Shown: piece after piece, positions 1 through 64,000 of the stretch
Layout of the letters: each line of letters opens with the position of its first letter
How positions within the stretch are numbered: position 1 is the stretch's first letter
Assembly: GCA_049301455.1 (NCBI GenBank)
Contig: JBAQKY010000020.1
Location: forward strand, 10,184-74,183
Length of the DNA stretch: 64,000 nt
DNA from: Microgenomates group bacterium
GTDB lineage: Bacteria; Patescibacteriota; Microgenomatia; UBA8517
Direction of reading: 5' to 3'
The notes under the pieces: model-generated
Seen by the model: only the letters and a program-made list of their open reading frames with translations
Told to the model about the DNA's origin: nothing
Databases searched by the model: none
Translations under genes and position numbers: made by a program

Positions 1-317
1 TTTGGTAAAAATTGTTTTAATAGTTCTTTTAAAACCTGCTCACCAATATTCCCTCTTAGTTTTGGGGATGACAAAAATTCTTGTAGATCTTTCATTCCCC
101 TACCAATTTCACTAAACTCCCCAATGTTTTTGTTAACGTCATTAATTACCCTCGCTGCATGATCAAGTCTTTCATTGAAAGATTTATTCTGTACTTCAAG
201 ACGTTGGCCTGTACTTCGAAGCCATTCAACTAAATCTCCAGAAGGTTTTTGTTTTAAAACTAAAACAATCAAAACAATTAGTACAATTAATATTATAATG
301 AGAAGTACTGTTTCCAT
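1..317 (-). CDS. RmuC-like DNA recombination protein, N-terminal part (gene runs off window start)
   Basis: Reverse-complement frame opens with ATG at 315-317 and has no stops to the window edge. Translation METVLLIIILIVLIVLIVLVLKQKPSGDL...SPKLRGNIGEQVLKELLKQFLP gives an N-terminal TM helix, a coiled coil, and RGNxGEQxLxxLL resembling the RmuC R-G-N-W-G-E motif. Recognised from memory only. Confidence 0.4.
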   Translation of the reverse strand, partial: METVLLIIILIVLIVLIVLVLKQKPSGDLVEWLRSTGQRLEVQNKSFNERLDHAARVINDVNKNIGEFSEIGRGMKDLQEFLSSPKLRGNIGEQVLKELLKQFLP

Positions 318-336
318 AACAACTTAAGTATATAGT

Positions 337-687
337 ATGCACAAAGAAATTAGAAAACAAATGGTATTAAGAAGAAAAAACTTCTTACCATCTTTGATTA
401 TTACCTTTGTATTACTCATGTCACTTATTACAATTGTTTACTTTACCGATCCCAATTCATCTTTTTTTGTATTTTTATTTTTTGTCAACTTTTTAATATT
501 ATTTATATTCTTTCTATCATTAATCCTTGGTAATTCTAGAAGAGGAATTGTAATTTCTATTTGTTTGACACTTTTTGTAATTTTGAGATATTTTGGAGTT
601 GGAAATATATTAAATGCCATATTACTTTCTGGCCTTGGTATAATAGCCCTAATATATCATGAACGCACTACAAAAACAGGTCACTAA
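337..687 (+). CDS. hypothetical small polytopic membrane protein
   Basis: 116-aa ORF with three to four hydrophobic helices. No recognisable motif. Confidence 0.35.
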   Translation: MHKEIRKQMVLRRKNFLPSLIITFVLLMSLITIVYFTDPNSSFFVFLFFVNFLILFIFFLSLILGNSRRGIVISICLTLFVILRYFGVGNILNAILLSGLGIIALIYHERTTKTGH

Positions 688-1024
688 TACTTTTTTTCAA
701 ACACTTGAGGATTTAAAAACCAAAGAAAATTTTGAGATATTTTTAAATGATTTTCTGACAGAAAAAGAATCAGATTCACTTACAAAACGCCTTGCAATCG
801 CCTATTGGCTTAAAAAAAGTAGAAATGATGAAAATATCAAAACAAATTTAAAAGCCACTCAAAAGGAAATTGATGAAGCAAAAGCCAAGTTGGATTCAAA
901 GGGTTATAAACTTGCAATCAAACTTATGGAAGCTGAAGAATGGGCAAATGTCTGGAGTGAAAAAATAAACAAGTTTCGACTTCATCGTAAAAAACTAGCT
1001 ACTAGACACGATAAACTTGTATAA
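659..1024 (+). CDS. TrpR-related YerC/YecD-family small DNA-binding protein (putative)
   Basis: 121 aa. FFQTLEDLKTKENFEIFLNDFLTEKE...RLAIAYWL resembles the YerC/YecD Trp-repressor-like family. Overlaps the upstream ORF by 29 nt. Confidence 0.4.
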   Translation: MNALQKQVTNTFFQTLEDLKTKENFEIFLNDFLTEKESDSLTKRLAIAYWLKKSRNDENIKTNLKATQKEIDEAKAKLDSKGYKLAIKLMEAEEWANVWSEKINKFRLHRKKLATRHDKLV

Positions 1025-2459
1025 TACCCCTATGGACAAAAAATATTACATTACCTGTGCAATACCATACGTCAATGCAGCTCCACATGTGGGACATGCC
1101 TTAGAGTTTGTACAAGGTGACGTTTTAGCTAGATATCACAGACTTTTGAGAGAAGATGTTGTTTTACTTTCTGGTGGTGATGAGAATGCTTTAAAAAATG
1201 TACAAGCTGCAGAAAATGCTGGTGTTCCTGTTCAAGAATTTGTTGACAAAAATAATAAATTGTTTGAAGAACTTATTAAAAACTTAAACTGTAAATTTGA
1301 TGTCTGGCAAAAAGGCAGTGACAAAGAAAAGCATTTCCCCTCCTCGCAAAAACTTTGGCAATTATGTGATAAGGCAGGAGATATATATCAAAAAGAATAT
1401 TCAGGACTTTACTGTGTTGGTTGCGAAACTTTTTATGAAAAAGAAGAATTAAACGAAAATGGAGAATGTTTCGAGCATGTTGGGAAAAAACTAGAACAAG
1501 TAAAAGAAAAAAATTACTTTTTTAAACTATCAAAATATCAGGACAAATTAATTGAATTAATAAAGAGTGATAAATTAAAAATTACACCTACCGAACGAAA
1601 AAACGAAGTTCTCTCCTTCCTAAAAGAACCACTTCAAGATATTTCAATCTCTCGTTCAAATGAAAGAGCAAAAAACTGGGGCGTGCCTGTACCAAACGAC
1701 TATTCCCAAAAAATTTATGTTTGGTTTGATGCCTTAAATATCTATCAAACAGGAGTTGGATTCAATTCAGATGAAGAAAAATATAAAAAATATTGGCCAG
1801 CTGACTTGCACGTAATTGGTAAAGGGATCTCAAGGTTCCATGCTGTTTATTGGCCTGCCTTTTTGATGTCTGCAAACTTGGAATTACCAAAAGAATTGTT
1901 TATTCATGGATATTTTACTGTTAATGGTCAAAAGATGAGTAAAACATTAGGGAACGTAATTGATCCTAACGATATTATAAACAAATATGGAACCGATGCC
2001 TTGAGATACTACTTTTTGGCTAAATTTTCACCATTTGCTGATGGAGACTTTTCAGAAGAAAAGTTAAAAGATGTTTACAATGCAGATCTTGCTAATGGTC
2101 TAGGCAATTTAATTTCAAGAATTGCTAGATTGTGCGAAACTTCAAGCTTTTCATTCGAATCAAAAGAAACAAATATCTATCCAGAAGTTGCAAAGGCTAT
2201 TGAAGAATATAGATTTGATACAGCTATGAAATTTATCTGGGATAAAATAAGCCAGATTGATCAAGATATAAATAAAAACGAGGTATGGAAATTAACAGGA
2301 GACAAGCTAAAAGAAAGGCTCCAATACTATTTAGAAGAAATAGCAGAAATTTCACTCAATCTAAAACCTTTCCTACCAAGTACGGTTGAAAAAATTGCAA
2401 AAGTATTTGGTGGCCCAGTAATAAAAATGCAGGAACCTCTATTCCCTAGAATAAAATAA
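1017..2459 (+). CDS. metG: methionyl-tRNA synthetase (short form, no C-terminal tRNA-binding domain)
   Basis: Class I HIGH motif (PHVGHA), KMSKS motif (KMSKTLGN) and CxxC zinc knuckle (CVGCETFYE). Overall MetRS N-terminal signature AIPYVNAAPHVGH. Confidence 0.9.
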   Translation: MYNTPMDKKYYITCAIPYVNAAPHVGHALEFVQGDVLARYHRLLREDVVLLSGGDENALKNVQAAENAGVPVQEFVDKNNKLFEELIKNLNCKFDVWQKGSDKEKHFPSSQKLWQLCDKAGDIYQKEYSGLYCVGCETFYEKEELNENGECFEHVGKKLEQVKEKNYFFKLSKYQDKLIELIKSDKLKITPTERKNEVLSFLKEPLQDISISRSNERAKNWGVPVPNDYSQKIYVWFDALNIYQTGVGFNSDEEKYKKYWPADLHVIGKGISRFHAVYWPAFLMSANLELPKELFIHGYFTVNGQKMSKTLGNVIDPNDIINKYGTDALRYYFLAKFSPFADGDFSEEKLKDVYNADLANGLGNLISRIARLCETSSFSFESKETNIYPEVAKAIEEYRFDTAMKFIWDKISQIDQDINKNEVWKLTGDKLKERLQYYLEEIAEISLNLKPFLPSTVEKIAKVFGGPVIKMQEPLFPRIK

Positions 2460-2460
2460 T

Positions 2461-3954
2461 ATGATCAGAAACTGGATAATTAAAAATGAAAAGACAGTGT
2501 TACGTTTTTTTGAAATCTTGCCAGGATTTTTTTCTTGGAATATGATTTTCTTACCTTATTGGGGTATATTCGTTTTTCCTAATTTTGTTGCATACTTTGT
2601 TCTACTTTTTAACGTTTATTGGTTTTATCAATCATTTTTAATTGCCATCACCTCAATTATTTCTCATACAAAAATTCAGGCAGCCATTAAATACGACTGG
2701 ATAACTGACTTAAAGACTTTTCCAGATTGGAAAAAAGTTCACAATATTGTTATTGTCCCTACGTATAAAGAACCTCTTCACATACTTGAAAGAACTATAG
2801 AATCACTTGCTAGCCAAACATTACCTACAAAGATGATGACTGTTATTTTAGCTATGGAAGAAAAAGAAGACAGAAAAGATAGAGACATGAAGTTTAATAG
2901 TTTAAAGAAAATGTTTGCTAAAAAGTTTAAATATTTTATTCAAACAAATCATAAATTAGTAGCAGGTGAAGCAGTTGGAAAAGCATCAAATGAAAAGTTT
3001 GCAGCCATTTATTTTAAAAATAATTACATTGATAAAGGATTAGTTGATATGGACTATTTAACAGTAACTAGTTGTGATGCAGATCATAAATACCACCCAA
3101 ACCACTTTGCATATCTATCATTTAAGTTTTTAGACAGTCCAACAAGATACAGGCACTTCTGGCAACCTGCTGTTATGTTTTACAACAATATTTGGGAATT
3201 ACCTGCAATCACAAGAGTCCCAAACACTTTTGGAACAATATTTAATCTTTCACAACTTCCAAGAAAAGATAGATTATTAAATACTGCTAACTATTCACTT
3301 TCGTTTAAACTACTTGACGAAGCTGGATACTGGGATGCAGACAAGATTCCAGAAGACTGGGGAATATTTTTCAAAGCATATTACAAAGTTAAAGGAGGTC
3401 TTGAAGTGGAACCAATTTACCTTCCACTTCACGCTGATGCAGCACAATCTACCTCTCACTGGAAAACAATTAAAAATCAGTATGAACAATATAAAAGATG
3501 GGCATGGGGAACATCTGATGATTCATGGATAATTAAAAATTATTTAGTAGACAGAGAAATTCCATTTTGGGATAAAACAACGAGAGTTTTGCATGTTATT
3601 TGGTCCCATTTTATGTGGCCTGTTAATTGGTTCATTGTAACAATTGGATTGACCTTGCCTACACTTATTAATCCTGCATTTGGAAGAACTGCATTGGGAT
3701 ATATGGTTCCAAAATTATCATCAATAATTTTAACTCTTTCACTTGGATTCTTCTTTGTCTTGTTCTTTGTAGATAATGTTTACAAACCAAAAAGGCCTGA
3801 TCATATATCTGTTTGGAGACAAATATTTATGCCATTTGAATTTATATTAATGCCAATTGCAGGATTTTTCTTTTCAGCTCTCCCTGGCCTTGATGCACAT
3901 ACAAGATTAATGTTGGGGAAATATATAGAATACAAGGTTACAGAAAAAGTATAA
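2461..3954 (+). CDS. processive family-2 glycosyltransferase (cellulose/chitin/hyaluronan-synthase-like), membrane-integrated
   Basis: N-terminal TM helices. TYKEP, SCDADH (DxD-like) and QYKRW (QxxRW processivity motif), then C-terminal TM helices. Confidence 0.7.
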   Translation: MIRNWIIKNEKTVLRFFEILPGFFSWNMIFLPYWGIFVFPNFVAYFVLLFNVYWFYQSFLIAITSIISHTKIQAAIKYDWITDLKTFPDWKKVHNIVIVPTYKEPLHILERTIESLASQTLPTKMMTVILAMEEKEDRKDRDMKFNSLKKMFAKKFKYFIQTNHKLVAGEAVGKASNEKFAAIYFKNNYIDKGLVDMDYLTVTSCDADHKYHPNHFAYLSFKFLDSPTRYRHFWQPAVMFYNNIWELPAITRVPNTFGTIFNLSQLPRKDRLLNTANYSLSFKLLDEAGYWDADKIPEDWGIFFKAYYKVKGGLEVEPIYLPLHADAAQSTSHWKTIKNQYEQYKRWAWGTSDDSWIIKNYLVDREIPFWDKTTRVLHVIWSHFMWPVNWFIVTIGLTLPTLINPAFGRTALGYMVPKLSSIILTLSLGFFFVLFFVDNVYKPKRPDHISVWRQIFMPFEFILMPIAGFFFSALPGLDAHTRLMLGKYIEYKVTEKV

Positions 3955-3956
3955 AG

Positions 3957-4484
3957 ATGTCAGAACAGACTAACATTGCAATTGACGTACGTAACCAAAA
4001 AAACCTAGAGAATCTGTTTCCAGGAGGTTTCAGGATAACAAGGGGACGGACATCGGGCTATGGATGTTCAGCTTTCGTATTAAATCATTTCTTTCCCAAA
4101 AGATTTTCACTTTACGATACCGATCCGGATATAAACAATACTTTCAAGGATGAAGGCAATAATCAATTTAAGGTTGTGGATGAATATGAAGTTAGCAAAG
4201 CAGAAAATGTACGCCACTCTGAACATTTCAAAAAGGACGCAGTAATTGCCTATGTTGACCTAACGCCAATTGAACTCTTTGGTAGAACCGTAGAAAACAA
4301 GACTGTGAACCATGTTGGCGTTATCGTAGAAGATCCAGAACAAGGTCTCTGTTTAGAATCAAAATTAAATCCTCAAAATTCTCCCCAAATAATAACTTTT
4401 GATCTCGGTGACATGTTGAGATATGAACAAGAAGCCGGTACCGTCACTCATATCCAAATATTAGAGGCAATTAAAAGTAAGTGA
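3957..4484 (+). CDS. hypothetical soluble protein
   Basis: 175-aa ORF, translationally coupled to upstream GT2 (stop/start 2 nt apart). No motif recognised. Confidence 0.45.
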   Translation: MSEQTNIAIDVRNQKNLENLFPGGFRITRGRTSGYGCSAFVLNHFFPKRFSLYDTDPDINNTFKDEGNNQFKVVDEYEVSKAENVRHSEHFKKDAVIAYVDLTPIELFGRTVENKTVNHVGVIVEDPEQGLCLESKLNPQNSPQIITFDLGDMLRYEQEAGTVTHIQILEAIKSK

Positions 4485-4505
4485 GTTTTATGCTAATATT
4501 AAATA

Positions 4506-5999
4506 GTGAAAAACTTCATCAAAAAATATTGGAATAAACTTATTTCTGTCATTGATACCCCAATTTGGCTTGAGATATTTTTTGTAGTAATAATTCTTCT
4601 TCGAATCCCTTCATTTTTTGAGCCATATTACTACGGTGATGAAATGATTTATTTAACACTTGGTGAAGGTGTTAGACAAGGAGTTCCACTTTATTCAGGG
4701 CTGCATGACAATAAACCACCGCTCCTCTACCTAACAGCTGCCATTTCAGGTAATGTTTTTATCTTTAAAGCATTACTTGCTGCATTTAATTTACTTGCCG
4801 TCTATCTTTTCTGGAAGCTTACAAAAATATTATTTCCAAAAAATGACAAGCTTAGTACAGTATCAACTGTTATTTTTGGAATATTTTCAACAATCCCATT
4901 ACTTGAAGGAAATATTGCAAATGCAGAAAACTTCATGATGGTTCCTGTTTTAATGGCTCTACTTTACGCATTAACACGTAAAGACAGTTTAAAGAATATG
5001 TTTTTTGTAGGTATTATGTTCTCTATTGGTTCGCTGTTTAAGATAGTTGCTGCTTTTGATATCTTAGGTTTAATTGCCTTTTGGTTAATATTTGTCAAAA
5101 AAGACAACTTTATAGAACTAATTAAAAAAGTAATATTTTTATCTCTTGGTTTTATAATACCAATCCTATTAACTTTTGTTTGGTACTTTTTAAGAGGTGC
5201 TTTGTCTGAATATGTGATTGCTGCCTATTTACAAAATTTTGGATATTTAAGCAGTTGGAAAAGATCAGCAACAGACATACCATTTTTGGTTAAAAATGCC
5301 CCACTCTTAATTCGCTTTGGAATAATGCTTTTTGGTTTCTTTGTTTTGTGGCTTTTAAGAAACAAATTGTCTAAACAATTTATCTTTGTTACTGCTTGGC
5401 TACTAGCAACACTTTTTGCAGTAACTTTATCAGAACGTCCATATCCACATTATTTTCTACAATCACTTGCTCCTGTTTCAATTCTTTTTGGGATGTTGTT
5501 TACCTTAAAAAATGTTGAACAGAGTTTAACTGTTATACCCCTTACACTTGCTTTCTTTGTACCTTTTTACTTTAAATTCTGGTATTACCAAACAGTTCCC
5601 TATTATGAAAGATTTATAAAATTTGCCACAAAACAAATAACAAGAGATGAATACTTTAATAAGTTTTCACCTCAACTGATAAACAACTATGAAATAGCAG
5701 ATTTCTTAGCAAAAACTGCCAAAAAGGAGGATCGCGTCTTCGTCTGGAGTAACGACTCATCAGCAATATATTCACTCTCAAGAAGACTGCCCCCAACTAA
5801 ATATGTTGCAGACTATCATTTCAGAGATTTCTCAACAGAAGAAATGACAATTGCAGAACTTAAAAAAACAATGCCAAAGTTTGTAGTTGTTACGCCCAAT
5901 TCATTTCCATTTGAGAGCCTTAACGTGTTTTTGGCAGAAAACTATTATATAATCTCAGAAATAGGTTCCTCACAAATATGGCTTTACTTAAACAAATAA
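4506..5999 (+). CDS. GT-C fold glycosyltransferase (ArnT/PMT-like, GT39/GT83-type polyprenyl-phosphate-sugar dependent)
   Basis: 497 aa with about 11 predicted TM helices. First extracytoplasmic loop has YYYGDEMIYLTLGEG, a DE motif typical of ArnT/PMT-type GT-C enzymes. Confidence 0.65.
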   Translation: MKNFIKKYWNKLISVIDTPIWLEIFFVVIILLRIPSFFEPYYYGDEMIYLTLGEGVRQGVPLYSGLHDNKPPLLYLTAAISGNVFIFKALLAAFNLLAVYLFWKLTKILFPKNDKLSTVSTVIFGIFSTIPLLEGNIANAENFMMVPVLMALLYALTRKDSLKNMFFVGIMFSIGSLFKIVAAFDILGLIAFWLIFVKKDNFIELIKKVIFLSLGFIIPILLTFVWYFLRGALSEYVIAAYLQNFGYLSSWKRSATDIPFLVKNAPLLIRFGIMLFGFFVLWLLRNKLSKQFIFVTAWLLATLFAVTLSERPYPHYFLQSLAPVSILFGMLFTLKNVEQSLTVIPLTLAFFVPFYFKFWYYQTVPYYERFIKFATKQITRDEYFNKFSPQLINNYEIADFLAKTAKKEDRVFVWSNDSSAIYSLSRRLPPTKYVADYHFRDFSTEEMTIAELKKTMPKFVVVTPNSFPFESLNVFLAENYYIISEIGSSQIWLYLNK

Positions 6000-6382
6000 A
6001 GAACCCACTATCAAGGTTAAAAGATGGTGTTGGGATTAAAATAGACTCCAGATTTGAAAAAATACCACTTAAATCACTTTTTTTGATATCAATTATTGTA
6101 AATATTTTGTTTATTTTGCTTGGACTAGTTAGTCAATTAGTATTACCACCTGAAGTTCCATTATTTTATGGATTGCCTAAAAATAGTGAGCAGCTTGCAC
6201 CATCTTTATTCATAATAGTACCGGCAGTAATTTCTTTATTCATAACAGTAGTAAATGCTGTAATATCTATAAACGTTGACAGTACCTACCTCAAAAAAAC
6301 TTTAGCCTTTGCATCAATATCAGTCTGTTTATTAAGCGTAATTGCCACATATAAAATTATATTTTTAGTAGGTTCTATATAA
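5978..6382 (+). CDS. small 3-4 TM membrane protein (possible GtrA-like or flippase accessory)
   Basis: 134 aa, hydrophobic, overlaps the GT-C gene end by 22 nt. Function not supported by motifs. Confidence 0.4.
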   Translation: MALLKQIKNPLSRLKDGVGIKIDSRFEKIPLKSLFLISIIVNILFILLGLVSQLVLPPEVPLFYGLPKNSEQLAPSLFIIVPAVISLFITVVNAVISINVDSTYLKKTLAFASISVCLLSVIATYKIIFLVGSI

Positions 6383-6386
6383 GAAT

Positions 6387-7415
6387 ATGGATAAATTGTT
6401 TTACTTATTGTTTCTTCCACTCTTAATCTCGGCATTTGTATCTTTTGTAATAACTCCTCTAGTTATTAAGTTTGCCAAAAGGTTAAAAATAATGGATGAT
6501 CCAAGGAAGAATAACCATCCCAAAGTAATCCACACCAAACCAATTCCTAGAGGTGGGGGTATCCCAGTATTTATTGCTATTTTAGTTACCTCACTTTTAT
6601 TCATACCAATCGACAAACATTTAATCTCAATACTTATTGGAGCAGGAATAATTTTTATAATGGGTTTTTTAGACGACAGATACAATCTAAATCCTTATGT
6701 TAGACTAATTGTTGGATTTATAGCAGCCTTTATTCCAATTTCTCAAGGTATTGGAATATCATTTCTAACAAACCCGTTTGGAGGAATAATAGATCTTTCA
6801 AACCCAATCATATCTGACATGTTTGCGTTAGTCTGGGTTGTCTTCATGATGAACATGGTAAATATGGGGGCAAAAGGAATTGATGGACAACTTTCAGGTG
6901 TCGCAGTCATATCAGCCTTAACAATTACAGCATTATCATTTTATTACTCTACAGACATAACCCAATGGCCTGTTATTCTAATTTCGTCAATTACAGCAGG
7001 CGCCTTTTTTGGTTTTTTTATCTGGCATAAGTACCCTCAAAAGATAATGCCTGGGTATGGTGGGTCAACACTTGCAGGATATATGCTGGCTATTGCCTCA
7101 ATACTGTCTACCACTAAGGTTGGTACTTTAATTGTTGTCTTAGGTATTCCGCTTATCGATACTGGATATGTAGTTATCAGAAGAGTTCTTTCTGGAAAAT
7201 CTCCTGTCTGGGGTGACAGAGGTCATCTTCACCATAAACTATTGGATTCGGGATTATCAAAAAAACAAGTCTCACAAGTCTATTGGTCACTAACTGCGAT
7301 ACTTGGAATTTTGGCTCTTAATTTGAATAGCACATATAAGTTGTATACAATTATAGGAGTATCGTTAGTTTTGGGTGGGGTAATTCTGTTCTTAACCAAA
7401 AAACAAAAAATATAA
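6387..7415 (+). CDS. polyprenyl-phosphate N-acetylhexosamine-1-phosphate transferase (GT4 MraY/WecA family)
   Basis: GFLDDRYNL, MVNMGAKGIDGQ (NxxNxxDGIDG) and 10-11 TM helices, typical of WecA/TagO/MraY. Confidence 0.8.
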   Translation: MDKLFYLLFLPLLISAFVSFVITPLVIKFAKRLKIMDDPRKNNHPKVIHTKPIPRGGGIPVFIAILVTSLLFIPIDKHLISILIGAGIIFIMGFLDDRYNLNPYVRLIVGFIAAFIPISQGIGISFLTNPFGGIIDLSNPIISDMFALVWVVFMMNMVNMGAKGIDGQLSGVAVISALTITALSFYYSTDITQWPVILISSITAGAFFGFFIWHKYPQKIMPGYGGSTLAGYMLAIASILSTTKVGTLIVVLGIPLIDTGYVVIRRVLSGKSPVWGDRGHLHHKLLDSGLSKKQVSQVYWSLTAILGILALNLNSTYKLYTIIGVSLVLGGVILFLTKKQKI

Positions 7416-8353
7416 TGTTTAATTTAATTTTAGAAGCAATCAAGATAGCAAGACTTATTCACTGGGTTAAAAACCTAGCCATCTTTGGGGCGCTTCTCTT
7501 AACTGGCACTTTGTATGAAACTGGGCTATTTAAAGACGTTTTGGAGGCCTTTTTTGCCTTCTCCTTTGCAACATCAGCAACTTACATATTTAATGACATA
7601 ATTGATGCAGCTGCAGACAGACTTCATCCTGTAAAAAAGAATAGACCAATTGCCGCAGGTAAATTACCAATGTTTATAGCCATACTTGAACTTATTGGTT
7701 TTGTTGTGCTTTCATTGGCTATGGCAGCCTACATTAATCAATTATTATTTACGCTTATCCTTGTATATCTTGGTATGCAAATTTTTTATAGTTTGGGTTT
7801 AAAAAACATACCTGTTATAGACATATTAATAATAGCTTCAGGATTTATTATCAGAGTCTATGCTGGAGCTTTTGTAATTGATGCTCATCTTTCAGTTTGG
7901 TTTTTACTTTGTGTTGTTTCTGCTTCCCTCTTCCTTGCTGCTGGAAAAAGAAGGTCAGAAATTAATCTACTTGAAGCGATATCTGGTGGAACCAGAAAAA
8001 GTTTAACTAAATATTCAACAGAACTCCTAAACAGTTATGTCACTATGTTTGGAAACGCCACATGGATGAGTTGGAGTTTATATACATTTTTTGAGAGTCC
8101 AAAAGCTTCACTTGATTTTTGGATGGTCTTGGCTGAAGTCTCAAGAGCAACAACAATTGATAAACTGATGATGCTTACCATTCCCGTAGTTATTTTTGGA
8201 ATTATGCGTTATGAGGCACTTATTTTTGAAGGTAAATCAGAAGCTCCAGAAAAATTATTATTAACTGACAAGGCTCTAATCATTGCAGTTGGCCTTTGGA
8301 TTGCACTTGTATATTGGATTATATATTCAGGAGTATCAGTGAGTGGGATTTAA
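7415..8353 (+). CDS. UbiA-family prenyl-phosphate phosphoribosyltransferase (decaprenyl-phosphate 5-phosphoribosyltransferase-like)
   Basis: NDIIDAAADRLHPVKKNRPIAAGKL matches NDxxDxxxD plus the DRxHPxKxxRPIAaG signature I recall for Rv3806c-type DPPR synthases. Polytopic. Confidence 0.65.
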   Translation: MFNLILEAIKIARLIHWVKNLAIFGALLLTGTLYETGLFKDVLEAFFAFSFATSATYIFNDIIDAAADRLHPVKKNRPIAAGKLPMFIAILELIGFVVLSLAMAAYINQLLFTLILVYLGMQIFYSLGLKNIPVIDILIIASGFIIRVYAGAFVIDAHLSVWFLLCVVSASLFLAAGKRRSEINLLEAISGGTRKSLTKYSTELLNSYVTMFGNATWMSWSLYTFFESPKASLDFWMVLAEVSRATTIDKLMMLTIPVVIFGIMRYEALIFEGKSEAPEKLLLTDKALIIAVGLWIALVYWIIYSGVSVSGI

Positions 8354-8360
8354 ACAATTA

Positions 8361-8606
8361 TTAAATTCTCATTCTTTTATTAACACCATTTGCAATTCCA
8401 CCGAGTTCATTTTCCTGAGGACGAGACACTGCTCTGAAAATATTATCAATTGAAACGGCAAGTGGATTAAATTTAATTTCAACCACTGGTTGACCAGCAT
8501 CTATACTATCTGTACCAACCGCTGAAACCCATACGCCGTCTAAACCATCGATTAGTGGCTCAATTTCATGTCGTGTTCCCCATACTGTAACGGTTTGTTT
8601 TTTCAT
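8361..8606 (-). CDS. hypothetical protein (within GC-rich foreign patch)
   Basis: 81-aa ORF in a region with visibly higher GC than its surroundings. No motif. Confidence 0.3.
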   Translation of the reverse strand: MKKQTVTVWGTRHEIEPLIDGLDGVWVSAVGTDSIDAGQPVVEIKFNPLAVSIDNIFRAVSRPQENELGGIANGVNKRMRI

Positions 8607-8692
8607 AATTTTATATTTGTAACTTTGAGGGGTATTATAGAATTGAAATCTATTTTATACCCCTCACGGTTACTATCTTGTCTTGTTATTTT

Positions 8693-8899
8693 TTAGAAAA
8701 TGATTTCCCCAATCATTACAAATCCAACAAGCGCTATCACTAAGCACATCGCTAAGCTAAAAAGGCTCAAGAGTACCGCAAAGAAACGGATCAGACCCCT
8801 TTCTTCTTCAACTCGCCTTATACCTCGCAGCGCTTGTCTTACTTCGATTATCGTTCTCAAATTGTTTACAAATTCGTCATTACCACCATCATTCGACAT
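8693..8899 (-). CDS. hypothetical small membrane protein (GC-rich patch)
   Basis: 68 aa with a C-terminal TM helix. A plus-strand ORF 8700-8951 overlaps it. Minus strand chosen because all neighbours are minus. Confidence 0.25.
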   Translation of the reverse strand: MSNDGGNDEFVNNLRTIIEVRQALRGIRRVEEERGLIRFFAVLLSLFSLAMCLVIALVGFVMIGEIIF

Positions 8900-9052
8900 A
8901 TCAATTCCTTTCAGTTTATTAGGCTTACAAATCCTGAGGCTATTGCCATAATTATTGCACCGACTGGCACATAGACCATGGAAAAGTACATTCCCATACC
9001 CATGACGATGAATGGCTCGTCCTCTGCAAACGATAAAAGGACATACTCACCC

Positions 9053-9244
9053 TTAAGCCCAAAAAAAAAGAGCTATACTACCAATAACAAAAGGTAACAA
9101 TACCCACGAACTTTCAGTGTTTGGACCCCACCACGAAGTAATGACAAAACAGACAAAGCAAACCAACCACAGCCAGAATCTATGTTTGTCATATTTCTCA
9201 GACAATTCATAAATCTTTTCAAAAAATTTATCTCTTTTATTCAT
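9053..9244 (-). CDS. hypothetical small 2-TM protein (GC-rich patch)
   Basis: 63 aa, FWLWLVCFVCFVITSWW...LLPFVIGSIALFFW. Confidence 0.3.
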   Translation of the reverse strand: MNKRDKFFEKIYELSEKYDKHRFWLWLVCFVCFVITSWWGPNTESSWVLLPFVIGSIALFFWA

Positions 9245-9409
9245 CTTGCACCTCCATGCAAAAGTTTCAGATATGATTCATTAATAGTCATCACCTACTA
9301 ATGTCAAACAAGATAGTAAATCAAAGAACAGATCTCAACTTATAGGTAGAGAGGAAGCATAATTTTAGAATAGTTGTCTAAGATTAGGCTTCCCTCTTTC
9401 TTGCACTGT

Positions 9410-9634
9410 TTAGTATGGACGTTGGACAATCATGTCCGTATCGTGCTCGGAAACGCCTTTTTTCTTCGCTTCCAGTCCTTGCAATTCCATTTTCTTTTTT
9501 TCAATTCTGTTTCTCTCCTCCATTGCTTTAGCTACAGCACTAATAGCATCGGCAACTTTATCAATCGAGAGAACCAAACCTGTACCCAACATCAAAGCTA
9601 CAACAAGCCTCCACAGTTCAAAATTCATTCTCAT
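9410..9634 (-). CDS. hypothetical membrane-anchored coiled-coil protein (GC-rich patch)
   Basis: 74 aa with an N-terminal TM helix then a charged helix (EERNRIEKKKMELQGLEAKKKG). Overlapping plus-strand ORFs were judged to be shadows. Confidence 0.3.
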   Translation of the reverse strand: MRMNFELWRLVVALMLGTGLVLSIDKVADAISAVAKAMEERNRIEKKKMELQGLEAKKKGVSEHDTDMIVQRPY

Positions 9635-9764
9635 CTCCTCTCAACTAGATGTGTGCAAGAAACTCTACCTATGGATATCCTATAACTAGTTGAATGGATT
9701 ATCTTGACACAATTTGGACAATTTGGATTATTTATTCAGAAATTTTTGAATGTGGAATTTAAAA

Positions 9765-9998
9765 TTACCATCCCTCAGGAAGAGCGGTTGAAGCTGCGCC
9801 TAACGCCTGCGCCAACATCCTCTTTGTTCTTCCATCAAACGGTCCAGCAGCAGTCAAAGCGTCATCCCTTAGATCTTCCATTAACTTTCCTATTGAAAAC
9901 TCACCATCCTTAGTTCTGGTTTCGTCAGGAAGTCTTGGACGATAACCTTTACGGCTACCGTGTCGAATTAGCTTTTCACCAAATTTTCTAATTTCCAC
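9765..9998 (-). CDS. hypothetical protein, GTG start; possibly the C-terminal half of a frameshifted gene
   Basis: 77 aa. Starts with GTG and overlaps the upstream ORF by 11 nt across an A-rich homopolymer tract (AAAAGAAAAAG). Confidence 0.3.
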   Translation of the reverse strand: MEIRKFGEKLIRHGSRKGYRPRLPDETRTKDGEFSIGKLMEDLRDDALTAAGPFDGRTKRMLAQALGAASTALPEGW

Positions 9999-10314
9999 TT
10001 TTTCTTTTGAGTTTCAGTTTACAAACCTTAACACCTTCTTCCATGTACTCTTCCATGTAATATCCGGCATCACTATCTAAAAATTCTGAGAGTTGCTCAG
10101 GCGCGCTTGCTCCATCAACAGTGATTATTGTGTGTGCCATACGATTCGTACCCATATCATCTGCTGATATTTGAGTTGATAATTCATCCCCAAGTATTAC
10201 ATGCATCCCTTCAACGCCCCATCGATTTTTAAGCCCAACTCTTTGACCAACAGGGATTTCTTCCCCCATAGACATACATGTTGGACAAACTGAACCACCA
10301 AATTCTTTCATCAT
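9988..10314 (-). CDS. hypothetical protein, CxxC-containing (GC-rich patch); possibly the N-terminal half of a frameshifted gene
   Basis: 108 aa with N-terminal CPTC. GC clearly above the genome background. Confidence 0.3.
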   Translation of the reverse strand: MMKEFGGSVCPTCMSMGEEIPVGQRVGLKNRWGVEGMHVILGDELSTQISADDMGTNRMAHTIITVDGASAPEQLSEFLDSDAGYYMEEYMEEGVKVCKLKLKRKSGN

Positions 10315-10394
10315 AACTTTATTTTAACCTCAAACATATAAACATCTTGACTTATTTTGACATTTTTATGACACAAGAGTAAAATACTATAGGT

Positions 10395-11423
10395 ATGGAA
10401 AGTTTAACTACGTGGGAATTTTCTTTGGAAACTGAAGCAAAAAGAATTCTGCATACTGCTTACCAAACATATGTTGGCTTTTATAAAAGTAATGGTTTTA
10501 TTGTGCTGCCTAAAAACATAAAAACATTTAATTCTAATATTGTCATCCTTCCTAAAATAGATTTTAATTCAATACCTAAGTTTTGGAAAAGAGTTTCTAA
10601 AATAGATATCTATGCAAACCCAATGGTAATTGATAAAAATTTAATTGCAGATTTTAAAAATCTCCTTTCTAAATACAATCTTGAAACACCAAACTACAAA
10701 AAAACAATGCAAGTGTGGGCAAAGGCCGAAAAAGAGGTTATCAATGCAATTTACGACGTATTGCCAGACAAAAAAGACAAAATTAAAAAAATAGTAATCA
10801 ATCCAACAAAGACAGGAACCGTTTGTAGTTTTGATTGGGACAATCAAGGTAATTTTTTGATACTTCTTCGAGATGATCAAAATATTCACAAAATAACAGA
10901 GGCATTAGTTACGTCACTAACCCGAGAAGATATTTATGAAAAACTAAGTGGTCTATGGCAAGAAAGCGAAATTATTTCAGATTTTTTAATTACACAAACA
11001 AAAATAGCAGATGTCTTAAAAAAATATGAGCCAATTGATATGTATTCCCCTACAATGAAAGGTGTCCGCAGTAAAGATGTTGGTAACTTATTAAAAATAA
11101 GTAGTGACTATTACAAAGAACTTAGTATCCCAAATTTTGACACTCCTTTTTCATTAAATGGTTTAACACCAGAGGTAAACAAAAAACCAATTTTAGATTT
11201 AACAAACAACGAGAAACAAATTCTGTATTTATTAATTAAAAACTCAAACAATCTTGTTTCATTTGATCAAATTTCAGATATCATATTTGTAAATGAAGAA
11301 AAATTCAGCCTTTTTGCCCTAGCCAAGTTTATACAAAGACTTAGAGAAAAATTAGAAAAAAACGGTATTTCAGGAAGCTTCATACAAACTCTGCGTGGTA
11401 AAGGATATTTGCTAAAGAATTAA
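10395..11423 (+). CDS. orphan OmpR/PhoB-type winged-helix DNA-binding protein (trans_reg_C domain at C-terminus, no receiver domain)
   Basis: C-terminal 90 aa read LTNNEKQILYLLIKNSNNLVSFDQISDIIFVNEE...FIQRLREKLEKNG...IQTLRGKGYLL, the OmpR/CadC wHTH signature ending (T/R)GxGY. The N-terminal 250 aa are unrecognised. Confidence 0.55.
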   Translation: MESLTTWEFSLETEAKRILHTAYQTYVGFYKSNGFIVLPKNIKTFNSNIVILPKIDFNSIPKFWKRVSKIDIYANPMVIDKNLIADFKNLLSKYNLETPNYKKTMQVWAKAEKEVINAIYDVLPDKKDKIKKIVINPTKTGTVCSFDWDNQGNFLILLRDDQNIHKITEALVTSLTREDIYEKLSGLWQESEIISDFLITQTKIADVLKKYEPIDMYSPTMKGVRSKDVGNLLKISSDYYKELSIPNFDTPFSLNGLTPEVNKKPILDLTNNEKQILYLLIKNSNNLVSFDQISDIIFVNEEKFSLFALAKFIQRLREKLEKNGISGSFIQTLRGKGYLLKN

Positions 11424-11758
11424 GAACGACGCCCTCTCATGGCTTCAAAAATACCCGGCTGCTCTGCCTCAATTATCCTTACTGTTTCAGTACCTGCAAG
11501 CACAAGTCCTTCGGCCAGCACAATATCTGGAATTGGAGTTCTAGCCTCGAGTATTTTTTCTCTTTCTCTAAAATCTTGCCACAACTGACCCTCATTAACA
11601 TCTGGGTTCTCACGAAGATACGTGTCAATAGTTGCTCGTGCGGCAGCCCTTGATTTCGGAGACACTTCAAAAGCTCCATCACAAGGTGGTGAAGAAATTT
11701 CAGTTAAAGCAACCCATATTGGATCGAATCCTGTTGACATATCAATATGATCGCACAA
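11420..11758 (-). CDS. hypothetical protein (GC-rich, compositionally foreign)
   Basis: 112-aa ORF at about 47% GC, versus about 33% in the flanking genes. Rich in Arg/Ala/Glu, unlike host proteins. Confidence 0.35.
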   Translation of the reverse strand: MCDHIDMSTGFDPIWVALTEISSPPCDGAFEVSPKSRAAARATIDTYLRENPDVNEGQLWQDFREREKILEARTPIPDIVLAEGLVLAGTETVRIIEAEQPGIFEAMRGRRS

Positions 11759-11798
11759 ATTTGAAATTTATCTTGACATCATTTTGACATTTGAAGTT

Positions 11799-12704
11799 TT
11801 AAATCTTAGTTACAAATTCACTACTTACCCACCCTTCAACTTCATTTGTAGCACCTTCATTTGTAGTACTAACAATTTTTATTTTGTACCAGCTTGCATT
11901 TTCACCTTCTTCAAGAATTTCATATTCTTCATCTGGTTTAACTTGTGCAATTTCTGGGAATCCTGTGTTAGCCCCACTTCTAACTCTTAGAAATCCAGTA
12001 TCTGTTTTATTTATCTTTATTCTACCCAAATTAGGTGTTTCTGCTGTTTCTCCCAAAACTGCAAGTTGTTCTTGTTCTTTTGGTTTATCTGACTTTGCAA
12101 GTTTAACTGAAGCTGTTAATTTATAACCTGCATAGACTCTGATTGGAAGTGATTTTTCTAGATATTTATCTGAAGAAACCACTAATGTATGATCTCCTGC
12201 AGGAATTTTTACACGAAGTGGTGTGTATCCATATATCTTTCCATCAATTGACACTTGGGCATTATCAGGTACAGAAACAACAGTAACATATGATTCTAGT
12301 CCTCCAAGCTTATCAAATGAAACAACTACTCCACTTGATGATTCTTCAGTTTCTCTGAAGACTCTTTTAACAATTGTTCTAATACCTGGTACTAACTTAA
12401 TTTTTGTTTCATAATCATCAAGAACCACACCTTCTACTGGGTCAGGTTTAATTCGAAGTAGAATTTCTCCTGATTCTCTATTTGCTTCATATGGTGTTTT
12501 ACCAACTTCTACATCATTAATATAAACAGTTGCAATTGGATCTGATTCAACAAGTATTCCTGACTGCTGGTCTTTAAAAACACCCAAAAACAAAAGAGCT
12601 GCAAAACCGACTACAACTATTCCAACTAAAGCTAATATTGTACTAATAATCTTTTTCTTCATGTCTAAAGTGTACCAGATTTTAAAAAAACTCTTGACAA
12701 ACAA
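11799..12704 (-). CDS. membrane-anchored PEGA-domain protein with C-terminal bacterial SH3 domain
   Basis: N-terminal signal anchor. Two PEGA-like units (VYINDVEVGKTPYEAN and VSIDGKIYGYTPLRVKIPAGDHTLVVS). C-terminal SH3b-like stretch (ASWYKIKIV...EGWVSSEFV). Confidence 0.55.
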   Translation of the reverse strand: MFVKSFFKIWYTLDMKKKIISTILALVGIVVVGFAALLFLGVFKDQQSGILVESDPIATVYINDVEVGKTPYEANRESGEILLRIKPDPVEGVVLDDYETKIKLVPGIRTIVKRVFRETEESSSGVVVSFDKLGGLESYVTVVSVPDNAQVSIDGKIYGYTPLRVKIPAGDHTLVVSSDKYLEKSLPIRVYAGYKLTASVKLAKSDKPKEQEQLAVLGETAETPNLGRIKINKTDTGFLRVRSGANTGFPEIAQVKPDEEYEILEEGENASWYKIKIVSTTNEGATNEVEGWVSSEFVTKI

Positions 12705-12722
12705 TTTAAGAATTATTATATT
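12694..12722 (+). promoter_or_regulatory. near-consensus sigma70-type promoter upstream of hsp20
   Basis: TTGACA (12694-12699), 17-nt spacer, TATATT (12717-12722), about 24 nt upstream of the hsp20 start. Confidence 0.5.
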
Positions 12723-12745
12723 ATATTGGCACTCACAACATTAGA

Positions 12746-13147
12746 GTGACAAAGAAAGAAGGTGATAATATTATGCAACTAGTACGATTTGATCCATTCA
12801 AAAGTCTACTTGATGATGACAACTGGCCAACAGCCAGACAAAACGGTCTGAAAATTCATGAAACCGAAACTGATATTATTGCTCAAGCAGTTGTAGCAGG
12901 AATTCCAGCAGAAAATGTTGAGGCAAATATAGTTGACGGAGTTCTTACAATCAAAGCAGAAGTAAAAGAGGAAGATAAAACAAAAGATGAATTTAAGTCT
13001 TCTTCATATCAATACTACTACACTGCTGCATTGTCAGGTGGAGATTGGCAAAAAGCTGAAGCAGAAGTTAAGCATGGTATCTTAACAGTTACCATTCCAA
13101 AAGCTGAAGAGGCAAAGCCAAAAAAGATAATGATCAAAACTAAGTAA
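12746..13147 (+). CDS. Hsp20/alpha-crystallin family small heat-shock protein
   Basis: 133 aa with a central ACD: VDGVLTIKAEV...GILTVTIPKA (the G-x-L-x-I-x-x-P-K signature). Confidence 0.85.
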   Translation: MTKKEGDNIMQLVRFDPFKSLLDDDNWPTARQNGLKIHETETDIIAQAVVAGIPAENVEANIVDGVLTIKAEVKEEDKTKDEFKSSSYQYYYTAALSGGDWQKAEAEVKHGILTVTIPKAEEAKPKKIMIKTK

Positions 13148-13190
13148 GCAGTGAGTAATTCAATAGTAGCCATGATATAATGTGGCTACT

Positions 13191-13262
13191 GGCCGGGTGG
13201 CGAAGTGGAAACGCCGGGGACTGCAAATCCTCTATGCGCGGGTTCGATTCCCGCTCCGGCCT
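13191..13262 (+). tRNA. tRNA-Cys (GCA)
   Basis: Cloverleaf by eye: acceptor GGCCGGG/TCCGGCC, T-arm GCGGG-TTCGATT-CCCGC, anticodon loop CTGCAAA (anticodon GCA), discriminator U. CCA not encoded. Confidence 0.8.
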
Positions 13263-13414
13263 CAGATTAGTTTCATATAAAAAGACAATTTTAAGATTAC
13301 AGCAAAAAGGACACCGCAGTTAATCTGTTGAGATAGATCATCAACAATCTCTTTTTGGTGTAACTATCTCTACACAGAGATATAACATAAAAAAATACTT
13401 AGTACCTTAGTATT

Positions 13415-14146
13415 TTATTCCAATTCTTTACCAATTGTCTCTGGCCAATATTCTAAATCAATAAACCAAACATTGTTGTCTTTATCTCTAATAGAATTGT
13501 CACGCTCAAAAAAATCGTCAACCACAATTCCGTTCTCCTCCAGTAATTTAATATCAGAGCTATACTCTTCATTCCATGTTGTAATTGGTTCACCTTTACC
13601 CTCTTTAAATTCTATTGTCATTGCAACAGGCTCCCCATTCCATGTCCATATACCTTCTAATTTTGGAATCCTGTTGGGTAAAAGATTATTACCTTTCTGA
13701 ATACCTAAAACTTGCCTTTCAAATAATTTTCTACGACTTGCAGATTCCCTACCTTCTTTTGAATCATCAAACCGTGAATCTGTCCATTCTGTTAGAGTTC
13801 TTTTGAATTCATCTTCCGAAATGACATTACCCTTCCAATCTTTAAGATTATCTCTACGCACTCCCGATTTCTGTACAAAATCTATTAGGATCTCTTGAGG
13901 AATAATTCCTAAACGAAAAACTTTTAAAAAACTTTTCCCCACTGCACCTTTATCGATTTTGAAGCCAATAGAATCTTGGCCCATTCCGCCTAAAGTTATT
14001 CCTTTTACGGTCAAATCTAATTTATGTTCAAACAATAACTCCTCAAGTTGATAGTGTGGAATATCACGCAACTCTGGCATTGACCTTGATTGCGCTTCTT
14101 TGTCTAGAACAACATTAAATTTACTAGGTTCTATTAATTTATCCAT
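13415..14146 (-). CDS. hypothetical protein; possible small kinase-like fold (weak)
   Basis: 243 aa. A glycine-rich stretch followed by Lys (ITLGGMGQDSIGFKIDKGAVGKSFLKV) and a C-terminal acidic WFIDLEYW are faintly reminiscent of atypical kinases. Not confident. Confidence 0.4.
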   Translation of the reverse strand: MDKLIEPSKFNVVLDKEAQSRSMPELRDIPHYQLEELLFEHKLDLTVKGITLGGMGQDSIGFKIDKGAVGKSFLKVFRLGIIPQEILIDFVQKSGVRRDNLKDWKGNVISEDEFKRTLTEWTDSRFDDSKEGRESASRRKLFERQVLGIQKGNNLLPNRIPKLEGIWTWNGEPVAMTIEFKEGKGEPITTWNEEYSSDIKLLEENGIVVDDFFERDNSIRDKDNNVWFIDLEYWPETIGKELE

Positions 14147-14269
14147 AATTCCGTATTAGTTCCTTTCTTTTAATCTCATGACTTCTTGGGGTAACTATTT
14201 TTATAACTTTACATTTATACTCAACATAAGGAATTATATTACTAGAGGTATGGTAAAGCCATCGCCTTT

Positions 14270-15076
14270 TTATTTAACTTCATAAAAATATTCATATGGG
14301 GTTAAGGAAATATAAAACCACATTGGAATTTGTTTTACTGGAACTGATTTTACAAAAGAACTAAATTGACTTTGATATGCATAGACCGCCTTAACTTTAT
14401 TTATAACTCCAGATATACCGACCCAAATTTTGAAGCTTGGTGATTTTCTACTAAATTTAAAATTTTTATCTTTTGCCATTTGTTCAGGAAGTGAAAGTTT
14501 TTTGAAAAGTTTCTCAGGAGTTGATGTGTACCAAAGATGGATATTTTCAAATTCATTATTAATTAATTCTGTAGCAACTTTTGAGAGTACTATATGGTCC
14601 GGATGACCGTAGCCCCCTGATTCATCATAGGTAATAACCAAGTCAGGATCAATCTCTTTTATTGTTTGTCTGACATCATCAATCAAATCGTCTTTGAATT
14701 GATCAACTCCATTATCTGGATAATCTTTTAGAGTTAACTTTTTAATACCTAATATCTTTGCAACATTTTGTGCTTCGATAGATCTTATATATTTTAAATT
14801 ATCATCAAAATGTGCATCATCATTCCCTTTTTCACCTTTTGTTAAAATAATCCAATTAATTTCTATTCCTTTATCTACAAATTGAGTGATCGTCCCACCT
14901 AACGAGTTTGCTTCATCATCAGGGTGAGGAAAAATAATTAGTACTTTCTTTATATTATTAAAATCATTAATATTTTTAGTTGGGACTTTTAGGTCATTTG
15001 CTTCGTTAAAACCGTATAGCCAAAAACAGATAAATAAAATGAATAGTATAGCTATCAAGATAATTATAATCTTCAT
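14270..15076 (-). CDS. PIG-L/LmbE-family N-acetylglucosaminyl deacetylase, membrane anchored
   Basis: N-terminal TM, then VLIIFPHPDDEANSLGG (HPDDE metal-binding motif) and GHPDH later. Confidence 0.8.
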   Translation of the reverse strand: MKIIIILIAILFILFICFWLYGFNEANDLKVPTKNINDFNNIKKVLIIFPHPDDEANSLGGTITQFVDKGIEINWIILTKGEKGNDDAHFDDNLKYIRSIEAQNVAKILGIKKLTLKDYPDNGVDQFKDDLIDDVRQTIKEIDPDLVITYDESGGYGHPDHIVLSKVATELINNEFENIHLWYTSTPEKLFKKLSLPEQMAKDKNFKFSRKSPSFKIWVGISGVINKVKAVYAYQSQFSSFVKSVPVKQIPMWFYISLTPYEYFYEVK

Positions 15077-15151
15077 TACATAATTTTATCCTAATATACA
15101 GAAAACATGAAGTACACCTCAAACATTAAAAACTACCCCATAATTTGACTT

Positions 15152-15910
15152 TTGAGTGTTTCATATGCTAGAATCACACATCTCGCAAGTAATTGCGGGA
15201 TTTTTGTTTCTCACCCGTTAAGGGGGAATATGCAAAAACTAACTCTACATTTGCCAAAGTACCGCCTACATATGCAATTCAGAATTGCAAAAAGGCGTAA
15301 ATCAGCTTTGGATGAGCCTATCATACCTACCAAAAAGAGGCTAAACCTCAAATATCATGTGGGTGGCTATACACGTAAATTCATTAGGCACATCTTTGAA
15401 CACAAGGCTGTCAAAAAACTATTAGGCACAAACATTGCTCTAATGCTGGTTGCCTCTTCTTTTGTGCCTACAGGCACACTTGGAAGTACAAATACTCAAA
15501 CAGAGGTTACTTCTGTTGTTGGTACTGAAACACCAATACACACAACCATTTCTATCCAAAATCCTGTTAAAGAAGTTCATATCACTCAAGGTTATAAATT
15601 CTTCCATCCTGGACTTGATTTAGATGGAATTACTGGCGACCCAATTAAATCAATTAAGGCTGGTAAGGTAGAGGTTGTTGAATTTTCAACAGTTGGATAT
15701 GGTAAACATGTCATTGTTGATCATGGTGACAACTTAAAGTCTTTATATGCTCATTTATCAAAAGTTAATGTTAAAACTGGTGATACTGTTTCAACTGACA
15801 CAGTGTTAGGTGAAATGGGTGCAACAGGTAGATCTTTTGGTGATCATTTACATTTAGAGGTTAGAGATCATGGTGTTCCAATAAATCCTCTTTCAGTCTT
15901 GCCTAGATAA
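15152..15910 (+). CDS. M23 (LytM-type) peptidoglycan endopeptidase; true start probably an internal Met
   Basis: C-terminal HPGLDLDG...GYGKHVIVDHGDN...SLYAHLS...GATGRSFGDHLHLEV is the M23 HxxxD/HxH signature. Signal anchor around aa 90. Confidence 0.8.
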   Translation: MSVSYARITHLASNCGIFVSHPLRGNMQKLTLHLPKYRLHMQFRIAKRRKSALDEPIIPTKKRLNLKYHVGGYTRKFIRHIFEHKAVKKLLGTNIALMLVASSFVPTGTLGSTNTQTEVTSVVGTETPIHTTISIQNPVKEVHITQGYKFFHPGLDLDGITGDPIKSIKAGKVEVVEFSTVGYGKHVIVDHGDNLKSLYAHLSKVNVKTGDTVSTDTVLGEMGATGRSFGDHLHLEVRDHGVPINPLSVLPR

Positions 15911-15921
15911 TTGAAACTCTA

Positions 15922-16514
15922 CTATCTATTTTCCAAACTTCTCCACAGATACCAACTTGCAACAGTTCTATAAGGTTTCCAATTCTTTTCAGCAAATTTT
16001 GCAGATTTTATTTTGTCCCACTTTTTACCAGTCACTTTTTCGTAACCATTTTTAATTCCTAAGTCATCAATAGGAAAGATGTCTGGTCGAGCAAGTGAAA
16101 ACATTAAAAACATTTCTGCAGTCCATCTCCCTATCCCCTTAACTTTAATTAATTCGGTTATGACTTCTTCATCTTGCAATCTATCTAGTTCACTAATTAT
16201 TAGTTCTTTATTTATAGCCTTAGTAGCAAGATCTTTAATGTAACTAACTTTTTGCCACGATAGCCCACAATCTCTAAGTTCTTGATCCGTTTTTGATATT
16301 ATAATTTCTGGAGTGACTTTGACTAATAAGTTCTTAACCCTACCGAATATTGTTTTTGCTGCTTTGCCTGACAGTTGTTGACTACAAATTGCATCAACCA
16401 AATCTTCAAAGTATTTAGATTTTGGAATTGGTTTGATAGTACAACTTCCCCACTTTTGAATTAATGGCCCTATAAATTTGTCTTTTTGAAGTTTGTTTTC
16501 AGCCTCTTTCCACA

Positions 16515-16515
<1 letters not shown>
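15922..16515 (-). CDS. HhH-GPD superfamily DNA glycosylase (AlkA/3-methyladenine glycosylase II-like)
   Basis: Helix-hairpin-helix with Gly/Pro loop and catalytic Asp: IKGIGRWTAEMFLMFSLARPDIFPIDDLGIKNG. Confidence 0.75.
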
Positions 16516-18140
<1,625 letters not shown>

Positions 18141-18154
18141 TTAAAATTAGATTA

Positions 18155-18445
18155 TTATTCTTGTACTGCTAAAATATCCTCAAATTTAACAAACATATAT
18201 TCTTTTCCTTCAATCTTAACTTCATTTCCTCCCCATTTTTTATACATTACAGTTTCTCCTACTTTTGCTGGTGATTCTACTTCATGACCATCTGAATATG
18301 TTTTTGGTCCTGCTGCAATTACTTTTCCCATTTGAGGTTTTTCTCCTGCATTGTCTGGAAGATAAATACCCGATGCAGTTTTGACCTCTTTTTCCAAAGG
18401 TTCAATTAGAAGATATCCTGCTGTTGGTTTTAGATTAAGTTTCAT
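18155..18445 (-). CDS. groS: co-chaperonin GroES
   Basis: About 96 aa, MKLNLKPTAGYLLIEPLE...GKVIAAGP. The ORF-track start at 18454 is a TTG; the ATG at 18443-18445 is preferred. Confidence 0.9.
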   Translation of the reverse strand: MKLNLKPTAGYLLIEPLEKEVKTASGIYLPDNAGEKPQMGKVIAAGPKTYSDGHEVESPAKVGETVMYKKWGGNEVKIEGKEYMFVKFEDILAVQE

Positions 18446-18446
18446 G

Positions 18447-18472
18447 TTTAGCAATTACTTAGACTGACTGCT
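18447..18472 (-). promoter_or_regulatory. degenerate CIRCE-like inverted repeat upstream of groES (candidate HrcA-type operator)
   Basis: Minus-strand reading TAGCAGTC-N9-AATTGCTAA, against CIRCE consensus TTAGCACTC-N9-GAGTGCTAA. Half-sites carry 1-2 mismatches each with correct 9-nt spacing, immediately 5' of the groES ATG. Confidence 0.3.
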
Positions 18473-18497
18473 ATTTTGGCATATGTATTTTTTGGTG

Positions 18498-19265
18498 TCA
18501 ATAGGAAAGTTTCTTCATTACAACCTTTCCCCAATCGTTTTTATGAAATATTGCAGTGTGTGGAGTTATTATTTCTGTTGTTATTTTAGATTTCATATAA
18601 ATGTATTGCAATTTAAAAGCTATCTTTTCTAATATGTTTATTTCACTCTTAAATCTTTTAATCTGAGTTTTTGATTTCTTTATCTCAACTGCATTAGGCC
18701 AATAATTTAAAATCCACTTATTTAAAAACAAAAATCGTTCATAAGTATTATTTTTATTAACCAACGGCACAATTTGTGCAATTTCATGAGCTGTATATAT
18801 ATTTCTATCTTTCCTGTCCCAAATCAGACTTGTTTCATCAAGCCACATGTTTAAACAAAGCGCATCCCGTTCATTTTTATCTTGCGGTTTGCGAAGTACA
18901 TAGTGCATTGTACGAAGTACAAAGTAAACTAATACACGTGTGGTCCATAGCATGTTTTTCTTTGTAATTAGTAATAAATCAATATCACTGTTTTTGTCAG
19001 CATTCATCATTGCCAATGATCCTGTTATTCCAACAAACAAGACTGTTGGAATTTTTGAAATTAATTCTGAAGCGTTTTTTGCAATTTCTAATTTTTTCTT
19101 AGAATATTTTTCTCTTTGAAGTCGTCTTTCACTTTTTTGATTTTTGCCTTCGGCAGAAGACAAGTTTTGCTTGTATTGCCATCTAACCGCTTCTTCTTTG
19201 GTTAATTTATAATCAAAAATTTTGTGGTAACGGACAGCGACATCATCATTGGATTTTAATTCCAT
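18498..19265 (-). CDS. hypothetical protein with Pol-beta-type nucleotidyltransferase-like N-terminal region
   Basis: GITGSLAMMNADKNSDIDLLLI resembles the GS...D-x-D nucleotidyltransferase motif. The rest is unrecognised. Confidence 0.4.
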   Translation of the reverse strand: MELKSNDDVAVRYHKIFDYKLTKEEAVRWQYKQNLSSAEGKNQKSERRLQREKYSKKKLEIAKNASELISKIPTVLFVGITGSLAMMNADKNSDIDLLLITKKNMLWTTRVLVYFVLRTMHYVLRKPQDKNERDALCLNMWLDETSLIWDRKDRNIYTAHEIAQIVPLVNKNNTYERFLFLNKWILNYWPNAVEIKKSKTQIKRFKSEINILEKIAFKLQYIYMKSKITTEIITPHTAIFHKNDWGKVVMKKLSY

Positions 19266-20634
19266 ACTGAGATAATACCTGAATAATACCTGAAGATACA
19301 GTCTCTAAGGCCACCTTTGCTTCTTTACCAGTATTAACAAGATTCACTGCATCTTCAAAATATTTGGTTATCTGTGAATTTATACCTGTTGGACCATCCC
19401 AAGTTTTACTTTGAAGAAACCATGTTTGGGCTGTTTTAGCTCCGGTTACAGTTGAGCCAATAATAGGATGGTCTTTTAATAAAATTTCCATATCTTGTTT
19501 TGGATATGGTTCTCCAAACATCCTTGTCTTTGATGCTTGGTTGTACATTTTTTCTAAAACTTCTTTACTCGATAGGTATTTTAGAAAATTCCAAGATGCT
19601 GTTTTGTTTTTACTTCTTGCCCAAACTCCCTCAACCCAATATGAAGCATAATTAACATCTGGTTCATTTGCTGCAGTTTTTGGTAATTGCGGAACCGGAA
19701 TTGTTTTAAATCTCAAACTTGGATTTTGAAGTCTAATCTCAAAAGCTCTCCAAGATGGTCCAAAATACATAGCCAATTTTCCGCCCGCGAAAGCAACAGT
19801 TGAAGAAGGAAGTGTTGCATCCCAAACTTCATCTTCTTCTGAAAAGATTGTATAGAAATTCAACGCGTCTTCAGCTAGTTGACCTGTTGGTTTATTCATA
19901 TCAACGCCATTTTGAAGCATCATTAATGCAAGTATTTCTGGCCAATGATCTACATTTTCAGTTCTACCTAAAGCAGCACCCGCTTGGGTTATGGCACCTG
20001 TTTCATCTTTTATGGTTAACTCCCTAGCCAACTGTCTTAATTCATTCCAAGTTGTAGGGTTACTCTTTCCTGACTTTTCAAAGATTTCCTCATTAATAAA
20101 CAAATTCAGTCCATCATATTCAAGAGGAACCCCTACAATTGACGACCCAACGGTTAAATCTGATAAGGCAACAGGATAGAAGTTTGAAGTAAACTCAGAT
20201 ACAGAATAAACACTAGCTGGCATTTTATCCAACTCTGATTTAAACATTGGCGTCCATGTATTATGAAATCTAAAAATATCAGGGGCTGTCCCTTTTGCAA
20301 GTGCGCTAGTTAGTCTTTCTCTGTAATCTTCTTTTGATTGCCTTACATATTTTATTTTTACGTTAGGATTTTTTGTTTCATAATCTGCAATTACCTGTTT
20401 AACAATTGTTTCATCTTCCCAAAGTCCCCACCATGTAATTTCACCAGATGTTGCAGTCTCTTTTTTACTGGTCATTGAACTAATAGCAAAAACGGCAACT
20501 ACTATTAGTAGTAATGCAGAACCAATAATCGCAACTAATTTGACTGGAAATGCTTTTTTAGGTGCTGGTGGTGTAGCAGTCGTTTGTGGTGAAGAAGTAG
20601 TCTGATTTGTCGGTACAGTCTGGTTTGTATCCAT
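19246..20634 (-). CDS. extracellular solute-binding protein (ABC transporter family-1 SBP, sugar-type), membrane anchored
   Basis: Signal anchor after a Thr/Pro-rich N-terminus, then ITWWGLWEDE...ADYETKNPNVKIKYV. No cognate permease or ATPase genes adjacent in the window. Confidence 0.65.
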   Translation of the reverse strand: MDTNQTVPTNQTTSSPQTTATPPAPKKAFPVKLVAIIGSALLLIVVAVFAISSMTSKKETATSGEITWWGLWEDETIVKQVIADYETKNPNVKIKYVRQSKEDYRERLTSALAKGTAPDIFRFHNTWTPMFKSELDKMPASVYSVSEFTSNFYPVALSDLTVGSSIVGVPLEYDGLNLFINEEIFEKSGKSNPTTWNELRQLARELTIKDETGAITQAGAALGRTENVDHWPEILALMMLQNGVDMNKPTGQLAEDALNFYTIFSEEDEVWDATLPSSTVAFAGGKLAMYFGPSWRAFEIRLQNPSLRFKTIPVPQLPKTAANEPDVNYASYWVEGVWARSKNKTASWNFLKYLSSKEVLEKMYNQASKTRMFGEPYPKQDMEILLKDHPIIGSTVTGAKTAQTWFLQSKTWDGPTGINSQITKYFEDAVNLVNTGKEAKVALETVSSGIIQVLSQYGIKIQ

Positions 20635-20671
20635 ACATAAATGGTATCATATATAGATACACTTAGGCTAT

Positions 20672-22411
20672 ATGTTTAAAAAGAAAAATTTCAAAATAAA
20701 ATCGTTAAAATATTTAGGCATTGCTCTAGGTGTCGTATTATTATTTATTGCTTTAATATCAATTCCATTCTTTAACAAAATATACCCCAACATCTATGTT
20801 TCAGGTGTTTATTTAGGCGATAAAACAAAAGAACAAGCAGTTGAAAAGCTAAACGATTTAATATTAGCTGACAACATAAATTTGATAATTAATGATACTA
20901 ATAAAGAAATTAGCACTAACGAAATTGTAAAAGCAATTAATTATCAAAAAAGTGTTGAGAGAGCATACAACTTTACAAATACAGGCAACGTTGTTTTAGA
21001 TTTATACTCCAAAATTAAACTTATAGTATCCCCTGTTAATTTGAGCCTCATAATTGATTTTGATGATGAAAAAATAAAAGAGACACTGCTTATTTTATCC
21101 GCTGCTGAAGGTAACAAACCAACAGTCCCGTCAGTCAAAATAGTAAACGGCCAAGCAATTGTTGATGTTGGTAAAAATGGTATTGATGTTGATATTATTG
21201 AGAATTCAAACAAAATAAAAAACAACTTAGTATTTAACAAAAATGAACCAATAAAAATTTCATTAGTTGAATCAAAAGTTTCATTAACTCCAGAAGAATC
21301 TCAGATTTTTAAGTCTACCGCAGAAAAATTAATAAATAAAAATCTAGAATTAGTTTTTGATTTTGACAAAGTAATGATTACAGATAACGAATTGGTCTCT
21401 TTCTTAAATCCAAGAAGTGGGTTTGATACTGATAAAATAAAAATTAAAATTGCTGATATTTCTCGTAAGATAAACAGAAACCCTCAGGATTCAGTTTTTA
21501 TTGTTGAAAATGGAAATGTTACAGAATTTACACCATCAAAAGATGGTGTCACAGTAAATGAAAATGAGTTGATAAATGAAATTGAAAAATTTTTATCTAA
21601 ACTTATTACAGAATCAGATACTTCTTTCACTTTTAATATACCAACTGTAAAATCCCCTGCAAAAATAAAAAACGAAGATGTTAATGATCTTGGAATAAAA
21701 ACATTGCTTGGTAAAGGGGTGTCACATTTTGCAGGATCAATTCCAAACAGAATTCACAATGTAAATCTAGCTCAATCAAAATTTAAAGGTATTTTAGTTC
21801 CACCAGATGAAATATTTTCATTTAATAATGTTTTGGGTGATGTTTCATCATATACAGGGTACAAGGCAGCATATGTCATTAAAGACGGAAAAACAGTTCT
21901 TGGCGATGGTGGTGGCGTTTGCCAAGTATCAACAACTCTATTTCGAGCAATTCTCTCAGCAGGCCTACCAATTGTTGAGAGAAGACCTCATTCATACAGA
22001 GTAGGATATTATGAACAAGGCTTTGGTCCAGGACTTGATGCAACAGTCTATTATCCAACAACAGACCTTAAATTTAAAAATGACACTGGGGCATATTTGT
22101 TAATCCAACCAACAATAGATAATCCAAATTACACATTAACATTTGAAATTTATGGAACAAATGACGGTAGAATTTCAACAGTTTCAAAACCAGTTATAAC
22201 TTCATCAACCGCCCCAGCAGCTGATTTGTATGTTGATGATCCGACACTTAAAGCAGGTGTTGTTAAACAAATAGAACATAGAGCATACGGAGCAAGAGTT
22301 GTTTTCGATTATAAAGTTGAGAGAAACGGTGAAGTATTAATTGATCAAAAATTTGTTTCTACATATCGTCCTTGGCAAGCTGTTTATCTAAAAGGAACTG
22401 CTACTCAATAA
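20672..22411 (+). CDS. VanW-family protein (cell-wall associated), N-terminal TM
   Basis: GDGGGVCQVSTTLFRAILSAGLPIVERRPHS matches the VanW core signature (GGGVCQxSTTL...AG). Confidence 0.7.
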   Translation: MFKKKNFKIKSLKYLGIALGVVLLFIALISIPFFNKIYPNIYVSGVYLGDKTKEQAVEKLNDLILADNINLIINDTNKEISTNEIVKAINYQKSVERAYNFTNTGNVVLDLYSKIKLIVSPVNLSLIIDFDDEKIKETLLILSAAEGNKPTVPSVKIVNGQAIVDVGKNGIDVDIIENSNKIKNNLVFNKNEPIKISLVESKVSLTPEESQIFKSTAEKLINKNLELVFDFDKVMITDNELVSFLNPRSGFDTDKIKIKIADISRKINRNPQDSVFIVENGNVTEFTPSKDGVTVNENELINEIEKFLSKLITESDTSFTFNIPTVKSPAKIKNEDVNDLGIKTLLGKGVSHFAGSIPNRIHNVNLAQSKFKGILVPPDEIFSFNNVLGDVSSYTGYKAAYVIKDGKTVLGDGGGVCQVSTTLFRAILSAGLPIVERRPHSYRVGYYEQGFGPGLDATVYYPTTDLKFKNDTGAYLLIQPTIDNPNYTLTFEIYGTNDGRISTVSKPVITSSTAPAADLYVDDPTLKAGVVKQIEHRAYGARVVFDYKVERNGEVLIDQKFVSTYRPWQAVYLKGTATQ

Positions 22412-22640
22412 TATATTTATTAATCTCCTCTTCAGTAAAATATACTTTTCTGCCTGTCAAGAAACCAATTAGTTTTACATCGGTTTGGTCAACAGGTTTA
22501 TGTATAACAGAATTATCAACAGGAGATACAAATCTAGCAACAGGTTTTGAAGGGTTTAATAAAGCATCAAGAATTGAAATCCCATCAAAATAATCTATAT
22601 AGTTATTAGACCCAGACTCAACCATAATATATAATAACAT
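22401..22640 (-). CDS. hypothetical small protein (uncertain)
   Basis: 79-aa ORF filling the gap between the VanW and DedA genes, overlapping the VanW stop by 11 nt. No motif. Could be non-coding. Confidence 0.2.
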   Translation of the reverse strand: MLLYIMVESGSNNYIDYFDGISILDALLNPSKPVARFVSPVDNSVIHKPVDQTDVKLIGFLTGRKVYFTEEEINKYIIE

Positions 22641-22641
22641 T

Positions 22642-23277
22642 ATGGATTTACTTCAAGCACTAGATACTCTTGCTCTACTTTTTGAACAATGGGGTTATCC
22701 AATAATATTCTTAGGAAGTTTAATTGAAATCACTCCACTTGGCTGGGCAGTTCCAGGTGGTGCTATTTTGTTAGTTGCTGGTTATTTATCAAATGGAAAT
22801 AGCAACTTACCTCTTATTCCAATTATCATTTGGGGGACATTTGGGACATGGGTTGCATTTATACTTGCATATATTTTAGGCAGTAAAACTGGTATGTGGT
22901 TGGTTAACAAACTGCACCAACAAAACAATGCTGCTTTGGCAAAACGAGTATTAAAAAACAACGGGCCTGCAATTCTTACTACTTCGATGATGGCAAACTT
23001 AACTAGGTTTTGGATTAGTTATATTGCAGGAGTTGAAAAATACAACCTAATTAAGTTTAACTTATATGCCTTTTTTGCTTCCCTAAGTTGGGTATCAATG
23101 ATTGTACTTTTGGGATACTTTGCAGGATATGAAAAAGAAAATTTAAGAAAAATAACAAGCAGTATTGGTGTAGTTGCTTGGGTACTATTAGCCGTTGCCG
23201 TATTTGTAATTTTTAAATCAATCAAAAAAGAGTATAAAAAGTTTAAAGAGGACGAGCCAACAACAGAAAAGATATGA
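22642..23277 (+). CDS. DedA/SNARE-associated (VTT-domain) membrane protein
   Basis: WGYPIIFLGSLIEITPLGWAVPGG...TSMMANLTRF; 4-5 TM helices. Confidence 0.8.
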   Translation: MDLLQALDTLALLFEQWGYPIIFLGSLIEITPLGWAVPGGAILLVAGYLSNGNSNLPLIPIIIWGTFGTWVAFILAYILGSKTGMWLVNKLHQQNNAALAKRVLKNNGPAILTTSMMANLTRFWISYIAGVEKYNLIKFNLYAFFASLSWVSMIVLLGYFAGYEKENLRKITSSIGVVAWVLLAVAVFVIFKSIKKEYKKFKEDEPTTEKI

Positions 23278-24425
23278 AAGACTATACAAAAGACATTACC
23301 CTATTTATACAAAAACTTGTTTCTATCCCTTCTGTTAATGGGGTTAATAATGAAGTAGAAATTGTAAACGCTATAAAAGAAGAGGCAGACAAATTAGGCC
23401 TTCCAAACAAAGTAATTTTTAAAGACCAAAATCACCCAAATATCTTTGTTGGTAATAATTTTGATAAAAAAGAAGGATTACTTCTAATTGCCCATGTCGA
23501 CACCGCAGGAGTTGGAGATGAAACAAAATGGACACACAACCCATTTGGCGGAGAAGTAGAAGACAATAAACTATATGGTAGAGGTTCAATTGATAATAAG
23601 GCAGGAATAGCACTTTCACTTTATACACTAAAAACGTTGCAGGACCAAGGGAAATTAGACCATGCTAAATTTATTGGGGTATCAGATGAAGAATGTGGTG
23701 CTGATTCAGAACTTGGTGCAAGATTTCTATTAGACCAAGGTCTGCAAGCAAAGGCTGCAATATATACATATGCAGGCAACGACACCATAACAATTGGCCA
23801 CAGAGGACAAGTTAAACTTTGGATTAGTGTCACAGGAGAATCTGCACATTCCGGATCAAGCAGTTGGCAGAACGGAACAAGAGGAGCAAGCGCAGTAGAT
23901 GCACTAAACAGCTTCCTTACAGAAGTAAACAAATTTAAAATGGAGGGCTCACATGAAGCTTTTCCAAGTTACACATTTAAACAAACTGTTTTATTTATAG
24001 AAGGCGGAAACAAAACAAGTTTGGTTCCTGATAAAGCCAGATGTTTAATCGATGCAAGACTACTACCTATTCATGACAATTATGAGTATATTAAAAGTAT
24101 TACTAAGTTAGCCAAATTATTTGAAACTGAAAAAATAAAATTTGATATAGAAGTTGACACAAATCTTCCTGCGGTGTTTATAAAAAATGACGAAAAGATT
24201 GTAGCAATACTTAAAGATTTATCAAAAGACGTTTTAAATACAGAACCAGAAATTAGAGGTTGTGGTCCAGCCAATGAAGGCTATATGTTTATCGGTGCAG
24301 GTATTCCTACTATTTGTGGTTTTGGAGTAAACGGTGATGGTATGCACTCAAAAGATGAGTATTTAGATATTAACTCAATTCCTAGAATTCTTAAAATTTA
24401 CGAAAAAGTGGCTCTTACAATATGA
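23274..24425 (+). CDS. M20-family metallopeptidase/deacylase (ArgE/DapE-like)
   Basis: LIAHVDTAGVGDETKWTHNPFGGEV...YGRGSIDNKAG. Overlaps the upstream stop (ATGA). Confidence 0.8.
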   Translation: MKDYTKDITLFIQKLVSIPSVNGVNNEVEIVNAIKEEADKLGLPNKVIFKDQNHPNIFVGNNFDKKEGLLLIAHVDTAGVGDETKWTHNPFGGEVEDNKLYGRGSIDNKAGIALSLYTLKTLQDQGKLDHAKFIGVSDEECGADSELGARFLLDQGLQAKAAIYTYAGNDTITIGHRGQVKLWISVTGESAHSGSSSWQNGTRGASAVDALNSFLTEVNKFKMEGSHEAFPSYTFKQTVLFIEGGNKTSLVPDKARCLIDARLLPIHDNYEYIKSITKLAKLFETEKIKFDIEVDTNLPAVFIKNDEKIVAILKDLSKDVLNTEPEIRGCGPANEGYMFIGAGIPTICGFGVNGDGMHSKDEYLDINSIPRILKIYEKVALTI

Positions 24426-25705
24426 ACGATGAACCCCGCAAATTAAGCAGACGAGATTTATTACTCGGACTAGAAGCGTTAATACTACCCAGTCTAGTAT
24501 CAGCCTGTTTCAAAGTTGAAGTAGACACAAATTCAAGTACTCAACCAGTAATGCTTTATGGTAATTCTGAAAAACCTCTAAACGATGACGACCTTGATAG
24601 TTTAAAAATGATATTTGTCGACCAGATGATACAAGGAGAAAGAAAGTTAGATCCTAATACTACATATACAACTATTTTTTGCAGATCTAGTTTATACAAT
24701 AAATTTCCTAATTACACCGATGGCGAAAGTTATGAACATTTTATAGCGCGTCAATTTGAAGTTATAAATGAAAAATCTAAAAAGATTGGGTTAAACATCG
24801 TATTAAGAGAAGTTGTTATCGTAAACGATGATATTATGACTACCCGATCTCTTGACTCAAGCTATCTAGATGACAACATACCTGGATCTGATGGAATCTA
24901 CCACGACAATCCTGATTATAATCCTAATCTAAGTTCATATTCTTATGTTGACAATAACGGGAAAATAGTAGATATGGGTTGGATCCACGAAGCGGTGTGG
25001 CACGCCACTTTAAGAGGTAATGACTCGTATGCACTTGAATACAACAATGGCCACGACCAAAGATTTCACCCAATTCCATCTGATTTCAAAAGTTTACAAG
25101 ATACTGAAAACCCTTGGACCCACTATTTGATGTTACGAGATCGTCAAGATATCACAAATAAATGCATTAGTGTGATAGGGTATCCACCTTTTGATGATAT
25201 CGGATTTGGTGAGCATGCAGAACTTATGTTAAAAAGAAGGCTTGAAAATGGAACACTTCATGATTTTAAAGATAGCACATTAGATCTTGCTGGATGGAGG
25301 GCTGATCTGCCTAACCACGCTAGCTTAGCATTTACTGATTCAGAAGGTAATTCACTTGGCGACACAAATATAAAAATTTACAGGACAGAAAGAACGGGTG
25401 ATCCGACAAAAGTTTTGGAATTGTATTCACAAAGCCTAAACCCCACACCTATTTATTGTGGAAGCAATAAACTCATCAAACTAAATCAAATGTTCAATAT
25501 TACTAACGGAGTCGTACCCATGTGTGAAGGAACACTGTTAATAGATATAAATGGACAGTACTTCAGATGGATGGATATCCGCGATTTTCAAATTCCGAAA
25601 TGGAAAGGTAAAGAGAATCCTACGCTTAATTTAAAAGTAATATCTCAAAGTAATTCAAAAAATATTCCACCAGAAAGTTTCGATCACAGAATAATTTATG
25701 ATTAA
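24422..25705 (+). CDS. hypothetical secreted lipoprotein with Tat-like twin-arginine signal
   Basis: MNDEPRKLSRRDLLLGLEALILPSLVSAC: an RR motif followed by a lipobox-like VSAC. 427 aa with no recognised catalytic motif. Confidence 0.45.
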   Translation: MNDEPRKLSRRDLLLGLEALILPSLVSACFKVEVDTNSSTQPVMLYGNSEKPLNDDDLDSLKMIFVDQMIQGERKLDPNTTYTTIFCRSSLYNKFPNYTDGESYEHFIARQFEVINEKSKKIGLNIVLREVVIVNDDIMTTRSLDSSYLDDNIPGSDGIYHDNPDYNPNLSSYSYVDNNGKIVDMGWIHEAVWHATLRGNDSYALEYNNGHDQRFHPIPSDFKSLQDTENPWTHYLMLRDRQDITNKCISVIGYPPFDDIGFGEHAELMLKRRLENGTLHDFKDSTLDLAGWRADLPNHASLAFTDSEGNSLGDTNIKIYRTERTGDPTKVLELYSQSLNPTPIYCGSNKLIKLNQMFNITNGVVPMCEGTLLIDINGQYFRWMDIRDFQIPKWKGKENPTLNLKVISQSNSKNIPPESFDHRIIYD

Positions 25706-25825
25706 TATAGCAATATCTCTAGGAAGAAACTCACAGACAGACCGTCGTTCAATACTTAAATTATAGGCACTTATTATTTACAAATCTGGGATAAAAAGTT
25801 TTGTATATGTTAAAATAGCTTCATT

Positions 25826-26875
25826 ATGCAAATAATTCCAGAAAATGACAAGGCAGTAGATAGTGCTGTTAAAGCGTTAGAAAAAGGTCAGCTAGTTTTT
25901 ATGGCCACAGAAACTGTCTATATTGCTGCAGTTGATGCAACAGACGAAACTGCCGTAAAAAAATTAGTATCATTCAAAAATCGCCCATTTGGTAAACCGT
26001 TTTCTGTTGGTGTAACAGACATTGAGATGGCTGAAAAATATGTTGTTTTAAATGAAACTGCTAAAAATTTATACAAAAGATTTCTACCTGGACCTGTAAC
26101 TGTTGTTTCTACTGGAACACACAATGTGGCAAATGGTGTAGAAGCAGAAAATGGAACACTTGGAATTAGAATACCTGACTACAAATTTTTCCAAGAAGTA
26201 TGTAAAAAATTTAAAAAACCAATTACAGCAACAAGTGCTAATGCTAGTTATCAGAGAAGACCATATAAACTTTTAGACATCTTAGATAACATTTCAGAAA
26301 AACAAAAAGCATTAATTGATTTAATGATTGATGCTGGAGAACTCCCACATAATGAACCATCAACAGTTATTGATACCACACTTGATGATGAAGCAGTTAT
26401 TTTGAGACAAGGAGAAATAAAAATAAAAGACAAAAACGAAGTTCTTTCAAGGTCAGAGGAAAACACTCAAAACATAGCCAAAGAGCTTTGGCAAAAATAT
26501 GAAGATTATGCTGGAAAAAGAGCAATTATTTATGCACTTGAAGGACAAATGGGGGCAGGTAAAACACAATTTGTAAAAGGGTTGGCAAAAGCCATGGGAA
26601 TTGATGAAAACGTTACTTCCCCATCATATGATTTACTAAATACGTACGGCCTTCTAACACATATTGATACTTGGAGAATGATTGATCCTAATCAAGAATT
26701 ACAAAGTTTGGACATTAAAAGTTTATTAAAAAATGACTCAGTTATTGCAATTGAATGGGCAGACAGATCTATAGATGAAATTAAGAATTACTCAGATGAT
26801 GCAATCATCATTTGGATAAAAATAGCATATGGCAAATCAGAAAACGACAGAATTATTAACTGGGGCAATATATGA
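25826..26875 (+). CDS. fused t6A biosynthesis protein: N-terminal TsaC/YrdC (threonylcarbamoyl-AMP synthase) plus C-terminal TsaE (P-loop ATPase)
   Basis: N-terminal half: KGQLVFMATETVYIAAVDA...NRPFGKPFSV (YrdC/Sua5). C-terminal half: ALEGQMGAGKTQFVKGLAKAMGI...VTSPSYDLLNTY...IDTWRM (TsaE Walker A plus SPTF/DxYR-like motifs). Confidence 0.8.
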   Translation: MQIIPENDKAVDSAVKALEKGQLVFMATETVYIAAVDATDETAVKKLVSFKNRPFGKPFSVGVTDIEMAEKYVVLNETAKNLYKRFLPGPVTVVSTGTHNVANGVEAENGTLGIRIPDYKFFQEVCKKFKKPITATSANASYQRRPYKLLDILDNISEKQKALIDLMIDAGELPHNEPSTVIDTTLDDEAVILRQGEIKIKDKNEVLSRSEENTQNIAKELWQKYEDYAGKRAIIYALEGQMGAGKTQFVKGLAKAMGIDENVTSPSYDLLNTYGLLTHIDTWRMIDPNQELQSLDIKSLLKNDSVIAIEWADRSIDEIKNYSDDAIIIWIKIAYGKSENDRIINWGNI

Positions 26876-27933
26876 TAATACTTGCAATTGATACATCTTG
26901 TGATGAAACAGCAGTCGCAATTACTCAGAATACCGAGATAGTTTCGAATGTTGTTTGGTCCCAAGCAACCCTCCATTCTAGCTTCGGCGGAGTAATGCCC
27001 AGCCTCGCACAAAGACAGCATGAGGAACGTATAGATTGGGTAGTTGAGAAAGCTATTAAGCAGGCAGGTGTCCCAATCGAAAAAGTTGATGCTATAGCTG
27101 TGACAATTGGCAACGGCTTAGGAATTGCGCTTGGAGTAGGTATAAACAAAGCAAAAGAACTAGCAATTAAATATAAAAAACCACTTATACCTGTTAGTCA
27201 TACTGAGGCCCACCTACTTTCATCATTTTGCGAACCTTTATCAAAAAATTCAGAAGATAAAAGATCAAACATTACCTTCCCTGCCCTCGGATTAGTTCTC
27301 TCTGGAGGCACCACAGTATTAGCTTTAATTAAAAATATTGGTGAATATGAAATATTAGCTGAGACCTCTGATGATGCTTTAGGAGAAGCATTAGATAAAG
27401 GTGCAAGATTATTAGGATTGGGTTACCCAGGCGGTGCAATATTAGAAAAACTTGCAAAGACTGGAGATGCAAAGAAATACAAACTCCCATTACCTTTGCA
27501 AAATGATGTAATTAAAAATAGGTTTAGTTACTCTGGTTTAAAAACAGCCTTTGTTAGATTGTTTGATTCGATCAAGGATCCAAACAAACAAGATGTTGCA
27601 GACCTAGCAGCAAGTTTCCAATCAACTGCTTTTAAGCATATTGAAAAGATTTTAGAGTATCAAATTAATGCACTTGGTCCACAAACCACTACTCATAATT
27701 TGTTGTTTGGTGGTGGTGTTGCAAACAATATAGAAATTAAAAAAAGACTTCGTAAATTATTAAAAAAATACGATATTAAACTTCATGTTCCTTATACAAA
27801 AAAATTAAATGGTGACAATGCAGGGATGATTGGAGTTTGTGCACATTTGAAGAACAAGAACACAGAATTAAAACAATATTTTAACTATGAATCAGTGGAT
27901 AGAAACCCAAGATTAAAACTTTCAACTTCGTGA
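26872..27933 (+). CDS. tsaD: tRNA N6-adenosine threonylcarbamoyltransferase TsaD (Kae1/YgjD family)
   Basis: ILAIDTSCDETAVAI, metal-binding HTEAH, C-terminal GGGVANN. Start overlaps the upstream stop (ATGA). Confidence 0.85.
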   Translation: MIILAIDTSCDETAVAITQNTEIVSNVVWSQATLHSSFGGVMPSLAQRQHEERIDWVVEKAIKQAGVPIEKVDAIAVTIGNGLGIALGVGINKAKELAIKYKKPLIPVSHTEAHLLSSFCEPLSKNSEDKRSNITFPALGLVLSGGTTVLALIKNIGEYEILAETSDDALGEALDKGARLLGLGYPGGAILEKLAKTGDAKKYKLPLPLQNDVIKNRFSYSGLKTAFVRLFDSIKDPNKQDVADLAASFQSTAFKHIEKILEYQINALGPQTTTHNLLFGGGVANNIEIKKRLRKLLKKYDIKLHVPYTKKLNGDNAGMIGVCAHLKNKNTELKQYFNYESVDRNPRLKLSTS

Positions 27934-27946
27934 TACAATATTAGGC

Positions 27947-30022
27947 ATGGACAAAGCATATAGCCACAAAGAACATGAGGACAAAATATATGAAGCATGG
28001 GAGAAATCTGGTGCGTTCAAACCAAACGATTCAAGGAAAACATTTTCCATTACCCTTCCCCCACCAAATGCAAATGCTGCACTTCATTATGGACATGCAA
28101 TGTATACAGTTGAGGATATTTTGATTAGATATCATAGAATGCTTGGAGAATCTGTACTTTGGTTACCAGGTGCTGACCATGCAGGATTTGAAACTCAAGT
28201 AGTTTATGAAAAACATTTAGACAAAGAGGGTAAATCGCGTTTTGATTTTGACAGAGAAACACTATATAAAAACATCTGGGATTTTGTACAAGGAAACAGA
28301 GGAACTATGGAAAACCAATTAAGAAAACTTGGGTTTTCTCTTGATTGGTCAAACTTAAAATTCACACTTGATGATGAAATAGTCAAAACAGTATATAAAA
28401 CTTTTAAAAAGATGCATGACGATGGGTTGATATATCGTGACTCACGACTTGTAAACTATTGTACAAAACATGGCACTGCTTTTTCAGATTTAGAAGTTGA
28501 TCATGTTGAGAAAAAAGATTCTCTTTATTATGTAAGATTTAAAATTAAAGATTCAAAGGATTTTATAACAGTCGCAACAGTCAGACCTGAAACAATCTAT
28601 GGAGATGTGTCAATTGCAGTAAACCCAAAGGATAAAAGGTATAAGAAATTTGTAGGTAAAATTGCAATTAACCCGCTAAACAATAACCAGCTACCAATTA
28701 TTGCAGATAGCTATGTAAAAATGGATTTTGGTACAGGGGCATTAAAAATTACCCCAGCACATGATGAAAATGACTTTGCATTAGCTAAAAAATACAACTT
28801 CCCCCTTATTCAAATCATTGAAACAAACGGAAAACTAAATTCCAAAGCCCTTGAGTGTGAAGGTTTAAAAATTCTTCCAGCAAGAGAAAAAGTGGTTGAG
28901 ATACTAAAGTCTAAAGAGCAATTAGAAAAAATAGAGGATTATAACCACACAGTAGGAACTTGTTATAAATGTGGTAACACACTTGAACCATTACCAATTC
29001 CACAGTGGTATGTAAAAGTAGACAAGTTAGCAAAGCCTGCAATTGACGCTGTTAAAAGCGGAGAGATTAAAATAATTCCAAAAAGGTTTGAAAAAATTTA
29101 CTACCACTGGATGAATAACATCCATGACTGGAACATCAGTCGCCAAGTAGTTTGGGGTATAAGAATACCTGCTTGGAAGAATACTGAGACAGGAGAATGG
29201 ATAGTAACAGAAGGAGAATCACCAAAAGGAAATGAATGGACACAAGATACTGATACCTTTGATACTTGGTTCTCATCAGGCCAGTGGCCATTTGCGACAC
29301 TTGGTTTTCCAAATGGAGAATTATTTAAAAAGTTCTATCCATTAAATGTTATGGAAACAGGCTATGATATTTTATTTTTCTGGGTAGCAAGAATGATAAT
29401 GTTGGGTATCTACGTTACAGGTGAGGTTCCATTCAAAAACGTATATCTTCATGGAATTGTACGTGATTCTAAAGGCGTAAAGATGAGTAAAAGTAAAGGT
29501 AATGTCATTAACCCATTAGAAATATTAGAAAAGTATGGAGCAGATGCTTTACGTATGTCACTTATCAGTGGTGCAGGGGCAGGTAGCGACCAAAACTATT
29601 CAGAGAGCAAAGTCGTAGGTTATAGAAACTTTGCAAATAAGATTTGGAACGCAGTCAGATTTGTAAAGGAATTTGAAAGCACTGAATCAAACAAAACTTA
29701 TGTTAATAGCTATAACAAACATCTTGCTGAGACAATTGCACTTTCAACAAAGAATATTGATAATTACAAACTCAATAACGCTGCAGAAATGTTATACAAG
29801 AGATTCTGGAACAACTTCTGTGACATCCGAATTGAAGATGCAAAAAAAGGAAAGTTGAACAAGGAAGATTTGATGCGAGGAATTATAACTTATTTAAAAC
29901 TTCTCCATCCTTTTGTTCCTTTTGTAACGGAAGCTGTCTGGAAAGAATTAGGAAATGACACTTTACTAATTACAGAGAATTGGCCTAGTATTAGTAATGG
30001 CCAAGAAGAGAAACTTCAGTAA
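27947..30022 (+). CDS. valS: valyl-tRNA synthetase (compact form)
   Basis: HIGH (LHYGHA), KMSKS, and the editing/ValRS-type WNISRQVVWGIRIP. The N-terminus YSHKEHEDKIYEAWEKSGAFKP is ValRS-like. Only 691 aa, short for ValRS. Confidence 0.7.
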   Translation: MDKAYSHKEHEDKIYEAWEKSGAFKPNDSRKTFSITLPPPNANAALHYGHAMYTVEDILIRYHRMLGESVLWLPGADHAGFETQVVYEKHLDKEGKSRFDFDRETLYKNIWDFVQGNRGTMENQLRKLGFSLDWSNLKFTLDDEIVKTVYKTFKKMHDDGLIYRDSRLVNYCTKHGTAFSDLEVDHVEKKDSLYYVRFKIKDSKDFITVATVRPETIYGDVSIAVNPKDKRYKKFVGKIAINPLNNNQLPIIADSYVKMDFGTGALKITPAHDENDFALAKKYNFPLIQIIETNGKLNSKALECEGLKILPAREKVVEILKSKEQLEKIEDYNHTVGTCYKCGNTLEPLPIPQWYVKVDKLAKPAIDAVKSGEIKIIPKRFEKIYYHWMNNIHDWNISRQVVWGIRIPAWKNTETGEWIVTEGESPKGNEWTQDTDTFDTWFSSGQWPFATLGFPNGELFKKFYPLNVMETGYDILFFWVARMIMLGIYVTGEVPFKNVYLHGIVRDSKGVKMSKSKGNVINPLEILEKYGADALRMSLISGAGAGSDQNYSESKVVGYRNFANKIWNAVRFVKEFESTESNKTYVNSYNKHLAETIALSTKNIDNYKLNNAAEMLYKRFWNNFCDIRIEDAKKGKLNKEDLMRGIITYLKLLHPFVPFVTEAVWKELGNDTLLITENWPSISNGQEEKLQ

Positions 30023-30248
30023 CGATTTACAACTTTTGTTGTATATCAATTTAACAATCTTAGTCTTGATGCTAGCTGCATTTAACCTATCTCAAAAAAC
30101 AAAAAAGACTATTCAAGTATTAGGCGCAGAAACAGATAGTTCATATTGGCAGGAATTAGTTATTAAACATCCAACTTATAGAGATGCTTGGGTAGAACTT
30201 GGGAGGATGGATATTGTGGAACAAATTGACCCTAACTATAACTAGTTA

Positions 30249-30893
30249 TTATTCTTTCACTTCTTCTTTAGGAGTTTCACCTTCTGCAGGTTTTGTACCT
30301 TCAGCTGATACTTCACCTTCAACAGGAGCTGGAGCAACTTCTACTACTTCTTCTTTCTGTGGTGGTTCTACTTTAACAACGATTGATTCAAGATCAGTTT
30401 TGATCTCAACATCTTTATTAACTTTAAGATCTTTGACATAGACAACTTGATCAACTTCAGTTAGTAGAGAAGCATCAACCATGATTTTCTCTGGTAAGTC
30501 TGCTGGAAGAGCTTCGACTTCGATTTCGTGTAATTGTTGCACAACGGTTCCAAGATTTTGTTTCTCTGCTGGTGACTCACCTTCAACCTCAACTGGAACT
30601 TTAGCTTCAATCTTTTCCTTTAAGTCAACTTGTCTAAAATCAACATGAAGATACTCGCCTGATATTGGATCAACTTGGGTATTACTAACTAGTACTGGTT
30701 TTCCACCCAAATCAATTATTTGTGTCTCACCTGCTTTTTCAAAAACTTCAGTAAATTCTTTGTTATCAACTAAAATTGCAGATGATTCAATTTTTTTACC
30801 AAAAATATTTGCAGGAATTTTTCCAGCTTTTCTAAGTCTTGAAACTTTTCTACCAAAGATATCTCTTTTTTCTGATTTAAGTGTTATTTTCAT
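30249..30893 (-). CDS. rplY: 50S ribosomal protein L25 / general stress protein Ctc form
   Basis: MKITLKSEKRDIFGRKVSRLRKAGKIPANIFG..., acidic Glu/Val-rich C-terminal tail. Confidence 0.85.
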   Translation of the reverse strand: MKITLKSEKRDIFGRKVSRLRKAGKIPANIFGKKIESSAILVDNKEFTEVFEKAGETQIIDLGGKPVLVSNTQVDPISGEYLHVDFRQVDLKEKIEAKVPVEVEGESPAEKQNLGTVVQQLHEIEVEALPADLPEKIMVDASLLTEVDQVVYVKDLKVNKDVEIKTDLESIVVKVEPPQKEEVVEVAPAPVEGEVSAEGTKPAEGETPKEEVKE

Positions 30894-30913
30894 ATGTTAT
30901 ATGGCTATGTAGC

Positions 30914-33451
30914 CTATGGTCTAAAAAACAATCTAGCTTTAAAATCTCTAGCTAGATCTGTATTATAGCTTGAAAGACTCCTACCAGTCAAGGTAAGGTC
31001 TGAGGATCTAACATTTACCACCAAATTATCTGCCTCTGTTCCCGCCTGTTTGATAATTTTAATATCATACTGACCACCTAATTCTAATTTTTTATCTTCT
31101 ATATTCCATACAATTTGTAGTTTTTTCTGTGTTCCTGGTAATACCTCTACCAAAAACCCTACTTCCCTTCTTCCGTCTGTATCTACTAAATCATATTCAA
31201 GGTCACTATAACTACCAGTTGAATCATACAACCTAACCCCTCCAATCTTAGCATTTACAGGTAAAAGGATTCGAGCGTAATTTTTATAAACTCCCATATT
31301 ACCAATAGCTGGGCTAGCCGTATTTTCATAATTAACCAGCAACTCATGGCCTAGAAATTCTTTTGAAATAGATAAATTTAATTCATGGGATCTTTTGATG
31401 AAGAAGTTTGACTTGTTAACACCTAAGTTTGCATCAATTAAAGCATAAGTATCTCTAAAACACCTTAGGCCACAATCTGTATTTAAATCCATCTCCCCTG
31501 CATATCCCAAACTTTGGATAGCCTCCTGTGCATTATTATCGTGAAGATAAATCTGTATGTGCCTTCGTTCTAAACTTTCATATAATTCACTAAAGAATGC
31601 GAGATATTTATCTCCATCTAACGTCTCAACCTCTTCAATTAAGCTTTTAGTTAATGATGTAAGAATTGTAGCTTTTTTGATCGAACCTGGGAAAAATTCA
31701 CTTTCTACTTCAGACTGAATTAAGGTATAAAGGTTGTTTGAATCAACAGTTAAATTAAAATCAGGTAAGTTGACTGGACCAATAATTGCAAGTAGTCTTT
31801 TAACAAAGTTCAAATCAACTGTTATTACACCATCAACTGTTTCACCAATTTCCTTCTCCAAGAACCATTCAGCCTTAACAGCAGAGATTGGGAAGTTTGG
31901 GTCCCAATTAGAATCTCTAAGATACCAGCCTCCTTCGCCTAAGTGCTTTCTAATTGGTTCTGGTGGATCCACATGACCTTTTAATTGACCATCTGCCATG
32001 TAAACATCATTAACAACAATCTCTGACATTCTACCTTTATCAAAAGTTACAAGTCCAAACGAACCGATGAATCCTCCTGTTGGTCTAAGTTCCATATTAT
32101 TTTGAAACAATATCAAATATTTTTGAGGTTTTTCAGTACCTAATAGAATTGATATTCTAGAAAACAAATTTTTGACCTCATAGATTTTAGTTTTGTACTC
32201 TCCAATGTCGATGCTTCTTTTTACAAGTTTGTTTCTTAGATAGTTGCCCACAAAACCACTCAGTTCATTTACATCACTTTGCAAGAAACTTATGTTTGTG
32301 TGGATTTTATCTAGACTTGCAGAGATATTATTTGATTCATAGGCTAAATCATATTGACTATCATCCATAATTTTATTTACAAACTGTTTACCTGCATCTA
32401 CTAAAATAATGCCTTCCGAACCAAGCGAAGAAACTTCAAAAACAATATTTGCAGTGTCATATATAAAATTGTTACCAAAGCTTAAATTGCGACCAAGATC
32501 AGCGACCTGCATACTTTTTACAATCAATTGGCTCGACAAGCTGTTGTTTGTAAATGTAGTTTTGAGTGATACAACCAATAAAGCTAGCGAGATGATAATT
32601 AAATAAAACGGAGTAAAAGCGAAAAATACTACAATTAATAATAATTTCCAAAACCTCCTAACCTTTTTCTTTAATTCCTGATTATTTAAAACTTTTTCCT
32701 TTTTAACTTCTGGGGGAAGTAAGCTCTCCTCAACTTTCACATCTGTTATTGAGACAAAATATTCACGAGTGTTTTTGATAGCTAGGCGTAGTGAAAAATC
32801 TATTTGAACAGACGACATGGAATATAGATCAATCGTCTCTGATTCTCCATTTGTTAAAACAATATTTGAATCATCAATTCCCAAATATTTAGTTGCAAAT
32901 GTCTTTTTACTTTTTCTCGGACCTACGATTGATATTATTTCTCCAGATATCCCAAAGGAAAAGGTATCTCTTACAATTCTGTCTGCCAGTTTATTTATTG
33001 AAACAGTATTAATGAGTTGGCTATCTGACCTTATTTTTATTCTTTCACTCAATATAGATTGCATTATTAAATCGTGTGAAATGTTTAATTGATTAAACAA
33101 AACATCACGCCCGAGCATTTCAGGAACCAAGAGTATTCCTAAATTTTGATTAATATTAATTAAATTTGAAAGCTCTGAATCTATAACAAACTTTTCATTT
33201 TTTTTCACCAACAAAGGATGCAAAACCAAAATCTTACACTCCACACCTTTAATTACGTTTTGTATCTCTATTAGTTGTTCTTTAAAATCAATTAAATTAA
33301 TAATCAAATAACTTAGATGGCTTAAGTCTGCCTTATTAAAGTCATCAAAAATTTTAACTTCTAAATATTTTTGTTCAAATTTTTCTTTTAATCTGTTTGA
33401 TAGTGAATTAACTTTTGAGTAAATACCAACTATTCCATCATAATCTTCCAT
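30914..33451 (-). CDS. large membrane-anchored extracytoplasmic protein, DUF4012-like
   Basis: 845 aa with one central TM segment. YLILFQNNMELRPTGGFIGSFGLVTF resembles the DUF4012 core as I recall it (QNNAELRptGGfiGs). Family name from memory only. Confidence 0.5.
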   Translation of the reverse strand: MEDYDGIVGIYSKVNSLSNRLKEKFEQKYLEVKIFDDFNKADLSHLSYLIINLIDFKEQLIEIQNVIKGVECKILVLHPLLVKKNEKFVIDSELSNLININQNLGILLVPEMLGRDVLFNQLNISHDLIMQSILSERIKIRSDSQLINTVSINKLADRIVRDTFSFGISGEIISIVGPRKSKKTFATKYLGIDDSNIVLTNGESETIDLYSMSSVQIDFSLRLAIKNTREYFVSITDVKVEESLLPPEVKKEKVLNNQELKKKVRRFWKLLLIVVFFAFTPFYLIIISLALLVVSLKTTFTNNSLSSQLIVKSMQVADLGRNLSFGNNFIYDTANIVFEVSSLGSEGIILVDAGKQFVNKIMDDSQYDLAYESNNISASLDKIHTNISFLQSDVNELSGFVGNYLRNKLVKRSIDIGEYKTKIYEVKNLFSRISILLGTEKPQKYLILFQNNMELRPTGGFIGSFGLVTFDKGRMSEIVVNDVYMADGQLKGHVDPPEPIRKHLGEGGWYLRDSNWDPNFPISAVKAEWFLEKEIGETVDGVITVDLNFVKRLLAIIGPVNLPDFNLTVDSNNLYTLIQSEVESEFFPGSIKKATILTSLTKSLIEEVETLDGDKYLAFFSELYESLERRHIQIYLHDNNAQEAIQSLGYAGEMDLNTDCGLRCFRDTYALIDANLGVNKSNFFIKRSHELNLSISKEFLGHELLVNYENTASPAIGNMGVYKNYARILLPVNAKIGGVRLYDSTGSYSDLEYDLVDTDGRREVGFLVEVLPGTQKKLQIVWNIEDKKLELGGQYDIKIIKQAGTEADNLVVNVRSSDLTLTGRSLSSYNTDLARDFKARLFFRP

Positions 33452-33602
33452 ATACTTATCGTACCATAATTAGCCACATAAAATTAAGAATCCATTTACC
33501 GCAATATGTATTTTTTGTTAATCAAAAATATTTTTCATTTTCCCGTTGAAGCGCTAAGCGCTGTTACTTAGCAATGTTTATAAAAAAATATATTTGCATA
33601 CT

Positions 33603-34010
33603 CTAACGTGAAGAGTTTCTGTCTAGTTCTTCGTTTACAAGATCATCTGCTAATGTGTTATTTGTTCTGTATCCCCACTGAAACTTTATATTTAAATTTG
33701 AAGTTTTAATTTTATCTTTGATTTGATCAGCTAACACCTTTAATTTTTCATTTTTAATTTTGTAGAATCCATTTAATTGCCTTTCAACAAGTTGTGAATC
33801 AAGATTAAAAATTATTTCATCTTTAGTCTTTTCATCAATCAACCAATCGATTGCAATTGATACAGCTGTATATTCTGCAACATTATTAGTTTCGGTTCCT
33901 AAAAATTTACTGCCTTTATAAATTGTATTTCCATCTTGAGTAACAACAAACGCACTTGCAGCTGGTCCAGGGTTTCCTCTTGATCCACCATCACAATATA
34001 TTATCAACAT
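33603..34010 (-). CDS. rnhA: ribonuclease H (RNase HI-type)
   Basis: MLIIYCDGGSRGNPGPAASAFVV...TNNVAEYTAVSIAIDWL, with the catalytic D-E-D arrangement. Confidence 0.8.
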   Translation of the reverse strand: MLIIYCDGGSRGNPGPAASAFVVTQDGNTIYKGSKFLGTETNNVAEYTAVSIAIDWLIDEKTKDEIIFNLDSQLVERQLNGFYKIKNEKLKVLADQIKDKIKTSNLNIKFQWGYRTNNTLADDLVNEELDRNSSR

Positions 34011-34019
34011 GTCCCTATA

Positions 34020-35132
34020 TTAATATTTTTGAAGTCTTTTAGAAAGTGCTAATACAAAAACAAGAAGGAGGATGTTTTGTTGAAGTGTAATCCAGTAGTG
34101 ATCGTTTAATCCAGTTAAAACCACAGCAATCAATGGATAATTTGAAAGTGATATTGATGAAAATATTAAAAACATAAATACTATAAAACCAATAATTCCA
34201 GTTTCAGAAAAAATTAATAGAAATATATTATGAACTGGTTGCAACTCCCAAGCATTAACAAAAGTGTTTGAGACCTTCACCAGATTTGGTACAAAGTTAT
34301 TAAACCCTACACCAAACCAAAAGTTCTCTTTAATGATAGTTAGAGCAGATTTTATTAATTCTATTCTGTGAGTAATGTATCTTGCACTTAAATCAACAAA
34401 CACTAGTGGAGCAAATGTTTTTATATTTATATATTTCATTAATAAAATTAATGTTGTTGCAATATAAACGTTTAATGAGTTGGTTAAAACTAAATTAATA
34501 CCAACTAGTATTAACAAGGTCCAAAAATGTTTAGTAACAAACTTCTTTCTATACTCAAGTAAAAATATTGAGAAAACTAACAAAAACCCAGCAAAAGAAT
34601 TAGGGTGTGAAAAAGTAGAGTAAGGATAAGGCGCAATGTTTGGATCATTAAACATAAAAGTTCTTTCACCAAGTAAATAGAAAAGTCCACCAATCGATTC
34701 ATTATTTATAAATTGTGCTATTCCTAATAAACAAATTATAAAAACTGAGTAGGAGAGAGGCCTAATAAAATTTTTAAAAACATCAAAAGTTTTTGTTTTA
34801 TTTATAACAACCCCCAAAAGGATCATCTCTGTAACCTTTAGCCATTTATATAGAGCTGGGATTATTAATAATGAATTGCTGATATTTAATATTGCAAAAC
34901 CAAAATAAGCAGCAATTAACAAATAATGTTTTTTTGTAAAATTAAAAGTGGAACTAAATATTATATTTCTTAATCCTAGAATAATTATTAAAAGCGCTAC
35001 TATATCTGTTAAATATAACGTTGGTATTAAGTAATCAATTCTAAAACCGTACACTGTTGAGTCAAAATTGTTAAAGTGAAGTCCAAGTTGTGTGGGGAGT
35101 AAAAATGATAGGAGTGAAATTAAATACAACAT
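34020..35132 (-). CDS. O-antigen ligase/polymerase-like (Wzy_C) polytopic membrane protein
   Basis: 370 aa with about 10 TM helices. ITHRIELIKSALTIIKENFWFGVGFNNF resembles the Wzy_C periplasmic loop. Confidence 0.55.
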   Translation of the reverse strand: MLYLISLLSFLLPTQLGLHFNNFDSTVYGFRIDYLIPTLYLTDIVALLIIILGLRNIIFSSTFNFTKKHYLLIAAYFGFAILNISNSLLIIPALYKWLKVTEMILLGVVINKTKTFDVFKNFIRPLSYSVFIICLLGIAQFINNESIGGLFYLLGERTFMFNDPNIAPYPYSTFSHPNSFAGFLLVFSIFLLEYRKKFVTKHFWTLLILVGINLVLTNSLNVYIATTLILLMKYINIKTFAPLVFVDLSARYITHRIELIKSALTIIKENFWFGVGFNNFVPNLVKVSNTFVNAWELQPVHNIFLLIFSETGIIGFIVFMFLIFSSISLSNYPLIAVVLTGLNDHYWITLQQNILLLVFVLALSKRLQKY

Positions 35133-35148
35133 TAGTTGTATTATATAA

Positions 35149-35595
35149 CTACTTAGGCTTGATAACTAAATATCTTTCAGGTTCAACACCCTCAGATTCT
35201 GTTACAACATCGTTTCTTTCTGCTAGGTGCATATGGACGGCACGTCTTTGACCTGCTGTTAAGTTGTAGATAGGTTGTGGTTCTTTTGTTTCGATTGCTC
35301 TATCTGCTGATTGATCAGCTAGTTCTTTTAATTTTTCTTCTTGTTTTTGTCTGTAGTCACCAACGTTAACAACTAATCTATACCATTCACCTGTTTGGCC
35401 TTTTAACATAATTCCTAATACTGTTTGAATTGCATTAATGTTTTCACCTCTAAAACCGATAAGAAGTCCTGTTTCATCATCTGTAGAAAGATTGATTTCA
35501 TATGTCTTTTCACCCAAATCAATAACTTCAACCTGAGCTGAGACACCAGCTAAATTTAATAATTCTTCAGTAAGTTTTTGTATTGTAGAATTCAT
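35149..35595 (-). CDS. Jag/KhpB-type RNA-binding protein (KH plus R3H domains)
   Basis: Conserved position just downstream of yidC. GLLIGFRGENINAIQ is KH-like; the C-terminal QRRAVHMHLA region is R3H-like. Confidence 0.7.
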   Translation of the reverse strand: MNSTIQKLTEELLNLAGVSAQVEVIDLGEKTYEINLSTDDETGLLIGFRGENINAIQTVLGIMLKGQTGEWYRLVVNVGDYRQKQEEKLKELADQSADRAIETKEPQPIYNLTAGQRRAVHMHLAERNDVVTESEGVEPERYLVIKPK

Positions 35596-35602
35596 CTTGG
35601 GT

Positions 35603-36427
35603 CTATTTTATCAAACCTAAGCGATTAATTAAAGGGGTAAGTCCTCCCCAACCTGAAGATTTGTATTGTTGATACATTTGGAAAATTGAGAAAAGTAACC
35701 AATAAAGGGCCAATCCTGATGGAAAACTCACACCAAAGAAAATTGTCATTAAAGGAAATGTGTATATCATTGATGATTGCATGGCTACAGCCATGTCATC
35801 TGCTTGTCCTTTGGTATCTTTTGCAATCTTCTCCTCTTTCTTAACTACAGGAGCCATCATTTTAGCTGAAAGGAATTGTAATAATCCTGCAAGGATAATC
35901 ATAGGCCCAGGGATTGGGAATGGTTTTTTATCTTCCAAACCAACAAACTTGTTTATAGTATCTGGGACTTTAACATCTAAGTATAGAAAATTAGTATTTA
36001 GATTTGCCGTCTCAGACATTTTTAATGGAGCATAAAGTAAATTATTAAGCTTTGACATAGAATCGCCATTTACTGACAAAACCTGAGTAAACACATTAAA
36101 TAAAGCAATCATAATTGCAATGTTTAGAATATATGGCAAACAACCTGCAGATGGATTAATTCCCTTTTGTTTATATAGCTCAGTTTGGGCTGCCATTAAT
36201 GCTTTTTGGTCATTTTTGTACTTTAATTTTAATTTCTTAACAAGAGGTTCAACTTCCTTAATTTTTTTCATTGAAGCCATATAGGGCTTAGTTAGTGGAT
36301 TAGTTGCAAACCTAAGGAAAAGACTAAACCCAATAATTGCTAATCCCATGTTCTGCCAAAGAAGATTATAAAAAAGAATCAAGCCGTTTGTTAATGGCTG
36401 GACTAAGATTATTTGAAAAATATTCAT
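35603..36427 (-). CDS. yidC: membrane protein insertase YidC (short monoderm type)
   Basis: LYKQKGINPSAGCLPYILNIAIMIALF. Synteny rnpA-yidD-yidC-jag. Confidence 0.85.
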   Translation of the reverse strand: MNIFQIILVQPLTNGLILFYNLLWQNMGLAIIGFSLFLRFATNPLTKPYMASMKKIKEVEPLVKKLKLKYKNDQKALMAAQTELYKQKGINPSAGCLPYILNIAIMIALFNVFTQVLSVNGDSMSKLNNLLYAPLKMSETANLNTNFLYLDVKVPDTINKFVGLEDKKPFPIPGPMIILAGLLQFLSAKMMAPVVKKEEKIAKDTKGQADDMAVAMQSSMIYTFPLMTIFFGVSFPSGLALYWLLFSIFQMYQQYKSSGWGGLTPLINRLGLIK

Positions 36428-36443
36428 ATATTTATGTGGTTTT

Positions 36444-36653
36444 TTAATTACTCGACCAAGAGTTGCATGAGATAATTCTCTTGATAGCTAAAACTCCGCC
36501 TCTTACTATACCATATTTCTCAATAACATCCACAGAGTATTCAGAACAAGTAGGGGAATACCTACAACCCCCACCACCAAACATAAATTTAAGAATGGGA
36601 GAGAGTGTTAATTTGTAAATTTTTAGTAATAATCTCATTGGTTTCATTTTCAA
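36444..36653 (-). CDS. yidD: membrane protein insertion efficiency factor YidD
   Basis: CRYSPTCSEYSVDVIEKYGIVRGGVLAIKRIISCN. Confidence 0.8.
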   Translation of the reverse strand: MKMKPMRLLLKIYKLTLSPILKFMFGGGGCRYSPTCSEYSVDVIEKYGIVRGGVLAIKRIISCNSWSSN

Positions 36654-36987
36654 GTTCTTCTTTACTAATTTTAACAGCAGATGGTTTAATTAAAAAAACA
36701 ACGTCTAAACCTCTTTTTATTTCACCCAACCTCTTTCTAATAACTTCAGCTATTACTCTCTTTATTCTGTTTCTAACAACCGCCTTTTTTGAAATCTTTG
36801 TTGAAACTATAAAACCAAAGTGAGATTCTTTTCTATCATTTTCATCAAGGTTATTATTATCACTATTATAGACATCTAATCTATCATAAATACCCATACC
36901 GAAGGATTTTGATTGGTGCATAACTCCATCTATTTCTATGCGGGCGAAGTTTATTTTTTTCTTTAATCTATTTTTAGAAGCTAACAT
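36589..36987 (-). CDS. rnpA: ribonuclease P protein component
   Basis: FGFIVSTKISKKAVVRNRIKRVIAEVIR. Its start ATG overlaps the rpmH stop as TAATG. Confidence 0.8.
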   Translation of the reverse strand: MLASKNRLKKKINFARIEIDGVMHQSKSFGMGIYDRLDVYNSDNNNLDENDRKESHFGFIVSTKISKKAVVRNRIKRVIAEVIRKRLGEIKRGLDVVFLIKPSAVKISKEELENETNEIITKNLQINTLSHS

Positions 36988-37136
36988 TATCTAGATGCAT
37001 TGACTAGGTTTTTTCTACCCTTAAGCATTCTTCTCTTTAATACTTTTCTGCCGTCAGCAGAAGAATTACGAGACATAAAACCGAATTTTTTAATTCTTTT
37101 TAGTTTGTGTGGTTGATATGTTCTTTTTGTTGCCAT
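36987..37136 (-). CDS. rpmH: 50S ribosomal protein L34
   Basis: Not in the ORF track because it is under 60 aa. Hand translation of the minus strand gives [49 protein letters not shown] (49 aa), the canonical L34 sequence. Confidence 0.85.
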
Positions 37137-37340
37137 GAGACGATTTTACCACAAAACACTAAAATTACACAATGCGTATTAATACCTATTTCAAATTTGA
37201 CTAATTGCCCCTTGTATATTGTGGATAACTTTCTTAACATAACAGAGCAAAGTACTTAGTACACAGTACTTAGATAAAACTAACTGCTCCATGTTTTTCT
37301 TCTATTTTTACTTTGTACTCTGTACAACTAACTATTTTAT
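37137..37340. promoter_or_regulatory. AT-rich rpmH-dnaA intergenic region with at least one consensus DnaA box (oriC/dnaA promoter region)
   Basis: TGTGGATAA (reverse TTATCCACA) at 37220-37228, in 204 bp of AT-rich spacer between divergent rpmH and dnaA. Confidence 0.5.
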
Positions 37341-38711
37341 ATGGAAAAACAAGATTTCGAAAAAATTTGGAAAGATACATTAGAAACACTACGTATTTCA
37401 GTCTCTGATGCTGCTTTTAAAACATATCTCTCTCACACACACCTAATTGACCTTAAAGAGATAGGGGATAGAATAATTGCAGAAGTAGGATGTGATTCAA
37501 TTTTTACAAAACAGCAAATTGAACAAAGATATTCAGGATTATTTCAAGATACTCTCACAAAACAATTAGAAAAAAATGTGGATGTAACATTTATAGTAAA
37601 ATCTATAACTCGTACAATTCCCACTACAACTGAAAAAATTACTCCACTATTTGACACTCCAAAAATAAACACTGAAGAAGTTGAAGCTGCAGTTAAAAGA
37701 GCGAATCTAAGAATGCTTTTTACCTTTGATAAATTTGCCGTTTCAGGAAGCAATCAAATGGCTCATGCAGCAGCTCAAGCAGTTGCTGACAACCCAGGTG
37801 TTTCATATAATCCATTATTTATATATGGTGGGGTAGGAGTTGGAAAAACTCACTTAATGCATGCAGTGGGACACAACATGATACTTAAAAATGTCAATTC
37901 AAAGATATTAGCCTGTACTGCAGAGGATTTTACAAATGATATTGTTGATGGAATCAGGAATAAAACAACAGCAGAAGTTAGAAAAAAATATAGAAAACTT
38001 GACGCTTTGTTTATTGACGATATCCAATTTATAGCTGGTAAAGACACTGCACAAGAAGAGTTCTTTCACACTTTTAATGCTGTAACATCTGCTGGAGGAC
38101 AAGTAATACTAACTTCTGACAAACCACCAACTGAAATATCAAAACTTGAAGCCAGACTTAAAACTAGATTCCAAGCAGGTTTAATTGTTGATGTTTCACC
38201 ACCTGACTTTGAGTTACGATCAGCTATTGTTCAAATTAAATCTGAAGAAAGGGGAATAAACCTTTCAAATGAAATGGTTGCCCTTGTTGCAGGGAATATT
38301 GATTCAGCCAGAGGAATACAAGGTTTTTTAGTTAAACTGTTTACAGAAGTCAATTTTAACAAAAGGGAAGTTACCACAGAACTTATAGAATCGCTGCTTG
38401 GAAAAGCAAATAGTGCAGATGAAGTAAAAGTTAAAATAAGTCCAGACGATTTGATTAATAAAGTTGCAAAATACTATTCATTAGGTAAAAGACAATTATT
38501 AGGAGATTCTAGAGCATTACCTGTCGTTCGCCCAAGACAAATACTTATGTACCTTCTTCGAAAACAAGTAGATCTACCTTTCCAAGAAGTAGGAAGGATT
38601 GTTGGGCGTGATCATTCAACAGTAATGAACGCTGTGGAAAAGATAACACAATTACTCTCAACCAATGTGGATATTCAGGCGGATATCATGGGGATAAAAA
38701 AAACTCTTTGA
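37341..38711 (+). CDS. dnaA: chromosomal replication initiator DnaA
   Basis: AAA+ Walker A LFIYGGVGVGKTHLMHAVGH, box VII, and a C-terminal DNA-binding domain. Confidence 0.95.
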   Translation: MEKQDFEKIWKDTLETLRISVSDAAFKTYLSHTHLIDLKEIGDRIIAEVGCDSIFTKQQIEQRYSGLFQDTLTKQLEKNVDVTFIVKSITRTIPTTTEKITPLFDTPKINTEEVEAAVKRANLRMLFTFDKFAVSGSNQMAHAAAQAVADNPGVSYNPLFIYGGVGVGKTHLMHAVGHNMILKNVNSKILACTAEDFTNDIVDGIRNKTTAEVRKKYRKLDALFIDDIQFIAGKDTAQEEFFHTFNAVTSAGGQVILTSDKPPTEISKLEARLKTRFQAGLIVDVSPPDFELRSAIVQIKSEERGINLSNEMVALVAGNIDSARGIQGFLVKLFTEVNFNKREVTTELIESLLGKANSADEVKVKISPDDLINKVAKYYSLGKRQLLGDSRALPVVRPRQILMYLLRKQVDLPFQEVGRIVGRDHSTVMNAVEKITQLLSTNVDIQADIMGIKKTL

Positions 38712-38735
38712 GTATAACTTTTAGAACTTCTCCAC

Positions 38736-38821
38736 TTATCCCCAATTATTAACAGGTTATCCACAGTTTTATCCACCACTTATCCCCTGCCTGAGCTATA
38801 CTTGTTATCATCTTATCCACC
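38736..38821. promoter_or_regulatory. cluster of five DnaA boxes in the dnaA-dnaN spacer (oriC core)
   Basis: TTATCCCCA 38736-38744, TTATCCACA 38757-38765, TTATCCACC 38769-38777, TTATCCCCT 38780-38788, TTATCCACC 38813-38821. All in the same orientation with 11-12 bp spacing. Confidence 0.65.
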
Positions 38822-38893
38822 ATCCCTACTACTAGTACTACTATTTAAAATATGATATTAATACATTAACGACATTTGTCTAAAAACATATAT

Positions 38894-40000
38894 ATGAAAT
38901 TAACCGTTCTTCAAGAAAACCTAAAAAATGCAGTTAGTCTCACATCACATTTTATTTCACTTAAAGCGCAGCTTCCAATATTATCAAATATTCTTTTAAA
39001 GACAGACAAATCAAGATTAATATTACAAGCGACAAACCTCGAAACTTCAATCTCAACTTCTATTGGGGCAAAAATCGAAACTGAAGGAGAAATCACCATT
39101 AATGGAAAAGTTTTTAATGATTTAATTTCAAATTTGTCTTCAGGTCAAATTGAATTAGAAGTAGAAAAAGAAAGTATAAAAATAACGGCAGGGACATTTA
39201 AATCAAATGTTTTAGGTTCTAATACTTCTGACTTCCCTACTCTTCCAGACAATGTCGGTAAAGATTCTTTTAAGTTGAATACAAAAGAATTTACTAATGC
39301 ATTATCTAAAACACTCTTTGCAGTATCTTCAGACGAGACCAGGCCTATTCTAACAGGTGTCTTGTTTGTTTTTAAAGGTAATACACTCTACCTTGTTTCT
39401 ACTGATGGTTTTAGGCTTACAGAAATACAATTAAAAACTAAAATTGAAATTCCAGATTTAAAAATTATAGTTCCAAAAACAATTCTAAATGAGGTTTCAA
39501 AACTTACAGACAGTGAAGATTTAGAAGTTTCTTTTGATAAAGATAATAATCAAATAATATTTAAGATTGAAGACACAATTCTATCTTCAAGAATAATTGA
39601 AGGAGAATTTCCTGAATATCAAAAAATAATACCTACTTCATCAATTTGTAATTTAACTGTAGATAAACAGGATTTAGAAAAAGCAATTAAGCTCGCTTCA
39701 GTTTTTGCAAGAGACTCAGGTAATATCGTCAGATTTACTGTCAAAGAAAATTACTTAAAAGTGAAAGCAGAAAGTTCTAACGCTGGTAATCAAGAAATGG
39801 AGATTGAAGTAAAAACAGAAGATTTAAAGCAAGAAGAGATAGAAATAATGTTTAATTTTAGATTCTTAGAAGAATTTTTAAAAATTGTAGTTTCTGATGA
39901 AGTTCAAATACAAATATCTGATAACAACAAAGCTTCAAAATTTCTAGACTCAAAAACTTCAAATTTACTTCATATAATTATGCCTATAAAAACAACTTAA
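38894..40000 (+). CDS. dnaN: DNA polymerase III beta sliding clamp
   Basis: MKLTVLQENLKNAV...: three-domain clamp (about 368 aa). The ORF-track start at 38876 (MSKNIYMKLTV) is probably 6 codons too far upstream. Confidence 0.9.
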   Translation: MKLTVLQENLKNAVSLTSHFISLKAQLPILSNILLKTDKSRLILQATNLETSISTSIGAKIETEGEITINGKVFNDLISNLSSGQIELEVEKESIKITAGTFKSNVLGSNTSDFPTLPDNVGKDSFKLNTKEFTNALSKTLFAVSSDETRPILTGVLFVFKGNTLYLVSTDGFRLTEIQLKTKIEIPDLKIIVPKTILNEVSKLTDSEDLEVSFDKDNNQIIFKIEDTILSSRIIEGEFPEYQKIIPTSSICNLTVDKQDLEKAIKLASVFARDSGNIVRFTVKENYLKVKAESSNAGNQEMEIEVKTEDLKQEEIEIMFNFRFLEEFLKIVVSDEVQIQISDNNKASKFLDSKTSNLLHIIMPIKTT

Positions 40001-40082
40001 TTATCTTTTTCGTCTCATAATAACTAATTAGTTGTCGATATTATTATAAGAGAAGTTACCAGTTTTGATTTGTTTAAGTGGT

Positions 40083-40667
40083 TTAATGTGAAATTTGTCC
40101 TTCGAAAGGAGTTTCTTGGTAACTTTGTGCATATTTACTCATAAATGTTTCTATATCCGTAGGTTCAAAATACCAGATTTCAAGTATTGTTCCGTCTACG
40201 TGTCCCAAATAAGCAATTCCATTATCTGTATAGATATATAGATTAAACGAACTATCTGATGTTTTAGGATATAAAATATTTGAAGGGTTACCATAGACAT
40301 TTTTTATGTCATTATCTGTTTTGTTATCTTCTTGATTTACAATCTCTCGAATAAAACCTATTTTATTATTAGACACTTCTATTTGATTGTTTCGATAGAT
40401 GTTTGATGATGGATAGTCTCTTATCTCAACATTCCCGCTAGAAGTTGCTGATAATTGAGTTCCAAATGTTTGATTTATTCTATCCTCTTCAAATAATAGG
40501 CCTGGTCTAACTCCTTCTATGTTAGCAATATTTGTGTCAGTAACTTTAATTTCCTTAATATTGTTTTGGTTGCTTGTTGTTGCATATACAAATAATAAAA
40601 AAAATATAATTGTGATAATAAGTAGAAATAACCATTTATTTTTAATGAAATTAATTATTTTTATCAT
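40083..40667 (-). CDS. hypothetical secreted/membrane-anchored protein (last gene of the T4SS-like block)
   Basis: 194 aa with an N-terminal signal anchor. No motif. Confidence 0.45.
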   Translation of the reverse strand: MIKIINFIKNKWLFLLIITIIFFLLFVYATTSNQNNIKEIKVTDTNIANIEGVRPGLLFEEDRINQTFGTQLSATSSGNVEIRDYPSSNIYRNNQIEVSNNKIGFIREIVNQEDNKTDNDIKNVYGNPSNILYPKTSDSSFNLYIYTDNGIAYLGHVDGTILEIWYFEPTDIETFMSKYAQSYQETPFEGQISH

Positions 40668-40679
40668 ATAAATATTTTA

Positions 40680-43394
40680 CTACTTTGTCATAAAACCTTC
40701 AGACCATATAAAATTCTTAGGATATAGACTTTGATAATTTGTAGCACAAGTGTCCCACGATGGGCTACTGTTTACTTGTAATGCAGCCGCTTCTGCCATT
40801 GCTTCTTGCTGCGCTTCTACAGAAACACCAACTGTTGCAGGATATGTACATAATCCGTTACCTTTAAGTTCCCATGCTGATCCGGATGCAAGATACCCGA
40901 CAAAATGTGAAGCGTTTATTCTTTGTATGTGGTGTGTTAATTCATGAGTAATCATGAATGCAGCATCTAGTTCATCTCTATTGCTTTTAAATGGTCCATC
41001 GTTGAAGTATACATCGCAACCATCTTTGTATTTGTTGTGTATATGCCAAGCATATAAATCTGGGTCTATTTCTGAAGGTTTGTAACATAAGTTTATTGTT
41101 TCGTTCTTTGGGCAAGCTTTTGCGGTAAAACCTTGGTACTGAGATAATATTCCTAGTCCAGCTTCAGCTTTTGATCTAATACTTGAAGGCCATGCATCTG
41201 CGTTATTTGATACAACAGCACAATTTGCAGGACATTCACCAATACAAACTGAGGCGGAACCTGAAGTTGTCACTTCTGTGCCATCTTCGGCTGTTGCAGT
41301 AAACGTAATCGAATCGTAGATTAATGAATCTGAATATTCTGAATCATAAATACCTGTAAAACTAAAACTATGAGGTTCGTTAGGTGAAATTGACTCGTTA
41401 GTTATTTCTGGAAATACTTCTCTCGGACACGGAGGTGCATCCACTTTATCTTTTTTGATAACATTACATTCTGAATCTGTGATGTTCACATTAGTTAAAT
41501 TTCCTTTTAACGCTTTAACTGTGACAACGTAAATAACAGTTTGGTTTGAGTTTGAATTATCAAGTTTTGTTGGATTTGCAGTTTTTGTTACTAACATATA
41601 CGGATTATCGGCGCCCCCGTCTAGTGATGAAGAATATGGGCTTGGTGGGACAATATAGGCACCACTATTGATTATAAAAAGAACAAAGGTAGTAAGTACT
41701 GGTACCACAATAAATAATATAATCATTGGTCCTGCAAGTGAAATAATAATTCTTGACCAAACAAATCTAATTAAATTTAAAGTTCCAAACACTGCGGCGG
41801 TTGTAACACCAACACCAATTGTACCTGCTATCACAACACTTGCTAAGCCTAAAGCTATAAGGGGTCCAAATAACGGAAGTGCTCCAAAAAAAGCCATACC
41901 TCCAAAAATTAATGCAGCTTTATCTGGATTTTTCTTTATCCATTGCTTAATTTTAGATAATAGCTCGGTTCCTAACCAAACTAGTGCTGTTTGTAGTGGA
42001 TTTAGACCCCCTAAAACCGTAGCCGCAATTTCAGAAGTAACACCCTTTTTAACAGCTGAGGCCATCATCGTTCCCGAGGCTTTAGATAAAAAGTTATCTG
42101 AAATTAAAGTTAGAACAGAACCTGCTAAACCTGTTTGTATTGTTTGTTCTGCTAAAGCAGTAGTTGGGTTATTATTTTCTAATACAGTGGTTACCCAAGG
42201 ATTAGCTTCAAATTCTGTAAAAACAAGAGCCTTTGGTCTTTGTAGTCCAAATTTTTCAATAATAGCATTTATTTTGTCAACTTCGCTTTCTGGTTTTTTT
42301 GACTTTGTAATATTAGCTTCTTCCTTCTCTGTGAAGGAAACAATTCTTGAGTAAATAACAGAATCTGGCCTTTCATTCTCTTCAAATTCATTTAATAATC
42401 TTCCTTGATTTATTAAAAGGCTTCTGTAATTTGTGTTTATTGCCTCAATGCTTATTTCATAACTTGACCCTGGTTGTTGATTTGCAGTTAAAATGACGAC
42501 TAAGTTTTCTGGTCCATAGACTGTTTCAGCAACAGAGTTCCCATACATTTGTGCTACCGTTTGTCTCCCAAGAAGGAATAAGGATCTTTCGTTTAAAGAT
42601 AATGCCACAGATCCCCTTTTGGCCGTTTCTATTAATTCGTTTTCTAAAGTATTTTCAAATAAATCTGTGTGTCCTACTGCGTCTAATATTTTTGAATTTA
42701 TATTATGTTCTATTGTGGGATTGTTGGCTTGAGAGAGAATTCCAACAGCTACCGACCTTGCAAATATTTGCTTTTCTTTTTCATTCTGGTTTTTGAATTG
42801 TTCATCAGAAAGTTGGTCTTTGATTTTTTCAGCTAATTCATCAACATTTTCAGATTTTAGCTTCTCATGTAGAACCTTTTGGTTATCATTTAATTCTGGG
42901 GTTTCAATTTTTCCAACAGTTGCATAAATTTTTTTGCCTTTTAATTTTTCTTCGGCTAGTTTTACTCTCTCTGTTTCTTGTTGAATTCTCTTTTGTTCTT
43001 CATTAAAAATTTCTTTTTTTCTATCAACAGATCTCGCGACATCTCTTTGTGCTGTATCTCTAGCCTCTTGCGATTGAGCTTTTCTTTTCTCAAAAGATTC
43101 GATTTTACTTTCTAAATCACCACCTGTTGTTCCGTTTGGTCCAATAGGTGCTTCGTGTTCTGCATTTATCTCTAACTTAATTGTTTCTATCCAGCTTTCA
43201 ATTAATAATCCTAAATTTTCTCCTGAAGCTGATTCTGGAACATTAAACCTTCTCAAATATTTTCTTGCTTCATCAATTGGAACTTCTTTGTTTGCTTCGT
43301 GAGCCTTAATTATTTGCAAAGCTTCCAACAAATTTGCTAACGGTTCATTTTTAGGAGCTGGAATTTCTAGTATTTTTTTTAGTTCATCGTCCAT
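40680..43394 (-). CDS. giant multidomain membrane protein: N-terminal coiled-coil, central polytopic segment, C-terminal Cys-rich extracytoplasmic zincin-like (HExxH, DUF4157-like) domain
   Basis: 904 aa. Lys/Glu-rich N-terminus with coiled coils, about 6 TM helices in aa 430-580, and a C-terminus with more than 10 Cys and FMITHELTHHIQR (HExxH), preceded by YFNDGPF as in DUF4157 zincins. Confidence 0.5.
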   Translation of the reverse strand: MDDELKKILEIPAPKNEPLANLLEALQIIKAHEANKEVPIDEARKYLRRFNVPESASGENLGLLIESWIETIKLEINAEHEAPIGPNGTTGGDLESKIESFEKRKAQSQEARDTAQRDVARSVDRKKEIFNEEQKRIQQETERVKLAEEKLKGKKIYATVGKIETPELNDNQKVLHEKLKSENVDELAEKIKDQLSDEQFKNQNEKEKQIFARSVAVGILSQANNPTIEHNINSKILDAVGHTDLFENTLENELIETAKRGSVALSLNERSLFLLGRQTVAQMYGNSVAETVYGPENLVVILTANQQPGSSYEISIEAINTNYRSLLINQGRLLNEFEENERPDSVIYSRIVSFTEKEEANITKSKKPESEVDKINAIIEKFGLQRPKALVFTEFEANPWVTTVLENNNPTTALAEQTIQTGLAGSVLTLISDNFLSKASGTMMASAVKKGVTSEIAATVLGGLNPLQTALVWLGTELLSKIKQWIKKNPDKAALIFGGMAFFGALPLFGPLIALGLASVVIAGTIGVGVTTAAVFGTLNLIRFVWSRIIISLAGPMIILFIVVPVLTTFVLFIINSGAYIVPPSPYSSSLDGGADNPYMLVTKTANPTKLDNSNSNQTVIYVVTVKALKGNLTNVNITDSECNVIKKDKVDAPPCPREVFPEITNESISPNEPHSFSFTGIYDSEYSDSLIYDSITFTATAEDGTEVTTSGSASVCIGECPANCAVVSNNADAWPSSIRSKAEAGLGILSQYQGFTAKACPKNETINLCYKPSEIDPDLYAWHIHNKYKDGCDVYFNDGPFKSNRDELDAAFMITHELTHHIQRINASHFVGYLASGSAWELKGNGLCTYPATVGVSVEAQQEAMAEAAALQVNSSPSWDTCATNYQSLYPKNFIWSEGFMTK

Positions 43395-43397
43395 GTT

Positions 43398-45254
43398 TTA
43401 TTCTTGTCTATTCCACGCTTTAGTGTTTGGCATTGTTGATGCTGGATTGTCTTGTGGTTTTGTATTAATTAATTGATGTTCTGCTTCACTAGCAACAATT
43501 CTAATAGGAGCATGGTGTGGTCCTGCAAAGAATATTCCCTCCCCTACATTTGCAGCCATTAGAAGTTGTTTTTCTCCTTGTGAAAGGTAAAAGATCTCCC
43601 CTAGTTTGTCTATTGCTGTTGGTGATTGCTTCAAAAGTAGCCTTAACGCAGAGTTTGTAACAATGGCTTTACCAATATCTTGGCCAAGGAAGTCTTCGAC
43701 GTCCTGAGTGATAGTTGTTAAGCCTAGATAGTACTTTCTGGCTCTTTTTACAACAGACCAAAGGAATTGTGCAGTATCTGGATATTTCATCATTTGCCAT
43801 GCCTCTTCAACAATTAAGATTCTTCTTTTTATATCTCTTTTGACTCTGGTCCAGATATAGTCAAGAATCATAAACATGATAATTGGGCGGATTGCATCTT
43901 GAATATCTTTAACAGAAAAAACAGTAAACGGATTATTTAGATCTATGTTTGTTTGTTTATCAAAAATACCTTGGAATGAACCTCTAATAAACTTTTCAAT
44001 ACGTGAGGCAAGATCAAGTGCTTCTGGAACTTCCATACCAATTAATGTTTTATAAAGATCCTCCATTAATGGTGGTTCTTTTGTTTGTGTTACTGGGTCA
44101 TTAGTTATTCCTTTTGCTTTATAAGTCATAATTAAAGCCCTATCAAGCATAGCTTCTTGTGTTGGAGTAATTTGGCCCATTATAACTTTCATCAAAGAAT
44201 GAAGTGATAATATCTTTAGTCCTAGTTGGTTCTCACCTTCTTCTTGTATTTGTGTTAAATCGAATGGATTGATTTTTGAAGGGCTATTATAAGAGAAAGC
44301 GATGTATTGACCGCCTACAGCATCACAAAGGGCTTTATACTCTGCTTCAGGGTCTAGAATGATAACTTCTGAGCCGATCATTAACGACCTAACTGCTTCT
44401 GTTTTGACAAAATAACTTTTACCAGCACCTGAAGTAGCAAAGACTGTCATGTTTCCATTTTCCAAACTAAATCTATCAAAAATAATAAATGATTCGTTTT
44501 GTGAGTTTATGCCATACAAAATTCCTTTGTCTGAAGAAAGCTCAGCCGATGTAAATGGAAAAGTAGTAGCTACTGAGGTGGTATCCATATTTCTAGTGAT
44601 TGAAAGCCTGTCTTGCCCATATGGGGCTGTTGAAAGAAAACCCATTCGTTGATCAAGTGTTGCATTTTTAGCAACAATAAGAAGCGATCCAAGTGTTGAC
44701 ATTACCTGCCTCGAAACGTTATTAAGCTCATCAACTGTGTTTGCTGGAATAGTTATGTAAAAAGAGAACTCGTAATATCTTTCAATGCCTTTAACAAGTT
44801 GTTCTTGTAATGCCCTTGCATCTTCGAGCTTGGCGGTAGTTGATGGGTCAACAATCCTTCCTCTTTGGATATCTGTTGATAGTTCAGCCTCCATTTCGGC
44901 AATTTTGCGACGAAGATCATCAAGAACTGATTTACCAGCTACAGGATAAATATAAAAACTCATATCGAGTGAGGAGTTAAAATTAACAACAGGTTCAAGC
45001 CAACCAGGTGCAACAAAACGTGGGTAACCTGCGATAAATATTGTTCTGTAGTAAACGTTGTTAACTTTTACATAATCAAAATCAACTTCGACATGGTCAG
45101 ATGAAATCACATCGTGTAGTGTCATTTCTCCGCTTGCAACAATTAAGTTAGGATTTGTTATCTTTGGCTTTACTGATTCAGTGTATTTTGCATCCCCTGT
45201 CTCGAGTGGCTTGTTTTGGTCAGTTGCCTGTGTTGTGTTTGTATTGTTTTGCAT
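43398..45254 (-). CDS. VirB4/TrbE/CagE-family type IV secretion ATPase (ATPase domain)
   Basis: Walker A FATSGAGKSYF, Walker B plus DEAW motif (RILIVEEAWQMM), no TM, 618 aa. Confidence 0.7.
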   Translation of the reverse strand: MQNNTNTTQATDQNKPLETGDAKYTESVKPKITNPNLIVASGEMTLHDVISSDHVEVDFDYVKVNNVYYRTIFIAGYPRFVAPGWLEPVVNFNSSLDMSFYIYPVAGKSVLDDLRRKIAEMEAELSTDIQRGRIVDPSTTAKLEDARALQEQLVKGIERYYEFSFYITIPANTVDELNNVSRQVMSTLGSLLIVAKNATLDQRMGFLSTAPYGQDRLSITRNMDTTSVATTFPFTSAELSSDKGILYGINSQNESFIIFDRFSLENGNMTVFATSGAGKSYFVKTEAVRSLMIGSEVIILDPEAEYKALCDAVGGQYIAFSYNSPSKINPFDLTQIQEEGENQLGLKILSLHSLMKVIMGQITPTQEAMLDRALIMTYKAKGITNDPVTQTKEPPLMEDLYKTLIGMEVPEALDLASRIEKFIRGSFQGIFDKQTNIDLNNPFTVFSVKDIQDAIRPIIMFMILDYIWTRVKRDIKRRILIVEEAWQMMKYPDTAQFLWSVVKRARKYYLGLTTITQDVEDFLGQDIGKAIVTNSALRLLLKQSPTAIDKLGEIFYLSQGEKQLLMAANVGEGIFFAGPHHAPIRIVASEAEHQLINTKPQDNPASTMPNTKAWNRQE

Positions 45255-45266
45255 GTCTTTTTTTTG

Positions 45267-46133
45267 TTAAATATCTTTCTTAACTGCTGGTGGTTCAGGA
45301 TTATTTATCTGATAATAGAGATCAACTAGTTCACTTGTGGTTAGCTGTTTTAATTTTAAACCTAATCTACTAGCCTGTCGTATTAAATGGTCTCGTTTTG
45401 GAAACAATGTCACTTTTGCTTTTTTAACAACATAGTCTTTTGGAAATGGCAAAGGTCCTCTTTTTAGTGCTGTCATTGCTGATTTTGTTACCCCTAATTC
45501 TAAAGAGTTAAAAGGAATTACAATGAAAAATCTTTTACCCAAGACTGTTTTTTTCTTAATAGACTCTGTTATGAAATGTCTGTAGTCATCAGTTATAGCT
45601 GCAAGTTTAGGATTTGTGATTTTTTTAGATGCTTCATCAAAAAATCTTATATATCCAGAGATATCTTTTCTTTGAGTTCTGACCATGATTTGAATTGAAA
45701 AAGAAAGTGAATTAATTAGCGCGGCATATGCTGCTACTACTGCACCCTGTTCTTTTTCAGATAATAATCCAAAGTTTAAGGATGATGTTTCGAGAACAAT
45801 TGCTGCACCACCATCTTTATATAAAACCACATCATCAACAATGTCTGATATTGGTAGATGGTCTTGTGTGGTTGAAACAAGTGGCATATCAGGTGTGCCA
45901 AAATATGGTATTTTTGATACTAACTTTGCAAGGTTTTCTTTCCAGTTAGGCGATATCCCGTTGGTTTTTGGGGTGGTTGTGGTAGCATTTTCCATTTTTG
46001 GATTTTGGGTTGTTGATGTGGCTGCTTGTTCCGGCGTTACTTGAACAGAAACAGACTCTTTTTTATTTTCAACAATTGGAAGATTTGCTGGAACTGTTTG
46101 GTTGTTGTTTTGTAAATTTTGTGTATTGTCCAT
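45267..46133 (-). CDS. VirB4 N-terminal-domain-like protein (probable split N-domain of the downstream ATPase)
   Basis: 288 aa. HLPISDIVDDVVLYKDGGAAIVLETSSLNFGLLSEKEQ resembles the VirB4 N-domain opening (start of mating-pair-formation ATPases). Combined size with the next gene is about 906 aa, near full-length VirB4. Confidence 0.4.
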   Translation of the reverse strand: MDNTQNLQNNNQTVPANLPIVENKKESVSVQVTPEQAATSTTQNPKMENATTTTPKTNGISPNWKENLAKLVSKIPYFGTPDMPLVSTTQDHLPISDIVDDVVLYKDGGAAIVLETSSLNFGLLSEKEQGAVVAAYAALINSLSFSIQIMVRTQRKDISGYIRFFDEASKKITNPKLAAITDDYRHFITESIKKKTVLGKRFFIVIPFNSLELGVTKSAMTALKRGPLPFPKDYVVKKAKVTLFPKRDHLIRQASRLGLKLKQLTTSELVDLYYQINNPEPPAVKKDI

Positions 46134-46160
46134 ATTTATATTTTATATTAGCAATTTCAT

Positions 46161-47210
46161 TTATATTTTAGCTCCTTTAATTGCGATAGGTGGAATCATT
46201 TCTCCCACAGCATCAAACGAAACAGGTTCAAATTTAAAGCCATCTTTTTCAGTTGTTACCTCGTATTTTCCATTAGCAAGTGGGGTAACAATAATGAAAT
46301 GCCCGGCCTTATTACTTTTTAATGCTCTAACAGGTCTACCTGCAGAATCTTTTATTTCTAGAATTGCCCCCTCAACTATTTTTCGATCCGCGTCCATTAC
46401 TTGACCTACAATTGTGTTTATTGCAATTGGAGGTGATGGTGGAGCTGCATCTACTGAAAATTCTACAGTGCTTGATGTAATTTCTTTCTCTTCTATCTTT
46501 TGACCGTCAATATTTGTTATCTCAGCTTGCGGTGTGTTTAGTGGTGCAGACTCCTGAACAACTAACTTTGGTGCAGATTTTGTGATTACAGTTGGAACTT
46601 GTTGTGGAACTGTTAGTGGAGCAGGAGTAGGTGGTATTGCTTTATTTGGTTCAGGGTTTTGTGTTTGGATAGTTGTTGGTGACACAAAAGGTGCAGTTGG
46701 GGCAGTAGGATTATTAATATGTTGTGTTTGAACGACAGAGGTTTGTACTGGTGTGCTTGCAGGAGTATTTGAAACGTTCCATAGTCCTCCAATTTTTGAA
46801 AGGAATGACTTTTCAGCATCCTCTAAATTGGTAGTGTTTTTGTCTGTAGTTTGACTGTTTGGTGTGGGAATTGTTGTGATTGTAGGAACAACAGCTTCTT
46901 CTGTGTAGAAAACTGGTGGTTTATCTGTTTTTTTCCAAGTATATAAAGTAGGGGAATAAATACTTCTGAAAAAAGCAATAATCCATTTTTCTAATGGGCG
47001 TTCTTGAAACGGTAAAAAGGCCATTGCTGCACCCATACCTGCAAAAAACAAAATCAAAGGCCATTTAATGATTGGGTGGAGTGGGGTGGAATAGAAAATT
47101 AAAGAAATAATAACACCACCAGCAACTTGAAAAAATTGTTTTAGAGTCATATCTCCTACTAATTTGAATTGATATGAACTTATCTGTTGTGGTATTGGGT
47201 GTTGCTCCAT
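46161..47210 (-). CDS. PrgI/VirB3-like small-membrane N-terminus fused to Pro/Thr-rich linker and C-terminal carboxypeptidase-regulatory-like (Ig-fold) domain
   Basis: N-terminus IPQQISSYQFKLVGDMTLKQFFQVAGGVIISLIFY with 2 TM helices matches the PrgI family opening. C-terminus GQVMDADRKIVEGAILEIKDSAGRPVRALKSNKAGHFIIVTPLANGKYEVTTEKDGF is CarboxypepD_reg-like. Confidence 0.45.
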   Translation of the reverse strand: MEQHPIPQQISSYQFKLVGDMTLKQFFQVAGGVIISLIFYSTPLHPIIKWPLILFFAGMGAAMAFLPFQERPLEKWIIAFFRSIYSPTLYTWKKTDKPPVFYTEEAVVPTITTIPTPNSQTTDKNTTNLEDAEKSFLSKIGGLWNVSNTPASTPVQTSVVQTQHINNPTAPTAPFVSPTTIQTQNPEPNKAIPPTPAPLTVPQQVPTVITKSAPKLVVQESAPLNTPQAEITNIDGQKIEEKEITSSTVEFSVDAAPPSPPIAINTIVGQVMDADRKIVEGAILEIKDSAGRPVRALKSNKAGHFIIVTPLANGKYEVTTEKDGFKFEPVSFDAVGEMIPPIAIKGAKI

Positions 47211-47311
47211 TAATTAATCGTACTATGTGAAGGTTTTGGCGCAACTGTTGGCTTATTTTCACAAGGGTTGGAAATGAAATAAATATCATAAAAATGATAT
47301 AATTCACGTAT

Positions 47312-49501
47312 ATGGCAGAAGGTAGACCTGGTGTCGATGGCAAAAGTATAAATACTGATGTTGCAAGTTTTACTCCAAGAGATGGCGTGATTTCTGTTGG
47401 GGCTAAAGACGCTGTAACAGGAGCTCCAGTACAAGCTGAAGCTCTTTCTTCTGGTGATTCAGATAGATTCAGGAAGCTTTCTGAAACAAAGGAAGTAAAA
47501 TCAAAAAGCAACCCTGAAAACCCAAACGCGACCAAGAAAAATGGAGAGTATAAACAAACCAACAATAAACCTGAAACTAAACATACTCAAAAAGAGGCTC
47601 CTATGAAAAGCGAATATTCTAGTGATAATAATAGTAAAGTTGATGAAAAGAAAGAGAAAGGTGTTAAATCAGAAGAAGACTTTGGGTCTATGGATTTTTC
47701 TGAACTCAATAGTTTACGAAGGAATTTTACGATAGAGGGGACGAGGAGACAAAACGCTGAAGACGAGTTTAACCGGAGGGTCAAAAATTTTACAAATTTG
47801 AGAGAAGGCGAAATTGTTGGAGAGATAAGACATACATATTTAAATTTAGTAAGAAATACCAATTGGGATGGTTTGTTTGGAGCAATCACTACTGCCGCAA
47901 CAGAGCTTGAATCCTCTTTTGCTAGATCAGTAGAAGGGCAAAAACACCCCGAACTTAGAGGGGTGATTACAGAAGTGCTTCGAGTAGAAAGGGCACAGCT
48001 TTTACTAGAAGGAATGAGAAGGCGCGGTATTAGAGATACTAACACTCAATGGTTAACAACGCATGGGTATACGCCAACTGAAATATCTAGATTTAGAGAG
48101 CTATCACTTCCTATTAATGCGGTATTGGACCTTGAAAGAACTCCTATTAATACTTTGGCAAATATGGTTGGACAAGACCTTGTTGTTAATGTACCTCAGC
48201 CATCATCCCTTTCTGCTGCAGAGATGGAAAATGCTGTTCAAAGAGGAACGGAAAAAGCAATAAATGCCCCAAGCATAGAAGCAGAAAGACAAGCTTTTAG
48301 AACAGCTGAGTATCAGATGGTAAGTGTTCCTCCTGTAGATTCTAGAACTAAATTTTTACTAACTGCAGAAAATCGTGAAATATTGATTTGGGACGCTAGG
48401 GCAAAACTCTCAAGAGCCTGTGCAATTAAAATGTCTGGAGGAATGAATGAAATTGCAAACAACCCTGAAGCTAAGACATTTACAAACGAGCAAGAGCAAT
48501 TGTTACTGTCAGTCCCAGGAGTACTGGAAGCGATCTCTTTAGAGGCATATCTAATAGTTAATGGTGCTGAGATGAACGCTGCCCTTAAGAACAATGGACC
48601 GGAATTACCAGAAACGATATTTGATATTACAGAAGAAGGAGCTCTTTCTAGGATGAGGCAAGCTAAGGTCGATTGGTTGATGACATATAGAAATTTAAAT
48701 GAAGACCAAGCAAAAGATGCTGAAGCAATATCGAGGAATTTTGTTTATTTAAACGATTTAGTTGAAGACTTTGATTCTAAGGCTGATAAAAACGATAAAC
48801 GGACAAAAGAAGATCATAAATATATTCCGAACTCGATGCCAAAATTAAAATCGGTAGCAGTTCATCAGACAATGCATTTACAAGAGAGACTTGAAGCAAA
48901 AAACAAAGGTGATTCAAACTGGTCTGCGTTAGGAGCATACGCAAACAGCCACCCAAAACAAATAGAAGGTCTATTGCCTCTTAATTTATTTAAAAGCGCG
49001 TTGGAAATTGGTAGAGATCAAAATTCAATAGATCATACTAGAAAGATTGGACCTCCTGACAATGAAGGAGTATCACTACTTGAAGTGTTTGTAGGAAATG
49101 GGGTTAAACTAGCCGTTGATCCTAGGAATATTAATTTAGTGATGCCTGCGATCTCACATCCAAATGCTAGAGAAGGTAGGCTTAGTGGTTATTGCGCAGT
49201 AACTTTAAGTGCTGCTGCAACTGTTTTAGGCTCACTTAGTAAGCCTAACGAAATTGTTAATTCTAAAAACTGGGCTCCGTTGGGGGATGCATTTAGAGAT
49301 TTAGATGTTGATCCGAAATATAGGCAGAACATTGCAATTGCAATTGTCGGGGTTAACACCTCTCCGTTTGCACTTGGTTTTGGACCCGCAATAGGTTGGG
49401 GTAAGTGGTGGGAATATAGAAGAAAAGAAATTGAAAGATCTGACCCCAACTTTTTCAGTTGGTCTTGGGGAAAGGCATTCCGCAAGATATTTGGGAAATA
49501 A
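47312..49501 (+). CDS. hypothetical soluble 729-aa protein, compositionally distinct (higher GC, Arg/Ala/Glu-rich), no TM or signal peptide
   Basis: The only plus-strand gene inside the minus-strand T4SS-like block; divergent from the PrgI-like gene. No ATPase or relaxase motifs found. Confidence 0.5.
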   Translation: MAEGRPGVDGKSINTDVASFTPRDGVISVGAKDAVTGAPVQAEALSSGDSDRFRKLSETKEVKSKSNPENPNATKKNGEYKQTNNKPETKHTQKEAPMKSEYSSDNNSKVDEKKEKGVKSEEDFGSMDFSELNSLRRNFTIEGTRRQNAEDEFNRRVKNFTNLREGEIVGEIRHTYLNLVRNTNWDGLFGAITTAATELESSFARSVEGQKHPELRGVITEVLRVERAQLLLEGMRRRGIRDTNTQWLTTHGYTPTEISRFRELSLPINAVLDLERTPINTLANMVGQDLVVNVPQPSSLSAAEMENAVQRGTEKAINAPSIEAERQAFRTAEYQMVSVPPVDSRTKFLLTAENREILIWDARAKLSRACAIKMSGGMNEIANNPEAKTFTNEQEQLLLSVPGVLEAISLEAYLIVNGAEMNAALKNNGPELPETIFDITEEGALSRMRQAKVDWLMTYRNLNEDQAKDAEAISRNFVYLNDLVEDFDSKADKNDKRTKEDHKYIPNSMPKLKSVAVHQTMHLQERLEAKNKGDSNWSALGAYANSHPKQIEGLLPLNLFKSALEIGRDQNSIDHTRKIGPPDNEGVSLLEVFVGNGVKLAVDPRNINLVMPAISHPNAREGRLSGYCAVTLSAAATVLGSLSKPNEIVNSKNWAPLGDAFRDLDVDPKYRQNIAIAIVGVNTSPFALGFGPAIGWGKWWEYRRKEIERSDPNFFSWSWGKAFRKIFGK

Positions 49502-49517
49502 AAATAGGTATTTACTA

Positions 49518-50111
49518 TTAAAAAATAAAAGGGAACATTTTTTTAGTTGAGTTTTTGTAAATTTGATATTCTTTACCATAATATTTCATCAATAACTCTT
49601 CTTCTTTGTTAATGTGATTGTTCATAATCAAAAACAAAAAAATAAACATCGGCAAAAATAGCCAACTGTTTACAATCAACTCATATCCCACACATTGTAA
49701 AATAATTGACATGTAAATTGGATGTCTTGAATATTTAAAGATTCCGTCTTTAACCAATTTTTGGTTATTTTTGATTCTATAGTAAGCTAAGGCCGTCCAA
49801 GAATACCCCAGATCCTTTAATGCTTTTATTGAAATATAAACCCCATTGAGAACAAAAACATATCCAATTGTTATGACTACGGTTTGAGTGTATTTGCTGT
49901 TAAATATTGGTAGTAAAGTAAAAAAAAATTGAAAAGTGAATAATATAATTATTGTACAGAGAATTATAAAAACAATAAGCATCTGTTTTGATTTATATTC
50001 TCCTTCAATCAATGTATCTTTGCTGTTGTAACTTGGTTGTTTTCTCCAAATAACAGCTTGAGAAAGGATGACTAAAACTGCAGGTATAATATATAAAGAG
50101 TTTTCTAGCAT
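49518..50111 (-). CDS. isoprenylcysteine carboxyl methyltransferase (ICMT/PEMT-like) family membrane methyltransferase
   Basis: KDGIFKYSRHPIYMSIILQCVGYELIVNSW (RHPxY...E signature), 4-5 TM helices. Confidence 0.65.
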   Translation of the reverse strand: MLENSLYIIPAVLVILSQAVIWRKQPSYNSKDTLIEGEYKSKQMLIVFIILCTIIILFTFQFFFTLLPIFNSKYTQTVVITIGYVFVLNGVYISIKALKDLGYSWTALAYYRIKNNQKLVKDGIFKYSRHPIYMSIILQCVGYELIVNSWLFLPMFIFLFLIMNNHINKEEELLMKYYGKEYQIYKNSTKKMFPFIF

Positions 50112-50118
50112 ATATTAA

Positions 50119-64000: not shown

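Follow-up and report, generated by a model that had tools for sequence, protein, structure and literature searches.

A group of neighbouring membrane-enzyme genes from a Microgenomates/Woesebacteria (CPR) metagenome-assembled genome deposited at NCBI is interpreted here, with moderate confidence, as the form that extracytoplasmic glycosylation with pentofuranose takes in the tiny, uncultured Woesebacteria, situated inside a conserved envelope-glycan locus. The pathway type is already known in other bacteria. Formation of polyprenyl-phosphate-pentofuranose from PRPP has been demonstrated or predicted in Pseudomonas, Citrobacter, Stenotrophomonas, Xanthomonas, Rhizobium, Bacillus and a phage (PMC11127046). 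The combination of a polyprenyl-phosphate 5-phosphoribosyltransferase (PPPRS), a flippase and a GT-C glycosyltransferase has biochemical proof in Citrobacter youngae and is widely predicted elsewhere (PMC11127046). Thus, the suggestion of a preliminary description of this DNA, that occurrence outside Actinobacteria points to an unusual system, is not sustained; the last protein of the group is already named decaprenyl-phosphate phosphoribosyltransferase in GenBank.

Gene order and its conservation

The window, meaning the whole stretch of 64 kb that was analysed, was scanned for open reading frames. Six of them lie on the plus strand between 2461 and 8353 (Table 1), separated in order by +2, +21, -22, +4 and -1 nt, and the six co-directional, tightly coupled genes of the preliminary description were thereby recovered, with gaps and overlaps of -22 to +21 nt. 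Both motifs quoted there were also found, QYKRW in the first protein and NDIIDAAADRLHPVKKNRPIAAG in the last. The six products are identical to GenBank entries MFZ3301431-MFZ3301436, filed under "Microgenomates group bacterium". The co-directional, overlapping run extends upstream through the gene of MetRS, a TrpR-like gene (659-1024) and an ORF at 337-687. MetRS is probably co-transcribed with the GT2 gene, because a single nucleotide separates its stop from the start of GT2.

Table 1. Features of the locus and its neighbours in the window
Feature	Coordinates	Strand	Length (aa)	Remarks
MetRS (methionyl-tRNA synthetase), upstream neighbour	1017-2459	+		PF09334, 322 bits
GT2, membrane-embedded glycosyltransferase	2461-3954	+	497	D, DxD, ED and QxxRW motifs; directly 3' of MetRS
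Window-specific ORFan	3957-4484	+	175	Fills variable slot; outside the conserved gene set
GT-C fold glycosyltransferase	4506-5999	+	497	GTG start; extra C-terminal alpha/beta domain
tm134, orphan small membrane protein	5978-6382	+	134	About 3 TM segments
PNPT, WecA/TagO-like	6387-7415	+	342	PF00953; stop overlaps PPPRS start
PPPRS/DPPRS, UbiA superfamily	7415-8353	+	312	NF008978; without fused HAD phosphatase domain
PEGA + SH3_3 envelope protein, convergent downstream neighbour	11799-12704	-		PF08308 + PF08239

The locus was compared with 80 loci from different species-level genomes, whose UbiA-family protein is 59-83% identical to that of the window and which all belong to a single lineage, Woesebacteria/Microgenomates. 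In 77 of these loci, the genes of GT-C, tm134, PNPT and PPPRS stand side by side with order and orientation unchanged; the remaining 3 are interrupted by contig ends. Such constancy shows that the arrangement is not due to chance. In the window, neighbouring genes of the group overlap or are spaced by at most 21 nt. Since every compared genome comes from one lineage, shared ancestry could partly explain the synteny. Relative to the window, the median identities are 68% (GT2), 64% (PNPT), 63% (PPPRS) and 50% (GT-C), as compared with 46% for MetRS, which is counted as a sign of selection on the locus. The TrpR-MetRS-GT2 order is also seen in relatives, and most related loci have the PEGA/SH3_3 gene directly behind the UbiA-family gene, in opposite orientation; a 3.4-kb insert lies between the two genes in the window.

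Such genes might be neighbours by inheritance without forming one pathway. In that case the GT2, perhaps together with the PNPT, would act in unrelated envelope functions, and PPPRS and GT-C alone, or not even those, would cooperate. The restriction of all 80 loci to one lineage accords with this, as do the wider synteny, in which TrpR, MetRS, PEGA, M23 peptidase and GroEL are kept as well, and the spacing of GT2 from the core, which ranges from 0 to 5 kb across species. However, the four core genes remain contiguous with overlaps while both flanks gain and lose genes, the GT2 gene stands within 21 nt of the GT-C gene in 11 species, and the pairing of PPPRS with GT-C has been functionally proven elsewhere (PMC11127046). 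Mere inheritance is considered highly improbable, and the genes are treated below as parts of one glycosylation locus.

The preliminary "six-gene cluster" is better described as a conserved four-gene core, which a variable slot separates from the GT2 gene upstream. The occupant of this slot in the window, the 175-aa gene, is a singleton ORFan of deviant composition (37.7% GC, against 31.8% in each of its two neighbours). Its product gave zero matches in Pfam, NCBIfam and PHROG searches, has no homolog among 86 related loci, and is the single member of its 90% cluster. In 26 of 56 relatives its place is taken by an extended-SDR NDP-sugar enzyme gene on the opposite strand. Across species the slot between GT2 and GT-C may instead hold a second GT-C, an EamA transporter (in some relatives only), a WbaP-like transferase or an extra GT2. 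Varying content of this kind is the pattern expected of a surface-glycan diversification site.

The phosphoribosyltransferase and the GT-C enzyme

By family, the last protein of the locus is a polyprenyl-phosphate 5-phosphoribosyltransferase, with the corresponding chemistry predicted from sequence. It consists of this enzyme without an extra domain, and scores 217.8 bits with the NCBIfam model NF008978 (cut-off 207) and 215 and 160 bits with two sister DPPRS models. Every other prenyltransferase model, those of UbiA, MqnP, heme o synthase and ChlG among them, gave at most 44 bits; on this comparison a quinone prenyltransferase identity was rejected. Rv3806c of M. tuberculosis (PDB 8j8j) is matched over the full length (residues 3-299) with an E-value of 2e-39, against 1e-5 for the archaeal AfUbiA, and identity to Rv3806c is 40% over the 200 aligned positions counted. 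By these scores the protein belongs with the DPPR synthases and not with the quinone prenyltransferases. It thereby withstands the refuting condition set in the preliminary description, and its preliminary assignment as DPPR-synthase-like is upheld.

The ligands of PRPP and Mg are defined by the cryo-EM structure of Rv3806c (PMC10994848). They include the Mg2+ ligands N73/D77, the phosphoribose-specific residues K28, Y70, Q135 and Y157, which are not present in true prenyltransferases, and the pyrophosphate cluster of R22, K87, R90, K143 and Y138 (PMC10994848). Among 13 positions that bind Mg, the 5-phosphate, ribose or pyrophosphate in Rv3806c, 12 are identical in the Woesebacteria protein. 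R13, K19, Y57, N60, D61, D64 and D68 correspond to R22, K28, Y70, N73, D74, D77 and D81 of Rv3806c, with N60, D61, D64 and D68 forming an NDxxDxxxD motif; K74, R77, Q122, Y125, K130 and F144 correspond to K87, R90, Q135, Y138, K143 and Y157. The sole change, Y157 to F (F144), is also seen in some mycobacteria (PMC10994848). All 13 positions are invariant among 21 Woesebacteria homologs.

The GT-C gene lies 1.4 kb from the PPPRS gene on the same strand, and its product, annotated as "hypothetical" in the database record, has a multi-TM GT-C fold. Structure comparison places the model nearer to GPI-MT-I, ALG3 and ArnT than to AftA, AftB, AftD and EmbA. Homologs match Pfam PMT_2, and the preliminary ArnT/PMT-like class assignment holds. 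A Y43-G-D45-E46 motif that follows the first transmembrane helix (TM1, 20-37) is at least 97% conserved among 73 homologs, and its acidic residues D45/E46 are presumably catalytic. The enzyme would use a polyprenyl-phosphate-sugar as donor; the fold is established, and both donor and acceptor are predictions.

This enzyme class bears on a second explanation, protein glycosylation, in which a PMT/ArnT-like GT-C places pentofuranose straight on Ser/Thr of a type IV pilin or other surface protein and the PNPT serves a separate glycan. The resemblance of the GT-C model to Pmt4, Pmt1 and Pmt2, together with the PMT_2 matches of its homologs, would suit such a role; pilin O-glycosylation in P. aeruginosa has been ascribed, as a proposal, to a DPPRS ortholog with a GT-C (PMC11127046), and in one relative a pilin-like N_methyl gene stands a few kb upstream. 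Nevertheless, the PNPT gene is invariably coupled, probably translationally, to that of PPPRS, and the slot holds genes of a glycan type (WbaP-like transferase, GT2, ABC transporter); both features speak for a lipid-linked glycan, and no pilin gene adjoins the locus in the window. Direct protein glycosylation is therefore viewed as unlikely, though not negligibly so, and transfer to a glycan is preferred.

PNPT, tm134 and GT2

Judged by sequence, the 342-aa protein is a PNPT, a presumed polyprenyl-phosphate N-acetylhexosamine-1-phosphate transferase. It scores 85.5 bits with PF00953 (cut-off 27) and contains all the superfamily motifs, DD, NxxNxxxxxDG and HxHH; across 78 homologs, conservation is 97% or higher at D96, D97, N156, N159, D166 and G167 and in the H280-L-H-H283 motif. 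MraY (5jnq) is matched with an E-value of 1e-11. As the preliminary WecA/MraY-type call had it, both families are recognised, nearer to WecA (TIGR02380, 105 bits, under the equivalog cut-off of 326) than to MraY (TIGR00445, 53 bits, under the equivalog cut-off of 192), so that the enzyme is best termed WecA-like and not an assignable ortholog. Because its stop overlaps the PPPRS start, the two genes are probably translationally coupled.

The small membrane protein tm134 is found in every locus that reaches the position between the GT-C and PNPT genes. An LPPxxPxxYG loop and N93 are its invariant features. There was no convincing match in Pfam, none in the PDB, and no transporter family was matched. 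A library of 1.84 billion proteins contains 377 representatives, and each of the best 150 listed stands alone, at 84-169 aa. A role as flippase or as subunit is conceivable.

The GT2 contains the motifs D206-A-D208, E298-D299 and Q343-Y-K-R346-W347. Among 51 homologs, conservation is 97% or higher at D206, D208, E298, D299, Q343 and R346, and R346 and W347 are invariant in the homolog alignment. PF13632 matches 15 of 21 GT2 homologs (best E-value 2.4e-10) with the GT2 of the window under the cut-off, and PF00535 gives the latter just 16.8 bits; its sequence has no match in the PDB. Its AF2 model is of poor quality (pLDDT 55); the top Foldseek matches of this model, with TM-scores of about 0.3, are to GT2 enzymes, HAS and BcsA among them. 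The architecture may be cellulose/hyaluronan-synthase-like. In the preliminary label of a processive GT2 with QYKRW, the motifs are real, and processivity is a prediction. The GT2 lies up to 5 kb away from the core in some species and may be functionally independent of it.

The predicted pathway and known systems

In the proposed sequence of steps, the UbiA-family enzyme would transfer 5-phosphoribose from PRPP to polyprenyl phosphate at the cytoplasmic face. Removal of the 5'-phosphate, presumably by an enzyme encoded outside the window, would give polyprenyl-P-ribofuranose; neither a HAD-PRP nor a PAP2 5'-phosphatase was found in the 64-kb window, and no scanned ORF matched HAD or PAP2. The lipid-linked sugar would then be flipped. 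No SMR, MATE or GtrA-type flippase was found in the 64-kb window, and tm134 is the sole, speculative candidate in the locus. At the outer face, the GT-C would move the pentofuranose onto an acceptor. The PNPT most likely supplies a polyprenyl-PP-HexNAc primer for the acceptor glycan, a role that is tentatively assigned. Synthesis or elongation of that glycan may fall to the synthase-type GT2; this step is the weakest link of the scheme.

Among known systems, the three-component pathway of pentofuranose glycosylation described by Kelly et al., PNAS 2024 (PMC11127046), comes closest. It is represented in Citrobacter youngae O1/O2 by ORF15-ORF14-ORF12 (PMC11127046). Both systems encode a UbiA-family PPPRS (forming polyprenyl-P-Ribf from PRPP, as is predicted here) and a GT-C in the same locus, with an optional SDR enzyme in some members and a context of glycan diversification. 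In the C. youngae type, however, a phosphoribose-phosphatase domain of the HAD family is fused to PPPRS, whereas the Woesebacteria enzyme is without it, and an EmrE/ArnE-like or GtrA-like flippase is encoded, whereas in Woesebacteria the conserved position is taken by tm134. The GT-C of Woesebacteria is PMT_2/ArnT-like, whereas ORF12 is a GT136 with an EpsG-like CDD call (PMC11127046). Moreover, a PNPT gene is invariantly beside the PPPRS gene in Woesebacteria, and the described three-component systems are without one.

In mycobacteria, priming of the acceptor polymer falls to a WecA-type PNPT, and lipid-linked pentose is used by GT-C enzymes. The mycobacterial decaprenyl-phospho-arabinose (DPA) pathway (Rv3806c, Rv3807c, DprE1/DprE2, Emb/Aft GT-C) shares with the present locus an orthologous first enzyme, and both Rv3806c and the Woesebacteria PPPRS are without a fused phosphatase. 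In a true pathway of this type, DprE1/DprE2-like enzymes from other parts of the genome would epimerise polyprenyl-P-ribose to polyprenyl-P-arabinofuranose, and the GT-C would be an arabinofuranosyltransferase. The orthology of PPPRS and a view confined to 64 kb of the genome leave some room for this, but DprE1 (FAD_binding_4/ALO), DprE2 (adh_short) and PAP2 were all absent from the scanned ORFs of the window (at least 120 aa), none of these turned up in the 10 kb around the locus in three relatives whose genes carry Pfam annotation, and the GT-C is structurally less close to the Aft and Emb enzymes than to others in the comparison above. An arabinose pathway is accordingly rated very unlikely, and the preliminary analogy with it, which called for DprE1, DprE2 and a phosphatase, found no such gene in the window. 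From the absence of a DprE1/E2-type epimerase there, ribofuranose and not arabinofuranose is the default prediction.

D-arabinofuranosylation of pilin in Pseudomonas aeruginosa Pa5196/PA7 (PPPRS of the PSPA7_6246 region and the GT-C TfpW) likewise joins a non-actinobacterial, stand-alone PPPRS to a GT-C. It differs in its DprE1/DprE2 homologs and its pilin target, neither of which was seen at the Woesebacteria locus. In ArnT/undecaprenyl-P-L-Ara4N modification of lipid A, the donor synthase is a GT2 (ArnC) with a UDP-sugar, whereas the Woesebacteria locus has a UbiA enzyme of a PRPP-dependent family; homologs of ArnB, ArnC and ArnD were absent from the locus. To our knowledge, LPS is not known in CPR bacteria, which are without lipid A.

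The most likely product of the locus would be a lipid-linked ribose donor made from the common metabolite PRPP, whose sugar is attached outside the cell.

Identity of the phosphoribosyltransferase and its gene neighborhood

Translation of the window returned six plus-strand ORFs, which overlap by at most 22 nt and are spaced by no more than 21 nt. In order, they encode a GT2 glycosyltransferase, a 175-aa ORFan (p175), a GT-C glycosyltransferase, a 134-aa orphan membrane protein (tm134), a polyprenyl-phosphate N-acetylhexosamine-1-phosphate transferase (PNPT), and a UbiA-family polyprenyl-phosphate 5-phosphoribosyltransferase (PPPRS; also DPPRS). The preliminary description of six tightly spaced, same-strand genes was thus reproduced, including coordinates and both quoted motifs. 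The co-directional run begins before GT2, with a small ORF, a TrpR-like gene and MetRS, whose stop lies 1 nt ahead of the GT2 start. Counts from a terminator and promoter scan were no higher than the chance level. The window has a GC content of about 34% and carries dnaA, dnaN, rnpA, two tRNAs and a tmRNA whose predicted tag peptide is long (AKLKNYASMFNYAFAPQPAFV, 21 aa).

By cluster look-up, the six proteins correspond exactly to GenBank MFZ3301431-36, from a MAG titled 'Microgenomates group bacterium'; the nearest relatives are Candidatus Woesebacteria. GenBank names them GT2 family protein (GT2), hypothetical (p175, GT-C and tm134), MraY family glycosyltransferase (PNPT) and decaprenyl-phosphate phosphoribosyltransferase (PPPRS). 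Gene structure and location of these and other features are listed in the table.

Features of the window and examples of the second GT-C in related loci
Feature	Position	Strand	Remark
ORF	337-687	+	start of co-directional run
TrpR-like gene	659-1024	+	
MetRS	1017-2459	+	
GT2	2461-3954	+	
p175	3957-4484	+	
GT-C	4506-5999	+	
tm134	5978-6382	+	
PNPT	6387-7415	+	
PPPRS	7415-8353	+	312 aa
Insert between PPPRS and PEGA/SH3 genes	8354-11798		3.4 kb; window-specific
PIG-L family deacetylase	14270-15076	-	
DedA/VTT-domain protein	22642-23277	+	
Sua5/TsaC (PF01300)-TsaE (PF02367) fusion	25826-26875	+	single 349-aa ORF
TsaD	26872-27933		
DUF4012 protein	30914-33451	-	845 aa
Wzy_C/O-antigen-ligase-like protein	34020-35132	-	
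Conjugation/T4SS-like gene set	40680-47210	-	
Large protein of this set	40680-43394	-	904 aa; no family
TraG/VirB4-like P-loop ATPase	43398-45254	-	
Large protein of this set	45267-46133	-	288 aa; no family
PrgI-family protein	46161-47210	-	CarboxypepD_reg domain
tmRNA	61436-61819	-	
Second GT-C	L078:5568-6956		
Second GT-C	L050:5736-7088		
Second GT-C	L001:15633-16895		

PPPRS scored 217.8 bits against the curated NCBI model for decaprenyl-phosphate phosphoribosyltransferase (NF008978), above its cut-off of 207, and 215 and 160 bits against the sister DPPRS models. Each of the remaining prenyltransferase models (UbiA, MqnP, heme o synthase, chlorophyll synthase, GGGP-type) reached at most 44 bits. 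In the PDB search, residues 3-299 aligned with Mycobacterium tuberculosis Rv3806c (8j8j; E 2e-39), and the next family, archaeal UbiA, reached only 1e-5. Cryo-EM of Rv3806c has assigned N73 and D77 as Mg ligands, K28, Y70, Q135 and Y157 as the 5-phosphate/ribose ligands that set it apart from prenyltransferases, and R22, K87, R90, K143 and Y138 as a pyrophosphate cluster (PMC10994848). Alignment mapping gave R13, K19, Y57, N60, D64, K74, R77, Q122, Y125, K130 and F144 as the equivalents in PPPRS. When the NDxxDxxxD motif residues D61 and D68 are counted as well, 12 of 13 positions are the same as in Rv3806c; the sole change, Y to F at F144, is also reported in some mycobacteria (PMC10994848). 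All mapped positions are invariant in 21 Woesebacteria homologs. Given the scores (218 against at most 44 bits) and the conserved phosphoribose ligands, a quinone or aromatic prenyltransferase was rejected. Thus, the protein neither groups with UbiA or MenA nor lacks the signature, and its proposed likeness to DPPR synthase is upheld. No PPPRS homologs were found among IMG/VR viral contigs.

A conserved four-gene core with a variable slot

One genome per GTDB species was scanned, and at least 286 encode a relative. The best 80 loci (59-83% identity, all Woesebacteria/Microgenomates-like) were analyzed. In 77 of them, GT-C, tm134, PNPT and PPPRS follow one another directly on one strand; contig ends cut the other three short. 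TrpR, MetRS and GT2 lie upstream, and the usual downstream neighbor is a convergent PEGA/SH3 gene. Of the 56 loci that show both GT2 and GT-C, 11 have the two genes within 21 nt of each other, 26 have an extended-SDR NDP-sugar enzyme between them on the opposite strand, and 19 have other inserts of up to 5 kb. Among the latter are a second, unrelated PMT_2-like GT-C, an EamA transporter, a WbaP-like phosphoglycosyl transferase, a small GT2, ABC transporters and toxin-antitoxin genes. The locus therefore combines a four-gene core with an upstream GT2, both conserved, and between the two lies a slot of variable content. The six genes described as one cluster are co-directional, but the conserved unit is this core, with GT2 upstream across the slot, and p175 is an ORFan filling the slot.

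The second GT-C occurs in the slot of 17 species (three are listed in the table, with 14 other loci), is about 420-460 aa long and bears a WGDEAFS motif after TM1. It has no detectable similarity to the core GT-C (phmmer E > 1e-5) and suggests that the species concerned carry out a second step of extracytoplasmic glycosylation. The slot SDR of the relatives matched RmlB (139 bits), UDP-xylose/4-keto-pentose synthase (103), GalE (98) and ArnA (93) in NCBIfam, all generic, sub-threshold extended-SDR matches. It was rejected as a specific polyprenyl-P-pentose epimerase and left unassigned, and is in any case absent from the window.

With the window as reference, the median identities across the 80 loci were 68% (GT2), 64% (PNPT), 63% (PPPRS) and 50% (GT-C), and MetRS stood at 46%. 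By this measure the envelope genes are under strong constraint. Conservation above that of MetRS, in a locus present in at least 286 species-level genomes, suggests that its role in the envelope is important. Many GenBank MAG records with Woesebacteria-type loci are titled 'uncultured Gammaproteobacteria bacterium' (L007, L011, L013, L017 and others) and one 'Alphaproteobacteria bacterium'; with PPPRS 59-83% identical and the same synteny, these titles look like mislabelled taxonomy.

p175 forms a single-member cluster without a family match in Pfam, NCBIfam or PHROGs or a homolog across 86 related loci. Its GC content is 37.7%, against 31.8% in both neighbors, and the Cys/His spacing of its GYGCSAF...NHVGVIV motif presumably resembles an NlpC/P60-type papain fold. 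PPPRS and the PEGA/SH3 gene adjoin in most relatives; the insert between them in the window holds a row of small minus-strand ORFs (63-112 aa) of no family and a 342-aa protein that ends in an OmpR-type winged helix (Trans_reg_C; phrog_731), with 37.9% GC and strongly negative GC skew at 8354-10394. A phage origin of p175 or this insert was considered and rejected: PHROGs gave no match except the winged-helix domain of the regulator. tblastn of p175 against phages gave no match.

Elsewhere in the window, a conjugation/T4SS-like gene set adjoins the replication origin, and TsaD directly follows the Sua5/TsaC-TsaE ORF; together they form a compact t6A operon in which the fusion is unusual.

Partner proteins and a putative pentofuranose pathway

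PNPT matched PF00953 with 85.5 bits and conserves the motifs DD, NxxNxxxxxDG and HLHH. The expected WecA/MraY-type enzyme is thus present, with a higher score for WecA (105 bits) than for MraY (53 bits), both under the equivalog cut-offs. GT2 conserves D206-x-D208, E298-D299 and Q343-xx-R346-W347 with flanking TM helices; PF13632 was matched by 15 of 21 homologs, and the window protein itself stays below threshold on Pfam. Its AF2 model is poor (pLDDT 55, from a shallow alignment at 68-88% identity to the window protein), and Foldseek matches of this model to HAS and BcsA, with TM-scores of only about 0.3, are weakly informative. The motifs support a glycosyltransferase of synthase architecture, as first described from its QYKRW motif; its processivity is predicted. 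tblastn of GT2 against plasmids gave no match.

tm134 has about three TM segments and an invariant LPPxxPxxYG loop. With no convincing Pfam match and none in the PDB, it was rejected as a GtrA, SMR or MATE flippase. A library of 1.84 billion proteins includes 377 representatives; the best 150 of them are all stand-alone proteins of 84-169 aa, and therefore offer no informative fusion.

Among described systems, the nearest is the three-component pentofuranose pathway (Kelly et al. 2024, PMC11127046), in which a PPPRS, fused or not to a phosphatase, is joined by a small flippase and a GT-C. Its function has been proven in Citrobacter youngae, and predictions extend to Stenotrophomonas, Rathayibacter, Burkholderia, E. 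coli, Rhizobium, Xanthomonas, Bacillus and a phage (PMC11127046). The DPA pathway of mycobacteria and the arabinosylation of P. aeruginosa pilin are related to it. The concept therefore extends beyond Actinobacteria, and the gene was already named in GenBank. Citrobacter ORF15 bears a fused phosphoribose phosphatase, whereas the window PPPRS has no extra domain and hence no such fusion, and where the known systems encode a flippase the window has tm134.

Pfam scans covered the long ORFs of the 64-kb window, leaving out a few of at least 120 aa that were short or overlapped larger genes. They found no DprE1-type FAD oxidase, DprE2-type SDR, PAP2 or HAD phosphatase, or GtrA, SMR or MATE protein; three relatives with precomputed Pfam likewise lack these families up to 10 kb from the locus. 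The epimerase and phosphatase genes expected under the arabinose (DPA) analogy are thus not detectable in the window, and because no epimerase was found there, the predicted sugar is ribofuranose.

As a member of its family, PPPRS would convert PRPP into polyprenyl-P-ribose-5-P, from which an unlinked phosphatase would remove the 5'-phosphate. The lipid-linked sugar would then be flipped, speculatively by tm134, the only local candidate, and the GT-C, assigned by its fold, would move the pentofuranose onto an acceptor outside the cell. The coupled PNPT most likely provides a polyprenyl-PP-HexNAc-primed acceptor, which GT2, the weakest link, may build or extend. The Wzy_C-like, DUF4012, DedA/VTT and PIG-L genes may belong to the same pathway; the DedA/VTT family is linked to polyprenyl-phosphate recycling.

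A broader reading, which we consider improbable as a whole, would make the four-gene block a self-contained minimal assembly line for a wall glycopolymer that is fed by PRPP, based on ribofuranose and started on a polyprenyl-PP-HexNAc primer, as the CPR counterpart of mycobacterial arabinan, with tm134 as a new kind of lipid-linked pentose flippase or an obligatory GT-C subunit. If true, a central metabolite would suffice for a metabolically minimal episymbiont to produce its main surface polymer, and no nucleotide-sugar pathways would be needed.

The preliminary interpretation is partly supported: the enzyme classes stand, and unusualness outside Actinobacteria, the six-gene unit and arabinose are unsupported or need correction. 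The host lineage, the GT-C fold of a protein annotated 'hypothetical', the invariant PNPT-PPPRS coupling and the orphan tm134 at the flippase position of known systems are new. Since the mechanism was established elsewhere in 2024 and the key enzyme is named in GenBank, the locus extends known biology and overturns nothing. No paper tying CPR, Patescibacteria or Woesebacteria to the pentofuranose pathway was found in the literature. CPR/Patescibacteria cell surfaces mediate host-cell attachment and, to our knowledge, are almost uncharacterized. The locus offers a testable prediction for them: a lipid-linked ribofuranose donor derived from PRPP, and a surface glycan or glycoprotein that contains pentofuranose.

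Follow-up and report, generated by a model that had tools for sequence, protein, structure and literature searches.

An origin-proximal operon carries virB4 in two pieces

We analyzed a 64,000-nucleotide stretch of contig JBAQKY010000020.1 (hereafter the window) and found a minus-strand operon encoding, in order, a PrgI/VirB3-like protein, a TrsD-like protein, VirB4, a 904-aa membrane protein and a 194-aa protein (Table 1). A preliminary description of this DNA had centred on the two ORFs of 288 and 618 aa, both of which were present on that strand at the positions it gave. For comparison, we assembled species-level loci from 80 related Woesebacteria/Microgenomates species.

Table 1 Features of the split virB4 locus and its surroundings in the window
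Feature	Position	Strand	Basis or remark
PrgI/VirB3-like membrane protein, 349 aa	46161..47210	(-)	First gene of the operon
TrsD-like protein, 288 aa	45267..46133	(-)	First subdomain of the VirB4 N-terminal domain, encoded separately
12-nt A-rich intergenic spacer CAAAAAAAAGAC	45255..45266	(-)	Sequence read directly
Short VirB4 ATPase, 618 aa	43398..45254	(-)	NF045971, Pfam, PDB 4AG5
Polytopic membrane protein, 904 aa	40680..43394	(-)	Transmembrane and motif scan
194-aa protein	40083..40667	(-)	Last gene of the apparent operon; ORF list, transmembrane scan
dnaA (37341-38711) and dnaN (38876-40000)	37341..40000	(+)	Pfam Bac_DnaA, Bac_DnaA_C, DNA_pol3_beta

The 349-aa protein matched Pfam PrgI (PF12666) with 26.5 bits (E = 9.7 × 10−6), just below the 27-bit gathering threshold, its residues 5–84 aligning with profile positions 1–82 of 91. 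It contains a single strong hydrophobic segment (residues 47–65) and, beyond a Pro/Thr/Gln-rich linker, a C-terminal carboxypeptidase-regulatory-like beta-sandwich (residues 266–326, Pfam CarboxypepD_reg). Despite the sub-threshold score, position and synteny support its assignment to the PrgI family; a PrgI gene lies upstream of the virB4 pair in 79 of the 80 related loci. At the other end of the operon, the gene for the 904-aa protein starts 3 nt downstream of virB4, and a gene of this type follows virB4 in 60 of the 80 loci. Its product has at least four transmembrane segments (residues 495–575) and an HELTH motif at residue 817, and matched nothing in Pfam or NCBIfam searches. The protein occupies a place where one might look for VirB6, homologues of which are scarce in Microgenomatia (PMC12102498); it is co-operonic and possibly a divergent VirB6-like or a cell-wall-acting component. 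The 194-aa protein has one N-terminal transmembrane segment (residues 13–31) and no Pfam match; such a gene occurs in 27 of the 80 loci, on the same strand in 26 of these.

Only 83 nt separate the last operon gene from the end of dnaN, and a Pfam scan of neighbouring ORFs located rnpA and yidC further upstream, beyond dnaA/dnaN. The 25 window ORFs that were scanned contained no relaxase or T4CP domain, and neither promoter nor terminator searches across the operon, spacer included, gave a signal above shuffled background. The two virB4 pieces belong to a chromosomal, origin-proximal type IV secretion system (T4SS) of a Microgenomates/Woesebacteria (Patescibacteria) bacterium.

The 618-aa protein is a VirB4 ATPase lacking its first N-terminal subdomain

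The 618-aa protein matched NF045971, the CD1110-family VirB4 model, with 367.1 bits (E = 1.8 × 10−109), passing the curated cut-off of 325, and it also matched Pfam P-loop_TraG, AAA_10 and DUF87 as well as the structure of the VirB4 C-terminal domain (4AG5, E = 1.5 × 10−46). Its coverage of NF045971, however, spanned only positions 183–734 of 752, so that the protein alone does not align with VirB4 over the full length of the N-terminal domain. The absence of an N-terminal region, as noted in the preliminary description, is therefore real, although it amounts to the first ~180 residues and not to 250–300. Residues 1–40 are of low complexity and predicted to be disordered, residues 45–260 form the second half of the VirB4 N-terminal domain, and residues 264–596 constitute the RecA-like ATPase domain.

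Both nucleotide-binding signatures attributed to this protein are present. Walker A reads ATSGAGKSY (residues 273–281, nt 44412–44438), and Walker B reads RILIVEEAW (residues 478–486, nt 43797–43823), thus ending in EEAW instead of the DEAW first reported, with Glu replacing the usual Asp. The motif was located in 78 relatives, and as 15 of these carry the same variant, the substitution is probably tolerated. Database searches returned ~8,000 or more short VirB4 homologues; the best 120 were all 575–695 aa long and 77–100% identical to the 618-aa protein, and their sources, where named, were Patescibacteria, Woesebacteria or Microgenomates.

The 288-aa protein is a TrsD-like protein related to the VirB4 N-terminus

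As described earlier, the 288-aa protein begins with low-complexity sequence (residues 1–85, predicted to be disordered) followed by a VirB4-N-like stretch, PISDIVDD...SEKEQ, at residues 94–129. This stretch lies within a folded alpha/beta domain (residues 88–281, nt 45291–45872), and in an AF2 model residues 90–280 were folded. The protein is small, homologous to the VirB4 N-terminus and encoded between the VirB3-like gene and the short virB4, and no transmembrane segment was found in it. It matched NCBIfam NF045975 (VirB4_plasma) at model positions 103–279 of 894 (E = 2.7 × 10−6) and, weakly, NF045971 at model positions 3–114. Although a phmmer search against PDB sequences gave no match, a Foldseek search of the AF2 model against the PDB returned TrwK/VirB4 structures as all of its top 11 matches, although the E-values obtained with this domain by itself were only ~0.01.

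A precomputed database annotation assigns PF26593.2 to a sequence 100% identical to the 288-aa protein (P0001) and to nearly all of its homologues; 2,552 stand-alone homologues were retrieved, more than 2,500 of which carry PF26593. Our own Pfam scan of the protein gave no family, presumably with a model set that did not include PF26593, and a literature search on this family found nothing. Against NF041427, the TrsD/TraD family, the protein scored 23 bits (cut-off 200; E = 6 × 10−5) over model positions 14–95 of 201, and pairwise BLASTP with staphylococcal TrsD gave no match. By these sequence scores, it is a distant relative of the staphylococcal TrsD prototype and not its equivalog. The family name of NF041427 also takes in TraD of pIP501-type systems. 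The 288-aa gene product is probably a member of the TrsD family (PF26593), and its folded part corresponds to the alpha/beta subdomain with which the VirB4 N-terminal domain begins. The earlier suggestion that the protein represents the VirB4 N-domain was thus right about the similarity but too broad, because only the first subdomain, and not the whole N-terminal domain, is detached.

The two proteins together cover a single-chain VirB4

We compared both proteins with single-chain VirB4s. Against Carboxydocella VirB4 (754 aa), BLASTP aligned residues 86–277 of the 288-aa protein with residues 8–175 (E = 2 × 10−14) and residues 45–600 of the 618-aa protein with residues 183–744 (E = 2 × 10−85). 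The pattern was repeated with Brevibacillus TraC (810 aa) and a 1344-aa Rubrobacter protein. The profile models were partitioned in the same manner: NF045975 was shared between the 288-aa protein (positions 103–279) and the 618-aa protein (positions 292–893), and NF045971 was covered by the pair jointly and by neither gene alone. The small protein could in principle duplicate a domain retained in the larger one; this was rejected, as the alignments are complementary without overlap, and a profile of the 288-aa family had no match within residues 1–265 of the 618-aa protein. The combined length of ~906 aa had been regarded as typical of VirB4. As ~85 N-terminal residues of the 288-aa protein and ~40 of the 618-aa protein are of low complexity and predicted to be disordered, the folded parts sum to ~750 aa, which is the length of a CD1110-type VirB4.

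Relative to the single-chain VirB4s of Firmicutes elements (CD1110 family) and of R388 (TrwK/VirB4; PDB 7O41, 8RTD), the window encodes the same domains in the same order, but has the first subdomain (~180 residues) as a polypeptide of its own, with low-complexity tails on both sides of the break. An hhalign profile comparison with R388 TrwK aligned the ATPase domain alone, and the mapping of the split point and the N-terminal equivalence with TrwK therefore rest on predicted structures. These structures are of moderate confidence (pLDDT ~70–72), with Foldseek E-values of only ~0.01 for the subdomain alone, and the N-terminal parts are probably equivalent to those of Gram-negative VirB4.

Related loci argue against a disrupted gene and against readthrough

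The junction itself lent some plausibility to the idea, raised in the preliminary description, that a full-length virB4 had been broken by a frameshift or had decayed into a pseudogene. The spacer is 12 nt long, not 13 as first counted, and lies between the TAA stop codon of the 288-aa gene (45267–45269) and the ATG of the 618-aa gene; both ORFs share one frame with this single TAA between them, and the spacer contains an A8 run, a typical site of sequencing errors. A few relatives, moreover, possess fused versions. Such an origin by nonsense mutation, frameshift or assembly error is, however, extremely improbable. The small gene and virB4 are adjacent and co-oriented in all 80 related loci, and 78 of the 80 species have them split, with differing spacers, overlaps and frames. 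The stop codon follows a C-terminal motif, NNPEPPAVKKDI, that is conserved before the stop in closer relatives (8 of 12 aligned sequences), and the 618-aa ORF has its own ATG start, as do its relatives. The small gene showed a dN/dS of ~0.05–0.08 with saturated dS and is under strong purifying selection, and the NCBI record of this metagenome-assembled genome (MAG) lists proteins identical to these as two separate genes. The 80-locus comparison and the dN/dS values thus refute a junction artefact for the family, and the complementary VirB4 alignments, purifying selection, invariable adjacency and many different junctions bear out the other option considered at the outset, a genuine domain split.

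The shared frame, single stop and short A-rich spacer would also suit programmed readthrough, in which the TAA is occasionally decoded to yield a fused VirB4 of ~910 aa besides the separate subunits, and the fused proteins of some relatives are viable. The junctions of the relatives make this highly improbable. The frame relation is +2 in 42 of the 80 loci, +1 in 27 and 0 in only 11, whereas chance alone would put one-third of them in frame, and the 11 include two true fusions; the commonest junction is an out-of-frame ATGA overlap (29 of 80). TAA is also the least leaky stop codon. We therefore rejected a conserved in-frame stop with programmed readthrough; the in-frame single stop in this genome is a coincidence and not a readthrough device. 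Junctions so varied, in all three frames and with ATGA overlaps, fit two translationally coupled genes with no recent lesion.

The two pieces are naturally fused in 2 of the 80 species (L021, 861 aa; L070, 915 aa). A further fusion is P0383, and ~28 database clusters of 783–897 aa are fusions as well. L021, L070 and these clusters combine PF26593 with PF19044, PF26593 being annotated on the N-terminal part of the fused VirB4s. An AF2 model of the fused protein P0252 superposed globally on full-length TrwK/VirB4 of R388 (8rtd_O; E = 1 × 10−27, 866 aligned columns, TM 0.64/0.69).

Split VirB4s are widespread

A split of this kind is not the rarity it was first taken for: Patescibacteria normally have it, and it also occurs on pSK41/pGO1-type, Bacillus, Clostridioides and actinobacterial plasmids. 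The TrsD and VirB4 arrangement of Patescibacteria was published by Quinonero-Coronel et al. (2025, Microb Genom; PMC12102498), who found TrsD to be the most abundant T4SS component of the phylum (2,272 homologues, with virB4 adjacent in 1,664 cases) and placed the T4SS of Microgenomatia near dnaA/dnaN. For the homology of TrsD and VirB4, that study cites Guglielmini et al. (2014), in whose main text the name TrsD does not appear. Our locus agrees with these systems in every material respect: it comes from the same phylum, its proteins matching a Microgenomates MAG at 100% identity and its VirB4 being 77–95% identical to many Patescibacteria VirB4s; TrsD and PrgI/VirB3 homologues lie directly upstream of virB4, with dnaA/dnaN/rnpA adjoining; and a relaxase and a coupling protein are absent among the 25 ORFs scanned. 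The exact portion missing from the adjacent VirB4 and the occasional re-fusions are left unstated in PMC12102498.

The staphylococcal plasmid pSK41 has the same gene order, with TrsC (VirB3-like), TrsD (227 aa) and TrsE (short VirB4, 672 aa), and a spacer of 14 nt. The break point of pGO1/pSK41 is also the same, as residues 37–636 of TrsE align with residues 204–789 of Brevibacillus TraC and residues 45–108 of TrsD with residues 22–84 of Carboxydocella VirB4. The plasmid pSK41, however, is conjugative and encodes both a relaxase and a VirD4-like coupling protein, whereas the window system is chromosomal with neither nearby. Gene order and break point are also shared by B. thuringiensis pBMB64, Clostridioides pESW1602 and plasmids of Pontibacillus and Miltoncostaea, an actinobacterial plasmid being included among these. 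VirB3–VirB4 fusions in some conjugative systems, cited in PMC12102498, show that the division of the VirB3/VirB4 N-terminal module among genes is evolutionarily plastic; they join neighbours, the opposite direction to the fission seen here, and the present locus contains none. The Patescibacteria dataset of that study yielded none either.

A two-gene VirB4 and its implications

With homology, complementarity, collinearity, conservation, selection and natural fusions all observed in this analysis, the pair is very likely a bona fide conserved two-gene VirB4, consisting of a TrsD-like subdomain protein and a short VirB4 whose products would reassemble into one VirB4. We infer that the two products associate physically: the 288-aa and 618-aa polypeptides would bind non-covalently and rebuild the complete N-terminal domain. 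[quoted passage not shown] The assembled VirB4 may then dock on the PrgI/VirB3-like membrane protein and energise the machine.

The 288-aa protein might instead be a VirB4-derived but now independent factor, serving as a regulator, an assembly chaperone or an adaptor through its disordered tail. The tails of its relatives are indeed highly variable, Q/P/T/S-rich, up to ~500 residues long and C-terminal in other lineages, and Gracilibacteria TrsD homologues have been reported away from virB4 (PMC12102498). We regard this as unlikely, given the adjacency of the genes in 80 of 80 loci and the repeated natural fusions, whose model resembles a normal VirB4; in addition, as the 618-aa protein has no counterpart of the first subdomain, the small protein is required for a complete VirB4 fold. 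An accessory role is compatible with a two-gene VirB4. A related proposal, itself rather unlikely, is that the free subdomain with its variable tails acts as a detachable adaptor, made or recruited separately, that decides which VirB4 protomers dock on PrgI/VirB3. If so, assembly in Patescibacteria and pGO1-type systems would include a regulated or sub-stoichiometric step that has no equivalent in single-chain VirB4 machines.

The split VirB4 arrangement is already known, both from the published TrsD and short-VirB4 pairs of Patescibacteria and pGO1-type plasmids and from the curated families NF041427 and PF26593, and the discovery value of the present locus is small. Because the arrangement is normal, conserved and published, the split is ordinary, and neither a sequencing error nor a pseudogene. 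For annotation, TrsD-like VirB4 N-terminal subdomain protein is a usable label for the 288-aa ‘hypothetical protein’, as is VirB4 for the 618-aa ‘ATP-binding protein’, and a pseudogene flag on the pair should be avoided. What our analysis adds is that the fission is clean, with one break point shared across at least three lineages, and that occasional re-fusions occur within Woesebacteria. In Southlakia epibionticum, a cultivated Patescibacterium with the T4SS SEML1_0006-0019 (Wang et al. 2023, Cell; PMC10633639), the homologue of TrsD is essential (PMC12102498; PMC10633639). Our findings suggest that the T4SS, essential in that organism, probably needs both polypeptides to form one VirB4 N-terminal domain.

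A VirB4 ATPase encoded by two adjacent genes

The two minus-strand open reading frames (ORFs), encoding a TrsD-like product of 288 aa and a short VirB4 of 618 aa, were both present where the preliminary description had placed them, and the spacer between them, described as 13 nt, proved to be 12 nt long (CAAAAAAAAGAC, including an A8 run). The ORFs share one frame, with a single TAA between them (window 45255–45269). This junction could be taken for a nonsense lesion or for a site of readthrough, yet the junctions of relatives vary across 80 loci.

Features of the secretion operon and its surroundings (window coordinates)
Feature	Coordinates	Strand	Remark
TrsD-like ORF	45267–46133	-	288 aa
VirB4 ORF	43398–45254	-	618 aa
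Spacer	45255–45266	-	12 nt
PrgI/VirB3-like protein	46161–47210	-	349 aa, unusually long
904-aa protein	40680–43394	-	3 nt downstream of virB4
dnaA	37341–38711		beside operon
dnaN	38876–40000		beside operon
729-aa ORF	47312–49501	+	divergent from secretion operon
Large ORF	57297–58685	+	no Pfam family
Large ORF	58706–61372	-	no Pfam family
Large ORF	2461–3954	+	no Pfam family
Large ORF	4506–5999	+	no Pfam family

The 618-aa protein is unambiguously a VirB4-type ATPase. It matched the Pfam families P-loop_TraG, AAA_10 and DUF87, scored 367 bits against NCBIfam NF045971 (“VirB4-like conjugal transfer ATPase, CD1110 family”; cut-off 325), and matched the C-terminal domain of Thermoanaerobacter VirB4, known from a crystal structure (E 1.5e-46). 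Its Walker A motif is ATSGAGKSY (residues 273–281). Walker B is RILIVEEAW (residues 478–486, window 43797–43823), with Glu at the canonical Asp position, and therefore reads EEAW rather than the DEAW first reported; the motif could be located in 78 related species, of which 15 carry EEAW and 63 DEAW. In some VirB4 homologues of Patescibacteria, the sequence is broken up by inteins bearing LAGLIDADG homing endonucleases (P0257, 1429 aa; P0333, 1191 aa), and the precomputed Pfam annotation of both includes PF14528 and PF14890.

The two proteins match consecutive parts of VirB4. Along the 894 positions of NCBIfam NF045975, the smaller protein covered 103–279 and the larger one 292–893; on NF045971 (752 positions), the match of the latter began at position 183. 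Searching plasmids by tblastn, we found that the 288-aa protein hit the N-termini of single-chain VirB4s from Carboxydocella (754 aa), Brevibacillus (TraC, 810 aa) and Rubrobacter (1344 aa). Pairwise BLASTP aligned its residues 86–277 with residues 8–175 of Carboxydocella VirB4 (E 2e-14), and residues 45–600 of the 618-aa protein with residues 183–744 (E 2e-85). These matches are separated by seven residues without overlap, which argues for fission and rules out duplication; a family profile of the 288-aa protein had no match within residues 1–265 of the larger protein. Judged by sequence, the genes are thus two parts of one VirB4, in support of the proposed genuine domain split. An N-terminal piece is indeed detached, although it comprises only the first subdomain of ~180 residues and not the whole N-domain, the second half of which stays in residues 45–260 of the 618-aa protein; the N-terminal domain of R388 TrwK extends from residue 15 to residue 400 (PMC9259494). 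Because ~85 N-terminal residues of the 288-aa protein and ~40 of the 618-aa protein are of low complexity and predicted to be disordered, the folded parts total ~750 residues, as in a CD1110-type VirB4.

Structural comparison with TrwK

When the 288-aa protein was modelled with AlphaFold2 on a 34-sequence alignment (mean pLDDT 70), residues 1–90 came out disordered and residues 90–280 formed a folded alpha/beta domain. The top 11 Foldseek matches in the PDB were all R388 TrwK/VirB4 (probability 0.9–0.99, E about 0.01–0.05). A model of P0252, a natural TrsD–VirB4 fusion of 860 aa (pLDDT 72, pTM 0.64), gave a global superposition on full-length TrwK (8rtd_O), with TM 0.64/0.69 over 866 aligned columns and E 1e-27. 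Since sequence-profile comparison with TrwK aligned the ATPase domain alone, the N-terminal equivalence with Gram-negative VirB4 is a structural one, and we propose it with moderate confidence on the basis of these models.

Conservation of the split

We asked whether the pair is a frameshift or pseudogene, as the preliminary description had allowed. At E ≤ 1e-3, 2,552 homologues of the 288-aa protein were retrieved, the best 120 of which are all stand-alone proteins of 206–349 aa from Patescibacteria; one 100%-identical copy comes from a Microgenomates MAG. Homologues of the 618-aa protein number about 8,000 or more, the best 120 being 575–695 aa long and 77–100% identical. Across 80 species-level loci of Woesebacteria/Microgenomates, the two genes were neighbouring and co-oriented in all 80, with the PrgI-like gene directly upstream in 79 and the 904-aa membrane protein after virB4 in 60. 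Relative to the first ORF, the second lies in frame +2 at 42 loci, in frame +1 at 27 and in frame 0 at 11. The most frequent junction is an ATGA stop/start overlap (29/80), and each of the three stop codons occurs. Such frame relations and overlaps rule out a conserved readthrough signal at the TAA, and the in-frame stop of the window is therefore a coincidence. A recent lesion is excluded because junctions differ among species. Closer relatives keep the C-terminal motif NNPEPPAVKKDI that ends the 288-aa protein, and dN/dS of the small gene against relatives was 0.05–0.08 (dS saturated). Given the adjacency, varied junctions, conserved C-terminus and low dN/dS, we reject a frameshift or pseudogene.

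Single-ORF fusions occurred in two of the 80 loci, L021 (2628–5210, 861 aa) and L070 (5959–8703, 915 aa). Searching with the L070 protein retrieved about 28 fused clusters (783–897 aa), many of them with both PF26593 and PF19044 in their annotation, amid far more numerous split forms. An exhaustive HMMER search with residues 86–288 of the 288-aa protein against 1.84 billion representatives recovered 1,738 relatives (E ≤ 1e-3 cut-off). The domain was N-terminal in every one of the best 150, of which only one was a fused VirB4 (P0383, 787 aa). The clade thus tolerates fusion but seldom shows it, and the fusions are probably secondary re-fusions. In these proteins (L021, L070, P0241–P0268, P0271, P0383; 783–915 aa), carried by a minority of the Woesebacteria and of other Patescibacteria, a disordered linker joins the TrsD-like domain to VirB4. 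In other Patescibacteria, many TrsD-like proteins have the domain at ~8–206 followed by a Q/P/T/S/N-rich low-complexity tail of 200–500 residues; the tails of P0490 (715 aa), P0477 (705 aa), P0432 (597 aa) and P0366 (398 aa) contain no Pfam domain. Unlike in these relatives, the low-complexity region of the window's protein is N-terminal.

Operon context and proposed mechanism

The operon spans 47210–40083, its genes being separated by 27, 12, 3 and 12 nt, and a promoter/terminator scan inside it gave no signal above background. Directly beside it lie rnpA, yidC, dnaA and dnaN. Most likely, the two products, TrsD-like protein and short VirB4, both predicted to be soluble, would associate and rebuild one VirB4 N-terminal domain, and the ATPase so assembled would power a monoderm-type type IV secretion system (T4SS). 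In R388, VirB3 wraps the VirB4 N-terminal domain, which also mediates VirB4 dimerisation (PMC9259494); the gene directly upstream of the TrsD-like gene encodes the PrgI/VirB3-like membrane protein. Its PrgI part (residues 5–84) is followed by a Pro/Thr/Gln-rich linker and, at 266–326, a carboxypeptidase-regulatory-like (prealbumin-type) beta-sandwich, an architecture that points to a VirB3-type protein with an extracellular appendage.

The 904-aa protein combines an N-terminal part that is charged and coiled-coil-like with four or more transmembrane segments (residues 495–575) and a zincin-like HELTH motif at residue 817 in its C-terminal region; it matched nothing in Pfam or NCBIfam. It could be a divergent VirB6-like or cell-wall-acting component; VirB6-like components were called “scarce” in Microgenomatia by a 2025 survey (PMC12102498). 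The 729-aa ORF, with a Lys/Glu/Ser-rich N-terminal region, likewise had no Pfam or NCBIfam match. The other large ORFs scanned in the window were housekeeping genes where Pfam matched, and several more had no family (462–888 aa); two of equal length (497 aa; 2461–3954 and 4506–5999) may be paralogues.

The same split in other systems

The preliminary description considered such a split rare, whereas we found the arrangement and its break point to be widespread. Like the window, the staphylococcal conjugative plasmid pSK41 encodes TrsC (VirB3-like), TrsD (227 aa) and TrsE (672 aa), and the break point is the same: TrsE residues 37–636 correspond to Brevibacillus TraC 204–789, and TrsD residues 45–108 to Carboxydocella VirB4 residues 22–84. 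Bacillus thuringiensis pBMB64 likewise encodes PrgI, a 227-aa protein and a 630-aa DUF87 protein, and plasmids of Pontibacillus, Clostridioides and Miltoncostaea (Actinomycetota) share the split arrangement.

In the survey of Patescibacteria T4SS by Quinonero-Coronel et al. (2025), TrsD was the most abundant component retrieved (2,272 homologues, 1,664 adjoining virB4), PrgI/VirB3 homologues accompanied it, relaxases were mostly absent, and the cluster lay near dnaA/dnaN/rnpA in Microgenomatia and Paceibacteria (PMC12102498). Southlakia epibionticum cannot do without its TrsD homologue (PMC12102498), and the essential T4SS of this organism was described by Wang et al. 2023 (PMC10633639). The window agrees with the surveyed systems point by point and is therefore a further instance of the arrangement described: split TrsD plus VirB4 is already known. 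What our analysis adds is an explicit demonstration that the adjoining VirB4 misses exactly the portion supplied by TrsD, together with a break point common to several lineages and occasional re-fusions.
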